Part shown: positions 1 to 38,721 of the stretch, piece by piece | Numbering within the stretch: position 1 is the stretch's first letter | Layout of the letters: each line of letters starts with the position of its first letter | IMG/VR virus record: IMGVR_UViG_3300024331_000122 | Span: 1-38,721 of that record | Length of the DNA: 38,721 nucleotides | Reading direction: 5' to 3' (one strand) | Source of the DNA: a virus | Taxonomy: Duplodnaviria > Caudoviricetes | Position numbers and translations under genes: made by a program | The notes under the pieces: generated by a model | Seen by the model: the letters and a program-made list of their open reading frames with translations, nothing else | What the model was told of the DNA's origin: nothing | The model's database searches: none

Positions 1-342
1 GGGGCCGCTTTCAGTGACCCGCTCTGCAGCTGGTCGCTTCGTATCGATACCCAGCCGGTTCAAGCCCGCGCGCACCGTAGCCCAGGTGCTCCCATGTCGC
101 TCGGCAATCTTGCTGATCGACAGCCCCGACTCAAAATCAGCCCGCAGTTTCTCTTCGTCAAACCTCTTCGTTCGCTGTGGCACTTCGTTCACCTCCTCGG
201 TTACGTTCGCCTTCGCCGGTTCCGCGACGGCCGCGACTGGCGCCGTTCCCCGGAAATGAGGCGTGCACAGATACCGGCCATTCACAATTCGCGTAGCAGG
301 TGTTTCCACTCCGGTCGCCTTGCACTCGACACATGGCGTCAC
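1..342 (-). CDS. Zn-finger + HTH DNA-binding protein, runs off left end (not in ORF track)
   Basis: Manual translation from GTG 342 (GTGA overlap with upstream stop): MTPCVECKATG...YLCTPHF...FESGLSISKIAERHGSTWATVRAGLNRLGI; open to base 1. Confidence 0.75.
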   Translation of the reverse strand, partial: MTPCVECKATGVETPATRIVNGRYLCTPHFRGTAPVAAVAEPAKANVTEEVNEVPQRTKRFDEEKLRADFESGLSISKIAERHGSTWATVRAGLNRLGIDTKRPAAERVTESGP

Positions 343-560
343 TTTTGATCCCCCGATCTCACATGAACCAATCGCCCACACCGGCTGCAGTGATACTCCG
401 AGACGCGCCCCTGTCCCGGAAAGGTCGTAACGCGTCCACAGCCGTCGTACGGACACGTCGCCTCCAGCACCTGCCCTACCCAATGCGCCGGCGTGGACTC
501 CGGAAGATAAACATCCGCGCGCTCCTGCGCAAACGTTGGATGGAGCGCCCACCAGCTCAT
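339..560 (-). CDS. Small zinc-ribbon protein
   Basis: ATGA-coupled start at 560 (MSWWALH...); CPYDGC...CSRC. Confidence 0.7.
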   Translation of the reverse strand: MSWWALHPTFAQERADVYLPESTPAHWVGQVLEATCPYDGCGRVTTFPGQGRVSEYHCSRCGRLVHVRSGDQK

Positions 561-868
561 GCGACACCTGCCCGCTTCATCGCATCCTGCCCGCACGGAT
601 CGCAATACCCGTGTGACATCGGCCGCGTGAAGTCGTAGCGTGCATTGCATTCCGGACAGCGCGTCTCGCCGCGGCCAAGGATTTCCATGGCCCGCTCGCT
701 TCGCCGACCGCGTTCTTCCGGTGTCAACCGTTTCAAGAGCGAGTCGTTAAACTCGAAGCGATGCCCGTTCGGACAAGTCAAGGCCAGCAGCACGCGACAA
801 ACGCAGCACTGGCTGACACAGATCAAGCTGGCTGGCGACTTCACCGCGGCTGTGGACTCCGCGTTCAC
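557..868 (-). CDS. Cys-rich zinc-finger protein
   Basis: CCVC, CPNGH, CPEC and CDPC motifs; 4-nt overlaps with both neighbours. Confidence 0.75.
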   Translation of the reverse strand: MNAESTAAVKSPASLICVSQCCVCRVLLALTCPNGHRFEFNDSLLKRLTPEERGRRSERAMEILGRGETRCPECNARYDFTRPMSHGYCDPCGQDAMKRAGVA

Positions 869-1140
869 CTGGCTCGTCCTCGTCCTGCCTGATAGCCGTT
901 GCCGAAGGACCGCACGTCGTTTCCTGCCGGCACCGGGATCAATGCTCCTGGCTGCTCACCACGCGCCGCCGCCGTCTGCGCTTCCACCCAGCGCACCAGC
1001 TCCGCCCGTGGCACCAGCACGCGCGCGCCGATCCGGACCGAAGGAATCGCCCCGCCGCTGACGAGTTCATACGTCTTCGTCCGCCCGATCCCGAGCAGCT
1101 CCCCGGCTTCCTTGATACTCAGCAGCAGCGCTTCGCTCAT
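865..1140 (-). CDS. xis: Excisionase / recombination directionality factor (HTH_17-type)
   Basis: MSEALLLSIKEAGELLGIGRTKTYELVSGGAIPSVRIGARVLVPRAELVRWV is the typical Xis-like winged-helix pattern; ATGA-coupled start at 1140. Confidence 0.85.
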   Translation of the reverse strand: MSEALLLSIKEAGELLGIGRTKTYELVSGGAIPSVRIGARVLVPRAELVRWVEAQTAAARGEQPGALIPVPAGNDVRSFGNGYQAGRGRAR

Positions 1141-1343
1141 ACCTCGGGCCTTATGTCTTCCAGTTGCGTAACCGACAGCCAGTAGCCCTTCGCATACGCC
1201 TTGATCACGTTGCCCTGAGGGTTCGTAAACGCAAGGACCCCGCTGTCGTAGCACAGCTCATGGCAGATCACTTCCTCGGTGGGTGATGGCGTATCGGCTC
1301 CGCCAACCACTGCATCCAACGTGACTAAAAACCGTTTCCTCAT
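1137..1343 (-). CDS. Hypothetical early protein (68 aa)
   Basis: AAGGAG RBS before ATG 1343; stop overlaps xis start. Confidence 0.7.
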   Translation of the reverse strand: MRKRFLVTLDAVVGGADTPSPTEEVICHELCYDSGVLAFTNPQGNVIKAYAKGYWLSVTQLEDIRPEV

Positions 1344-1354
1344 TGGTGATCTCC

Positions 1355-1606
1355 TTATTCGCTTGCTCGATCGATCGCCGGTATCGCCAACCACTCCGGA
1401 CTCAGCCCCGCAATTTCCTCGGGACTCAAACTGCGCCGCACATGAAACGCCAGCCCCTTCACTTCGATCCGCGACGGCTCAACTCCGACGCCGTTCAACT
1501 GCCGCCACGCCACCTCGATCACCGCGCACCGCTCGTCCAAATTCCACCGGATCGCCGGCTTCGGCTTTCCCGTCAAACTCAACCGACTGACTGAGGCGTG
1601 CCACAC
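1355..1606 (-). CDS. Hypothetical early protein
   Basis: ORF fills the gap in the co-directional early operon; start uncertain. Confidence 0.5.
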   Translation of the reverse strand: MWHASVSRLSLTGKPKPAIRWNLDERCAVIEVAWRQLNGVGVEPSRIEVKGLAFHVRRSLSPEEIAGLSPEWLAIPAIDRASE

Positions 1607-1630
1607 GGGCCGCCCTTCGAATGCGTCTAG

Positions 1631-1750
1631 TCACTTGTTCACCGTCAAAATGATCGACAGCCGCCCGACGATCCGCCGGTACTTCGGTAACGCCGTCTCA
1701 TACGCGCGCGCACACGGATTCTGGTAAGCGAAAAGCTGCGCCTCTGTCAT
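1631..1750 (-). CDS. Small hypothetical protein (39 aa, MTEAQLFAYQ...)
   Basis: ATGA overlap with upstream small ORF. Confidence 0.5.
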   Translation of the reverse strand: MTEAQLFAYQNPCARAYETALPKYRRIVGRLSIILTVNK

Positions 1751-1845
1751 CGGTTCACCATCGGGATCACCGCACCAGCGAGCAGCGCGAGAATGAACGC
1801 GCCGATCAGAAACAGCACCACGCGAAGTGGAGTCCCTCGCCTCAC
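1747..1845 (-). CDS. 32-aa single-pass membrane peptide (not in ORF track)
   Basis: MRRGTPLRVVLFLIGAFILALLAGAVIPMVNR; GTGA overlap upstream and ATGA overlap downstream. Confidence 0.65.
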   Translation of the reverse strand: MRRGTPLRVVLFLIGAFILALLAGAVIPMVNR

Positions 1846-2129
1846 GCTGCTGGCCTCTTCCAGTCGTCAAACAACGGGCCGAACGTCTCCCAGGCAATCG
1901 CTTCAATCGTTTCGTCGTCCATGACGAGGCCAAAGCTCTGCGGATCCGGAGGGTGGACTTCGCGTGCAGCTGGCAGTGAGGCGAGCCGTGCAGTTACTGG
2001 AGAAGGTGCTTGCAGCCCCCGCGACTCCAACGGCTCTAGTGGTCTGCTTGGAGTGATGCCCCGATCCCCGACCACGGTACCGGCCTCCGTCGCAACCCCA
2101 CCGCCAGCATCTTGTGAAAAATCGCTCAT
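1842..2129 (-). CDS. Hypothetical early protein
   Basis: 95-aa ORF with 4-nt overlaps on both sides. Confidence 0.6.
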   Translation of the reverse strand: MSDFSQDAGGGVATEAGTVVGDRGITPSRPLEPLESRGLQAPSPVTARLASLPAAREVHPPDPQSFGLVMDDETIEAIAWETFGPLFDDWKRPAA

Positions 2130-2311
2130 GCCGCCCTTCGCAACTGCGGCTTCTGAATCGCGCGCAGCGTCTTATCCGCATCCGCACACCGCGCCGCGAC
2201 CAGCGCCTTCACTTCACGCACCAGCATGCGGACTTCACCTGCCATCCGCGCCTGCCGTGCCTCCGCCTCAGCCAACCGCCGATTCATCCGAACTAACGTC
2301 GCCTTTCTCAT
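2126..2311 (-). CDS. Small basic coiled-coil protein
   Basis: GGAGG RBS, ATG 2311 overlapping the cro stop. Confidence 0.65.
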   Translation of the reverse strand: MRKATLVRMNRRLAEAEARQARMAGEVRMLVREVKALVAARCADADKTLRAIQKPQLRRAA

Positions 2312-2598
2312 GCCGCTACCTCCTGGGGGGATTGAGTTCGACGCCGGCTCGTCTCGGATGCCGCCAACAGTTCGTTGCACGCATCCAGCAAGGGCCGTGA
2401 CATCGTGTTCCCTTCCAGTAATTGCGACAACCGCGGCGCCGGATTTTTCCCACCCGTCTTTTCAACGTAGTGGCGACATACGTCCGCCTGACTGATTCCC
2501 GCCTTCTCCAGGCGTTGTTTCAGCGAGCGCATCTCGCCAACAAAACGCTTGCGTTCTGCGCGTCGCTTTGCTATCGTCTGTCTGTCTGTTCTGTCCAC
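2308..2598 (-). CDS. Cro-like HTH regulator (probable GTG start 2598)
   Basis: LKQRLEKAGISQADVC...RLSQLLEG HTH pattern; divergent from repressor; first gene of the leftward operon; ends QEVAA. Confidence 0.75.
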   Translation of the reverse strand: MDRTDRQTIAKRRAERKRFVGEMRSLKQRLEKAGISQADVCRHYVEKTGGKNPAPRLSQLLEGNTMSRPLLDACNELLAASETSRRRTQSPQEVAA

Positions 2599-2635
2599 GC
2601 CATGGACAATACATGTATCAGGCATGGCCTGTCAA
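2592..2635 (-). promoter_or_regulatory. Lysis/lysogeny switch: leftward sigma70 promoter with overlapping palindromes
   Basis: Minus strand TTGACA (2635-2630), 18 nt, TATTGT (2611-2606); palindromes TGTCCA-N5-TGGACA, ATACATGTAT, AGGC-atg-GCCT. Confidence 0.7.
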
Positions 2636-2644
2636 GAGGTTTTT

Positions 2645-3004
2645 GTGAACGATCCAAAAAAGAGTCCCGTGCCGGAAACGCCGGAGCAGTTCAATAAGCG
2701 AGCCGAAGAACTCCGGCGGCGAGAAAAGTGGTCAAAATCCAAGCTCGCTAAGCGCCTCGGCGTGGGAGAGCGAACCCTCTACAAGTACCAGGATGGCAGC
2801 ATCACCCCGAGTCCCAATAGCATCCAGCGCTTACTCGATCTGATGGAGGATCCCGACGCGCCGCTCCCCGCTGAAGCGGGAGCACAGAATCTTCTGGATC
2901 AGGTCAACGAGCGCTTCAACCGTATCGAGAACCAAAACTTCGAACTCGCAAAGCAACTTGCCGAACTCCGCGGCATGCTGATGGCGCTGAGAGGTAAACC
3001 ATGA
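2645..3004 (+). CDS. CI-like XRE-family repressor with C-terminal coiled coil, no peptidase S24 domain
   Basis: EELRRREKWSKSKLAKRLGVGERTLYKYQDGSITPS HTH; AAGAGGT RBS before GTG 2645; divergent from cro. Confidence 0.85.
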   Translation: MNDPKKSPVPETPEQFNKRAEELRRREKWSKSKLAKRLGVGERTLYKYQDGSITPSPNSIQRLLDLMEDPDAPLPAEAGAQNLLDQVNERFNRIENQNFELAKQLAELRGMLMALRGKP

Positions 3005-3345
3005 AGAGAGCCACATTCACAATCGCCTTTTTCTGTTTGCTGATCCTCGGATTCAGCGTTCTATACGTGCCATGGAAGGCAGAGTTGCCAGCGGGCCACG
3101 GCGCCGCGACGGGACGAGTCGCCTATAAGGGCCACGCTTGGCTCTGGCACCCTCCAGTCCCCGGTGAGAACGCACCTGCAGCTTTGCCGGCCGATTTCTT
3201 CGAGCGCAGCTCCCACAGTGATCCCCTGGCCGAGTACCTTCGCGTCGACTGGCCAGCGCTGTTCGTGCAATGCTTGGCGGTCCTTCTCTTTTCGGTCGCT
3301 CTGATCTCCGCCACTCACTATGTCCAAACGCCGCGGAAATCGTGA
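3001..3345 (+). CDS. Two-TM membrane protein, candidate superinfection-exclusion factor
   Basis: Hydrophobic segments near both termini; overlaps cI stop and int start; loop contains LPADFFER. Confidence 0.75.
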   Translation: MKRATFTIAFFCLLILGFSVLYVPWKAELPAGHGAATGRVAYKGHAWLWHPPVPGENAPAALPADFFERSSHSDPLAEYLRVDWPALFVQCLAVLLFSVALISATHYVQTPRKS

Positions 3346-4549
3346 AGGCTCGATATACCAGGATGCAAGCCGCAGGTGGCGCGCGGAACTCTGGCTGGGA
3401 TATCGCAACGGCAAACCCTGGCGCAAAAAGTTTAGCGGCCGCACTCGTGAAGACGTCGCGAAAAAGCTGAACAAGGAACTCGCCGACACCCACCGCTCCG
3501 AGGCGCCCGAGCGACTCACCCTCTCCGACTTCCTGGACACCTGGCTCCGCGACGTCGCCAAGAATCGCGTTCGCCCATCGACCTACTCCGGATACAAAGA
3601 CAAGATCGAAACCCACCTGAAACCGGGACTCGGCCGCGAGCGCTTACGTACACTCCACCCCGCCGTGCTGCAGCGCTTCTTCAACGAACGCCAGCGCTCA
3701 GGACTTTCAGCGACCAGCGTCCGCGATATCCGTTCGGTCCTTCGCAACGCGCTGCGCACCGCGGTCACCTGGAAAATGATCTCGACCAATCCAGTCGCCG
3801 ATACGGATCCGCCACGCCGGCGCGAACGCGCTCCGACGATCTTGGATGAAGCACAGTCCAAACGCTTCCTGCGTCACTGCGCGAAGCACCGTCTCGGGGA
3901 TCTCTTCAAGCTAACGCTCTACACTGGCATGAGCCGCGGCGAAGTAACGGGACTCCCTTGGTCCGCCGTCGATCTCGACAAAGGCACGCTCGCGATCGAG
4001 CAAGCACTACAGCGCGTCGACGGCGAAGACTCTGGAGACGGGAAGAAGAAAAAGAGCCGGCTGGAAATTGTGGAGGTGAAGGCCGCGAGTCGGATCCGCG
4101 TGTTGGAGTTGTCGCGTCCGATGGTCGCCGCGCTCGAAGATCAGCGACGCCGGCAGCTGCGCGAGCGGAACACGTCGAAGTACTGGAAGGAATCGGGCCT
4201 GGTCTTTACGACGCCGATAGGGACACCGCTTGAGCCGCGCAACCTCGGCCGCGAACTACATGCGCTGTTGAAAACGGCCGGCCTGCCGCAGATCCGCTTT
4301 CACGATCTCCGCCACTCGGCCGCGAGTCTGCTGCTGGCCGAAGGCGTTCACCCTCGCGCGGTCCAGGAGCTGCTGGGTCACTCAGATTTTCGGGTAACGA
4401 TGAACGTGTACTCGCATGTAATCCGGCGCGTGAAGCGCGACACCGCCGAGACGATGTCGCGCATTCTGTCCGGTCCCGTCAGGAGCAATTCTGGGAGCAG
4501 CGCCCGTGAGAAGCCACGGATGCGCGCGATACCCGGCGGACGCAAATAG
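3320..4549 (+). CDS. int: Tyrosine integrase (arm-binding, SAM-like and catalytic domains)
   Basis: N-terminal GSIYQ...WRA arm domain; FHDLRHS, LGH and YSH catalytic motifs; box I reads TGMSRGE. Confidence 0.97.
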   Translation: MSKRRGNREGSIYQDASRRWRAELWLGYRNGKPWRKKFSGRTREDVAKKLNKELADTHRSEAPERLTLSDFLDTWLRDVAKNRVRPSTYSGYKDKIETHLKPGLGRERLRTLHPAVLQRFFNERQRSGLSATSVRDIRSVLRNALRTAVTWKMISTNPVADTDPPRRRERAPTILDEAQSKRFLRHCAKHRLGDLFKLTLYTGMSRGEVTGLPWSAVDLDKGTLAIEQALQRVDGEDSGDGKKKKSRLEIVEVKAASRIRVLELSRPMVAALEDQRRRQLRERNTSKYWKESGLVFTTPIGTPLEPRNLGRELHALLKTAGLPQIRFHDLRHSAASLLLAEGVHPRAVQELLGHSDFRVTMNVYSHVIRRVKRDTAETMSRILSGPVRSNSGSSAREKPRMRAIPGGRK

Positions 4550-4555
4550 TTGATT
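4543..4555 (-). promoter_or_regulatory. IHF-binding consensus
   Basis: AATCAACTATTTG matches WATCAANNNNTTR. Confidence 0.7.
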
Positions 4556-4594
4556 CGCGGACGCCGTGGTATCCTACGACTGAGCCGCCCCTGA

Positions 4595-4639
4595 TTCGTA
4601 AAGCGGGGGTTGTCGGTTCAATTCCGATCTTCGGCTCCA
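4595..4639 (+). other. attP core = 3' half of tRNA-Thr(CGT), anticodon loop to CCA
   Basis: TTCGTAA loop, AGCGG, GGGTT, T-arm GTCGG-TTCAATT-CCGAT, acceptor CTTCGGC, T, CCA fit tRNA positions 32-76; 5' half absent. Confidence 0.9.
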
Positions 4640-4642
4640 TCT

Positions 4643-4655
4643 TATCAATCACTTA
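4643..4655 (+). promoter_or_regulatory. IHF-binding consensus
   Basis: TATCAATCACTTA matches WATCAANNNNTTR. Confidence 0.7.
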
Positions 4656-5380
4656 CCGTCAGCAAGATCTCCCTCGGGAGCAGCGTTGGGAGCAGTTGGG
4701 TCAGCTCCTTCGCCGTTCGACGCTCCTGCTGCCGTTTCCGCCTCCGCGCTGGCCACCGTAGTCGATTCTCCAGCGTTGCCTTGCTGAGTCTCGATCGCCG
4801 GCGGTTTTTCTTCCGTCAACGCCGGGGGATTCGGATCCGCAGGTACGCGGATTAGCTCGGCGCCCTTCTCCTCCTCGGCCGGCATCTCCAGACCGCTCGC
4901 CGCCCACACCGCATCGATGCCAGTTCCTTCTTCGCGCGACTCCGATTCGTCATAGATGCGACGCACTTCATCGCTCGGCGTTGCCGGAAACCGTCCTGTG
5001 AGCTGAACGTGGGGAGCGTCGGGAAACGTCCGCCAGTTCGCGCCGCACACCAGACCTTCACGCGCCATCGCCGCTTCGATCGCCGCCCACATCGGATCGT
5101 TTGCGTTCCAGCGAATCCGCGACTGGCGGTCGTGACCAATCGGTGCGACGTCGACGGCTAGTCCAAATTCATGCCAGCCGTAACCAGGCGCAGCGTTAGT
5201 TACCTTCGGCCCAGGTGTGGTGCGACCTTTCGCGTAAAGCTCGGCTTGTTCTTCGTGCGTGCGCAGTCCCGCACAAACCACCACGTCGATATCGTCAGCC
5301 TCCAGCGCCAAGGCTGCCGCCTTCACCTTCGCCGCTAACAACGGATGAATCCCTAACAGCTTTCCAAATTCTCGAATCAT
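4649..5380 (-). CDS. Endolysin, peptidase M15 family (L-Ala-D-Glu peptidase type) with acidic C-terminal tail
   Basis: GLRTHEEQAELYAKGRT...VTNA.PG.GWHEFGLAVDV...DAPHVQL; ATG 5380 after GGAGGAG, ATGA-coupled. Confidence 0.92.
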   Translation of the reverse strand: MIREFGKLLGIHPLLAAKVKAAALALEADDIDVVVCAGLRTHEEQAELYAKGRTTPGPKVTNAAPGYGWHEFGLAVDVAPIGHDRQSRIRWNANDPMWAAIEAAMAREGLVCGANWRTFPDAPHVQLTGRFPATPSDEVRRIYDESESREEGTGIDAVWAASGLEMPAEEEKGAELIRVPADPNPPALTEEKPPAIETQQGNAGESTTVASAEAETAAGASNGEGADPTAPNAAPEGDLADGK

Positions 5381-6006
5381 TGTTTCTCTCCTCCTCCAGT
5401 TGTGACTTCTCCCGCTTTCCACTCGTCCCCGTCCACCTCCACCGGCAACGCACTGCCCGGCGGTCCCAAATACTTCTTGTCGAGCAGATACTTGTGATCG
5501 AGCTTCTTTCTGCGGCCCGACAGGTACGACTGCGCGAGTTCGATGTTGCGCCCGTGTGTCACCAGCACTCGATGCCCGCCGCGGCGCTTCAACTCGTCCA
5601 GGTGCTTGTCGAGTTTCGGTAAAAACTTCTTCGCCCATGCATGAAACGATTCCCCACCTGGCGTGGCGACGTTCGGCTGCCGATGCGCCAGGTGTTTCAG
5701 AATCGGCATGACGTCGCGGACCTTCTGCCCTTCATGCGCGCCCGGATCCCACGTCCGCAGATCCCGGTCCGGATGAACTTGCGCGCCGGTGATGTGCGAA
5801 ATGATCTTCGCCGTCTCCGCCGCGTGCTGAAGGTCCGAGTGATAAATGGAATCGACGGGAAACTTCGAGAGGTGCGCGCCGATCCGCAAGGCTTGCTTCT
5901 GGCCCTTGTCCGTAAGCGGCAATTGCAGGTGACCGCGCACACGTTCACCATCCGCCTTGTTGAGCTCCGTAGCTCCGTGGCGGACTAACCAAAGTGTAGG
6001 TTTCAA
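5377..6006 (-). CDS. Histidine phosphatase (phosphoglycerate-mutase-like) family protein
   Basis: WLVRHGAT, YHSDL, PGGES and VLVTHG motifs. Confidence 0.92.
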   Translation of the reverse strand: MKPTLWLVRHGATELNKADGERVRGHLQLPLTDKGQKQALRIGAHLSKFPVDSIYHSDLQHAAETAKIISHITGAQVHPDRDLRTWDPGAHEGQKVRDVMPILKHLAHRQPNVATPGGESFHAWAKKFLPKLDKHLDELKRRGGHRVLVTHGRNIELAQSYLSGRRKKLDHKYLLDKKYLGPPGSALPVEVDGDEWKAGEVTTGGGEKQ

Positions 6007-9000
6007 TTTCCCCTCATCGCGCGGACCGCCGCGTCCAGTTCACCGCGCAGCTTCACCTGCTCCTCCGGAAGATAGTGAGGCAGCGTTTTCCCCTTCGCCT
6101 GCAGAAACGCCAGCAGCTTGCGCTTCTCCTCCGAAGTCGCGTACTTCCACTCCCGCAGCGACTCATCCAATGGCAACCGCCGGAACTCGCGCACCAGGGG
6201 ATCCACCTGGCTATCGCGCTCGATTCGAGTCTTGTCCGCCGGCGTGATCTGTCCGCCGCGCAGTGCGTCCACCACCGCTTGTTTGTTTCCGCCGGCAAAC
6301 TCGCGCCGCAGTCCGCTCATGACGTCGCGATGCTCCGACTCGGCCTGCGTTCGCCCACCACCCGGAATGTGCTTCGCTATGTAGCTGCGCATCTCGTTCT
6401 CGAGCGGCGATCGCGTCATGTAGCCTGGCGCCGGCGTGATGCCGAAGAAGCCCGCAGCCGATTTCCCGATCGACTCACCGGATCGCCGTCGCTGTTGAAA
6501 GTTGCGGATCGAGAACGGTAGGAACTGCTCGCCCACGTACTTCATTTCCTGCAGCACCTGCTTCACCACCGGATCGTCCGCGTGCCGGATCTCGGTACCG
6601 TAGTAGTCCTGATTGTTCAGCATCGCCACCACGGCGGCCGCCAGCGGGTGAAGCTTGTGGCCGATCGTTCCAATCACATCGCGCTTCACCGCGAAGACGT
6701 CCTTCATGTAGGTGGCCAGCTGCACGCGCTCCGGACGTCCTTGCTCGTCCACCTTCCCCGTTCGTGGAAAGAAATAATCGCGCGGATCCTTCGGCACCTC
6801 GCCCGTCGATACGTAGTTCAGTACCGCGCCCGCCCAGCCCGCGACAATCGGCAACGCCATCACGTACGCGGCGCGTGGACCAAGTCTCACCGGACGGTGA
6901 CGCACCGCATCGTTCGACATCTTCACCATGTCCATCGCGCCGCCGCCGATCTCGCGGATCGATCCGAGATTCCAGCCCAGCGATCGCACCGACGCCATGC
7001 CCAGGTCCTTCACCGCCTTGTTCCAGAACAAATTGTCGTAGACGAACTGGCCCATGCGATTGTCGACGGAGTCCCACGCCTCGCCGAGCCGCTGACGGAT
7101 CACATCGCGCGGCGCGTCCGGACCCAGCCGCTCGACCTCCATCTCCGCCATCTTCGCGAACACGCCCAGCTTGAGCCGCGGAATCAGGTGCTCCATCAAT
7201 GGCGCTGCCACCTTTTGCAGTGCTGCCGGAAACGCCTTCAGTCCCGCCTTGCCCCACTCGCCGTTCTTCCACGCTTCGAAAAACTGCTGCGCCGCGGTCC
7301 CCTTGAAAAACTCATCCATCCGGACGCGGCCGCCGCCCGTCACAACGGCGTCCGCCAGCTTCGTCATCTCCGCGTAGCGTCCAGGTGACAGATACTCCTT
7401 CAGCAGCCGGTTGCCTTTCAGATAAGTCACAATCGGGGATCCCACCAGCGACGCTGCGCGAGCTGCCGGCGCAGCAGCCTTTCCAAACTCTCCGCCGGCG
7501 ACACGTTGGAATGCCAGTGCCAGATCGGACGTCGTCGCGTCGAGCGCCGCGAACATCGCGTGGAACGCCGACACGCCCAGCTGCGCCTGGTTCAGTACGT
7601 TGCTCGCCGTGCGCCATGCTTGATACACCGCGTTGCGTCCCAGCCCGGGCGACAGGTAATTGTTGACGACGCGCGCCACGTCCTTCGGCATCCAGTAGCG
7701 GCCGCGAATGATCAATCCGCCGGCGTCCACCGTGCCGCTGCCGGTTCCAATCACCAGCGACGGTTTGATTTTCCGTAACGGCTGCAGTTCCGGATGCGCA
7801 TCGATCACCGCTTCCAGTGCTGCCTTTGCCTTCGGTGCGACGCGCTCCAACAATTCCGGTGTGTGAACGTACGCGTGGATCAGATTCGCTTCCTGCTCCG
7901 CGCGACGCTGGACGTACTCGCGAAAACCTTGATCCACGTTCTCGCCGGCAAAGCGCTGGTCCGCAAGATTGCGCAGCTCCTGCGCGACGCCCGGCGTTTT
8001 GTTCAACTCGGTGTGTAGCCGATACCGCCGCCCGATCTCGTGGCCGATCTCATGCGTCAGCACACTCTCCGGACCGCCGAACCGTGTCTCCACGATGCCC
8101 GGTTTCGACAGTCCCCACGCACCGCGTTCTCCCTTGATCGTTGACGTGCGATCATGGCGGATCTTCAGGTCCTTGGCAAACTGGTTCAACTGATCCATCA
8201 GCCGCTCGTCAAACGCTTCCTTGACGTTCACCTTCGAGCCGCCGTAGACGGTCGTGATCGCATCATCGACGGTGGCCCAGTCTTGCGGACCCTTCTTGAA
8301 GATCTCGACATAGCGGGCCAGGTGCCGGTCGTTTAACTCCTGCATGATCCGGTGCGCGGCCAGGTACTTATCCATTTCAAAAAGTTTGATCGCAGTCAGC
8401 CGTATCGGATTCGATGACACGGGACGCAGGCCTGCCTCAATGCCCTCGCGCGTGGTGGGAATCGAGCGCTCCTTCAAGAACGCCTTCGATCCTTCCAGCG
8501 GCGCGGCCTTCCCGAGCAGTCCCTTCAGGATCTCCGCGGCCTTGCTCGGCTTCTCCCAAATGTGCGGGAAATAATTCTGGATCCACCGCTCCAGCTTGCC
8601 CGTGCCCAGATCCTGGATTGCTTGCCGGCGTCGATCGAGTTCGCGACGCAACACGTCCGCCAGCCGTTGATCCGCTTCGGTGAGCTGTTGCGCACCCTGC
8701 TCCATGCGATCGATGAAGTCCATGTTGGCGTTGATGCCGCGCTGATCCATGCGCCGGATCTCCGAGTCCATCGCCTGCAGGAACTGCTCCTTCACGCGCG
8801 CGATCTCCGCCGCGTTCTCGCGGATGGTTCCCTTGGCGACGTCCGCCGCCTTCACGCTTTCGAACGTTCGCCGCATCTCGTCGCCGATCGCCGCCGCGAT
8901 TCTTTGCTTGTCCATCCCCGGCAACGTCTGCTGCTGATCCGCCACGCGCTTCGGCACTCGCGCCGCCGCGGCGTCTTCCCCATGCTCCGCGGCCGCCCGC

Positions 9001-11594
9001 ATCGCATCACCTGCAGGACCCGGCAGCCGCAGACTCTCGCGGACCGGCGCAGCTTCGGCCGGTGGTGGACCTTGAATTGTGTTCAGGGTTCGCTCGCGCT
9101 CTGTCTGGTTCTTGCGATCGATCTCCGACCGCGAGTAGTCCTTCACCACCTGATCCACAATTTTTTCAAGTTGCTCGACGCGGCGCTGAATCTCAGGTGG
9201 ATAGTTGCCGTCCGGATAATCGCGAACGTAGCCGCTCCACTCTTTGTCGAACTTGGGCAGATCCTTCATGCCGTAAACGACCTGGCCGGCCTTCACTCGC
9301 ATCGCCTCGCCGCGCTCGAAGAAATCGGCCGGTAAACTATCCGGCGCGATCTCCAGCAGCTTCAACTTCGATTGCGTCTCACGCACAATGCGGCCGGCAT
9401 CGCGCACAGCATCTTCCATGCCGGGGATCTTCAGGCCGAGCTGCTCAGGTTGGGATTGGGAAAGTAACTCGAAGAGACTTGCTTGCGGGGTAGGGGAACT
9501 GCGTCGTACTCGAGCCGCATCGCCGAACAGCGACGGGCCTGGGTCAACCCACGGTTTTTCTACGTCGCCTTCGGCGCCTTCTGCCGCTGGTTCGCCGCCA
9601 GATACTGCTTCACCTGCGCCGCCACCAGGTGCTTGTCCTTGGGTAAGAGTCTTGGAAACCTCGTCGCGGATGGCGTCGTAGGCAGACTGTTTAACGGCTT
9701 TTGCGTTGTCTCCATTTGCTAACCTTTCCGCGGCCGCGTTCAGCGCCCGCCCAATCGGTCCTTCGTACGCGCTCAGGCGATTATACAGTTCTTCGGCTTG
9801 CGCCGCACTCTGAGAAATTTCCGCGTTCTTATCCGTCGCGATCACGTTGCCGGCGCGGCCCAGTTCCTCAGCACGCCCTTCCTTCGCGACGAAACCAAAC
9901 AGCCGGCGTTCGCGCGCCAGGCGTTCCTTCACGTACGCGGAGATCTCCGCTTTCTCTAACGCGAGATTCCGCGTTTGATCTTCCATGCCGAACAACGTGG
10001 ATTGCGTCGACGTGTGCTCGCCGGCGCCCTTCGTGAATCGCGCCAGCTCCTGCACCGTGTCGTCAGAAACTTTCTTGCCCTTCTCCTCGGCGTCCTCGAT
10101 CAGCTTGACGATCGACCACTGCTGCGCGGGATCCGACGTCGTGTCACCGATCGCCACCGCGCGATTCAACGGAATGTCACGCGCCACCACTCGATCGAAC
10201 AGTGGAGCGTCGAGCCTGGCCAGTGCGAGTCCCTTGTTCGCCGTCGCCTCGCCCAGCGAGATTCCCTCCGCCTCCAACTCCTCGCGCGTGAATCCGGAGT
10301 CGCGGAAAAACTTCGCTGCGTCGATCGGTGTGCCGCGGCCCTCGGCGATATTCTGCAACGCGCCGATCGCCCGCGCTGTCGGCGCGTCCGGTGCTTCGAG
10401 CTTCATCACGTTCATCACGGGCTGTCCGGTTCGCCGCGCGAGCTCGAGCCGGTGGTGTCCGTTGATGACGTACGTGCGCCCGTCCGCCGGATCGTCCCAC
10501 ACCGAGATCACGCCGCCGAGGTTCGGATTGAATTTCTTCTGCTCCTTCAGCAGATTCCCTACGCCCTCGGCGCCGGTGTCGAGTTTGAACTGGAAGCGCT
10601 CCGGATCCACCGCAATGTCTTGCGTGCGCATCGGACCCACCTGGCCGTCGCCGGCGCGAAGGTTCACTTGCGCGCGCGTGTCGGGCTCCACTGGCTTCTC
10701 TTCGAAGAAGTCCGCCGGTAATGTGGCGGGTGGTGCAGCCGGTGGTGTTTCTTCTGGTAGTGCTGGCAGTGCCTCCGGTACTGCAGGAGCAGCTTCCGGA
10801 GGCATGGCAGCAGCGCGACGCACCGCCGGGGATGGGGATTGGGGGGTGGCCGGTGCTTCGCGAACTTGTGATGGACGTGTACCTGGCGCCTGCACTTCAG
10901 CAGGAGGTGGTGCGCCGACAGGACGTGGCGCGCGCAAACTATCGCGAATCTCTTTCGCGTACTTCGGAACGAACGGACCGAACAGCACAGCCGCCTCGCC
11001 GACTGCCCCGCCAAGATCACCAGATCCCGCCGTTTCTCCAACGCCGGCGGCGAGAGGTCCATACATTGGCACAGCCGCCGCTGCGAGGTGCCCCAGTGCT
11101 TCCGTGCGATGTCCCGCGTCGATCTCTTCGCTCGCACGGCGCACCTGGTCAGCCTGCGGCTCGTACAACATTTTTCCTGATCGATAAGCGAAAAGAGCAC
11201 TCTGGCCTGCGGCGCCTCCTCCAGCACCCGTATAAACTCCAATTTCCTCGGGAGTCTCCGGCGGCATCGCGCCCGCGCCCACCGTTTGAGCAGCGAACGT
11301 TCCAATGCCGAGACCAGCGCGCCCAGCGCCCTTTCCAATACCCTCTATGAAGCCTGTATCGGGCTTGCTCTCGACGTTCATCACGTCGCCGATCTTTTTG
11401 AGGTATGGCGTCAGGACGTCCGCGGCCTCGCCGAGTCCCATCTCGTCAACAATCGATCCGGGTGTTAACGGGGGTTTCGGCTTGCGCTTTGGCACATCAG
11501 AGGTGCCAGCTTTGGATTCAAAATCGAAACTGGCAGGGAGCGTCTTCGGCGCTTCGTCAAAGAAGTGCGCCGGCAGTGTCGCTGGTGCTCCCAA
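6003..11594 (-). CDS. Giant internal virion/ejection (polyvalent) protein with ParB-like domain and HEXXH metallopeptidase-like motif
   Basis: 1863 aa, last of the ejection genes; ISVWDDPADGRTYVINGHHR (ParB/Srx fold), THEIGH, helical C-terminal region; repeated LPAxFF motif. Confidence 0.8.
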   Translation of the reverse strand: MGAPATLPAHFFDEAPKTLPASFDFESKAGTSDVPKRKPKPPLTPGSIVDEMGLGEAADVLTPYLKKIGDVMNVESKPDTGFIEGIGKGAGRAGLGIGTFAAQTVGAGAMPPETPEEIGVYTGAGGGAAGQSALFAYRSGKMLYEPQADQVRRASEEIDAGHRTEALGHLAAAAVPMYGPLAAGVGETAGSGDLGGAVGEAAVLFGPFVPKYAKEIRDSLRAPRPVGAPPPAEVQAPGTRPSQVREAPATPQSPSPAVRRAAAMPPEAAPAVPEALPALPEETPPAAPPATLPADFFEEKPVEPDTRAQVNLRAGDGQVGPMRTQDIAVDPERFQFKLDTGAEGVGNLLKEQKKFNPNLGGVISVWDDPADGRTYVINGHHRLELARRTGQPVMNVMKLEAPDAPTARAIGALQNIAEGRGTPIDAAKFFRDSGFTREELEAEGISLGEATANKGLALARLDAPLFDRVVARDIPLNRAVAIGDTTSDPAQQWSIVKLIEDAEEKGKKVSDDTVQELARFTKGAGEHTSTQSTLFGMEDQTRNLALEKAEISAYVKERLARERRLFGFVAKEGRAEELGRAGNVIATDKNAEISQSAAQAEELYNRLSAYEGPIGRALNAAAERLANGDNAKAVKQSAYDAIRDEVSKTLTQGQAPGGGAGEAVSGGEPAAEGAEGDVEKPWVDPGPSLFGDAARVRRSSPTPQASLFELLSQSQPEQLGLKIPGMEDAVRDAGRIVRETQSKLKLLEIAPDSLPADFFERGEAMRVKAGQVVYGMKDLPKFDKEWSGYVRDYPDGNYPPEIQRRVEQLEKIVDQVVKDYSRSEIDRKNQTERERTLNTIQGPPPAEAAPVRESLRLPGPAGDAMRAAAEHGEDAAAARVPKRVADQQQTLPGMDKQRIAAAIGDEMRRTFESVKAADVAKGTIRENAAEIARVKEQFLQAMDSEIRRMDQRGINANMDFIDRMEQGAQQLTEADQRLADVLRRELDRRRQAIQDLGTGKLERWIQNYFPHIWEKPSKAAEILKGLLGKAAPLEGSKAFLKERSIPTTREGIEAGLRPVSSNPIRLTAIKLFEMDKYLAAHRIMQELNDRHLARYVEIFKKGPQDWATVDDAITTVYGGSKVNVKEAFDERLMDQLNQFAKDLKIRHDRTSTIKGERGAWGLSKPGIVETRFGGPESVLTHEIGHEIGRRYRLHTELNKTPGVAQELRNLADQRFAGENVDQGFREYVQRRAEQEANLIHAYVHTPELLERVAPKAKAALEAVIDAHPELQPLRKIKPSLVIGTGSGTVDAGGLIIRGRYWMPKDVARVVNNYLSPGLGRNAVYQAWRTASNVLNQAQLGVSAFHAMFAALDATTSDLALAFQRVAGGEFGKAAAPAARAASLVGSPIVTYLKGNRLLKEYLSPGRYAEMTKLADAVVTGGGRVRMDEFFKGTAAQQFFEAWKNGEWGKAGLKAFPAALQKVAAPLMEHLIPRLKLGVFAKMAEMEVERLGPDAPRDVIRQRLGEAWDSVDNRMGQFVYDNLFWNKAVKDLGMASVRSLGWNLGSIREIGGGAMDMVKMSNDAVRHRPVRLGPRAAYVMALPIVAGWAGAVLNYVSTGEVPKDPRDYFFPRTGKVDEQGRPERVQLATYMKDVFAVKRDVIGTIGHKLHPLAAAVVAMLNNQDYYGTEIRHADDPVVKQVLQEMKYVGEQFLPFSIRNFQQRRRSGESIGKSAAGFFGITPAPGYMTRSPLENEMRSYIAKHIPGGGRTQAESEHRDVMSGLRREFAGGNKQAVVDALRGGQITPADKTRIERDSQVDPLVREFRRLPLDESLREWKYATSEEKRKLLAFLQAKGKTLPHYLPEEQVKLRGELDAAVRAMRGN

Positions 11595-12944
11595 TCATCG
11601 CACCCACTGTTTTCCATCGAACGTATACTCGTGGCCCATGTACGTCTTCTTCTGGCCCTTCGCCGGTCCGGCCGCCGCGGTTGACTTCGACGCCGCGCGA
11701 TCGCCGGCTGGATACTCCATGTGTGCCGGCGAGCCACCAGCCGCCGCGATCTCCGCTTCGTATGCATCCTGGATCTGCTGCTTCGCGTCGCGCAGATCGT
11801 CAGGACTCATTGCCTCAGTGCGCGCTCGCTTCTCCAACTGCTGCAGCGCCGTTTGCTTCCTCGTCTCGATCGCCGCCGACTGACCAGGCGTTGCGCGTTG
11901 CGGACGCTCCGGACGATTGTCCACGTTGTACGCCGGCACCAGCAGCTTGCGCGCTTTATAGCCACGCACAAATTGCTGCTCCTCCTGGTTCTTCGGACCG
12001 CCGCGGCCCATGATCTCGCTGTAACGTCGATCGTCCACAATCGCCGGATCCGGCTTGTCTTCCTTTTCCGGCTTCAGCGTCTTCACGCGTGCCGACATAT
12101 CCAGCGTTGTGCCCGGCTTCGTGTACTTACCCGTCGCGGGATTGTAGTTCAACGTCGCCGGCGTGTCATCGTCCAGCACCACCTGCACGCGTTGCAGGTT
12201 CGGCTCCTTCGGCTCCGGACGCTCGTCGATGCGCCGGTTCTGGATGTCTTCTATTTCCCGGTTGTGCCGCTGACGTTCGATCTCCATCTCGCGGCGCATC
12301 GCTTCCGTTGCGTCGATGCCGGCAAGTTTCACCTGCTCGTCGCGCCGGCCCTTACCCATCGCCTCCTGATGCGCGGCCTCCTGCGTCGCGCGCAGGTACG
12401 GAACGTCCAGCGAGTTTGCGTACTCCTTGACGCCGTGCAGTCCACCGCTGAGTCCGGAAAACGCCGAGTTCAGCGCCTGCAGGATCTTCCCGCCGCGCCC
12501 TGGTGCGATCACCTTTCCGTCCGCGTCCTCGTACGCGCCTGCTCCCAGGTCCGGACGTCGCTTCGGCATCCGCGGAGCCTTCGCCAGTTGCGCGCGCACT
12601 TGAGCGAGATAGTCATCCATGCGTGGCACGCCCTGCTGCTGTGCCGACGGAGGTGCACCTGGTGCCGCTGCCGCAGGAGCTGCCTGGCCACCGCCAAAAG
12701 GATCCCCCACCGGATCGGGCGAAGGACCATTGTCGTAATCGGGAGACTCTTCGCGCTTCGGCGCCAGAGCGTTCAACGCTGAAACGATTCCCGCCTGTGG
12801 CGCAACTGGCGGCCGCTGCGCCGGCGCAGAATCCTTGGGAGGATTCATCAGCATGGCGGCCAGGCGCCGTTTGCGTTGCTCGGGAGTTTCTTCGCCCTCT
12901 ACCGGCTCGTCGACTTCGGATTCGGGATCCAGCAAGCTATACAT
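11595..12944 (-). CDS. Ejection (internal virion) protein 2
   Basis: Low-complexity, Cys-free, helical; sits between the pilot-like gene and the giant gene; C-terminal GQKKTYMGHEYTFDGKQWVR. Confidence 0.7.
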   Translation of the reverse strand: MYSLLDPESEVDEPVEGEETPEQRKRRLAAMLMNPPKDSAPAQRPPVAPQAGIVSALNALAPKREESPDYDNGPSPDPVGDPFGGGQAAPAAAAPGAPPSAQQQGVPRMDDYLAQVRAQLAKAPRMPKRRPDLGAGAYEDADGKVIAPGRGGKILQALNSAFSGLSGGLHGVKEYANSLDVPYLRATQEAAHQEAMGKGRRDEQVKLAGIDATEAMRREMEIERQRHNREIEDIQNRRIDERPEPKEPNLQRVQVVLDDDTPATLNYNPATGKYTKPGTTLDMSARVKTLKPEKEDKPDPAIVDDRRYSEIMGRGGPKNQEEQQFVRGYKARKLLVPAYNVDNRPERPQRATPGQSAAIETRKQTALQQLEKRARTEAMSPDDLRDAKQQIQDAYEAEIAAAGGSPAHMEYPAGDRAASKSTAAAGPAKGQKKTYMGHEYTFDGKQWVR

Positions 12945-12953
12945 AGCCTCTCC

Positions 12954-14426
12954 TCACATCGCGTACATCGGCGTGTAGTTCAACGTGCTGCTGTTCGGCG
13001 GCCCGCCGGCAGTCATCAGCGAGTTGGGTTTCTTCTTAAACGGGTTGTACACATTCGACTGGAACGGATTCGACTGCTGCTGGGTCTGCTGCTGCGGCGT
13101 GCCCGGTCCACCCGACATTGCGCGCTGCTGGCCACCCGTGCCCGGCATGCTCAGACCTTCGTCATATCCTGGATCCCCACCGTCCCATCCCGGATCGCCA
13201 CCCCAGTCCGGCGGATTCCAAATCGGACCGCCGCTGAAAATCGGAAGGCCACCATTGCCCGCCGGTCCGCCCGCACCATTCTGCGCACCGAGAAAGAACG
13301 ATTGCACCGTCGACGGCTGCTTGACCAGGTTGCCGATGTTCGTTGTCTCCTGTCCCGAGTAGCCGAGATTGCCGCCCAGCTCCTGGCCCATGATCCCTTC
13401 CAGATAACCCGTGTCACCCGTGAGGATCTGCCCCAGTCCCTGCGCGCCCGCCTGCTGGCCTTGGAACCGCGCCTGCTGGCCGGCCACCGTTCCTTGCGCG
13501 CGATTGTTCACCACCGCCTGCGTCTGGTTCGCGCGGTTCGCCGCGATGTCCTTCGTTGCATCGATGCGATTTTGCACGCCGGTGTTCAGCGCGTTCAGCC
13601 GATTGCCGAGAATCGCGTTCGTCCCCGTGATCGCCTGCTGCTGGATGTCCTTCGATGCCCCAACGTTCTGCTGCTGGATATCGCGCGACGCTCCCGTACG
13701 CTGCTGCGCCAACGTATTCGCGCGGCCGGCTTCCGTGTTGGAAATGTCCAGCTCGCCCTTCAACGCCGCGGCCGCTGCATCCTCGCCGCCCTCACGCGCC
13801 ATCTGTGCCACGGTCGCATTCATCCCCGCGCCTGGTCCGCCACCGTACGCCGCCGCGCGCCGCGACAGCGCATCCGCCGCACCTTGTTGCGATCGCCCAA
13901 ACTGGTCGCCGGCCAGCGTCAGCATCTTCGACTGTTGCTCCGGAGAGAGATCGATCTTCGATTTCTCCGCATCGCTGTAGTAGAGGCTGTTCGGGTCCTG
14001 ATACTTCAGGCTGTTCGGATCCGAATAGAACTGGCCCGCGCGCTCCTCCGGCGTCATGTACTCGCCGGCCTTCTCCTGGTCGGAGAGATAAAGCTGCTTC
14101 TGCTCCGGCTGCGAATACCCGAGCGCGTTCTTCTCGGCATCGTTGATGAACATCTGGCCTTGCTCGTCTTTGGTGAAGCCCGCGTGCTGGCTCAGGTTGT
14201 TATACGCGTCGAGCGCGCCCTGGTGCGAGTCGCTGCGCTGCTGCCGCGCCCCATTCACCATCGGATCGTAACGATCCTGCATCGTTCCCTGCAGCGCGCG
14301 GATCCGCGCGATCTGGTCCGCCGTCAGTCCGCGGTTGAACGCCGTGTTGCTCGCGTTGAGCGCACCCGCTCCGAGGCTTCCCAGCGTCCCCAGCAGTGCG
14401 AGAATCGGATCTTGCGTTGCACCCAT
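12954..14426 (-). CDS. Ejection / DNA-pilot-like protein 1
   Basis: Gly/Ala hydrophobic N-terminus, Q/A/G/N-rich, 10- and 11-residue periodic repeats. Confidence 0.7.
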   Translation of the reverse strand: MGATQDPILALLGTLGSLGAGALNASNTAFNRGLTADQIARIRALQGTMQDRYDPMVNGARQQRSDSHQGALDAYNNLSQHAGFTKDEQGQMFINDAEKNALGYSQPEQKQLYLSDQEKAGEYMTPEERAGQFYSDPNSLKYQDPNSLYYSDAEKSKIDLSPEQQSKMLTLAGDQFGRSQQGAADALSRRAAAYGGGPGAGMNATVAQMAREGGEDAAAAALKGELDISNTEAGRANTLAQQRTGASRDIQQQNVGASKDIQQQAITGTNAILGNRLNALNTGVQNRIDATKDIAANRANQTQAVVNNRAQGTVAGQQARFQGQQAGAQGLGQILTGDTGYLEGIMGQELGGNLGYSGQETTNIGNLVKQPSTVQSFFLGAQNGAGGPAGNGGLPIFSGGPIWNPPDWGGDPGWDGGDPGYDEGLSMPGTGGQQRAMSGGPGTPQQQTQQQSNPFQSNVYNPFKKKPNSLMTAGGPPNSSTLNYTPMYAM

Positions 14427-14428
14427 GC

Positions 14429-14674
14429 CTAGCCGCCTTTCTTCGACGCCTTCAGTTCCAGCGTCTCCAGATCGATCTCCGCGCCCAGCTCCTGCTCCAG
14501 CCGCGCCTTCAGTTGCTGGAACGTGCTGCTCTTGCGACCCAGCTCCGCCGTCAGCGCCTCGCTCGCGCGCAGCAGATTCACCTCAGCGATCGCCACCTCG
14601 CGATGCGCCATCAGTAAATCGATCTTCTGCGCTTCCTTCAGCGCCTTCACTTCTTCCGGTTCGCGACGTTTCAC
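14429..14674 (-). CDS. Small coiled-coil protein, possible tail-fibre chaperone
   Basis: GGAGGG RBS before GTG 14674 overlapping the fibre stop; heptad-like sequence. Confidence 0.6.
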   Translation of the reverse strand: MKRREPEEVKALKEAQKIDLLMAHREVAIAEVNLLRASEALTAELGRKSSTFQQLKARLEQELGAEIDLETLELKASKKGG

Positions 14675-15825
14675 ATCACCCTCCACGCGCCATTGATGCG
14701 CTGCAAGAATGTTCCAGTGCCGGGATTCAACGGCACCGTGGCTGACGCGGCTGAACCTGCCGCCGCTCCGTCCGTGATGCTATTCGCGTTGGTGCAGTAG
14801 ATCAGGCTTCCGTTTGTCGCCGCCGGCAGATTGGCAAAGGCGCACCCTGCAAACAGAACTTCACCGGGGTTCGCTCCATTCGCCTTTAGCGTCATCAACG
14901 TCTGGTTCGCCCCGATCAGCGTCTGCTGGGTGTTTTTATTGAACAGAATCGCGTACGACCCAGAAGCGTCCTGCACCAGAATATTGCCCGTGCTGAAGCT
15001 CGAAATGCCGCCGCGAAACGTCCCTGGCGCAGCATCATTGCCGTAAAAGAACAAGGACCCCGTATTCGAGTTCGACGTCTCGACCCGCACAACTTCCGTT
15101 GCGCCGCCAGTGCCGTAGACGTGCAGCCTCGCCGCCGGAGTGCCGATACCGATCGACGCATTTCCTGACCCGTCGCTGTTGATCGCGCCCGTCAAGTTCC
15201 CACTGTAGTTGATGTCGCGCACCCACAGCTCCGCCCAGCGATCCACGCTCGTTCCCAGCCGCCACGTATTTGCCAGGCCCGCGATGACGTCTCCGTAAAA
15301 GACCCAGGAACGAGACGCGCCGCTGCCAAGAATCGCCGCCATCGGCACGCCGTGCTTATCGTCAACTTCCAGAATCTCCCCGCCGCCGCCGTTCATGAAT
15401 ATGCTCCACGAGTCGCCGGCGAACGTCGGATTCCATGCACTGCTGAACAGCGCCCGAAACGGCTTGGCTTGCGATCCAATGAACTGCACCGAAGCCGCAT
15501 CCGCCAAAATGTTCCCCGCAAACGTCTGGTCCGCGGACCACGTCTGCGCGACGCTCAATCCTCCCAGCGTCGTATCCGCATCGGGAAGCCCGTAGGTGCG
15601 CGTCGTCGCTGACGCGATCCCCGCGGCGCTGAACTTCGCTTTCTTGCTCGCGTCCGCCGCGTTCTTAATCAGCGGCGACGCATCGGAAAACGGGAGCAGC
15701 GAGTTGATCGCCTTCGTCGTCGCGTTGTGATAATCCGCCACGCGGCGCAGCGCGGCCGCCAGCACGGGATTCTGCTGCTGGATCGCCGGCAGCTCCGGCA
15801 GCGAGATTTGATTGATGCCCGCCAT
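14671..15825 (-). CDS. Tail fibre / tailspike
   Basis: Follows the tail tube gene; LGTSVDRWAELWV and GNASIGIGTPAARLHVYG are fibre-type motifs. Confidence 0.75.
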   Translation of the reverse strand: MAGINQISLPELPAIQQQNPVLAAALRRVADYHNATTKAINSLLPFSDASPLIKNAADASKKAKFSAAGIASATTRTYGLPDADTTLGGLSVAQTWSADQTFAGNILADAASVQFIGSQAKPFRALFSSAWNPTFAGDSWSIFMNGGGGEILEVDDKHGVPMAAILGSGASRSWVFYGDVIAGLANTWRLGTSVDRWAELWVRDINYSGNLTGAINSDGSGNASIGIGTPAARLHVYGTGGATEVVRVETSNSNTGSLFFYGNDAAPGTFRGGISSFSTGNILVQDASGSYAILFNKNTQQTLIGANQTLMTLKANGANPGEVLFAGCAFANLPAATNGSLIYCTNANSITDGAAAGSAASATVPLNPGTGTFLQRINGAWRVM

Positions 15826-18039
15826 TTAGTTCGGCCTCGATCCGTCCGGACGCGCGTACACTCGCACGCGATCGATCACCGCCGCTTGTCCCGCCGCGAA
15901 CTGGTTCTGTCCAAATTCCAGGTGGATGAGTGCTGCGCGGACCGGGAATCCGCCGATGGCTGTGTACTCGCGCTGCGGCGCCGTTGCGAGCGCATTCTGC
16001 ACGTAGTAGCGGGCCAGCGGCAGCACACCCGCGCCTGGTCCGCCAAGAGTAATCGACGTCGGACTGTTCACCACAGCGATCGGAAACGTCAGCGCCTGGC
16101 CCGGAATGATGATGGCCATAGGCGACTGCAGGTCCGTGAAGAGATCGCCGGCCAGCCAGGTCACCGCGTTACCGTTTGTTGAAATGTCACCCATGCGGCC
16201 GTTGAAGAAGACGGACGTCGCCGCGCCGCTCCCACCGATCAGGTAGTACTTGATGTTCAGCGTACCGATCCCCGTGGCTTCAAACGCCACACCTCCGAAC
16301 ATGTTGCTCGCGCGCATCTCTGGCGCGATCGCACCCGTCCGATAGAACCACGAGAAATTAACGTTGCCCGCTCCACCAGCGTCATAGTTCGCCGTTGGAT
16401 CAAAGGTCCTCACGTAGCGGCCGCCGGCGCCGGAAATGCCCGCGGCCGTCGCGATCAGCGGCACATTGCCGTCCACCTGGATCGACGTCCACATGTCGGA
16501 GTTCGTCGCAGGAATCCACGTGTCCCACTTTGGATCCGCGTCGTCCTGGTAGTCCATCACCATGATGCGGTCGGGAGAATTTTGCCCCGGCCCTGGCACC
16601 AGGCAATAGATGCGCTTGTTGAACGCATCCACACGCACCTCCGCGCCCGCGTTGAATTTCGCCGAGTTCAGCGCCTTCCACGTGGGCCGGATGTTCTTCG
16701 ACAACTCGGTGGCTGCGCCGTCGAACTTATACAATCCCTTTTCATTCAGGATGTACGCCGAGCTGACCACGCCCATGTCGTCCGTCTCGTAGTCGACGCC
16801 GGAAAGGGAAATGCTTCCCAGGTTCGGCACGATCCGCCGCGGAGGCGCCCAGTTCGCCGGCACGTCGCCGTTGTCTTCCACCGCCCAGATTGCCCGGTCC
16901 TTCGTGATGTAAAGGGGCCCATACTTGTCTGCCCAGCAGTTTGTGATTGCTTGGCCGTCGTCGCGATTGACAATGATGAACCCCGTCGACGCGTTGACGC
17001 TCTCCGGCGCATCCGGATCCGAAATGTAGAGCGCCGATCGGTTCCCCGGATCGCCCCACGTCACCAGCCGCGACCCATAGGTGACTGCGCCGGCGCGTGG
17101 AATATTTTGAATCACCGAAGGCGACGCACTGGCCGATGCCGTCACATCCCAGTAGTTCGCGTAGTTGCTCGCGTTCAATAGCGGCGAGCTGGCCAGCGTG
17201 AAGTCATCGATGTTGATCGTGCCGGTGGTGCTGGTGTTGTCCGCGATCGTCGTCACGATGAAGTACGTCAGCAGGCCTGCGCCCGTCATGCAAAGATGCC
17301 GCTTCACGCAATCCGTGTTGCTATAGCCGGCCACCGCGAAGTCCGTTCCATAGCGAGGAACGTTGGTAACGTTGATCGTTTGATTTCCCGCCGTGACGTT
17401 GATCGACGCAAACGCAATGAGATTGGTGAAGGGAAACGCCGGCGAGACGTTGCAGAACGATCGAAAGCCCGACGCGGTTTCGAACAGCACCGCCACGCGA
17501 TGCACGCCCAGCGAACAGTTTCCGCCGGCGCCGAGCGCCAGCGTCGCAACCGGCACCGTGCCGGCCGGATGTCCCAGGCACATCCTCGAGACTCGGCCGC
17601 TCGCCGGCGTCCAGATATACGGAGACGTCGGCGCAGCGCCCACGCCGTACTGTCCGTTCGACAACGTGATGAACGCGTTGGCACCGTACTGCGCGAGACG
17701 GAAGTGAACCGCACCGCCGCAGTCGCCGATCAGCGTTGCCGGCGCACCGCCTCCCAGCGACGCATAGAGAACGTTCGACGCCAGAAACACATAGTAGGAT
17801 GCCGCCGGCGCCGGCTGCCGGAAGATCTCGAAGTGACTGACGCCGTTTCCGCCCAGCGCCCCGGGCCCCATGTCGTACAGGCGACTCGCCCCAGGACGCA
17901 TCGTCACCGCGCCAGGTGGGTACGCACAGTTCTGTGTTGCGATCGCGTAGTCTGCGGGCACCTGCGACGGTAGCCCTGGCAGCGTCATCAGCCCACGGAA
18001 GCCGCCAATCGGAATTGGTTCAAAGTTCGCGAGCGACAC
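15826..18039 (-). CDS. Tail tube / stabilization protein (P22 gp10- or T7 gp12-like position)
   Basis: 737 aa, beta-rich; IGGFRGL N-terminus, ALYISDP.APE blade-like motifs; synteny. Confidence 0.75.
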   Translation of the reverse strand: MSLANFEPIPIGGFRGLMTLPGLPSQVPADYAIATQNCAYPPGAVTMRPGASRLYDMGPGALGGNGVSHFEIFRQPAPAASYYVFLASNVLYASLGGGAPATLIGDCGGAVHFRLAQYGANAFITLSNGQYGVGAAPTSPYIWTPASGRVSRMCLGHPAGTVPVATLALGAGGNCSLGVHRVAVLFETASGFRSFCNVSPAFPFTNLIAFASINVTAGNQTINVTNVPRYGTDFAVAGYSNTDCVKRHLCMTGAGLLTYFIVTTIADNTSTTGTINIDDFTLASSPLLNASNYANYWDVTASASASPSVIQNIPRAGAVTYGSRLVTWGDPGNRSALYISDPDAPESVNASTGFIIVNRDDGQAITNCWADKYGPLYITKDRAIWAVEDNGDVPANWAPPRRIVPNLGSISLSGVDYETDDMGVVSSAYILNEKGLYKFDGAATELSKNIRPTWKALNSAKFNAGAEVRVDAFNKRIYCLVPGPGQNSPDRIMVMDYQDDADPKWDTWIPATNSDMWTSIQVDGNVPLIATAAGISGAGGRYVRTFDPTANYDAGGAGNVNFSWFYRTGAIAPEMRASNMFGGVAFEATGIGTLNIKYYLIGGSGAATSVFFNGRMGDISTNGNAVTWLAGDLFTDLQSPMAIIIPGQALTFPIAVVNSPTSITLGGPGAGVLPLARYYVQNALATAPQREYTAIGGFPVRAALIHLEFGQNQFAAGQAAVIDRVRVYARPDGSRPN

Positions 18040-18052
18040 GACTGCCTCTTTC

Positions 18053-18580
18053 TTACAGCAATCCGGTGATGCGTCGCAGACCGAAGGTCACCACGCCGTT
18101 CGCGAAACCGCCGAGTGTTCCCGAGAACTTGATCCCCAGGCTCGCCCCGCGCGGAATCACCAGTGCCGCCGCCGAAGACGACAGAGCGCCGACAACGTTG
18201 GTATCCGCGGCGCCCACCAGCGACATCGTTGCCGCCAGCATCGCCGTGCCGGCCGCCACCGCGGTCCCGTTCGCGCAGTTGACCAGCGTCGCTGCAAAGT
18301 TCGCGCCGCCCGCTGCGGAGAAGCGCATCACCGGAGGCTGCACCAGCTGCCAGTTTTCGTTGTACGCCGTGAAGAGAATCTGGCTGGTGCCGGTGAGTCC
18401 GTTGAAGCTGACGTGATCCACGCCGGCATTCGCCGCGTATACGACGGTCCCACCAGGATCCTTCTTCAGCCCATCGAGAAAGTCCGCCCACTCTTCCGGC
18501 GTGCGCGGCGCTGCGTGGCCTTTCCATTTCAGATCGACGCCCAACTTGAGAATGCGCCCGGCCTTCTTCGTCTTCGACAT
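18053..18580 (-). CDS. Putative virion structural/decoration protein
   Basis: GGAGG RBS before ATG 18580; Ala/Gly/Thr-rich beta-type C-terminal domain. Confidence 0.6.
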   Translation of the reverse strand: MSKTKKAGRILKLGVDLKWKGHAAPRTPEEWADFLDGLKKDPGGTVVYAANAGVDHVSFNGLTGTSQILFTAYNENWQLVQPPVMRFSAAGGANFAATLVNCANGTAVAAGTAMLAATMSLVGAADTNVVGALSSSAAALVIPRGASLGIKFSGTLGGFANGVVTFGLRRITGLL

Positions 18581-18602
18581 GCTCTTTTCCTCCGCTGTTG
18601 AA

Positions 18603-19262
18603 TTACCGCGAGTAACGCCGCGGCCTGCGCACCACACCCTGCTGCAACCTCGTCCGGCGGTTCAGCGCCGCACTCAATCGCTTCTGATACCGCGCATCGT
18701 TCTTGAGCGCCAACGTGTCGCGCCCCGTGGGATCCGCCGCCAGCGCCGCAATCCCGAACACGATGCACCAGTAAAAATCGTCGTACCCGATCGCTCCGTT
18801 CGCCGCGGGGTAGGGAAGATCCGCCTCGACGTGGACCAGGATCAAAAGATTCTGGTTCGCCCCGTTCACCGCCAGGACATTCGACGTCCCGTTCTGAGCC
18901 GCGGACCACCACCACTCCCCGAGAAACGACGGCAGCACGGGTGGAGGTGGCGGCAGCGTGCGCTTTCTCACCGGCAGCCATACATCGTTCGCCGTCAGAC
19001 GCTGCCACATACCCTTCGGCTCGTAGAGATTGCCGATCGCCGACGTGTCGATCGTCGTCTGGTTCGCCACGTAGTTCAGAGTTTGGAAAAACTCATTCCA
19101 CGGGATCCCCTCATTCGAAAACGCCGTTTCCAGATCCGAGTACACCTGCGCCGCAAACGGCATCAGAAACGCCGTCGTGTATTGCAGCTGCCCCTGGTCG
19201 AGCAGCAGCGCCGCCGCATCCGTGCAGGCCTGCGCGAACGTCCGGCCGGCGATTGTACTCAT
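18603..19262 (-). CDS. Head-tail adaptor (tail tubular protein A-like)
   Basis: Helix-beta-helix layout, ~220 aa, basic C-terminus, upstream of the tail tube gene. Confidence 0.7.
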   Translation of the reverse strand: MSTIAGRTFAQACTDAAALLLDQGQLQYTTAFLMPFAAQVYSDLETAFSNEGIPWNEFFQTLNYVANQTTIDTSAIGNLYEPKGMWQRLTANDVWLPVRKRTLPPPPPVLPSFLGEWWWSAAQNGTSNVLAVNGANQNLLILVHVEADLPYPAANGAIGYDDFYWCIVFGIAALAADPTGRDTLALKNDARYQKRLSAALNRRTRLQQGVVRRPRRYSR

Positions 19263-19879
19263 ACTCTGTGCTCCGCTACGTTTCCCTTCAGCACGTCCTC
19301 GATCCGGACATCACCGAGTCCTTGCTGCATCAGCGTCCGCTTCCAGTACGCCAGCTTCATCGGCCCCTGGTTCGCCTGGAAATACACCTCGTCCAGCTGC
19401 CCGCTCGATCCGTCCAGCACCACGTTGTACTGATACTGCACAATCGTTGGACCCGCGATTGACTCGCCGTCCGGATCGCGCTCGGTCCAGTCCGCGGTCC
19501 CCGCGCTGCTCCGCTCGTTCGGTCCCAGCGCCAGCATCTCGGGACAGAACTTGCATCCTCGATACGCCAGTTCGAACTTCGGATACCACGGCTGCCCGTT
19601 CGTTAATTTGCCGTCCTTGTGCAGCGCGAATTGGATTTCACGTTGCACGCACCAATCGTTGTCCTGATCCAGCGACATGATCAGCTGCGTCAGCACCGTG
19701 CCGTCTTCGTCCGGATGCCACACGCCGTCCGGCGACTGCGCCCAGTAGTTCTGCCCGAGGCCCCAGGTCCCGCTCTCCCCATCGCACGCCGTGACAAAGC
19801 TCCCGCCGTTGATAAAGGAAAGGTTCACCCGTGGCGCGGTCGGCATCAACAGGAACGCCGTCGCCGGAATCAGTTTCAT
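19259..19879 (-). CDS. Hypothetical protein
   Basis: 206-aa ORF coupled to its neighbours. Confidence 0.7.
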   Translation of the reverse strand: MKLIPATAFLLMPTAPRVNLSFINGGSFVTACDGESGTWGLGQNYWAQSPDGVWHPDEDGTVLTQLIMSLDQDNDWCVQREIQFALHKDGKLTNGQPWYPKFELAYRGCKFCPEMLALGPNERSSAGTADWTERDPDGESIAGPTIVQYQYNVVLDGSSGQLDEVYFQANQGPMKLAYWKRTLMQQGLGDVRIEDVLKGNVAEHRV

Positions 19880-19882
19880 TTA

Positions 19883-20269
19883 TTAGCTCCGCTGCATGTG
19901 GTCGTACTTCGATCGCACCTGCGACGCCATGGTGAGCAGCGACAGCGGCGCCAGGCGCAGCGTCTGAAGCGTCGGCTGCGTCTTGTCGTAGCCAGGACTC
20001 GCCGGACGAATCACCATGCCAAAGAGGATCCACGGCCCTTCGTTGAACTTCGGAAACAACTCGGGCACCATGTCGTAGTCCGAGAACGCGAACAGTCCGT
20101 CCGGTACCGGCGCGCTGAGCTGGGTATTGATCCGCGTCACGGTCGGAAGCTGCGCGTAGACGGCCGCGAGCGACTGGCGCAGCTGCTCCGCCGTCGTCGC
20201 GCTCTGGATCAGCGCATTGTAAGTATCCGGAGTCGTCGCCGACAGAAGATCCAGTATCGGTTCGTTCAT
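19883..20269 (-). CDS. Hypothetical protein
   Basis: 128-aa ORF, GGAGGTG RBS. Confidence 0.7.
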   Translation of the reverse strand: MNEPILDLLSATTPDTYNALIQSATTAEQLRQSLAAVYAQLPTVTRINTQLSAPVPDGLFAFSDYDMVPELFPKFNEGPWILFGMVIRPASPGYDKTQPTLQTLRLAPLSLLTMASQVRSKYDHMQRS

Positions 20270-21073
20270 TTACTTCACCTCCGCCACGAACGCGTCCAGG
20301 CCCTTCACGTAACGCCCCAGCACCAGCCGGCTCTCACAGCTGCCCGGCGACAGATGTAGAGTCCCGCTCAACATCGATCCCGCGAACGCGCCGGCGGGTG
20401 GCGGCGCTTCGCCCTCGAAGTAGTCCTGCGCTTGGTGGAAGATCGGAATCGCCGAGACAATCCCCGTCAGCACCGAGCTCGACACCTTGACCACTCCGCC
20501 GGCTCCGAGAACCGCGGCAAGACTCGCCGCTTCTTCCAGCCACTTCGCGGCGCGAACTTTCTTGTTGTGTCGCCGCGCCTCCTGCGTCGTTACATCGTTC
20601 AGCGCGGGATTGATCGTCGCGAATTTTCCCACCGCGGCTTGCGTCACAAACGCGGTCGCGATATCGATCGGCGCCGGCGCGGTCCGCGCCAGGCACACGT
20701 CGACGCTGTAGACGGCCACGCCCTTCACCTTGGATCCGAACGCAGCCTTGAACGCTTCCAGCGGCTGCGGACTAAACGACGCGGTCACCTGCCCGTGTGC
20801 CGGCGCAATCGCGAGCAACATCACCGCCACGAGCACAGCAAGTCCTCGACTCGCCTGGACGGCCTTCGCCACGTCACCAAGGTTTCCCGTCGCGCCCGCT
20901 TGCGTCACCATCACCGTATCCGGTGCGCCGGCATCCTTGGCGAACAGCCCGAGCAGCGACAACGCAACGCTGATGGCCACCTGCCGCGGCGCCGCGCCGT
21001 TCGCGTATAGATTCAGTGCGCCCACCAGCAACCCTGCGATGGTCGTACGATAGTGAGAAAAGAAGTCCTTCAC
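20270..21073 (-). CDS. Holin-like N-terminus fused to an exported domain
   Basis: YRTTIAGLLVG...LLGLFAKDA two-TM holin-like pattern, then signal-like AVLVAVMLLAIAPAHG/Q. Confidence 0.55.
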   Translation of the reverse strand: MKDFFSHYRTTIAGLLVGALNLYANGAAPRQVAISVALSLLGLFAKDAGAPDTVMVTQAGATGNLGDVAKAVQASRGLAVLVAVMLLAIAPAHGQVTASFSPQPLEAFKAAFGSKVKGVAVYSVDVCLARTAPAPIDIATAFVTQAAVGKFATINPALNDVTTQEARRHNKKVRAAKWLEEAASLAAVLGAGGVVKVSSSVLTGIVSAIPIFHQAQDYFEGEAPPPAGAFAGSMLSGTLHLSPGSCESRLVLGRYVKGLDAFVAEVK

Positions 21074-21099
21074 CGTTCACCTCCGTTTTGATTTACCCT

Positions 21100-21375
21100 C
21101 TACCGCCTCCGGCGCGCGTCCTCCAGGATCGTCGCCCGGATATCCCTCAAGTCGCTTCCGTTCTGCTTCAACTCCGACAGCACCCGCTCTGACAGCTGGC
21201 GAAACTCCTCACGCGTCACGCGGTCCTGCAGGTCGCGTTCGATGATAGACACCCGCGCATTCAGCGCGGCCACTGCAGTCGCCGCGCCGAGCGCCGAGCT
21301 GACCAGGATGGTGACGAGTTTCCCCGCGATCGGTCCATTCCCATTGCCGTTACCGAAGCCGTTTCCTTCAGCCAT
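21100..21375 (-). CDS. Single-TM + coiled-coil protein (holin/anti-holin-like)
   Basis: LVTILVSSALGAATAVAAL followed by a coiled coil and an RRRR end. Confidence 0.6.
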   Translation of the reverse strand: MAEGNGFGNGNGNGPIAGKLVTILVSSALGAATAVAALNARVSIIERDLQDRVTREEFRQLSERVLSELKQNGSDLRDIRATILEDARRRR

Positions 21376-22887
21376 TCAGCACGATCCTCCGGTGAGAATT
21401 CCATTCGTGTAAATCAACGTCCCACACGGCAGCGTGACAGTCTTGTTGATACCGACCGGCCCTGCCTCGACGATTCCGTTCTGTTGTACAAAGACCTTCC
21501 CCTCATCAGCTGCGCTAAGACCGCCGCCGAGACGAAGCTGATGTGGCTTGTTGCAGGAGATTCCGTATCCGAACAACTGGCAACCAGGCTGTTGCACACC
21601 AACCGAGAATGCGGAAAGTCCGTATCCAAACATGGCGTGGCCATCGGTCGTAAGAACCGCTCCGTTGCCAGATGCTCCACCGTTCGCCGTGTTGCCGCCA
21701 CCCACCAGCGTGCTTCGATTCGCGGTCGTGATGAACTTTCCCGCCACGCCACCGATCGCGACGACGCCGTACCCCGAGAACGATTTACCGTTGCCGGCGT
21801 TCGGTCCAAGGAAGTACGAGGCGTCCCAAAACGACTGAACACTGACGCAGCTTAGGCGATCCGTCCACCCGTTCGTGAACCACTGGCCGCTGGTAGTGTC
21901 ACACTGAGGAACCAAGCGACCAGTCAGGTCAGCATCCGCAACGTTGATCGTGTAGGAGGTCTGCGTGCTAGGCACGCACTCGATCACGTGCAGACGCACA
22001 TCGTCGTTCTCATTGACCTTGCTCATCGCGATGCACGTCTTGACCACGCGGCTACTTTTCGGTAGCGGATAAGAGACGGTTATTTGACCCGCCACGGTGT
22101 TGTCCGTGATGTTCGTTTGCAGAATCACCGAGGTGATCGTCTCGCCAGCCATCTCGAAAGAAAGCTGGTCGTCCGGTGTGTTCCGGATATCGTCTTCAGT
22201 CCGATAGAAAACGCCCACGGCATGATGGCCAACTGTGACGAGGCCCGGCCCTCCGAGACTAAGCGAGCACGGTCCTGCAAAACATGGAGGACTTACACCC
22301 GTGTTGTGCAGATTGCCCGTAAAGGGTATGTGGCGGAATTGAGAAGCAGAAGTACTCCAGGTGCTATAAGAATTGACCGATGGGTTGCCGGGGGTAAGGT
22401 CCATCACGTCTGACTTGAACGGCCCCACCTGCGCGCCTCCGCGCTGCTGCCCATAAAACCAGATTGTACAGACGCTGCCCTCAACGCAGTCTGGCTGCGT
22501 AACGCTACCGATCACGGCTTGGAATGCCGACACGTATGCAACTGACCCACCCTTTGTCGTGGCTGCCATACACAACCCGTTTGGAGACGAGATGACGAGG
22601 CTGCCGCGCTGCAACGGCACCGAAGGGTTTTGCTCGAACTGACAATCACAATACCCGGAGTAGCACACGCTGATGGGATGCGACGAGGTAGCTGCAGCCT
22701 GAGTGATCCCGAACACGACTGGGCTTTGATCCCCTAACAGCGGACGAACCCACAATCCCTCCGTGATCTTCACTGGGACGTGGGCGGCCACGCCCTCGTA
22801 CGGACTGACGGTCCCCACGAGCGTGCTGGTCTGACCGAAAGCGGCGACCGTTAGAACTAGAAAAACTAGTAGGCGAGGCATCCCCAT
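21376..22887 (-). CDS. Exported Cys-rich fibre-like protein
   Basis: Signal peptide ...LTVAAFG/Q; 16 Cys; fibre-like C-terminus GTLIYTNGILTG. Confidence 0.7.
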   Translation of the reverse strand: MGMPRLLVFLVLTVAAFGQTSTLVGTVSPYEGVAAHVPVKITEGLWVRPLLGDQSPVVFGITQAAATSSHPISVCYSGYCDCQFEQNPSVPLQRGSLVISSPNGLCMAATTKGGSVAYVSAFQAVIGSVTQPDCVEGSVCTIWFYGQQRGGAQVGPFKSDVMDLTPGNPSVNSYSTWSTSASQFRHIPFTGNLHNTGVSPPCFAGPCSLSLGGPGLVTVGHHAVGVFYRTEDDIRNTPDDQLSFEMAGETITSVILQTNITDNTVAGQITVSYPLPKSSRVVKTCIAMSKVNENDDVRLHVIECVPSTQTSYTINVADADLTGRLVPQCDTTSGQWFTNGWTDRLSCVSVQSFWDASYFLGPNAGNGKSFSGYGVVAIGGVAGKFITTANRSTLVGGGNTANGGASGNGAVLTTDGHAMFGYGLSAFSVGVQQPGCQLFGYGISCNKPHQLRLGGGLSAADEGKVFVQQNGIVEAGPVGINKTVTLPCGTLIYTNGILTGGSC

Positions 22888-23915
22888 TTGATCGTGTCTC
22901 CGTTTGCGGTAGAAGCATTGAGTGCAAATGTCGCAGTTGTGGTGTTACCGCCGTTTTGCCAGATCGGATTGGCAGCCGTCGTAGTGATGTTGCCAGCCCA
23001 GCAGGACCATCCATTTGGTGCAGTCAATCCTGTAGCCCCGTTGAGTGTCACAGTCGCGGTGCATGCACCAGCGGCTCCAGTATTGAAAGAACCAGCCGTC
23101 GCTCCACCGACCGTCGTACCTGCTGAACATCCAGACACGGTGAATTTCGTGCCGCCCGACATATAGCCTGCGGCGCGCAGATCGCCGCTGGTGTCTGCGC
23201 TCCCGGTTCCCACCGCGATGTGCTTGGAAGCGGGGGACACTTCCGAAAACCCTACACCGATGGTTCCACCCGACGCGCCACCTGCATCAGAAAATCCCAG
23301 GAACAAGGTACGATCTACGATAAAACCGCCTGTTGTGGTGGCTGCCCGTTGCGCGCCTGCCGTGGCCGCCGTGAGAATATCGGTGCTAGCCATATACAAG
23401 CCGCGCCCTGTATTGATACCCATCTGCAACCCGGCGTTGTTCACCGTTCCTGCGTTCGTCAGTACGGACATCGCGCTGCCGTTGTAAACCATCGCGCTTC
23501 CCATTGGCTGCGCGTTGCTACCGTCCCAAACGAAATACTGTGACGTGGTGTACGATGCCTGCGCGGTGATCGTGGTGACGTTCGAGAACCCAGTCGGCCA
23601 CACGTGGGTACGATTGCCGGCACCATCTTGCGTAATAACGAAGCCAAGCTGTTGCCCGGCACCGCATCCGCTCAACGTCGACGACGTGACGTTACCTGTC
23701 AGAGTGATCGTGAACAGCGTAGGGGCCGTGGTCTGCGTACACGCATAGGTAGGTGTCGCTGAGAACGTCACGGCGATCACGGAAGGTGCTGATCCAGAGC
23801 TAATCGTTGTTACAGGACTGCCTCTCTGCGCACTGGAATACGGGTTGACAACGTTCCAATAGCACACCAGCCAGAAGACCAGAAAACCGGTAAGCCATTT
23901 CGTTGAGGTTTTCAT
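22866..23915 (-). CDS. Exported fibre-like protein
   Basis: ATG 23915 (ATGA overlap); MKTSTKWLTGFLVFWLV...YSSA/Q; TITLTGNVT...ITQDGAGNRT..WP fibre-type domain. Confidence 0.7.
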   Translation of the reverse strand: MKTSTKWLTGFLVFWLVCYWNVVNPYSSAQRGSPVTTISSGSAPSVIAVTFSATPTYACTQTTAPTLFTITLTGNVTSSTLSGCGAGQQLGFVITQDGAGNRTHVWPTGFSNVTTITAQASYTTSQYFVWDGSNAQPMGSAMVYNGSAMSVLTNAGTVNNAGLQMGINTGRGLYMASTDILTAATAGAQRAATTTGGFIVDRTLFLGFSDAGGASGGTIGVGFSEVSPASKHIAVGTGSADTSGDLRAAGYMSGGTKFTVSGCSAGTTVGGATAGSFNTGAAGACTATVTLNGATGLTAPNGWSCWAGNITTTAANPIWQNGGNTTTATFALNASTANGDTIKWGCLAY

Positions 23916-24721
23916 TTTGTGGTCACCTGAAAGATGCCAACCGCACCGGCAACCGCTTTTGTGAAAGGAGTTGTCGTCGCCGTGGAAAACCAGCACGATA
24001 ACCCCGTCGAGAATTGGATCGGACCTTGCCCCCAACCTGCATTATTTGGAGCTGCGCCCAGCGCAAAAGTAACAATAGGCGTCACAGCGCCATCAACAGG
24101 TACAGTGAGCGAATCCGCGCACTGCACAAGAAGATTGGCGGCCGACGTGTTGTTGATCGCCACGACGTCATACAGGTTCCCCGCGCCGGTGACGATGGCC
24201 GCGTGCGACGCTTCCAGCGCCGCCGACTTGTAATAGGTCTTAGCGATCGTAGAGGAAGACGATGGCACGACGTTGACCGAGACAGTCCCCGCAATGCTCA
24301 CGTTCGATCCCGGATCCACGGACGGAAAACAGGAGCTAAGCACCACGGTCGGGCTCGCGCCGCCATTCAGCGTCGTCAGTTCAACAAACCAGAACTTAAA
24401 CGCGCCCTTCGCCGTGATCGCGTCTCCGGACTGCGTTCCAGACGTGTTCGTGAACGCACCCCACTTCACCAGCGGCTCCGTCCCTGTCGGCGGATTATGA
24501 TTCGATGCCGTGATGCGCACCGATACGTTCGCCGGCGTTCCCGTCGTGTTATACGTCGCGCTGAGGGAAACCAGCCCCGAGCCAGGTGGCTGGAACAAAA
24601 CGCGCCGCGTACCGACGTCCGCCGTGGTCAAGGTAACGTCCGGAATGCAACCCGGACCCGTGCCCACCTGCGCGATCGCCGGCGCCGCACTGATCAGCAA
24701 CAGCAGCAACCCGCGCTTCAC
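23912..24721 (-). CDS. Exported decoration/spike-like protein
   Basis: GTG 24721 (GTGA overlap); MKRGLLLLLISAAPAIA/Q; two Thr/Ser-rich beta domains. Confidence 0.7.
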   Translation of the reverse strand: MKRGLLLLLISAAPAIAQVGTGPGCIPDVTLTTADVGTRRVLFQPPGSGLVSLSATYNTTGTPANVSVRITASNHNPPTGTEPLVKWGAFTNTSGTQSGDAITAKGAFKFWFVELTTLNGGASPTVVLSSCFPSVDPGSNVSIAGTVSVNVVPSSSSTIAKTYYKSAALEASHAAIVTGAGNLYDVVAINNTSAANLLVQCADSLTVPVDGAVTPIVTFALGAAPNNAGWGQGPIQFSTGLSCWFSTATTTPFTKAVAGAVGIFQVTTK

Positions 24722-25527
24722 TTCTTCACCGCCTTCTTCACGCCCGCCGCAGCCGCGTCGATATCGCCCGACACCAGCTGCTTCTGGCAGAACCGGCAAA
24801 TCAGCGCTGACGGTTTGATCCACTCCGCGCAGTACGGACACTCCACGCGATCGTCTGCCTGCGCTTCCGCTTGGCCCTTCTGATGTGCCACAGCGCCGGC
24901 CGTTCCACCCGTCATTCCGCCCTTCGAATCGAGGATGTCATGCAGCTTCAGGCCAAACTCCTCGGCCCACGCCATCTCCGCCTGCGCGTAGAAGGGACGT
25001 CCGCCCGGCTGGCCGCTGACGCCTTTGCGATACTCGAGCTCCGCCTGAGAAATCACCCAGGCCGCCCATTGCTTGCGCTGCGCCTGCGCCGTGAGGATCT
25101 CGCCTTGCGTCGGCTGCTCGCCCGCGATCCGGACCACGCCGTAACGTCCCCACTTCCGCGCCAGGTCATCGGCGCGTTCGTGGCCCAGGATCACGCGATC
25201 GAGCCACTGCGTCGTAGGCGTTTGCCCCGCGGCCTGATCCTGCGCGTTCGGATCCGGCTCGCGAAACCGCAGATCTTCGATGATCAACATCGAGTAGCCG
25301 TCGAGCTTGCCGCCCGGCATCACAATAAACGCTCCGGACGTCTTGGCCGTCTTTCCGAATCGCTCCTTGACAGCCTCCGGCGTCAGGTGCTCGCCATTGT
25401 TCGGCTGCAGCCAGGTCTGCCCAATCGGCGGCATCATGTACTCGCGGCCGTTTTCGTAGTCGCGCGCCGTGCAAGGCGGACACGTCAAAGGATTGTCGCT
25501 GCCCACGTAAATCAAACGTCCTTCCAT
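24718..25527 (-). CDS. Hypothetical protein with C-terminal zinc ribbon
   Basis: CPYCAEWIKPSALICRFC; GGAGG RBS. Confidence 0.75.
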   Translation of the reverse strand: MEGRLIYVGSDNPLTCPPCTARDYENGREYMMPPIGQTWLQPNNGEHLTPEAVKERFGKTAKTSGAFIVMPGGKLDGYSMLIIEDLRFREPDPNAQDQAAGQTPTTQWLDRVILGHERADDLARKWGRYGVVRIAGEQPTQGEILTAQAQRKQWAAWVISQAELEYRKGVSGQPGGRPFYAQAEMAWAEEFGLKLHDILDSKGGMTGGTAGAVAHQKGQAEAQADDRVECPYCAEWIKPSALICRFCQKQLVSGDIDAAAAGVKKAVKK

Positions 25528-25536
25528 TGCTTCCTC

Positions 25537-26355
25537 CTATTGCACTTCTTGCCGGTTTAAGCCTGCCTTGTTCAAACCAGGATCCGTCGTCGCCATCGAT
25601 CCGATGTCGCGCGTCTTCCCGCCGGCGCCGGAATGTGGATTGAGCCAGTACGGCCCCATCGCTTCCTGCGCCATCTCTTCATACAAGTCGTGACGCTCGG
25701 CCAGCCTCTGCAGCATCCGATTGCACTTCGCCAGCCAGGCTGTCTTTCTTCCCGCTTCCGTAGCGTAGAGATCCACGGATGCGCGATACTTCAGGATCTG
25801 CCGCTCGACCATCCGCGGTGTCATCGGCGGCGCTTCGAACGGAATCAGCCGCCGCAACACCTCCGACTGACGCATCAGCCACGTGAACCGATGAAAGAAG
25901 GGAACGGGGAATCCCGGCCCAAACTCCACCGCCTCGTAATCGCCACGCACCGGAATGTTCTGGAACTGTTGAATCGTGATTGGCAATCCGTGTTCGTGCC
26001 ACTTCACCGCGCGATCACCGCGGCCCTGCGCTTCGTACCACTCCGCCGGCCGCCACGCTTCTAAGACCCAGCCGTCTTCCATCCCCTCGGGCATTTCATA
26101 CTTCAACTGCGCAATCTCGCCCGTGAAGTGGTCCACTACTTTGCCCTCGCCGTCGAGCTGCTCCACGTCCATGAAGCCGGCAATCTCAAATCGCGACTTA
26201 GCCCACACCATGCGAAAATGCGGCTCGCCCCAAAAGTTGCGGCCGCCCGCTCGCAAGCACGCGTTTTGAATGAGAGGATCCGCCAGCACCAGAAACCGCT
26301 CGGGCGATCGCGCAGCAGTCAGCACGATCTCGCCGCTCGGCAATTGCAAGTACAT
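25537..26355 (-). CDS. Hypothetical protein downstream of capsid
   Basis: 272-aa ORF with GGAGG RBS. Confidence 0.75.
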   Translation of the reverse strand: MYLQLPSGEIVLTAARSPERFLVLADPLIQNACLRAGGRNFWGEPHFRMVWAKSRFEIAGFMDVEQLDGEGKVVDHFTGEIAQLKYEMPEGMEDGWVLEAWRPAEWYEAQGRGDRAVKWHEHGLPITIQQFQNIPVRGDYEAVEFGPGFPVPFFHRFTWLMRQSEVLRRLIPFEAPPMTPRMVERQILKYRASVDLYATEAGRKTAWLAKCNRMLQRLAERHDLYEEMAQEAMGPYWLNPHSGAGGKTRDIGSMATTDPGLNKAGLNRQEVQ

Positions 26356-26364
26356 CGATCCTCC

Positions 26365-26405
26365 AAAGGAAAAGGCCCCGCGGCAAGGAGTAAACCCGCG
26401 GGGCC
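26365..26405 (-). terminator. Intrinsic terminator after the major capsid gene
   Basis: 10-bp GC stem GGCCCCGCGG/CCGCGGGGCC followed by TTTTCCTTT on the minus strand. Confidence 0.75.
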
Positions 26406-26436
26406 CCTCTTCAACTACGGCGAACCGTAGAAGCTC

Positions 26437-27732
26437 TTACGCTCCGACGTAACCGGCGATCACCGCCAGGTTCTTGACGATGCCCATCTCGGTCACATCC
26501 GTGCAGTACAGCTGGCTCTGCTCGGTGAGTGCGAACCACACCTGCGCGATCGGTGCGCCGTTGGCGCCGACAATCGGCCACATGATGTCGGACCCCTCGC
26601 CCATCGGCTGGTGGAAGCCGATCGACTTCATCTGCGCCCATCCGAACTTGCCGCGCTGCAGCCACTGCAGCTTGGTCGGATCCGCGTTCGTCTCGCACAT
26701 CGCCTTACGGCCGGCCATGCGCAGATTGTTGAACAGCAGATCCGTGTCATCTTCGGGACCGCCCTTGATGATCTCGGTGACCGCAAAGGCCAGCTGCTCG
26801 TACGCGTGCTCCTGTTGCGGCGCGATGTACGGCGTCAGCGTCTTCATCGACGCCCCCGGCTTGCGGATCTTGATCAGGTTGAGCGACTGGCGGATGAAGT
26901 CCAGCGACAACGCGGCGCCGCCGGCATCGACGGAGCGCACCTGGCAGTACGGCAAGTTGCGCGGCTGCCCCTGCAGGAATCCGGTCGCGGAATCGTTCAC
27001 GAACGTCGGCAACCCGGCGAAGCCCGCCTGGCCGCTGCCCGCCGTCACGATCTTGTCTCCGATCACCGCACCCGGAATCGCTTGCGTGAACGTGACGTTC
27101 TGGCCCGGATAATCCACGCCGGCATCCTGCACCACCGCGGCGCCCGCCTGGCGGAGAACCGCAAGGCCGGTGTCCCACACGTCGTACAGTCCGTTATCCT
27201 CGAGCAGCTGCGCGCCCCAAGGATTTCCGGCCTGTCCCGTCGCGCCGCCCTTCACGCTATACGTCGGCGCGTTCACCACCGTGTTCAGGATCGCCAGCAC
27301 CTGCGACGCGTCCACCTGCAGCCGCCGGTCCTTCGCCGCCTTCATCTCGATCATCGCTTGCGCGATCTCGTGACGGGACAAACGTTCCAGCGCCTTCTGA
27401 TCGCCCTTGCAGGCTTCGATGGCCTTGGTGGTCATTTCCCGCGCGTGCTGGAAACCCACCGTGGTCACCGTGAACTGTTTGAACAGCGTGCCGGTGCCGC
27501 GGAAGAACGATCCGCCGTTCAGGTCCACCTGGCCCGATACGCCGCCGCGGCCCGCCTTGAAGACGATGCGCATCGCGCGATCGGAGACTTTCTGGATCTC
27601 GATGCCGGCGCCACTCTTGCCCGGCTGGATCCACGTACAGAACGCATCCTCCACGCCCCACAGCGTGGGCATGTCGGGGAGCACGCGTTCCAAAAACATC
27701 GCTTGCACCTGTGCTACGTTGGCTACACCCAT
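26437..27732 (-). CDS. Major capsid protein (HK97 fold expected)
   Basis: 431 aa, directly after the scaffold, AAGGA RBS, strong codon bias, downstream terminator. Confidence 0.85.
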   Translation of the reverse strand: MGVANVAQVQAMFLERVLPDMPTLWGVEDAFCTWIQPGKSGAGIEIQKVSDRAMRIVFKAGRGGVSGQVDLNGGSFFRGTGTLFKQFTVTTVGFQHAREMTTKAIEACKGDQKALERLSRHEIAQAMIEMKAAKDRRLQVDASQVLAILNTVVNAPTYSVKGGATGQAGNPWGAQLLEDNGLYDVWDTGLAVLRQAGAAVVQDAGVDYPGQNVTFTQAIPGAVIGDKIVTAGSGQAGFAGLPTFVNDSATGFLQGQPRNLPYCQVRSVDAGGAALSLDFIRQSLNLIKIRKPGASMKTLTPYIAPQQEHAYEQLAFAVTEIIKGGPEDDTDLLFNNLRMAGRKAMCETNADPTKLQWLQRGKFGWAQMKSIGFHQPMGEGSDIMWPIVGANGAPIAQVWFALTEQSQLYCTDVTEMGIVKNLAVIAGYVGA

Positions 27733-27758
27733 CGTCGTTTCCTTCTGCCCTTAAAGGG

Positions 27759-29039
27759 CTATGAAGCAGCCAGCATTTGTTCGTTCGCGTAGTTGTAAAG
27801 AGCCTCGCCGCGATGTCCCAGCTTCGCGCCTTCGTTCAGCAACTGCGCCATCGTCTTCTTGCCTTGCAACTCGCCCGATGGTGTGCCGCCCGATGGCTCG
27901 ACCCGCTTTTGCGCATCCGCTTCTCTTTGGCGCTTGGCCTCTTCCTGCTTCATCACCTGCAGGCCAAACTCCTGAAAAACTTTCTGCGCTGCTTTCTCCA
28001 GCGTGCCGTTCGCTGATGCTCGGTTCGTATACGCCGCCACCAGCGCCGCGCGATGATCATCCGAGTAATTGCCGCGCGCGCCCTGCCACAATGCCTTCTC
28101 GCGCTCGGCAAACACTTTGTCCTTCCGGATCTCGTCGCGGACAGCCTGTAGCACCGCTTGTTCCACGCGCCCCTTCAACTCCTCGGTCGCAAATGCAAAC
28201 TTGCTCATGAGAGGGTCCAGTTTCGCCTTCATCGCCGTCCCCAGTTCGGTCCTCACACCGCCCTGGAACGTTTGAAAGGTCCGCTGTTCGAGGGCTTGCT
28301 CACGTTCTGCAAGCGCCTTCTCCCGCGGATCCTCCTGCCGCGATTCGGCACGGGTAGTCGCACGCGGCGCGGTCTGCTGCACCAGCGTTTCGAGCTGCGC
28401 CGCCAGATCTTCCTGGCCGGCCTCTCGCAACGCCGTCGCGGCCTTGCTGATCGCCGGAGCGTAGATCGTGTTGTGCAGCCCCGAGTGCGCCGCCGTTAAC
28501 ACCTGATCCCACTTGTCCGGAAATGCCTGGCCCCACAACCGCGCGAATCCAACAGGATCGTTCTGCATCTGCTCGCGCCATTCCTGCGCGTGCTGTGCCT
28601 GCTGGACTACAAATTGAGCGTCTTCCGGTGTAGTGCCCACCAAGGCCGTGAGAGCTTCGTACGCCGGTTTCAGCGTCTCCAGCTCCTTCGACTTTCCGAA
28701 GATCTCTTTCCACCGCGGATGATCACGAAACTCCGCCGGCGCTTCCGGATCCTGTCCCTCCGCAACTTTCGACGCGTCTTCCTGCGTCTGTTGCTGCTGA
28801 GTTTCAGTCCCCGCTTCGGTCCTCTTGGTTGCGTCTGCTACCGTCTCCGTCCCAGGCTGTCCGCCTTCCTGGGTAGTTCCGGACTCGTCCGCCTTGTTAA
28901 TAAAGGCGTCGTACGGAGAAACGTATGCTGCTGTCGAAGATGCCGACGTTTGGGTTGACGACTCCCGGGCCGTGTCGACCGTGCCTGCTGCTGCGCCCGT
29001 GCTTGGCGCTGGCGTTGCCGCCACTGTTTCTACTGCCAT
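27759..29039 (-). CDS. Scaffolding protein
   Basis: Acidic/T-rich disordered N-terminus, long coiled coils, between portal and capsid. Confidence 0.8.
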   Translation of the reverse strand: MAVETVAATPAPSTGAAAGTVDTARESSTQTSASSTAAYVSPYDAFINKADESGTTQEGGQPGTETVADATKRTEAGTETQQQQTQEDASKVAEGQDPEAPAEFRDHPRWKEIFGKSKELETLKPAYEALTALVGTTPEDAQFVVQQAQHAQEWREQMQNDPVGFARLWGQAFPDKWDQVLTAAHSGLHNTIYAPAISKAATALREAGQEDLAAQLETLVQQTAPRATTRAESRQEDPREKALAEREQALEQRTFQTFQGGVRTELGTAMKAKLDPLMSKFAFATEELKGRVEQAVLQAVRDEIRKDKVFAEREKALWQGARGNYSDDHRAALVAAYTNRASANGTLEKAAQKVFQEFGLQVMKQEEAKRQREADAQKRVEPSGGTPSGELQGKKTMAQLLNEGAKLGHRGEALYNYANEQMLAAS

Positions 29040-29061
29040 CTGTTGCTCTCCTTAACCACAA

Positions 29062-31539
29062 CTACAAAACTTGCTGCGCTAACTCCGGACCCGGCGCCGA
29101 TCCCGCAACGGCAGCCATCGCTGCCACGTGCGCTTGATGATCGACGGCTTTCTTGCCGGCGTGCTCCTGCACCTGCGCCTTCGCATGCGCGTCTTCCTTC
29201 GCCGCGTTCACCGCAATCTTCGGCTGGACCTTTCCTTGCTCCGCCGCCACGTCGCGCTGCACATGCGCCTGCACCGTCTGCTGCAATTGCTGCTGCTGCG
29301 CTTGTTGCTGTTGCTGCTGCAACGCGTTCTGCGCCGCGCGCCCGTAAAGGATCACGTTCTGGTAGCCCTGCTGCGTTGCGGGATTCGAGGCGGCCGCCTG
29401 GCCCTGCGGCGAGCGCGCCCACTCCTTCACCACCTGCGCCACCATCCCAAGATCGTCCAGGTATGAATCCGGCTGACGGCTCGCCGCGGGCTGCCCACCC
29501 TGCGGATCCGGCTGCGGTACTTCCTTCAGCAGCTCCTGAATCGTGATGAGCACCGCATTGCGTTCATCGCGGCCTGGCACGCTGAGGTCCGGAATCGCAA
29601 ACAACTCCGCCAGCAGCTCGAGGTTCATCGGATCGGCCATCCACTGTTGAATCGCGGGATTCGCCGTGCCCATCAGCATCTCGATCGCCTTGCGCCGCGC
29701 GTCGATCGTCGTCGGGATCGTGTCCGTTGCTTCGGCGTATGCGCTTACGCTGCCCTGTGCGGACGCCATCTTGATCGTCTTCACCTGGTAGTCCACGTCG
29801 CGTCGACCCGCCGGTACCGGAAAGCTGATCTGATCCTCGGTGCGAAAGCGCACGAACTCTTTCACGCGCAATAAATCCATCTGCGCCCAGAACCGTTTCG
29901 CCTGCTGGTAGGGAATACCCAACCGCTGCAGCGCCTGGCTGCGCGCTTGCGATTGACCGCTCGCCGTCTTGATGTTCACATCCGTCGCGCCGGCCAGCAC
30001 CGGCTCCGCACCGGTCAGCATCGGCGCCAGGCTCGTCGCCATCGACAGCGTCTTATCCACCGCGGCCGAACTTTCTTTCACTTCGATCTGCAGCACGTTG
30101 CCGGCAATGCTTTCGCCCGGATCCAGGTGGATCGGCGTGTACTGTGCCGGCCGCATCCGCTTGTTGATCGCCTCTTCGGAGATCTTGTTCGACTTGTAAA
30201 ACACCGGAGCGAACGCCGCGTACTCCTGCGCCTCCGCATGCAGGTTGATCCCCGTGTTCGCCAGATCGTTGATGTCCAGATACGACTCACACAGCGCCGG
30301 CGTGAACATTCCATCTCCCGTCGTCGCGTGACACAGATCCAGGTGCTCGTCCATGCGCTCATTCGTCGCATCGACAAACGTATCGCCGTACATCTCCACC
30401 CGCACGCCGTCCGGAAACATCTCCTGCAACCGCTGCACGATTGTCTTGCCGCCTTCGCTCTCGCGCTTGTCGAGCAACGTGTAATAGCGCTCGGGACGCA
30501 GCCACCAGCGACCGTATGTCACCATCGACTGGAAGCCTTGCCGCGCCGCGCCGCCGTCAATCTGGCCGCGCGACGGTGAATCGGCAGGCGTATTCGACAT
30601 CTCTCGAGCCCGGAATCCGTAGCCGTCGCCTTCCAGCGTTCCGTAGCCAGGCACGATCTTCTCCGCCAGCTCCGGATGCGCCGCGCGTGCCGACGATACT
30701 TCCACCTCGATCTCGATGCCCACCCAGGGGCATTCCTTGAGCGTGCAGCAGTATGCCGGCAGCCGAGTTTCCAAGATGCCGAAGAGGTCCAGTTTCTCGG
30801 TCCCCTTCGGCACCTTGCGCGTGCCCAACGTAACCGGCATCGACGCGGTGATGGCCGGCTTCATCGTGTCGGGAGTCAAAGGCTCGCCGCACTCAGGACA
30901 CACGCCGAAGAGATTGCTCTGCTCCGTCGAAAACGCCCCGCAGGATTTGCACTCGTAACCCGCAGGCCGCAACTCTGCGTCTTGCATCGCCACGTTCGGC
31001 TGTTCATCGAAACCGTAACGCTGCCCGTCGCGCAAGTGACGCGCGTATCCGAGCACCACGCCATCCGTGCACAACAGCCAGTTCAAGCGCACCCACGATT
31101 GCAAGTCCTCACCCGACTGCGCGCGGTAAATGAACTCGCGGATGTCCGCGGCGCAGCGGCTGGTGCTGACGTCTTGCGGATTGTTCGGATCGACGGGAAG
31201 AAAAGCGGTCGGTGGTACGCCGTTGGCAGCCAGCGCCGCAATGATCACCATCACCGTCGCTTGATACATATTCAGCACAAACTCGAACCGCGGATCCTCG
31301 TCTTCATCGCCGCCCTTCACTTGCTGTGTTACCGGCGACGTCGCCACCCACGCGTTCTGAGACTCCGAAAACCAGCCGTAATGAAGGCCCTTCCAATAGG
31401 CTCGCCCGCGCGCCGCTTTCCGGATCGCCCGCCGGTAGTCCATCATCGACTCCTGCGAGATCTGCTCCACGATCGACTTCAACGCCCGCTGGATGTCTTC
31501 CGGAACTTTGCTGCCCGCGGCCTTTTGTTCCTCGGCCAT
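29062..31539 (-). CDS. Portal protein (podovirus type) with Zn-ribbon insertion
   Basis: 825 aa; YWKGLHY...FVLNMY N-terminal pattern, KTASGQ motif, Q-rich C-terminal barrel; CKSC...CPEC insertion. Confidence 0.88.
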   Translation of the reverse strand: MAEEQKAAGSKVPEDIQRALKSIVEQISQESMMDYRRAIRKAARGRAYWKGLHYGWFSESQNAWVATSPVTQQVKGGDEDEDPRFEFVLNMYQATVMVIIAALAANGVPPTAFLPVDPNNPQDVSTSRCAADIREFIYRAQSGEDLQSWVRLNWLLCTDGVVLGYARHLRDGQRYGFDEQPNVAMQDAELRPAGYECKSCGAFSTEQSNLFGVCPECGEPLTPDTMKPAITASMPVTLGTRKVPKGTEKLDLFGILETRLPAYCCTLKECPWVGIEIEVEVSSARAAHPELAEKIVPGYGTLEGDGYGFRAREMSNTPADSPSRGQIDGGAARQGFQSMVTYGRWWLRPERYYTLLDKRESEGGKTIVQRLQEMFPDGVRVEMYGDTFVDATNERMDEHLDLCHATTGDGMFTPALCESYLDINDLANTGINLHAEAQEYAAFAPVFYKSNKISEEAINKRMRPAQYTPIHLDPGESIAGNVLQIEVKESSAAVDKTLSMATSLAPMLTGAEPVLAGATDVNIKTASGQSQARSQALQRLGIPYQQAKRFWAQMDLLRVKEFVRFRTEDQISFPVPAGRRDVDYQVKTIKMASAQGSVSAYAEATDTIPTTIDARRKAIEMLMGTANPAIQQWMADPMNLELLAELFAIPDLSVPGRDERNAVLITIQELLKEVPQPDPQGGQPAASRQPDSYLDDLGMVAQVVKEWARSPQGQAAASNPATQQGYQNVILYGRAAQNALQQQQQQAQQQQLQQTVQAHVQRDVAAEQGKVQPKIAVNAAKEDAHAKAQVQEHAGKKAVDHQAHVAAMAAVAGSAPGPELAQQVL

Positions 31540-31863
31540 CTATCCCCGCACCCGCGACTTGTCCTGGATCATCACCGCCGTCTGGTGGTCCAGCTCCTCC
31601 AGCTGCCGGCGACGCTCGTGAATGCTGAGGCGCTTGCGCTCCCGCAGGCGATTCGCCCGCAGCACTGGCGCCTCTTCGTTGAGGAAGCGATTGACGGCAC
31701 CCGTAACAGGCTCACGCTCTGTTGGCACTTCCGATGTGCCATCCGCCGCGGCCGTCAGCTCTCGCCATTCCTCACGCACTGCTGCGCGTACTTCCAGGCG
31801 GATCGCGGCGATCACGTCCCGGAAGTACGCATCGAGCCAGGTGCGCAGCAGTCGAGTGACCAC
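31540..31863 (-). CDS. Hypothetical protein
   Basis: 107-aa ORF abutting the portal start. Confidence 0.65.
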   Translation of the reverse strand: MVTRLLRTWLDAYFRDVIAAIRLEVRAAVREEWRELTAAADGTSEVPTEREPVTGAVNRFLNEEAPVLRANRLRERKRLSIHERRRQLEELDHQTAVMIQDKSRVRG

Positions 31864-31865
31864 GG

Positions 31866-32906
31866 TTAGAGAACCTCCAGCACCGGGAACACTTGATACG
31901 TCGGATTCGGCGAGCAGGATCCGTTCGGCGTATACGTCGCCTGATACTGAACCGCCACCGACGCCTTCGAGCGAAAGGTAACCACCTCGCGGCCGGACGT
32001 CCAGGGGATGTTGCCGATCGTTCCGTTCGTGGTGATCGTGTACAACGCCGAGTTGACCGTTTGCGTGCCGGCCGCGTTCGGATCCTGATACACCAGCGCC
32101 AGCTGGATCGTGTCATTGCCGGCGCACGATGCGCCCACCACCGTCTGCGTCACATACGCCGAGAAGCGATAGGTGGTGGCGACGGCCGGCGTAACCATCG
32201 TCGTCGCGGAAATGGTGGCCGTCGTCGCCGCGGATGCCGTGTTATAGACTTCCGAACTCGTTCCGTTTCCCACCACCGTCAACCCGCCCACCTTGACCGG
32301 CGTGAAGCTGGGACCGATTGCGTACTGCAGCGTCCCCGCCGAATTGAAAATGTTCAGCACGTTATCCGTGGGGGTCGCGGCCGCGAACAACGTCATCGGC
32401 GCCACCCCGGGATCCGCGCTCTGGTAAATGTGGCTGACGACGTCCGCCGTATTCAGATATCCGGTGTAGCTCCACGCTACGCTGCCGCTGCCGGTCATCG
32501 CCGTAGGATTCAAGCGCAACGCGTTGACCGCCGGGCCCACCCACTTGTATGTGCCGGCGGACGTGCAGGTCTGCGCAGCGACCGCCGCGGCTCCGGAAAA
32601 ACCCGTCTGCAATGCGAACGTACCGCCGAGGCCTCCCGCCGATTCCGGCTGAATCGTGCAGGTGGACACCGTTCCCGATGGCACCCAGCTCAAGACGTGA
32701 TAACCGATCCCCAGGCCTTGCTGGATCATCGCCCCGCCATTGGCTTGCGTGCCAGGTGTAACCGTGGTCGACGTGATCAACCCCGTCATGGTCACCGTGG
32801 GCTGATACTGCGCCAGGACTTTCGACGGCTGGTGCCACGCCACATAACCGATCAGCGCCACCGCGCTCAACAACAGCAATGAAAATGCTTTTCTCACGTT
32901 CTTCAC
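31866..32906 (-). CDS. Exported Thr/Ala-rich beta protein, virion-decoration-like
   Basis: Signal MKNVRKAFSLLLLSAVALIG...KVLA/Q; 4 Cys; GTGA-coupled to terL. Confidence 0.75.
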   Translation of the reverse strand: MKNVRKAFSLLLLSAVALIGYVAWHQPSKVLAQYQPTVTMTGLITSTTVTPGTQANGGAMIQQGLGIGYHVLSWVPSGTVSTCTIQPESAGGLGGTFALQTGFSGAAAVAAQTCTSAGTYKWVGPAVNALRLNPTAMTGSGSVAWSYTGYLNTADVVSHIYQSADPGVAPMTLFAAATPTDNVLNIFNSAGTLQYAIGPSFTPVKVGGLTVVGNGTSSEVYNTASAATTATISATTMVTPAVATTYRFSAYVTQTVVGASCAGNDTIQLALVYQDPNAAGTQTVNSALYTITTNGTIGNIPWTSGREVVTFRSKASVAVQYQATYTPNGSCSPNPTYQVFPVLEVL

Positions 32907-34402
32907 CTCCAGGTGTGTACTTTGGCTTTCGCGCGATTTAGCGCATCGAACCGGCGATGCATCATCGCCAGTGTGTTCAGGTCCACGTCCGGCTTCTCAC
33001 TCTTCACTTCCGCCACTTTCGCTTCCCACTCCCGCTCCGCCGGCATCTCGCCCGGCGCCAGATACGACTTCAGCCCGTAACGTGCGCAGTCCCCCGGATC
33101 GTCCCCGTCGCGCTTCGCCACGTCTTCCACTTTCTTTTCGTCGCGCGTCAACGTCGGCAAACACTCGATCAGTTTCGGACACGCGCTCGAGATCCACCAG
33201 GTCTGCCGTTCGAGCATCGTGTACATCAGCCGCCAGCCGCCGATGCGCTCGTCATCCGCCTTGATCGGTAAGGGCAGGGAAGTGCCGATGCGATCCTCCG
33301 GATCCTTCAAGCGATCGGCCTTCACCGCGGCCGCGATCACCTCGCCCATCTCCTGCGCGATCGTCTTTTGCGATGCCCGCTTCTTCGACGGCCCGAACGC
33401 ATCCCACGAAAGAAAAAACGCGTCGATCTGCTCGCCGCCGGACCGCGCCACAATCTCCGCCGCGATCGTCGGCTCGCTCAAATGATTGGTGGAGTACTCG
33501 CGATAGGTGTACACTCGCCCATCCGGCGCCCGCGTGTGCCAGTGAATGCAGAACGGATGCTCGAATCCCCAGTCCATCGAGATCCACTTCGGCCACCACT
33601 TCTCGATGCCGATCAACTCCGCGCGGATCACATTGCGCTGCTCGCTGAACAGATCGAAGTATTGCCCCGCAAACTCGTCCCACGATCCCTCGGCGTATGC
33701 CTTGCGCATCTTCGCCGGCAGCGTGGCCAGGTTGTCCGCGTAATACGTCTTCGGCAGGTGGGGATTGTCGGACGACTTCGCCGGAATGAACGCAAACTCA
33801 TGCTCGCGGCCGGCCAGCTCCGCCGGCATCTGCAGCAGGATAAACAGCGCCTTCACCCAAGCGTGTCCGATGCCGCCCGGATTTGCGCCCGCCGCAAAGG
33901 GAAACACGAAGCCTTCCGGGAATCCCACCCAGCGCAACCGCTTGCGCAGTTCGTCAAACACCTTCTTGGGATTCTTGGTCAGCTCCTCGACGCCGATCGC
34001 CGCGAACTCCGAAGAGTCGTACTTGCCCGGATCGTCCAGGTTGCGCAGCAGGATCATGCCGCCGCCCAGGTCCGGAGACAGTTTGAAGCGCAGGCCTTCG
34101 GCCTTGGTTTCTTTCAGCGATCCCAGCCAGCGCGGGAACTCTTTATCGATTTTGGAAATCTGCCGGTCCTTCAGCGTCGGGTAATCTTCACAGAACAGAC
34201 CCACCTGCACGCCGCGCAGCCCGTAGACCCGATACGCCGCGATCAGGAAAACCACCAGCCACCAGCGCAGGATGTAGGATTTACCGCCGCCCGCGGCGCC
34301 GCCAAACAGCGTAAAGCGATGCGTCTTGACCGCCTCAAGGAACTCCCGCTGCTTCGGGCTAGGATTCACCAGCTCCGACAGCTTGAAGTTTCTCGCGCTC
34401 AT
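32903..34402 (-). CDS. terL: Terminase large subunit
   Basis: Walker A GGAAGGGKS, Walker B AIGVEE, GANPGG coupling motif, nuclease SMDWG and DDPGDCARY. Confidence 0.96.
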   Translation of the reverse strand: MSARNFKLSELVNPSPKQREFLEAVKTHRFTLFGGAAGGGKSYILRWWLVVFLIAAYRVYGLRGVQVGLFCEDYPTLKDRQISKIDKEFPRWLGSLKETKAEGLRFKLSPDLGGGMILLRNLDDPGKYDSSEFAAIGVEELTKNPKKVFDELRKRLRWVGFPEGFVFPFAAGANPGGIGHAWVKALFILLQMPAELAGREHEFAFIPAKSSDNPHLPKTYYADNLATLPAKMRKAYAEGSWDEFAGQYFDLFSEQRNVIRAELIGIEKWWPKWISMDWGFEHPFCIHWHTRAPDGRVYTYREYSTNHLSEPTIAAEIVARSGGEQIDAFFLSWDAFGPSKKRASQKTIAQEMGEVIAAAVKADRLKDPEDRIGTSLPLPIKADDERIGGWRLMYTMLERQTWWISSACPKLIECLPTLTRDEKKVEDVAKRDGDDPGDCARYGLKSYLAPGEMPAEREWEAKVAEVKSEKPDVDLNTLAMMHRRFDALNRAKAKVHTWR

Positions 34403-34413
34403 GTGTTGGTGTT

Positions 34414-34848
34414 TTACAGATCAGCGATCAAGTTCACCATGCCGCCGGCTTCCACCGGCTCCCGCGTAATCAGCCGCCGCGCCTTCAACGCCAGTTCCAG
34501 ATACGCGCGCCGCTCACTCCACGAAATGAAGTCCTTCGAATCCGAGATCGTTCCTTCGAACGTGGCGATCTTCGTCTCCATCGCGTCCAGCCCCTCGCGG
34601 ATCTTCTTCACCAGCAGCTGGTCCGGACACGCCTCCTCCATCAACTGCAGGAACGCCACCTGCACCGCGTTACTCTGCATCGGCTTGCCCGACAGCGCCG
34701 ATTGCTCGCTGTATCCGGCCTCCCGCGCCGCGTCCGTATCGTTCAACCCGCGAGCCTTCCCCTGGAGAAACTTCTTCTGTTTCGCCGTCAGTCCGGACGA
34801 CTTCCTTTTCCGCTTAGGCTTCCCTACTTTTTTACGACCAGTTCCCAC
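34414..34848 (-). CDS. terS: Terminase small subunit (start uncertain)
   Basis: LTAKQKKF...DTDAAREAGYS HTH typical of TerS; directly upstream of terL. Confidence 0.85.
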   Translation of the reverse strand: MGTGRKKVGKPKRKRKSSGLTAKQKKFLQGKARGLNDTDAAREAGYSEQSALSGKPMQSNAVQVAFLQLMEEACPDQLLVKKIREGLDAMETKIATFEGTISDSKDFISWSERRAYLELALKARRLITREPVEAGGMVNLIADL

Positions 34849-34864
34849 ATGCCCCCAACAATGC

Positions 34865-34894
34865 AAAAGGCCCCGGTATCCCGACCGGGGCCTT
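34865..34894 (-). terminator. Intrinsic terminator in front of the late operon
   Basis: 11-bp stem AAGGCCCCGGT/ACCGGGGCCTT ending in TTTT on the minus strand. Confidence 0.7.
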
Positions 34895-34897
34895 CCT

Positions 34898-34927
34898 CGA
34901 AACTTTGTTCAGTTTCGCATCCTAACA
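34898..34927 (-). promoter_or_regulatory. Candidate late promoter (extended -10) with palindrome at the start site
   Basis: TG-T-TAGGAT (34927-34919); CGAAACT-N6-AGTTTCG (34898-34917). Confidence 0.45.
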
Positions 34928-34992
34928 TGGGAAATCAGCCACTTTCCCCGCCACTGTTCACTTTTGCTCACATTCCGCGAAAACCGCGTGGT

Positions 34993-35193
34993 TCACGCCG
35001 AAACATTCCCCTTGACAAACGTTCTCACTCCGTCGAAGTCATCCAGGCTCGCCACAACCAGCAGCCGGATACCAAACCGACACACAGCACAGAACAGCTC
35101 GTACCGCTGTGGTCCATTCGTGGCGCTGATCGAGCTAATCTCCACCACCCACTCCAGCGATTCACACCGCGGACAAGCTATGTCAGCACACAT
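34993..35193 (-). CDS. Small zinc-ribbon protein
   Basis: CPRC...CAVC; ATG 35193 just after the upstream stop. Confidence 0.6.
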   Translation of the reverse strand: MCADIACPRCESLEWVVEISSISATNGPQRYELFCAVCRFGIRLLVVASLDDFDGVRTFVKGNVSA

Positions 35194-35195
35194 CA

Positions 35196-35417
35196 CTACT
35201 TCCCTTCGGACTCCGACGCGAAAATCGGCAACGTCCGCCGCGCCGCCTCGGCATGCACCGGACACGCGATTGGATGCCCGCCGTTCTCGCCGCAAACGCA
35301 CACCGGCTCTGCCACCTCGCCTGGCTCCTCCTCCGGACGCGGTCCGCCCACCTGCTCCGCCATGCTTTCCAGCACTCGCTGGCGTTGCTCCTCGGTCACC
35401 TCGTTAAAGCTTTTCAT
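35196..35417 (-). CDS. Small protein with CxC...CxxH motif
   Basis: GGAGG RBS, ATG 35417; CVCGENGGHPIACPVH. Confidence 0.6.
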   Translation of the reverse strand: MKSFNEVTEEQRQRVLESMAEQVGGPRPEEEPGEVAEPVCVCGENGGHPIACPVHAEAARRTLPIFASESEGK

Positions 35418-35625
35418 TCTTGCCCTCCTCCCACCGCTTGACCACTTCCCACGCCGACACGCCAAGCGCCGCGGCCCAGCGCTTGATCGTGTCCACGGTC
35501 GGATCCGTCTTGCCGCTTTCCACCCGTGAAATGTAGCACCGCATCAGGTCGCTGCGTCTCTCGACATCGCCCTGGCTCAAGTGCTGCTCCTCGCGAATCA
35601 GCCGCAACGCGGCGCCGATACTCAC
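35404..35625 (-). CDS. XRE-family HTH regulator
   Basis: IGAALRLIREEQHLSQGDVERRSDLMRCYISRVESGKTDPTV; GTG 35625 overlaps the parB-like stop. Confidence 0.85.
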   Translation of the reverse strand: MSIGAALRLIREEQHLSQGDVERRSDLMRCYISRVESGKTDPTVDTIKRWAAALGVSAWEVVKRWEEGKNEKL

Positions 35626-37112
35626 TACTTGCCGCCTTTCTTTTTCTTGTTTGCGTTCGCCGCGCCCTTCGCCTTGCCCTTCGGCTTCGCCGCCTCGCGC
35701 AGCGGCTTCTCGATCGCCGCGACGTTGACGCCCCACCGCTTGGCGCCCGCGTCCAGCTTCTTCCGTCCGCCATGCAAGTACTGAACATCGCCCACGTACG
35801 TCAGCACCACCATCAGCCGCGCGCGATCGTCGGGACTCAGCGCCGCCACGCGCTTCAGTTGATTCTCGCCGTGATTGTTCTTCCACTCCCAGCCCATCAG
35901 CTTGTAGATCTGCTCCGACGTGTCCCAGCTCCGGTTCTCCAGCCACGTCGCGAGCGCCGCCATGTTGTCCGCCGGCTTCGTTGCGTTCGCCTTCACCTTC
36001 GCCGCAATCGCCTCAACGATGGCGTAATTGATCGAGCGTTCCAGCTTCTGTTTCTTCGACTGCTCCCGCTGCTTCGCCTGCCACGAGTCCACCGCAGCCT
36101 TCGGCTTCTTCGTCGTCACGTACGCCACCTGGCCGGCCTTCGCCCCGTCGATGATCAGGCATTTCTTCACCGTCGGATCCGACTTCGCCGCCTTGGCTTC
36201 CATGAATCGCGCATCGCCGCCGCCGTACTCGCTGACGTAAACCACGCCCGTCTTCCCGCGATTCGAATGCTCCGTCGTTACCTGGATCAGCTCCGGCGCC
36301 GCGGCCAGCTTCTGTTTCACGTCCGCCTCGATTTTCCCGTTGAAGCAGGTCCGGTCCGTGCACGTATCGGTTTTCTTCACCTCCGGAAAGAGCAACGGCT
36401 GATTGCCCACCCGCTTCGGACACGCGTCGCACGATCCGACCGCCGGCACCAGCTTGTCATCCGACTTCGAAAACGCGGCCTTGTGCAGATCCAGCAGGAA
36501 CTCGCGCTCGATGTAGTTGCGCAGCTCGCCCACGCCGCGCTCCAACACCCAGCGGTCAATCGACTCCTGATCCTTCGGCTGCAGCCGGCAGATCTCCATC
36601 GCCTTCGCTTCAGTGATCGTTCCGTCAAAACACTTCGCGTCCATCTTCGGCGACAGCCCCACGCCCAAGCGCAGCAACCGCGCGACGCGCGACGGCTCGC
36701 GGCCCACGCGCTCCGCAATCTGTTCGGCCGTCATGTTGCGCGTGCGTGCCAGCTCGACGTATCCGCGCGCCTGTTCGAGAAAATGCACGTCCTTGCGTTG
36801 ATCGTTTTCCACGATCTGTGTCTCGAGTACTTCTTCGTCGCTCAGTTCCACCACGTCGACGTTGATCGTCTTCAGCTTCGCGGCCAGGTGCGCGCGCCAC
36901 CGCCGTTCGCCGGCGACAATCTCCAGTTGATCCATCCGCGGCCGAACGATCACGCGCTGGATTAGCCCCTTGGCTTTAATCGAGGCCGCCAGGTCCGCAT
37001 CGGCCTTCTTGTCGAATGTTTTCCGTGGATTGGTTTTCGACGCTACCACCAGGTCCACCGGCACGTTGTTGTGCGCCCCTACGCCATACGCCGCGATCGC
37101 GCTTTTGCTCAT
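35625..37112 (-). CDS. ParB/RepB/Spo0J-family protein with extended C-terminus
   Basis: NPRKTF, LAASIKAKGLIQ, IVAGERRWRA, ENDQRKD and a following HTH. Confidence 0.93.
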   Translation of the reverse strand: MSKSAIAAYGVGAHNNVPVDLVVASKTNPRKTFDKKADADLAASIKAKGLIQRVIVRPRMDQLEIVAGERRWRAHLAAKLKTINVDVVELSDEEVLETQIVENDQRKDVHFLEQARGYVELARTRNMTAEQIAERVGREPSRVARLLRLGVGLSPKMDAKCFDGTITEAKAMEICRLQPKDQESIDRWVLERGVGELRNYIEREFLLDLHKAAFSKSDDKLVPAVGSCDACPKRVGNQPLLFPEVKKTDTCTDRTCFNGKIEADVKQKLAAAPELIQVTTEHSNRGKTGVVYVSEYGGGDARFMEAKAAKSDPTVKKCLIIDGAKAGQVAYVTTKKPKAAVDSWQAKQREQSKKQKLERSINYAIVEAIAAKVKANATKPADNMAALATWLENRSWDTSEQIYKLMGWEWKNNHGENQLKRVAALSPDDRARLMVVLTYVGDVQYLHGGRKKLDAGAKRWGVNVAAIEKPLREAAKPKGKAKGAANANKKKKGGK

Positions 37113-37152
37113 TCACCACTCTCCTTGTGTTTTTTTCCCCCGCTCCCACTTC

Positions 37153-37335
37153 TCATTGCTTGCCTTCCAGATTGCAAACCGAGCAAGGCACCAGCCCGTG
37201 TGACGCCTCCGGATCCTCACAGCAGCAACTGTCTTCGTCGCACTGATCGACTACCCACCCGTCGCCGCCGCACTCGTAGCACTCCCGCTCCAAGTCTTCG
37301 GTTTCGTCCAGCAGTCCTTCAATCGGTGTGTCCAT
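37153..37335 (-). CDS. Small acidic Cys-rich protein (DnaJ-like CxxCxGxG)
   Basis: CYECGGDG...CCC...CSVC; TGATG coupling. Confidence 0.7.
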   Translation of the reverse strand: MDTPIEGLLDETEDLERECYECGGDGWVVDQCDEDSCCCEDPEASHGLVPCSVCNLEGKQ

Positions 37336-37769
37336 CACTGTTCGGTTTTCCTTCCACGCTCGGTAAAATAGCTCCCCACCGGCCACAGACCCTCGGCCAG
37401 CAGCGCGGCGCCCACCACTCGCCGGATCGTGTTCTCGTGTTGCCGGTAGCTCGCGTTCCCCAGGTTCAACGCAGCCTTCGCCTCGCGCACCGTGAAATCG
37501 TCCACAAACCGGTGATGGAACAATCGCGCCTCTACGCAGTCATCGCCGAAGGTTTTCCGCAGCGCCTTGCGTCCGACAATCGCAAAGTCCGCCGCGTACT
37601 CAGCCAGCCTGGCGCTGCGGTCCGGACGCCACAACGAACGGCAGCTCCCCGCCGGATCGATCACCCCAATCTTTGCTTCGAGGATCGCCTTGCATTCCAG
37701 AAACCGCGTATGGCAGTTATCGAAAACTTTCTCCGGCGACACTTCGAGTCCGGCGCCAATCTGGCTCAT
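37335..37769 (-). CDS. Putative late transcription regulator (sigma-region-4-like HTH)
   Basis: LFHHRFVDDFTVREAKAALNLGNASYRQHENTIRR HTH-like segment; located among delayed-early genes. Confidence 0.5.
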   Translation of the reverse strand: MSQIGAGLEVSPEKVFDNCHTRFLECKAILEAKIGVIDPAGSCRSLWRPDRSARLAEYAADFAIVGRKALRKTFGDDCVEARLFHHRFVDDFTVREAKAALNLGNASYRQHENTIRRVVGAALLAEGLWPVGSYFTERGRKTEQ

Positions 37770-38317
37770 GATCGCGCCTCATTTGAAGAAGGCGGAGTGA
37801 TCGCCGCTGGCGCAGCGGCTCCGCCCTCGACGCGACCAGCCGCGGAGCAAGCACCCTTTTGCGCCGCCGCGGCTGCATCCGGCTCATGCCGGAATCCCGA
37901 CACACGTTGAGCAAACGCCAATAGAACCGGGCAGTAGACGTGTAACTCTGGCTTGCGCAGGAGCGTATCAGCCCACGCCAAAATCTCCTCGTGCCCAGTC
38001 GCCACAATCACCAAGTGCCCCAAAATGCGTAATCCGGCGTGATGTTGAACCTGGTCGATCGTTGGTTTTTCGCCGGGCCGCTTTACTTCAATCCACAATG
38101 TGCCGCCACCTGGAAGCGCAACAATCAGATCCACCTGGCCCTTCGCCCGCTGCCGCGCTGCACTGTTCCGCGCCGCCCGCGCCGTCGCCAACGCGTCCCA
38201 CTTTTGCGAGCGATTCTCCACCACCATCGCGCCGGCGGCTTCCAGCAGATCCACAATCCGCTGCTGGATATCGCACTCCTTCTCCAGCCGCACCTTGGTT
38301 TGCGTTCGTCGCCTCAT
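37766..38317 (-). CDS. VRR-NUC / PD-(D/E)xK endonuclease (resolvase-like)
   Basis: EKECDIQ...GQVDLIV...LWIEVKRPGEKPTIDQ. Confidence 0.88.
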   Translation of the reverse strand: MRRRTQTKVRLEKECDIQQRIVDLLEAAGAMVVENRSQKWDALATARAARNSAARQRAKGQVDLIVALPGGGTLWIEVKRPGEKPTIDQVQHHAGLRILGHLVIVATGHEEILAWADTLLRKPELHVYCPVLLAFAQRVSGFRHEPDAAAAAQKGACSAAGRVEGGAAAPAAITPPSSNEARS

Positions 38318-38721
38318 GCTTCAACTGGCTCCGCGTTCACTTCCGGGCGCTGAATCAGTCCCGCGTCATAGTTGCGTACGAAGAACTCGGCGTCCTTCTT
38401 CCACTTGCGCGGGATCTCCGACTCGCAGGTTACGCCGAACGCCGCGGCCATCGGGCAGTTCGTCCACTCGTGGCACGCCCAGTGTTCCGGCTTCAACGCC
38501 TCTTCCAATCGCCCGCCGGCACTCAAAAGAGGAAGGAGCTTGGTTTCGCAGAATCCTTCCACGTCACGCGCGATCCGAGCCTTGATGTCCGCCAGTCGAA
38601 TCGTGCAGCCGCTCGCGTCGAGCGTCGTCGCCTGCGGCGCTTCGATCTTCTCCAACGCCGTGCAGCCGCGCGCGTCGAGCGTCGTCGCCTGCGGCGCTTC
38701 GATCTTCTCCAACGCCGTGCA
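38314..38721 (-). CDS. Leucine-rich-repeat-like protein, 5' end outside window
   Basis: 19-aa repeats CTALEKIEAPQATTLDA(R/S)G, then a HWACHEWTNCP domain; frame open to the window end. Confidence 0.8.
   Translation of the reverse strand, partial: CTALEKIEAPQATTLDARGCTALEKIEAPQATTLDASGCTIRLADIKARIARDVEGFCETKLLPLLSAGGRLEEALKPEHWACHEWTNCPMAAAFGVTCESEIPRKWKKDAEFFVRNYDAGLIQRPEVNAEPVEA
38602..38721. repeat. 57-bp tandem repeat (2 full copies + partial, truncated by window end)
   Basis: 38665-38721 and 38608-38664 differ at one base (CGC vs AGC codon). Confidence 0.95.

Follow-up and report, generated by a model that had tools for sequence, protein, structure and literature searches.

Why should a phage carry, on a small predicted membrane protein encoded among its lysogeny genes, a peptide that recurs in the giant protein of its own likely ejection apparatus? 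The question is raised by the window, by which we mean the whole stretch of 38,721 bases analysed here, a whole virus record. We propose, at a rough probability of 0.55, that the 114-residue protein is a periplasm-facing decoy which would block assembly of the ejection conduit by incoming phages.

The lysogeny region and its small membrane protein

The record is that of a temperate, probably short-tailed phage. It encodes a terminase and a tyrosine integrase, and family searches (Pfam and PHROG) gave no tail-tube or tape-measure match in the window (features are collected in Table 1). The original prediction described the small gene as coupled between cI and int. The overlaps are indeed present on both sides: its start ATG overlaps the stop of the HTH gene (ATGA) and is preceded by AGAGG, and the integrase frame begins 26 nt ahead of its stop. 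The name cI is less secure; it follows from position because the upstream gene encodes an XRE-type HTH protein without a peptidase domain. As these starts and stops overlap with the repressor-like gene and the integrase, we infer that the membrane protein is made together with both in a lysogen. On the other side of the HTH gene, the divergent ORF has no Pfam or PHROG match, and a sigma-70-like site (2635-2606) is directed at it. The tRNA-like stretch after the integrase scores 21.1 bits against RF00005 (E 0.05), under the gathering score; ARAGORN finds no whole tRNA there, and the stretch was not found in the 301 Acidobacteriota genomes searched.

Table 1. Coordinates of the features discussed, on the window unless a locus is named
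Feature	Position	Strand	Basis
Divergent small ORF in cro position	2308..2625	-	ORF and gene position
XRE-type HTH protein, likely repressor, start uncertain	2621..3004	+	Pfam HTH_31/HTH_3, PHROG transcriptional regulator
114-aa predicted two-helix membrane protein, candidate decoy	3001..3345	+	ORF, hydropathy, model, scaffold relatives
Predicted transmembrane helix 1, residues 5-23, two basic residues ahead	3013..3069	+	Hydropathy, model
Mimic peptide PAALPADFFER, residues 59-69, in variable insert	3175..3207	+	Sequence, weight matrix
DPLAEY, residues 74-79, candidate second peptide of DP[YF]A type	3220..3237	+	Sequence, census
Predicted transmembrane helix 2, residues 86-104, two basic residues behind	3256..3312	+	Hydropathy, model
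Tyrosine integrase, frame overlapping membrane gene's end	3320..4549	+	PF00589, phrog_1
tRNA-like stretch ending near CCA, after integrase, likely attP core	4563..4636	+	Rfam RF00005
1863-aa giant protein, last (P22 gp16) position of ejection trio	6003..11594	-	phrog_21 and phrog_1033 matches; gene order in relatives
Motif copy 4 (L at residue 754), source or partner of 21-nt identity	9312..9344	-	
Motif copy 3 (L at residue 292), just before ParB-like domain	10698..10730	-	
Tandem N-terminal motif copies 1 and 2 (L at residues 7, 19)	11517..11585	-	
449-aa protein, middle (P22 gp20) position of trio	11595..12944	-	Gene order
C-terminal tip YxGxxY...W, candidate binding partner of motif	11598..11663	-	25-tip alignment, AlphaFold model, co-variation
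490-aa glycine/alanine-rich protein, first (P22 gp7) position of trio	12954..14426	-	Gene order
73-member two-helix family, candidate multi-specific decoys	P0005-P0077; L196:3377-4078, L205:2154-2984, L241:9677-10435		

Because basic residues stand at both of its ends, outside the two hydrophobic helices, the 114-residue protein is predicted to keep both ends in the cytoplasm and to hold its loop in the periplasm, as the original prediction required; hydropathy and the basic residues at both ends likewise predict an inner-membrane location. The AlphaFold model of the protein has low confidence (pLDDT 58). PADLOC 2.0.0 assigned no family to P0001 or to five other motif-bearing or scaffold membrane proteins.

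The peptides themselves were found where the original prediction had placed them: LPADFFER at 3184-3207 (+) in the loop, and LPAHFFDE at 11553-11576 (-), LPASFDFE at 11517-11540 (-), LPADFFEE at 10698-10721 (-) and LPADFFER at 9312-9335 (-) in the giant protein. The exact 21-nt inverted identity of 3187-3207 with 9312-9332 was likewise confirmed, and is the longest repeat of the window save the 51-nt tandem at 38614/38671. A chance origin of the peptides is ruled out by two results. With the phage's own residue frequencies, LPADFF[DE] is expected about 4e-7 times per 114-residue protein; and a weight matrix built from 51 peptides of other phages, scored over 63,111 six-frame positions of the window, gave 25.5-34.7 bits at five places, namely the four in the giant protein and the one in the loop, the next best position reaching 9.7. 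Misassembly is ruled out by a contig of another assembly, which is without differences over 1500-12000; the run behind that assembly may be the source of the window, and the contig is not independent. Given the same seven residues, identical codons would arise with a probability of about 0.007, which lends modest support to copying at the DNA level, as a hint short of proof. The loop copy has A where the consensus has T before L.

Two further features were noted in the record. The tandem at its right end is an exact 51-nt direct repeat with 57-nt spacing (38614-38721), and a histidine-phosphatase gene (PF00300; 5377-6006, -) lies between the giant protein and an M15 endolysin, overlapping the stop of the giant gene.

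Ejection genes that carry the peptide

The genes of the window trio were placed by order, size, shared tip and motif; the trio has no ejection-family match in Pfam, PHROG or NCBIfam, and the 449-residue protein has no family match at all in Pfam or PHROG. The layout is P22-like in two other motif-bearing loci, L034 and L065, where a head-closure gene (Hc3, phrog_578) is followed by a DNA ejection gene (phrog_598), the tip gene and the motif gene; the motif gene thus takes the gp16 position, and the counterpart of the 490-residue protein is the one that matches phrog_598 'DNA ejection'. The original prediction had spoken of a giant ejection protein: that role follows from the last position in gene order, as the protein has no ejection-family match of its own. 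A single ParB-like domain (residues 317-630) is recognised in it, the remainder being unmatched; against cultured phages the ParB-like region alone was matched, and a pattern search of viral contigs with the C-terminal part found nothing. The ParB-like region (9705-10646, -) is common to proteins of Prochlorococcus phage P-SCSP1 (36% over about 300 residues) and is also shared with the motif-bearing giant of G009.

The motif was sought in viral contigs in three scans (84, 27 and 32 loci) and in metagenome contigs in one (60 loci). Most of these loci are chance matches in odd frames or ordinary genes. There remain 29 distinct protein starts, the window included and the near-duplicates L106 and L182 both counted, in which two motif copies, mostly in tandem, fall among the 75 residues that open the frame; their consensus reads P-x-T-L-P-A-D-F-F-[DE]. 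The 27 proteins long enough to compare have bodies that fall into 20 unlinked groups, which means that the peptide is retained although the remainder of the protein is replaced. A motif scan of GTDB genomes returned 30 loci, none of them ejection-like or decoy-like, and 401 Acidobacteriota genomes gave 24 matches, all chance-like, against 23 with a reversed-pattern control. Queries of cultured phages with the tip, the N-terminus and multi-peptide stretches returned nothing usable.

There are also two kinds of unusual motif protein. Three proteins of about 290-310 residues (L089:4335-5273, L092:9886-10746 and L110:9856-10728) hold PDTLPPDFFD-type peptides near residue 235-255, not at the N-terminus, and have no useful PHROG match. 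The other kind is a frame of some 140 residues (L222:5128-5562, -), located in an element that looks like a satellite (Prim-Pol, HTH_17). It opens with PDALPADFFEQ and continues into a hydrophobic stretch rich in glycine and alanine, as a small-scale ejection protein would; it has no ATG at the expected start.

The middle gene that precedes the motif gene ends in a YxGxxY...W tip (25 aligned), predicted as a three-stranded sheet (AlphaFold mean pLDDT 83.7). The tip has some likeness to a WW domain, but neither a WW domain nor any other entry was matched in Pfam (25 tips), PDB sequences or Foldseek. A second peptide, DYxALAKxxGG, was first met in membrane-protein loops and then as a tandem N-terminal motif of last-position proteins; 120 of about 160 loci, the matches listed (L291-L410), were used. 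Where the upstream frame has at least 250 residues, a requirement that leaves out 7 LPxxF and, among the matches listed, 28 DYxALAK loci, LPxxF stands with the YxGxxY..W tip at 23 of 24 loci, window included, and DYxALAK, among the matches listed, with a second tip at 56 of 65, the other nine having neither pattern; these counts are descriptive, the tip patterns having been written after the tails were viewed and related phages being non-independent samples. No cross-over between peptide types and tips was seen at the LPxxF loci or, for DYxALAK, among the matches listed. The bodies of L315 and L104 are alike in sequence (41% over 212 residues), yet the two differ in both peptide and tip. The sole LPxxF exception, L111, is without the three-strand tip.

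The peptide type therefore tracks the C-terminal tip of the preceding protein, which points to peptide and tip as a candidate docking pair. The original prediction had made LPAxFF a docking or hand-off signal of ejectosome assembly; it is a conserved N-terminal signal whose type follows the preceding tip, and to that extent the claim is partly supported. As to the tips themselves, DYxALAKxxGG repeats pair with a hairpin-plus-helix tip in dozens of phages among the matches listed, and at L111/L162:3473-5368 (G013) the protein that precedes the LPxxFFE repeats ends in a helical tail.

Membrane proteins that display ejection peptides

The metagenome scan, whose pattern permitted T, A or S and L or F, divides its 60 loci into 16 ejection starts, 8 membrane proteins, 2 that are the window itself, 1 satellite-like frame and 33 background matches. 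The eight membrane loci hold seven distinct peptides, L205 and L223 being one protein. The T-L form occurs in all 7 membrane peptides and all 16 ejection starts, and in 5 of 50 background cases (Fisher p 3e-6). The motif-bearing membrane proteins represent several unrelated scaffolds, so that the membrane mimicry of an ejection peptide, which the original prediction had drawn from one gene, recurs; this supports mimicry as a recurring design. Genes beside the mimics include integrase, primase-helicase and excisionase types: L196 adjoins an integrase and a DnaB_N/AAA_25 gene, and L208 an HTH_17 gene. The mimic of L209 carries an extra SH3_3 domain. A third membrane scaffold (L208:419-1323, L216:639-1382) has three helices followed by a loop with several peptide types; L208 is frameshifted between the helices and the LPADFF peptide.

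The 73-member family combines a conserved frame with a hypervariable loop, in which short peptides stand in changing combinations. TLPxxF is found in 6 members, DYxALA in 9, PWxxY in 10, IDPKTGE in 11 and DP[YF]A in 28; the corresponding counts in shuffles do not exceed 0.34. At least two peptides occur together in 22 of the 73. In this analysis, TLPxxF and DYxALA are the two of the five loop peptides shown as ejection motifs; PWxxY, IDPKTGE and DP[YF]A may be ejection motifs too. One member has a stretch that resembles the P22 gp16 N-terminus (E 0.0011 in a 77-protein set). A query of plasmids with a family member gave nothing usable, and a shared origin of this family and the window scaffold was rejected (probability 0.1%). 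Loops with several peptides suggest an entry defence that is modular and broad in range, and which current defence catalogues lack.

The scaffold of the window protein can be written as TM1-VPW..G[YH]xxxWxPP-[variable insert]-x[VP]D..L-TM2. Its relatives were sought by profile in Acidobacteriota samples only, where 8 of 401 and 5 of 401 genomes matched, and six genes were accepted, from G089, G570 and G597. They share TM1-VPW, G[YH]xxxWxPP and the D..L block before TM2, and vary in the insert, which runs from about 5 to more than 200 residues; some inserts hold short repeats or DPW-type peptides, and others nothing recognisable. The LPADFF peptide is located exactly in this variable insert. 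Two relatives, L421 and L422, have short inserts with no recognisable motif, and the existence of such motif-less relatives means that the scaffold may have a function by itself. The relatives come from bacterial contigs, in which no adjoining ejection gene was seen; one stands near an integrase remnant at a tRNA-like site, as judged from a reading of frames. None was found in viral contigs (by protein, pattern and profile) or in cultured phages. Word-index and full phmmer searches with the 114-residue protein returned itself and the 57-residue fragment P0003, two repeat-rich proteins being rejected as spurious; the Atlas contains look-alike clusters of 75-202 unnamed proteins.

One contig deserves separate mention. 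At L419:1198-2142, 6750-7334 and about 7600-8118 (G089:C5), three scaffold paralogues with differing inserts surround a large methyltransferase gene in a defence-island-like arrangement, and this methyltransferase gene has weak type II/IIG matches.

A candidate decoy, its rivals and known systems

The proposed mechanism can be described as follows. A lysogen would make the membrane protein along with the repressor and the integrase, as the overlapping genes suggest, and the predicted topology would display the loop peptide in the periplasm. During periplasmic assembly of the ejection conduit of an incoming phage, the N-terminal peptide of the last protein would bind the C-terminal tip of the middle one. 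The loop peptide would occupy these tips, and the true last ejection protein would then be unable to dock. As a result, no channel would form across the inner membrane, and DNA entry of phages with the same peptide would be blocked. The original prediction had expected the loop peptide to co-vary with each phage's own motif, an expectation that found no support here. Sixteen related phage records were compared, of which 7 are complete to 90% or more and 5 or more encode a tyrosine integrase; a second gene with the motif is present in none of them. In these 16, the motif was not found outside the ejection gene save for two chance-like matches, and the surroundings of the integrases that were inspected showed no gene of decoy type. 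This means that the self-matching pair is known from the window alone.

The same observations allow other readings. The peptide could be a tag, read by a scaffold or portal protein or by a host envelope protein, with the membrane protein competing for the reader. The internal copies, which precede cargo domains at residues 292 and 754 and, in G004, at residue 533, lie deep inside the chain, where a packaging or ejection tag is as plausible as a docking strand; L111 carries the motif but not the tip, and a yajC-minus host also blocks P22 plating, according to a table in PMC10883804, a source used here in part. On the other hand, a tag does not call for the near-perfect pairing of peptide and tip types over two motif classes (for DYxALAK, among the matches listed), and a periplasm-facing loop could not reach packaging partners in the cytoplasm; we therefore consider this unlikely, if worth keeping in view. 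It is also conceivable, with a still smaller chance, that the loop is the bait of a sensor: binding of a conduit tip would trigger the two-helix protein or a partner, leading through depolarisation or a signal to an abortive defence. The two-helix architecture would suit such a device, as would the three G089 scaffold relatives, which surround the methyltransferase gene weakly matched to type II/IIG, and the extra domains of some mimics, such as SH3_3 in L209, but the window has no effector domain or partner gene, PADLOC gave no match, and multi-peptide loops suit sponges as well as sensors.

The remaining two readings concern what the peptide is worth to its carrier. If the scaffold has a function of its own, for example in general exclusion or in the envelope, the peptide may be a useless passenger of recent capture. 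Recent copying is suggested by the exact 21-nt identity with copy 4, motif-less scaffold relatives exist, and the self-matching pair occurs in no other phage examined (the 16 related records); yet three or more further scaffolds, unrelated to this one, carry the same motif in their loops in its consensus T-L form, and loops of this kind repeatedly contain other ejection peptides as well, which makes mere capture a distinctly improbable account. Finally, a tethered peptide might help entry by pre-positioning the conduit of a same-type phage at the inner membrane. This would need the same binding, and the evidence leaves the sign of the effect free; the position in a lysogeny operon, the satellite-like islands and the multi-type arrays fit defence better, and we give an entry helper hardly any weight.

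The periplasmic decoy thus remains our preferred reading of the window gene. A broader proposal, to which we assign somewhat less than even odds, is that the ejection conduits of short-tailed phages are joined by interchangeable peptide-and-tip locks, of which there are few types, and that key rings tethered to the membrane have arisen repeatedly in temperate phages, satellites and bacterial islands; the window gene would be a scaffold recently loaded with the key of its own phage. If this is true, two-helix scaffolds with one or several copied peptides jam every phage that uses a displayed key, and the exclusion range could be read off the sequence and reprogrammed by an exchange of ten residues.

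P22 SieA blocks at the inner membrane, and mutations that escape it lie in gp16 and gp20; the portion of PMC10883804 drawn on here describes as open the question of how exclusion proteins can recognise ejection proteins that vary so strongly. Like SieA, the window protein is a small inner-membrane protein, here by prediction, encoded in the prophage of a short-tailed phage (PMC10883804, in part). SieA has been proposed to interfere with the gp20/gp16 conduit, as far as excerpts of the same paper go, and the exclusion discussed here is likewise a proposal. Three helices are predicted for SieA, which is encoded antisense behind gene 16 and contains no LPxxF[FD], whereas the window protein has two predicted helices and a gene between repressor and integrase; within the sections used of PMC10883804, the SieA account proposes no mimicry. 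Homology to SieA was rejected (hhalign of the scaffold alignment against SieA, probability 0.5%, E 0.11; phmmer with P0001 gave nothing).

T7 offers the model for the peptide-tip pair, since a segment from the N-terminal side of its last ejection protein lies on the C-terminal part of the middle one: the N-terminal 'molecular tape' of gp16 binds the C-terminal part of gp15 in the periplasm, according to the extract used of PMC8954989. The tape comprises residues 157-228 behind a transglycosylase domain (same extract of PMC8954989), whereas a 10-residue tandem peptide and a tip of about 22 residues are found here; that extract describes no decoy (PMC8954989), and the likeness to T7 is an analogy. 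The giant protein also resembles the polyvalent proteins with DdrB-like ParB domains, having a ParB-like domain within a long multi-part chain, but short N-terminal repeats and membrane mimics are no part of that account in the passages taken from PMC5512222. The HXS periplasmic defence blocks DNA entry, with escape mutations in T7 gp15 and gp16 (PMC13128918, in part). It consists of four genes with radical-SAM enzymes (PMC13128918, again in part), and none of its parts was seen in the window; the words mimic and decoy are absent from its main text (PMC13128918).

In the literature searched, which covered few subscription papers, we found no description of exclusion by ejection-peptide mimicry. 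At the level of sequence, what is new here is the LPADFF peptide type with its tip, the scaffold family with a variable insert, and the multi-peptide loops; the feature is real, and it would be a variant of entry-blocking exclusion if the function holds. A ten-residue mimic, if true, gives a testable answer, for one class, to the question of how exclusion proteins recognise their targets. The peptide on the tip would then be one probable contact within the as yet unsolved P22-like conduit, and sequence alone would predict which phages a lysogen or island shuts out.

What the first reader, a model, noticed from the sequence alone, without database searches (positions are those of the whole stretch)
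20270..32906. Virion-type proteins with Sec signal peptides, +1 Gln and even Cys counts: possible periplasm-matured phage decorations
Seen: five late-operon genes have predicted cleavage sites AFG/Q (22887), SSA/Q (23915), AIA/Q (24721), VLA/Q (32906) and internal AHG/Q (21073 gene). Their mature regions have 16, 6, 4, 4 and 2 Cys. Four are Thr/Ser/Gly-rich beta proteins, some with fibre- or spike-like motifs, coupled into the head/tail operon. Established: tailed phages assemble in the reducing cytoplasm and their structural proteins normally lack signal peptides; +1 Gln allows pyroglutamate capping. Inference: these are exported, disulfide-bonded in the periplasm and added to virions at lysis, or they remodel the infected cell surface.
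Basis: partly seen in the sequence, partly recalled or inferred. Interest (0 to 1): 0.82.

Follow-up and report, generated by a model that had tools for sequence, protein, structure and literature searches.

The report
Phage coat parts exported before assembly
A soil phage, likely of Acidobacteria, puts export-signal-like leaders and even numbers of cysteines on four proteins coded among its head and tail genes, so these likely fold outside the cytoplasm and would be clipped onto the virus particle only when the cell bursts, a route I found described for no tailed phage.

Summary
Observation confirmed. Four late genes of this podovirus-like phage (32906, 24721, 23915, 22887) have Sec-type leaders, +1 Gln and 4, 4, 6 and 16 mature Cys. 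It is a clade trait: 42 such proteins in 17 genomes, 41 with even Cys, against 0 of 83 core virion genes with leaders.

The same domains also occur without leaders, and then lose their Cys pairs. In the 24721 C-domain family, 60/60 leader-bearing members have even Cys and 47/57 leaderless ones have 0-1. In clade family F1, 114/122 keep the pair against 2/23.

Folds are jelly-roll or cement-like. In cultured Cellulophaga phages phi10:1 and phi19:1, eight leader-bearing proteins are annotated as structural by MS/MS.

Best reading (0.65): exported, disulfide-folded appendages that dock on virions at lysis. Virion binding is not shown for this phage.

Two corrections. +1 Gln is largely a host habit. 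The 21073 gene looks like a holin-type lysis fusion, not a decoration.

This scan reported the same pattern in 17 other genomes. My literature searches found no description of the route.

The parts
31866..32906 (-). SP1: 346-aa predicted exported beta-rich protein directly after the large terminase; leader to VLA/Q33; 4 mature Cys; no homolog found
   Evidence: Nearest Atlas feature clusters are viral but score below 0.9, so a lead only. It occupies the terminase-portal interval where relatives carry family F1, but no homology to F1 was detected.
23912..24721 (-). SP2: 269-aa predicted exported protein, two predicted jelly-roll domains, one Cys pair per domain; leader to AIA/Q18
   Evidence: AF2 model pLDDT 74; folds; N-domain homolog with leader in the same slot of G001; C-domain family of 206 hits with and without leaders.
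22866..23915 (-). SP3: 349-aa predicted exported fibre-like mosaic; atypical leader to SSA/Q30; 6 mature Cys; GC3 0.62
   Evidence: Its N- and C-modules recur in leader-bearing F1 and F2 proteins with the Cys kept (P0142, P0071, P0135, G005_43099). GC3.
21376..22887 (-). SP4: 503-aa predicted exported protein; leader to AFG/Q19; N-domain (res 17-157) predicted cement-like; 16 Cys; GC3 0.66
   Evidence: The Atlas model aligns to Phage_cement_2 (PF09956) cluster models, TM 0.83 and 0.80 by target, but under the Atlas bar for naming a family. No sequence homolog of the N-domain among 276-881-aa proteins.
21100..21375 (-). 91-aa protein with one hydrophobic helix plus coiled coil; probable lysis-module membrane protein (inferred)
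   Evidence: Sequence only; no family hit.
20270..21073 (-). 267-aa holin-like fusion: N-terminal holin-like segment, linker, internal signal-like helix (about 20792-20848) ending AHG/Q95, and a predicted periplasmic domain with Cys127-Cys246
   Evidence: N-terminus matches a 46-aa holin-like gene of G003. The C-part, the internal leader, +1 Q and both Cys are conserved in G001_11655, which lies in the lysis cassette after an endolysin-like gene.
32903..34402 (-). Large terminase (context)
   Evidence: phrog_2
26437..31539 (-). Portal, scaffold and major capsid genes (context; no leaders; roles inferred from size, order and conservation)
14671..15825 (-). 384-aa fibre-like tail gene without a leader (context: this phage keeps a cytoplasmic fibre candidate)

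Best explanation
The four beta-rich late proteins are likely capsid decorations and fibres that the host Sec machinery exports and disulfide-folds in the periplasm, and that would dock on the cytoplasm-built particle only when lysis mixes the two compartments. Shown: leaders, coupling into the head/tail operon, even Cys, co-variation of leader and Cys pair in homologs. Predicted: jelly-roll and cement-like folds; cleavage by signal peptidase I. Inferred: oxidation by host DsbA/VKOR, optional pyroglutamate capping, docking at lysis, and a role in adhesion or particle stability. The fifth gene (21073) likely belongs to lysis: a holin-like membrane part that delivers a disulfide-bonded domain to the periplasm.
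For: (1) Clade census: 42 leader-bearing T/S/G-rich proteins of 200 aa or more in 17 genomes, 41 with even Cys; 0 of 83 core genes have leaders. (2) SP2 C-domain family, 117 of the 120 listed hits (206 found): 60/60 leader-bearing members have an even mature Cys count; leaderless ones have 0 (13), 1 (34) or 2 (10). (3) Clade family F1, 145 of the top 150 (642 found): Cys pair in 114/122 with leader and 2/23 without; leader state changes at least 10 times on the tree. (4) The six best VIA rows for the F1 model (pLDDT 91) are all phage virion jelly-rolls: 8gtc_S Z 9.9, Pam1 7eel_H 8.9, GP4 8h89_J 8.0, BPP-1 3j4u_H 7.6, Carin1 8cjz_B 7.5, KHP40 cement 7dou_4 7.5; rmsd 3.3-5.1 over 99-124 residues. 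SP3 shares modules with F1 proteins. The SP4 N-domain is cement-like. (5) The SP2 C-domain lies in 58 viral loci, 38 with a leader. In 7 of 10 scanned neighbourhoods it sits beside terminase, portal or capsid genes, 4 with leader and 3 without. (6) phi10:1 gp091-094 and phi19:1 gp101-104 carry leaders and GenBank notes 'structural protein, experimental MS/MS'. (7) Genomes holding related prophage loci encode DsbA-like proteins (5/5) and VKOR (4/5).
Against: No virion, proteome or transcript data exist for this phage. After allowing for kinship, the leader-Cys link is only suggestive: 5-6 supported independent pairs, none discordant, median p 0.06-0.125 for F1, and 2 uninformative pairs for SP2C. 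The SP2 model matches generic jelly-rolls with no standout; best Z is 8.3, and the list includes the non-virion PBSX protein XepA. The cement matches for F1 are at Z 7.5-9.9, near the tool's background of 7-8, and F1 is not encoded in this window. SP1 and SP4 have no sequence homologs, so their Cys pairing is untested. Virions can hold disulfides without any leader being reported (crAss001, PMC10172136 passages). The Cellulophaga proteins are Cys-poor and unrelated in sequence, and MS/MS of a phage preparation can include co-purifying secreted protein; I could not read the methods. Hydrophobic N-terminal leaders also occur on presumably cytoplasmic scaffolds in this clade, and my heuristic flagged some of them.
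Confidence: 0.65

Rival explanations
1. The proteins are exported but never join the virion. Virion-derived folds were re-used as periplasmic or surface factors of the infected cell or lysate (receptor masking, decoys against competing phage or host defences, matrix release, or XepA-like lysis helpers).
For: Leaders topologically separate them from assembly. The only two-domain VIA match of SP2 is XepA (Z 8.2, 186 aligned, rmsd 22). Lysis-like genes adjoin SP4. The phage is temperate (integrase). Bartlau et al. suggest phage lyases may aid progeny escape (PMC8776804 passages).
Against: The genes are embedded and coupled in the head/tail operon rather than in moron-like units. The same domains alternate between leader and leaderless forms in the same operon slots. 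In several relatives the large fibre-like genes after the ejection genes all carry leaders (G003, G017, G021). MS/MS structural notes exist for leader-bearing proteins of two cultured phages.
Confidence: 0.2
2. The leaders are membrane tethers or alternative starts: the virion copy is made or held on the cytoplasmic side, and disulfides form by air oxidation after lysis.
For: The SP3 and SP1 leaders are long, and SP3's is atypical. Scaffolds of relatives carry hydrophobic leaders. crAss001 virions have disulfides.
Against: Most leaders have the canonical basic/hydrophobic/A-x-A shape followed by Gln (79 of 112 F1 leaders by the heuristic), as host secreted proteins do. Cys pairs vanish when leaders vanish, which air oxidation does not predict.
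Confidence: 0.1
3. The exported proteins coat membrane vesicles or an outer-membrane-derived layer that carries or shelters virions, rather than binding the capsid directly.
For: Inference only: it would resolve the topology problem without post-lysis docking.
Against: No lipobox or membrane anchor in the mature SP1-SP4; cement-like folds imply direct capsid binding.
Confidence: 0.05

Closest known systems
Capsid cement/decoration proteins of tailed phages (BPP-1 3j4u, Pam1 7eel, Carin1 8cjz, KHP40 7dou; Phage_cement_2 PF09956)
   Same: Jelly-roll or cement-like predicted folds and genes in the head operon. Decorations binding already formed capsids is recalled knowledge.
   Different: The known ones are made in the cytoplasm without leaders (recalled). 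Here they carry Sec-type leaders and Cys pairs and are fused to further modules. Binding to capsid was not shown.
Cellulophaga phages phi10:1 gp091-094 and phi19:1 gp101-104 (GenBank KC821618, KC821607)
   Same: Late tail-region proteins with Sec-type leaders, mostly +1 Gln, annotated structural by MS/MS. The phi17:2 homolog of gp093 has no leader. PMC8776804 notes signal peptides on the related lyases (passages).
   Different: Bacteroidota host, Cys-poor, lyase-type domains; no sequence relation to this window was tested or seen. The passages I saw do not propose export followed by virion docking.
Filamentous phage coat proteins pIII/pVIII (recalled)
   Same: Virion proteins with Sec leaders; pIII is disulfide-folded in the periplasm.
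   Different: Inoviruses assemble at the membrane during extrusion and do not lyse the cell. Here a cytoplasmic HK97-type head would have to meet its parts at lysis.
Bacteroidetes Q-rule (PMC5837995, passages)
   Same: Gln at +1 after signal peptidase I cleavage, cyclisable to pyroglutamate.
   Different: The paper has no mention of Acidobacteria. The host rate here was 15 of 48 by a crude heuristic, and a plant-type cyclase was found in 2 of 5 incomplete genomes.
PBSX XepA (6i56)
   Same: Two tandem jelly-roll domains, phage late product.
   Different: The match is tied with unrelated jelly-rolls and has rmsd 22. XepA's lack of a Sec leader and its lysis role are recalled, not checked.

Membership tests
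Sec/SPI substrates | Basic n-region, hydrophobic h-region, small residues at -3/-1 | tested here: met
   SP1, SP2 and SP4 meet it by sequence and heuristic; SP3 meets it with an atypical h- and c-region.
Sec/SPI substrates | SignalP 6 call or experimental cleavage and export | not testable with these tools
   No SignalP and no experiment available.
Sec/SPI substrates | Leader kept in homologs and linked to oxidising-compartment features | tested here: met
   Leader and Cys pair co-occur in the SP2C and F1 families. The kinship-corrected test is underpowered.
Capsid cement/decoration proteins | Cement-type fold | tested here: inconclusive
   SP4-N: TM 0.83 to Phage_cement_2 models but under the naming bar. 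SP2: generic jelly-roll, BPP-1 cement at Z 7.2 among ties. F1 of relatives: top six rows are phage virion jelly-rolls.
Capsid cement/decoration proteins | Gene in the head/tail operon | tested here: met
   Window and unrelated phages.
Capsid cement/decoration proteins | Sequence membership of a Pfam or PHROG decoration family | tested here: not met
   No hit above cut-off for the whole proteins or their domains.
Capsid cement/decoration proteins | Binds capsid; present on virions | not tested
   The complex prediction could not be run because the queue was full; no virions exist for this phage.
Q-rule / pyroglutamate substrates | Gln at +1 | tested here: met
   5 of 5 in the window; 79 of 112 in F1.
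Q-rule / pyroglutamate substrates | Host glutaminyl cyclase | tested here: inconclusive
   PF05096 in 2 of 5 incomplete genomes holding related loci; the animal-type enzyme was not searched; the true host is unknown.
Holin/antiholin or spanin (gene 21073) | Small N-terminal membrane segment like holins, gene in a lysis cassette | tested here: inconclusive
   Weak match to a 46-aa holin-like gene; the G001 homolog follows an endolysin-like gene; no Pfam or PHROG hit; the first two helices fall below the 19-residue hydrophobicity threshold.
Holin/antiholin or spanin (gene 21073) | Lipobox of o- or u-spanins | tested here: not met
   No lipoprotein Cys after the leader; +1 is Gln.

The most novel reading that the evidence does not exclude
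Many tailed phages of diderm soil and water bacteria build their particles in two compartments. Heads and tail cores form in the cytoplasm, while decorations and fibres are Sec-exported, disulfide-folded and stored in the periplasm, then snap on during lysis. Single domains switch between the two routes repeatedly by gaining or losing a leader together with a Cys pair.
Probability: 0.6. Interest if true: 0.9.

Novelty: categorically new. Interest (0 to 1): 0.8.

Why it matters
It would overturn the rule that tailed-phage particles are finished in the cytoplasm. It would explain how large, disulfide-rich fibres fold, and it would make lysis a step of assembly. It also means that phage genes with signal peptides, now annotated as morons or secreted factors, may be host-recognition parts. 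The idea is directly testable in cultured Cellulophaga phages. Natural leader-bearing and leaderless versions of one domain give built-in controls.

Tried and rejected
Family and sequence searches that found nothing:
- Pfam and PHROG gave no family for the five proteins or their domains.
- PDB sequence searches were empty or at chance level.
- The window capsid protein alone found no relatives in viral contigs or GenBank phages.
- The SP4 N-domain found only itself among 276-881-aa proteins; other lengths were not searched.
- SP3 in metagenome contigs found only this contig. The 21073 C-domain found no further viral loci.
- tblastn of SP3-N and P0003 against cultured phages gave only weak hypothetical-protein hits.

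Ideas rejected:
- SP1 or SP2 N-domains as homologs of the small leaderless protein beside the terminase in relatives: weak HMM hints did not beat shuffles in hhalign.
- Window proteins as F1 or F2 domain members: no profile match.
- +1 Gln as virion-specific: it is common in the host secretome.
- A Bacteroidota host inferred from the Q-rule: relatives lie in Acidobacteriota-labelled contigs.

Not informative or not available:
- Sequencing runs: no RNA holder listed.
- The capsid + SP2C complex prediction was never run because the queue was full.
- The Holmfeldt 2013 proteomics paper is not held, so its methods and supplements, which bear on the MS/MS notes, were not seen.

Novelty searches listed no paper on exported virion parts of tailed phages. 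I saw listings and abstract starts, plus passages of PMC13001222 (spanin signal only). The library lacks most subscription papers.
Full report
Setting. The window is a 38.7-kb virus record, 77% complete. It has an integrase and a minus-strand late operon: small and large terminase, portal, scaffold, capsid, adaptor- and nozzle-like genes, three Cys-free ejection-like genes and an M15 endolysin. Portal, scaffold, capsid and tail roles are inferred from size, order and conservation, since no library names them. A terminase search gave 22 viral relatives, 15 of which share the capsid protein. Of 59 genome-collection loci, 13 lie in records titled Acidobacteria or a member taxon. Six of the 9 loci with this capsid family are among them, including 4-Mb and 823-kb contigs. 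The host is therefore likely Acidobacteriota (inference).

Observation. I had no SignalP and used a crude heuristic. It flagged 4 of 45 window genes plus SP3 on its coupled start. SP3 and SP4 have lower GC3 (0.62, 0.66) than most core genes (0.73-0.86), as variable cassettes often do.

It is a clade trait. In the window and 22 relatives, after removing duplicates, there are 42 leader-bearing T/S/G-rich proteins of 200 aa or more in 17 genomes. Of these, 41 have an even, non-zero mature Cys count and 38 have +1 Gln; the cut was placed before a Gln where one existed, so the Gln figure is biased. One of the 42 is an opposite-strand gene of G006. None of 83 core virion genes carries a leader. The proteins fill two main slots: between terminase and portal (family F1), and after the ejection genes (fibre-like, up to 1549 aa and 44 Cys, several sharing the N-domain F2). 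Terminase relatives outside this capsid family mostly lack them.

Natural experiment 1, a window protein. The SP2 C-domain has 206 hits, of which 120 were listed. I dropped two fragments and the window's own copy and set a few leader calls by hand. Of the remaining 117, 60 have leaders and all 60 have 2, 4, 6 or 8 mature Cys. The 57 leaderless ones have 0 (13), 1 (34) or 2 (10). SP2 uses a different pair of positions from most of the family, shared with two other leader-bearing members. The domain lies in 58 viral loci, some near-duplicates. In 38 of them it carries a leader, and 37 of those have even Cys. Ten neighbourhoods were scanned. Seven have terminase, portal or capsid genes beside it (4 with leader, 3 without), one has head-closure and tail genes, and two lie between ejection-like genes and an endolysin. 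These are unrelated capsid families, so the trait is not confined to this clade.

Natural experiment 2, family F1 (not in the window, but SP3 shares modules with F1 members). There are 642 clusters, and I examined the top 150. Of 12 ambiguous rows, 4 were set leaderless, 3 leader-bearing and 5 dropped. Even Cys: 113 of 122 with leader; 12 even, 9 odd and 2 zero among 23 without. The conserved pair is in 114 of 122 against 2 of 23. Leader state changes 10-12 times on the trees. With the Cys columns removed, only 5-6 independent pairs are supported, none discordant, median p 0.0625 and 0.125. For SP2C there are 2 supported pairs, which is uninformative. The association is strong by count and only suggestive after allowing for kinship.

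Folds. The F1 model (pLDDT 91) has a small beta-barrel and a jelly-roll. Its six best VIA rows are phage virion jelly-rolls, five of them capsid entries (Z 7.5-9.9), and Foldseek agrees on Pam1 and R4C with probability 1.0 but E above 0.001. SP2 (pLDDT 74) is two jelly-rolls with no standout match: best Z 8.3, XepA 8.2, BPP-1 cement 7.2. Its best predicted-structure matches are uncharacterised phage proteins. The Atlas model of SP4 aligns residues 17-157 to Phage_cement_2 cluster models at TM 0.83 and 0.80 by target, under the bar for naming. SP1 gave only a feature lead to viral clusters. SP1, SP3 and SP4 were not folded by me.

Cultured precedent. gp091-094 have clear leaders with Gln after the likely cut and GenBank notes of MS/MS detection as structural proteins. 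phi19:1 gp101-104 are the same, with three of the four followed by Gln. Homologs in phi19:3 and phi46:3 have leaders but are annotated only by similarity, and the phi17:2 homolog has none. The source paper is not held, so the purity of those preparations is unknown to me. PMC8776804 (passages) mentions signal peptides on related lyases and treats such enzymes as tail parts or escape aids.

Host machinery and Gln. Five genomes holding related loci encode DsbA-like proteins (5/5), VKOR (4/5) and a plant-type glutaminyl cyclase (2/5; all are incomplete). In 400 kb of one of them, Gln is the commonest +1 residue (15 of 48 predicted secreted proteins, a set that includes some false calls). Cys parity there is near chance, 24 even and 18 odd. 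So +1 Gln is partly host habit, whereas the parity of the phage proteins is far stricter than the host's. The Q-rule paper does not cover Acidobacteria (PMC5837995 passages).

The fifth gene. 21073 is not T/S/G-rich. It starts with a holin-like segment and has an internal signal-like helix, then a domain whose Gln, leader and two Cys are conserved in G001. There it is fused to a different holin-like segment inside the lysis cassette. I read it as a lysis protein delivering a periplasmic domain; this is inference.

Mechanism and verdict. My estimates: export with disulfide formation about 0.9; virion association about 0.7; the full route with docking at lysis 0.65. Against it stand the lack of virion data for this phage, generic folds, weak kinship-corrected statistics, disulfides in crAss001 where no signal peptide is mentioned (PMC10172136 passages), and hydrophobic leaders on scaffolds of relatives. 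Eight literature searches found no description of such a route in tailed phages. This scan has 17 earlier, unreviewed findings of the same kind in other genomes; they are not independent support.

Noticed in passing
Gene before the capsid gene in G005, G006, G009, G010/G012, G016, G017, G019, G020, G021; also G022 and the capsid gene of G019 (L052:15750-17069): The scaffold proteins start with a conserved hydrophobic, Phe-rich leader ending near 'FAA'; the window, G001, G003 and G013 lack it. It recalls the Prp-cleaved leaders of staphylococcal phage scaffolds (recalled, untested) or could tether procapsids to the membrane.
   Followed up: partly
window 20270-21073 and L024:11655-12509: Two different holin-like N-termini are fused to the same internal signal peptide plus disulfide-bonded domain, which has a hydrophobic hairpin in the middle; a candidate new spanin- or antiholin-like lysis part.
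   Followed up: partly
Beside the large terminase in about 29 relatives, e.g. L065:11747-12115, L081:4355-4759: A conserved 110-160-aa leaderless, Cys-poor beta protein of no known family; no member was detected in the window or G001.
   Followed up: partly
window 6003-11594: The 1863-aa ejection-like protein holds a ParB-like segment (res 317-630, phrog_21 and phrog_1033 matches) and has no Cys.
   Followed up: no
window 5377-6006: A histidine phosphatase (PF00300) sits between the last ejection gene and the endolysin; homologs lie between terminase and portal in G003, G004 and G008.
   Followed up: no
window 29062-31539: The portal-like protein carries a zinc-ribbon insertion (res 195-221) and 11 Cys.
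   Followed up: no
L205, L241, L200, L213 and other loci: Podovirus-like phages of unrelated capsid families carry runs of 3-6 leader-bearing, even-Cys genes in head or fibre regions, so the trait is not limited to this clade.
   Followed up: partly
L244-L263 (G023): Gln is the commonest residue after predicted signal peptides in this Acidobacteriota genome, hinting at a Q-rule outside Bacteroidota.
   Followed up: partly
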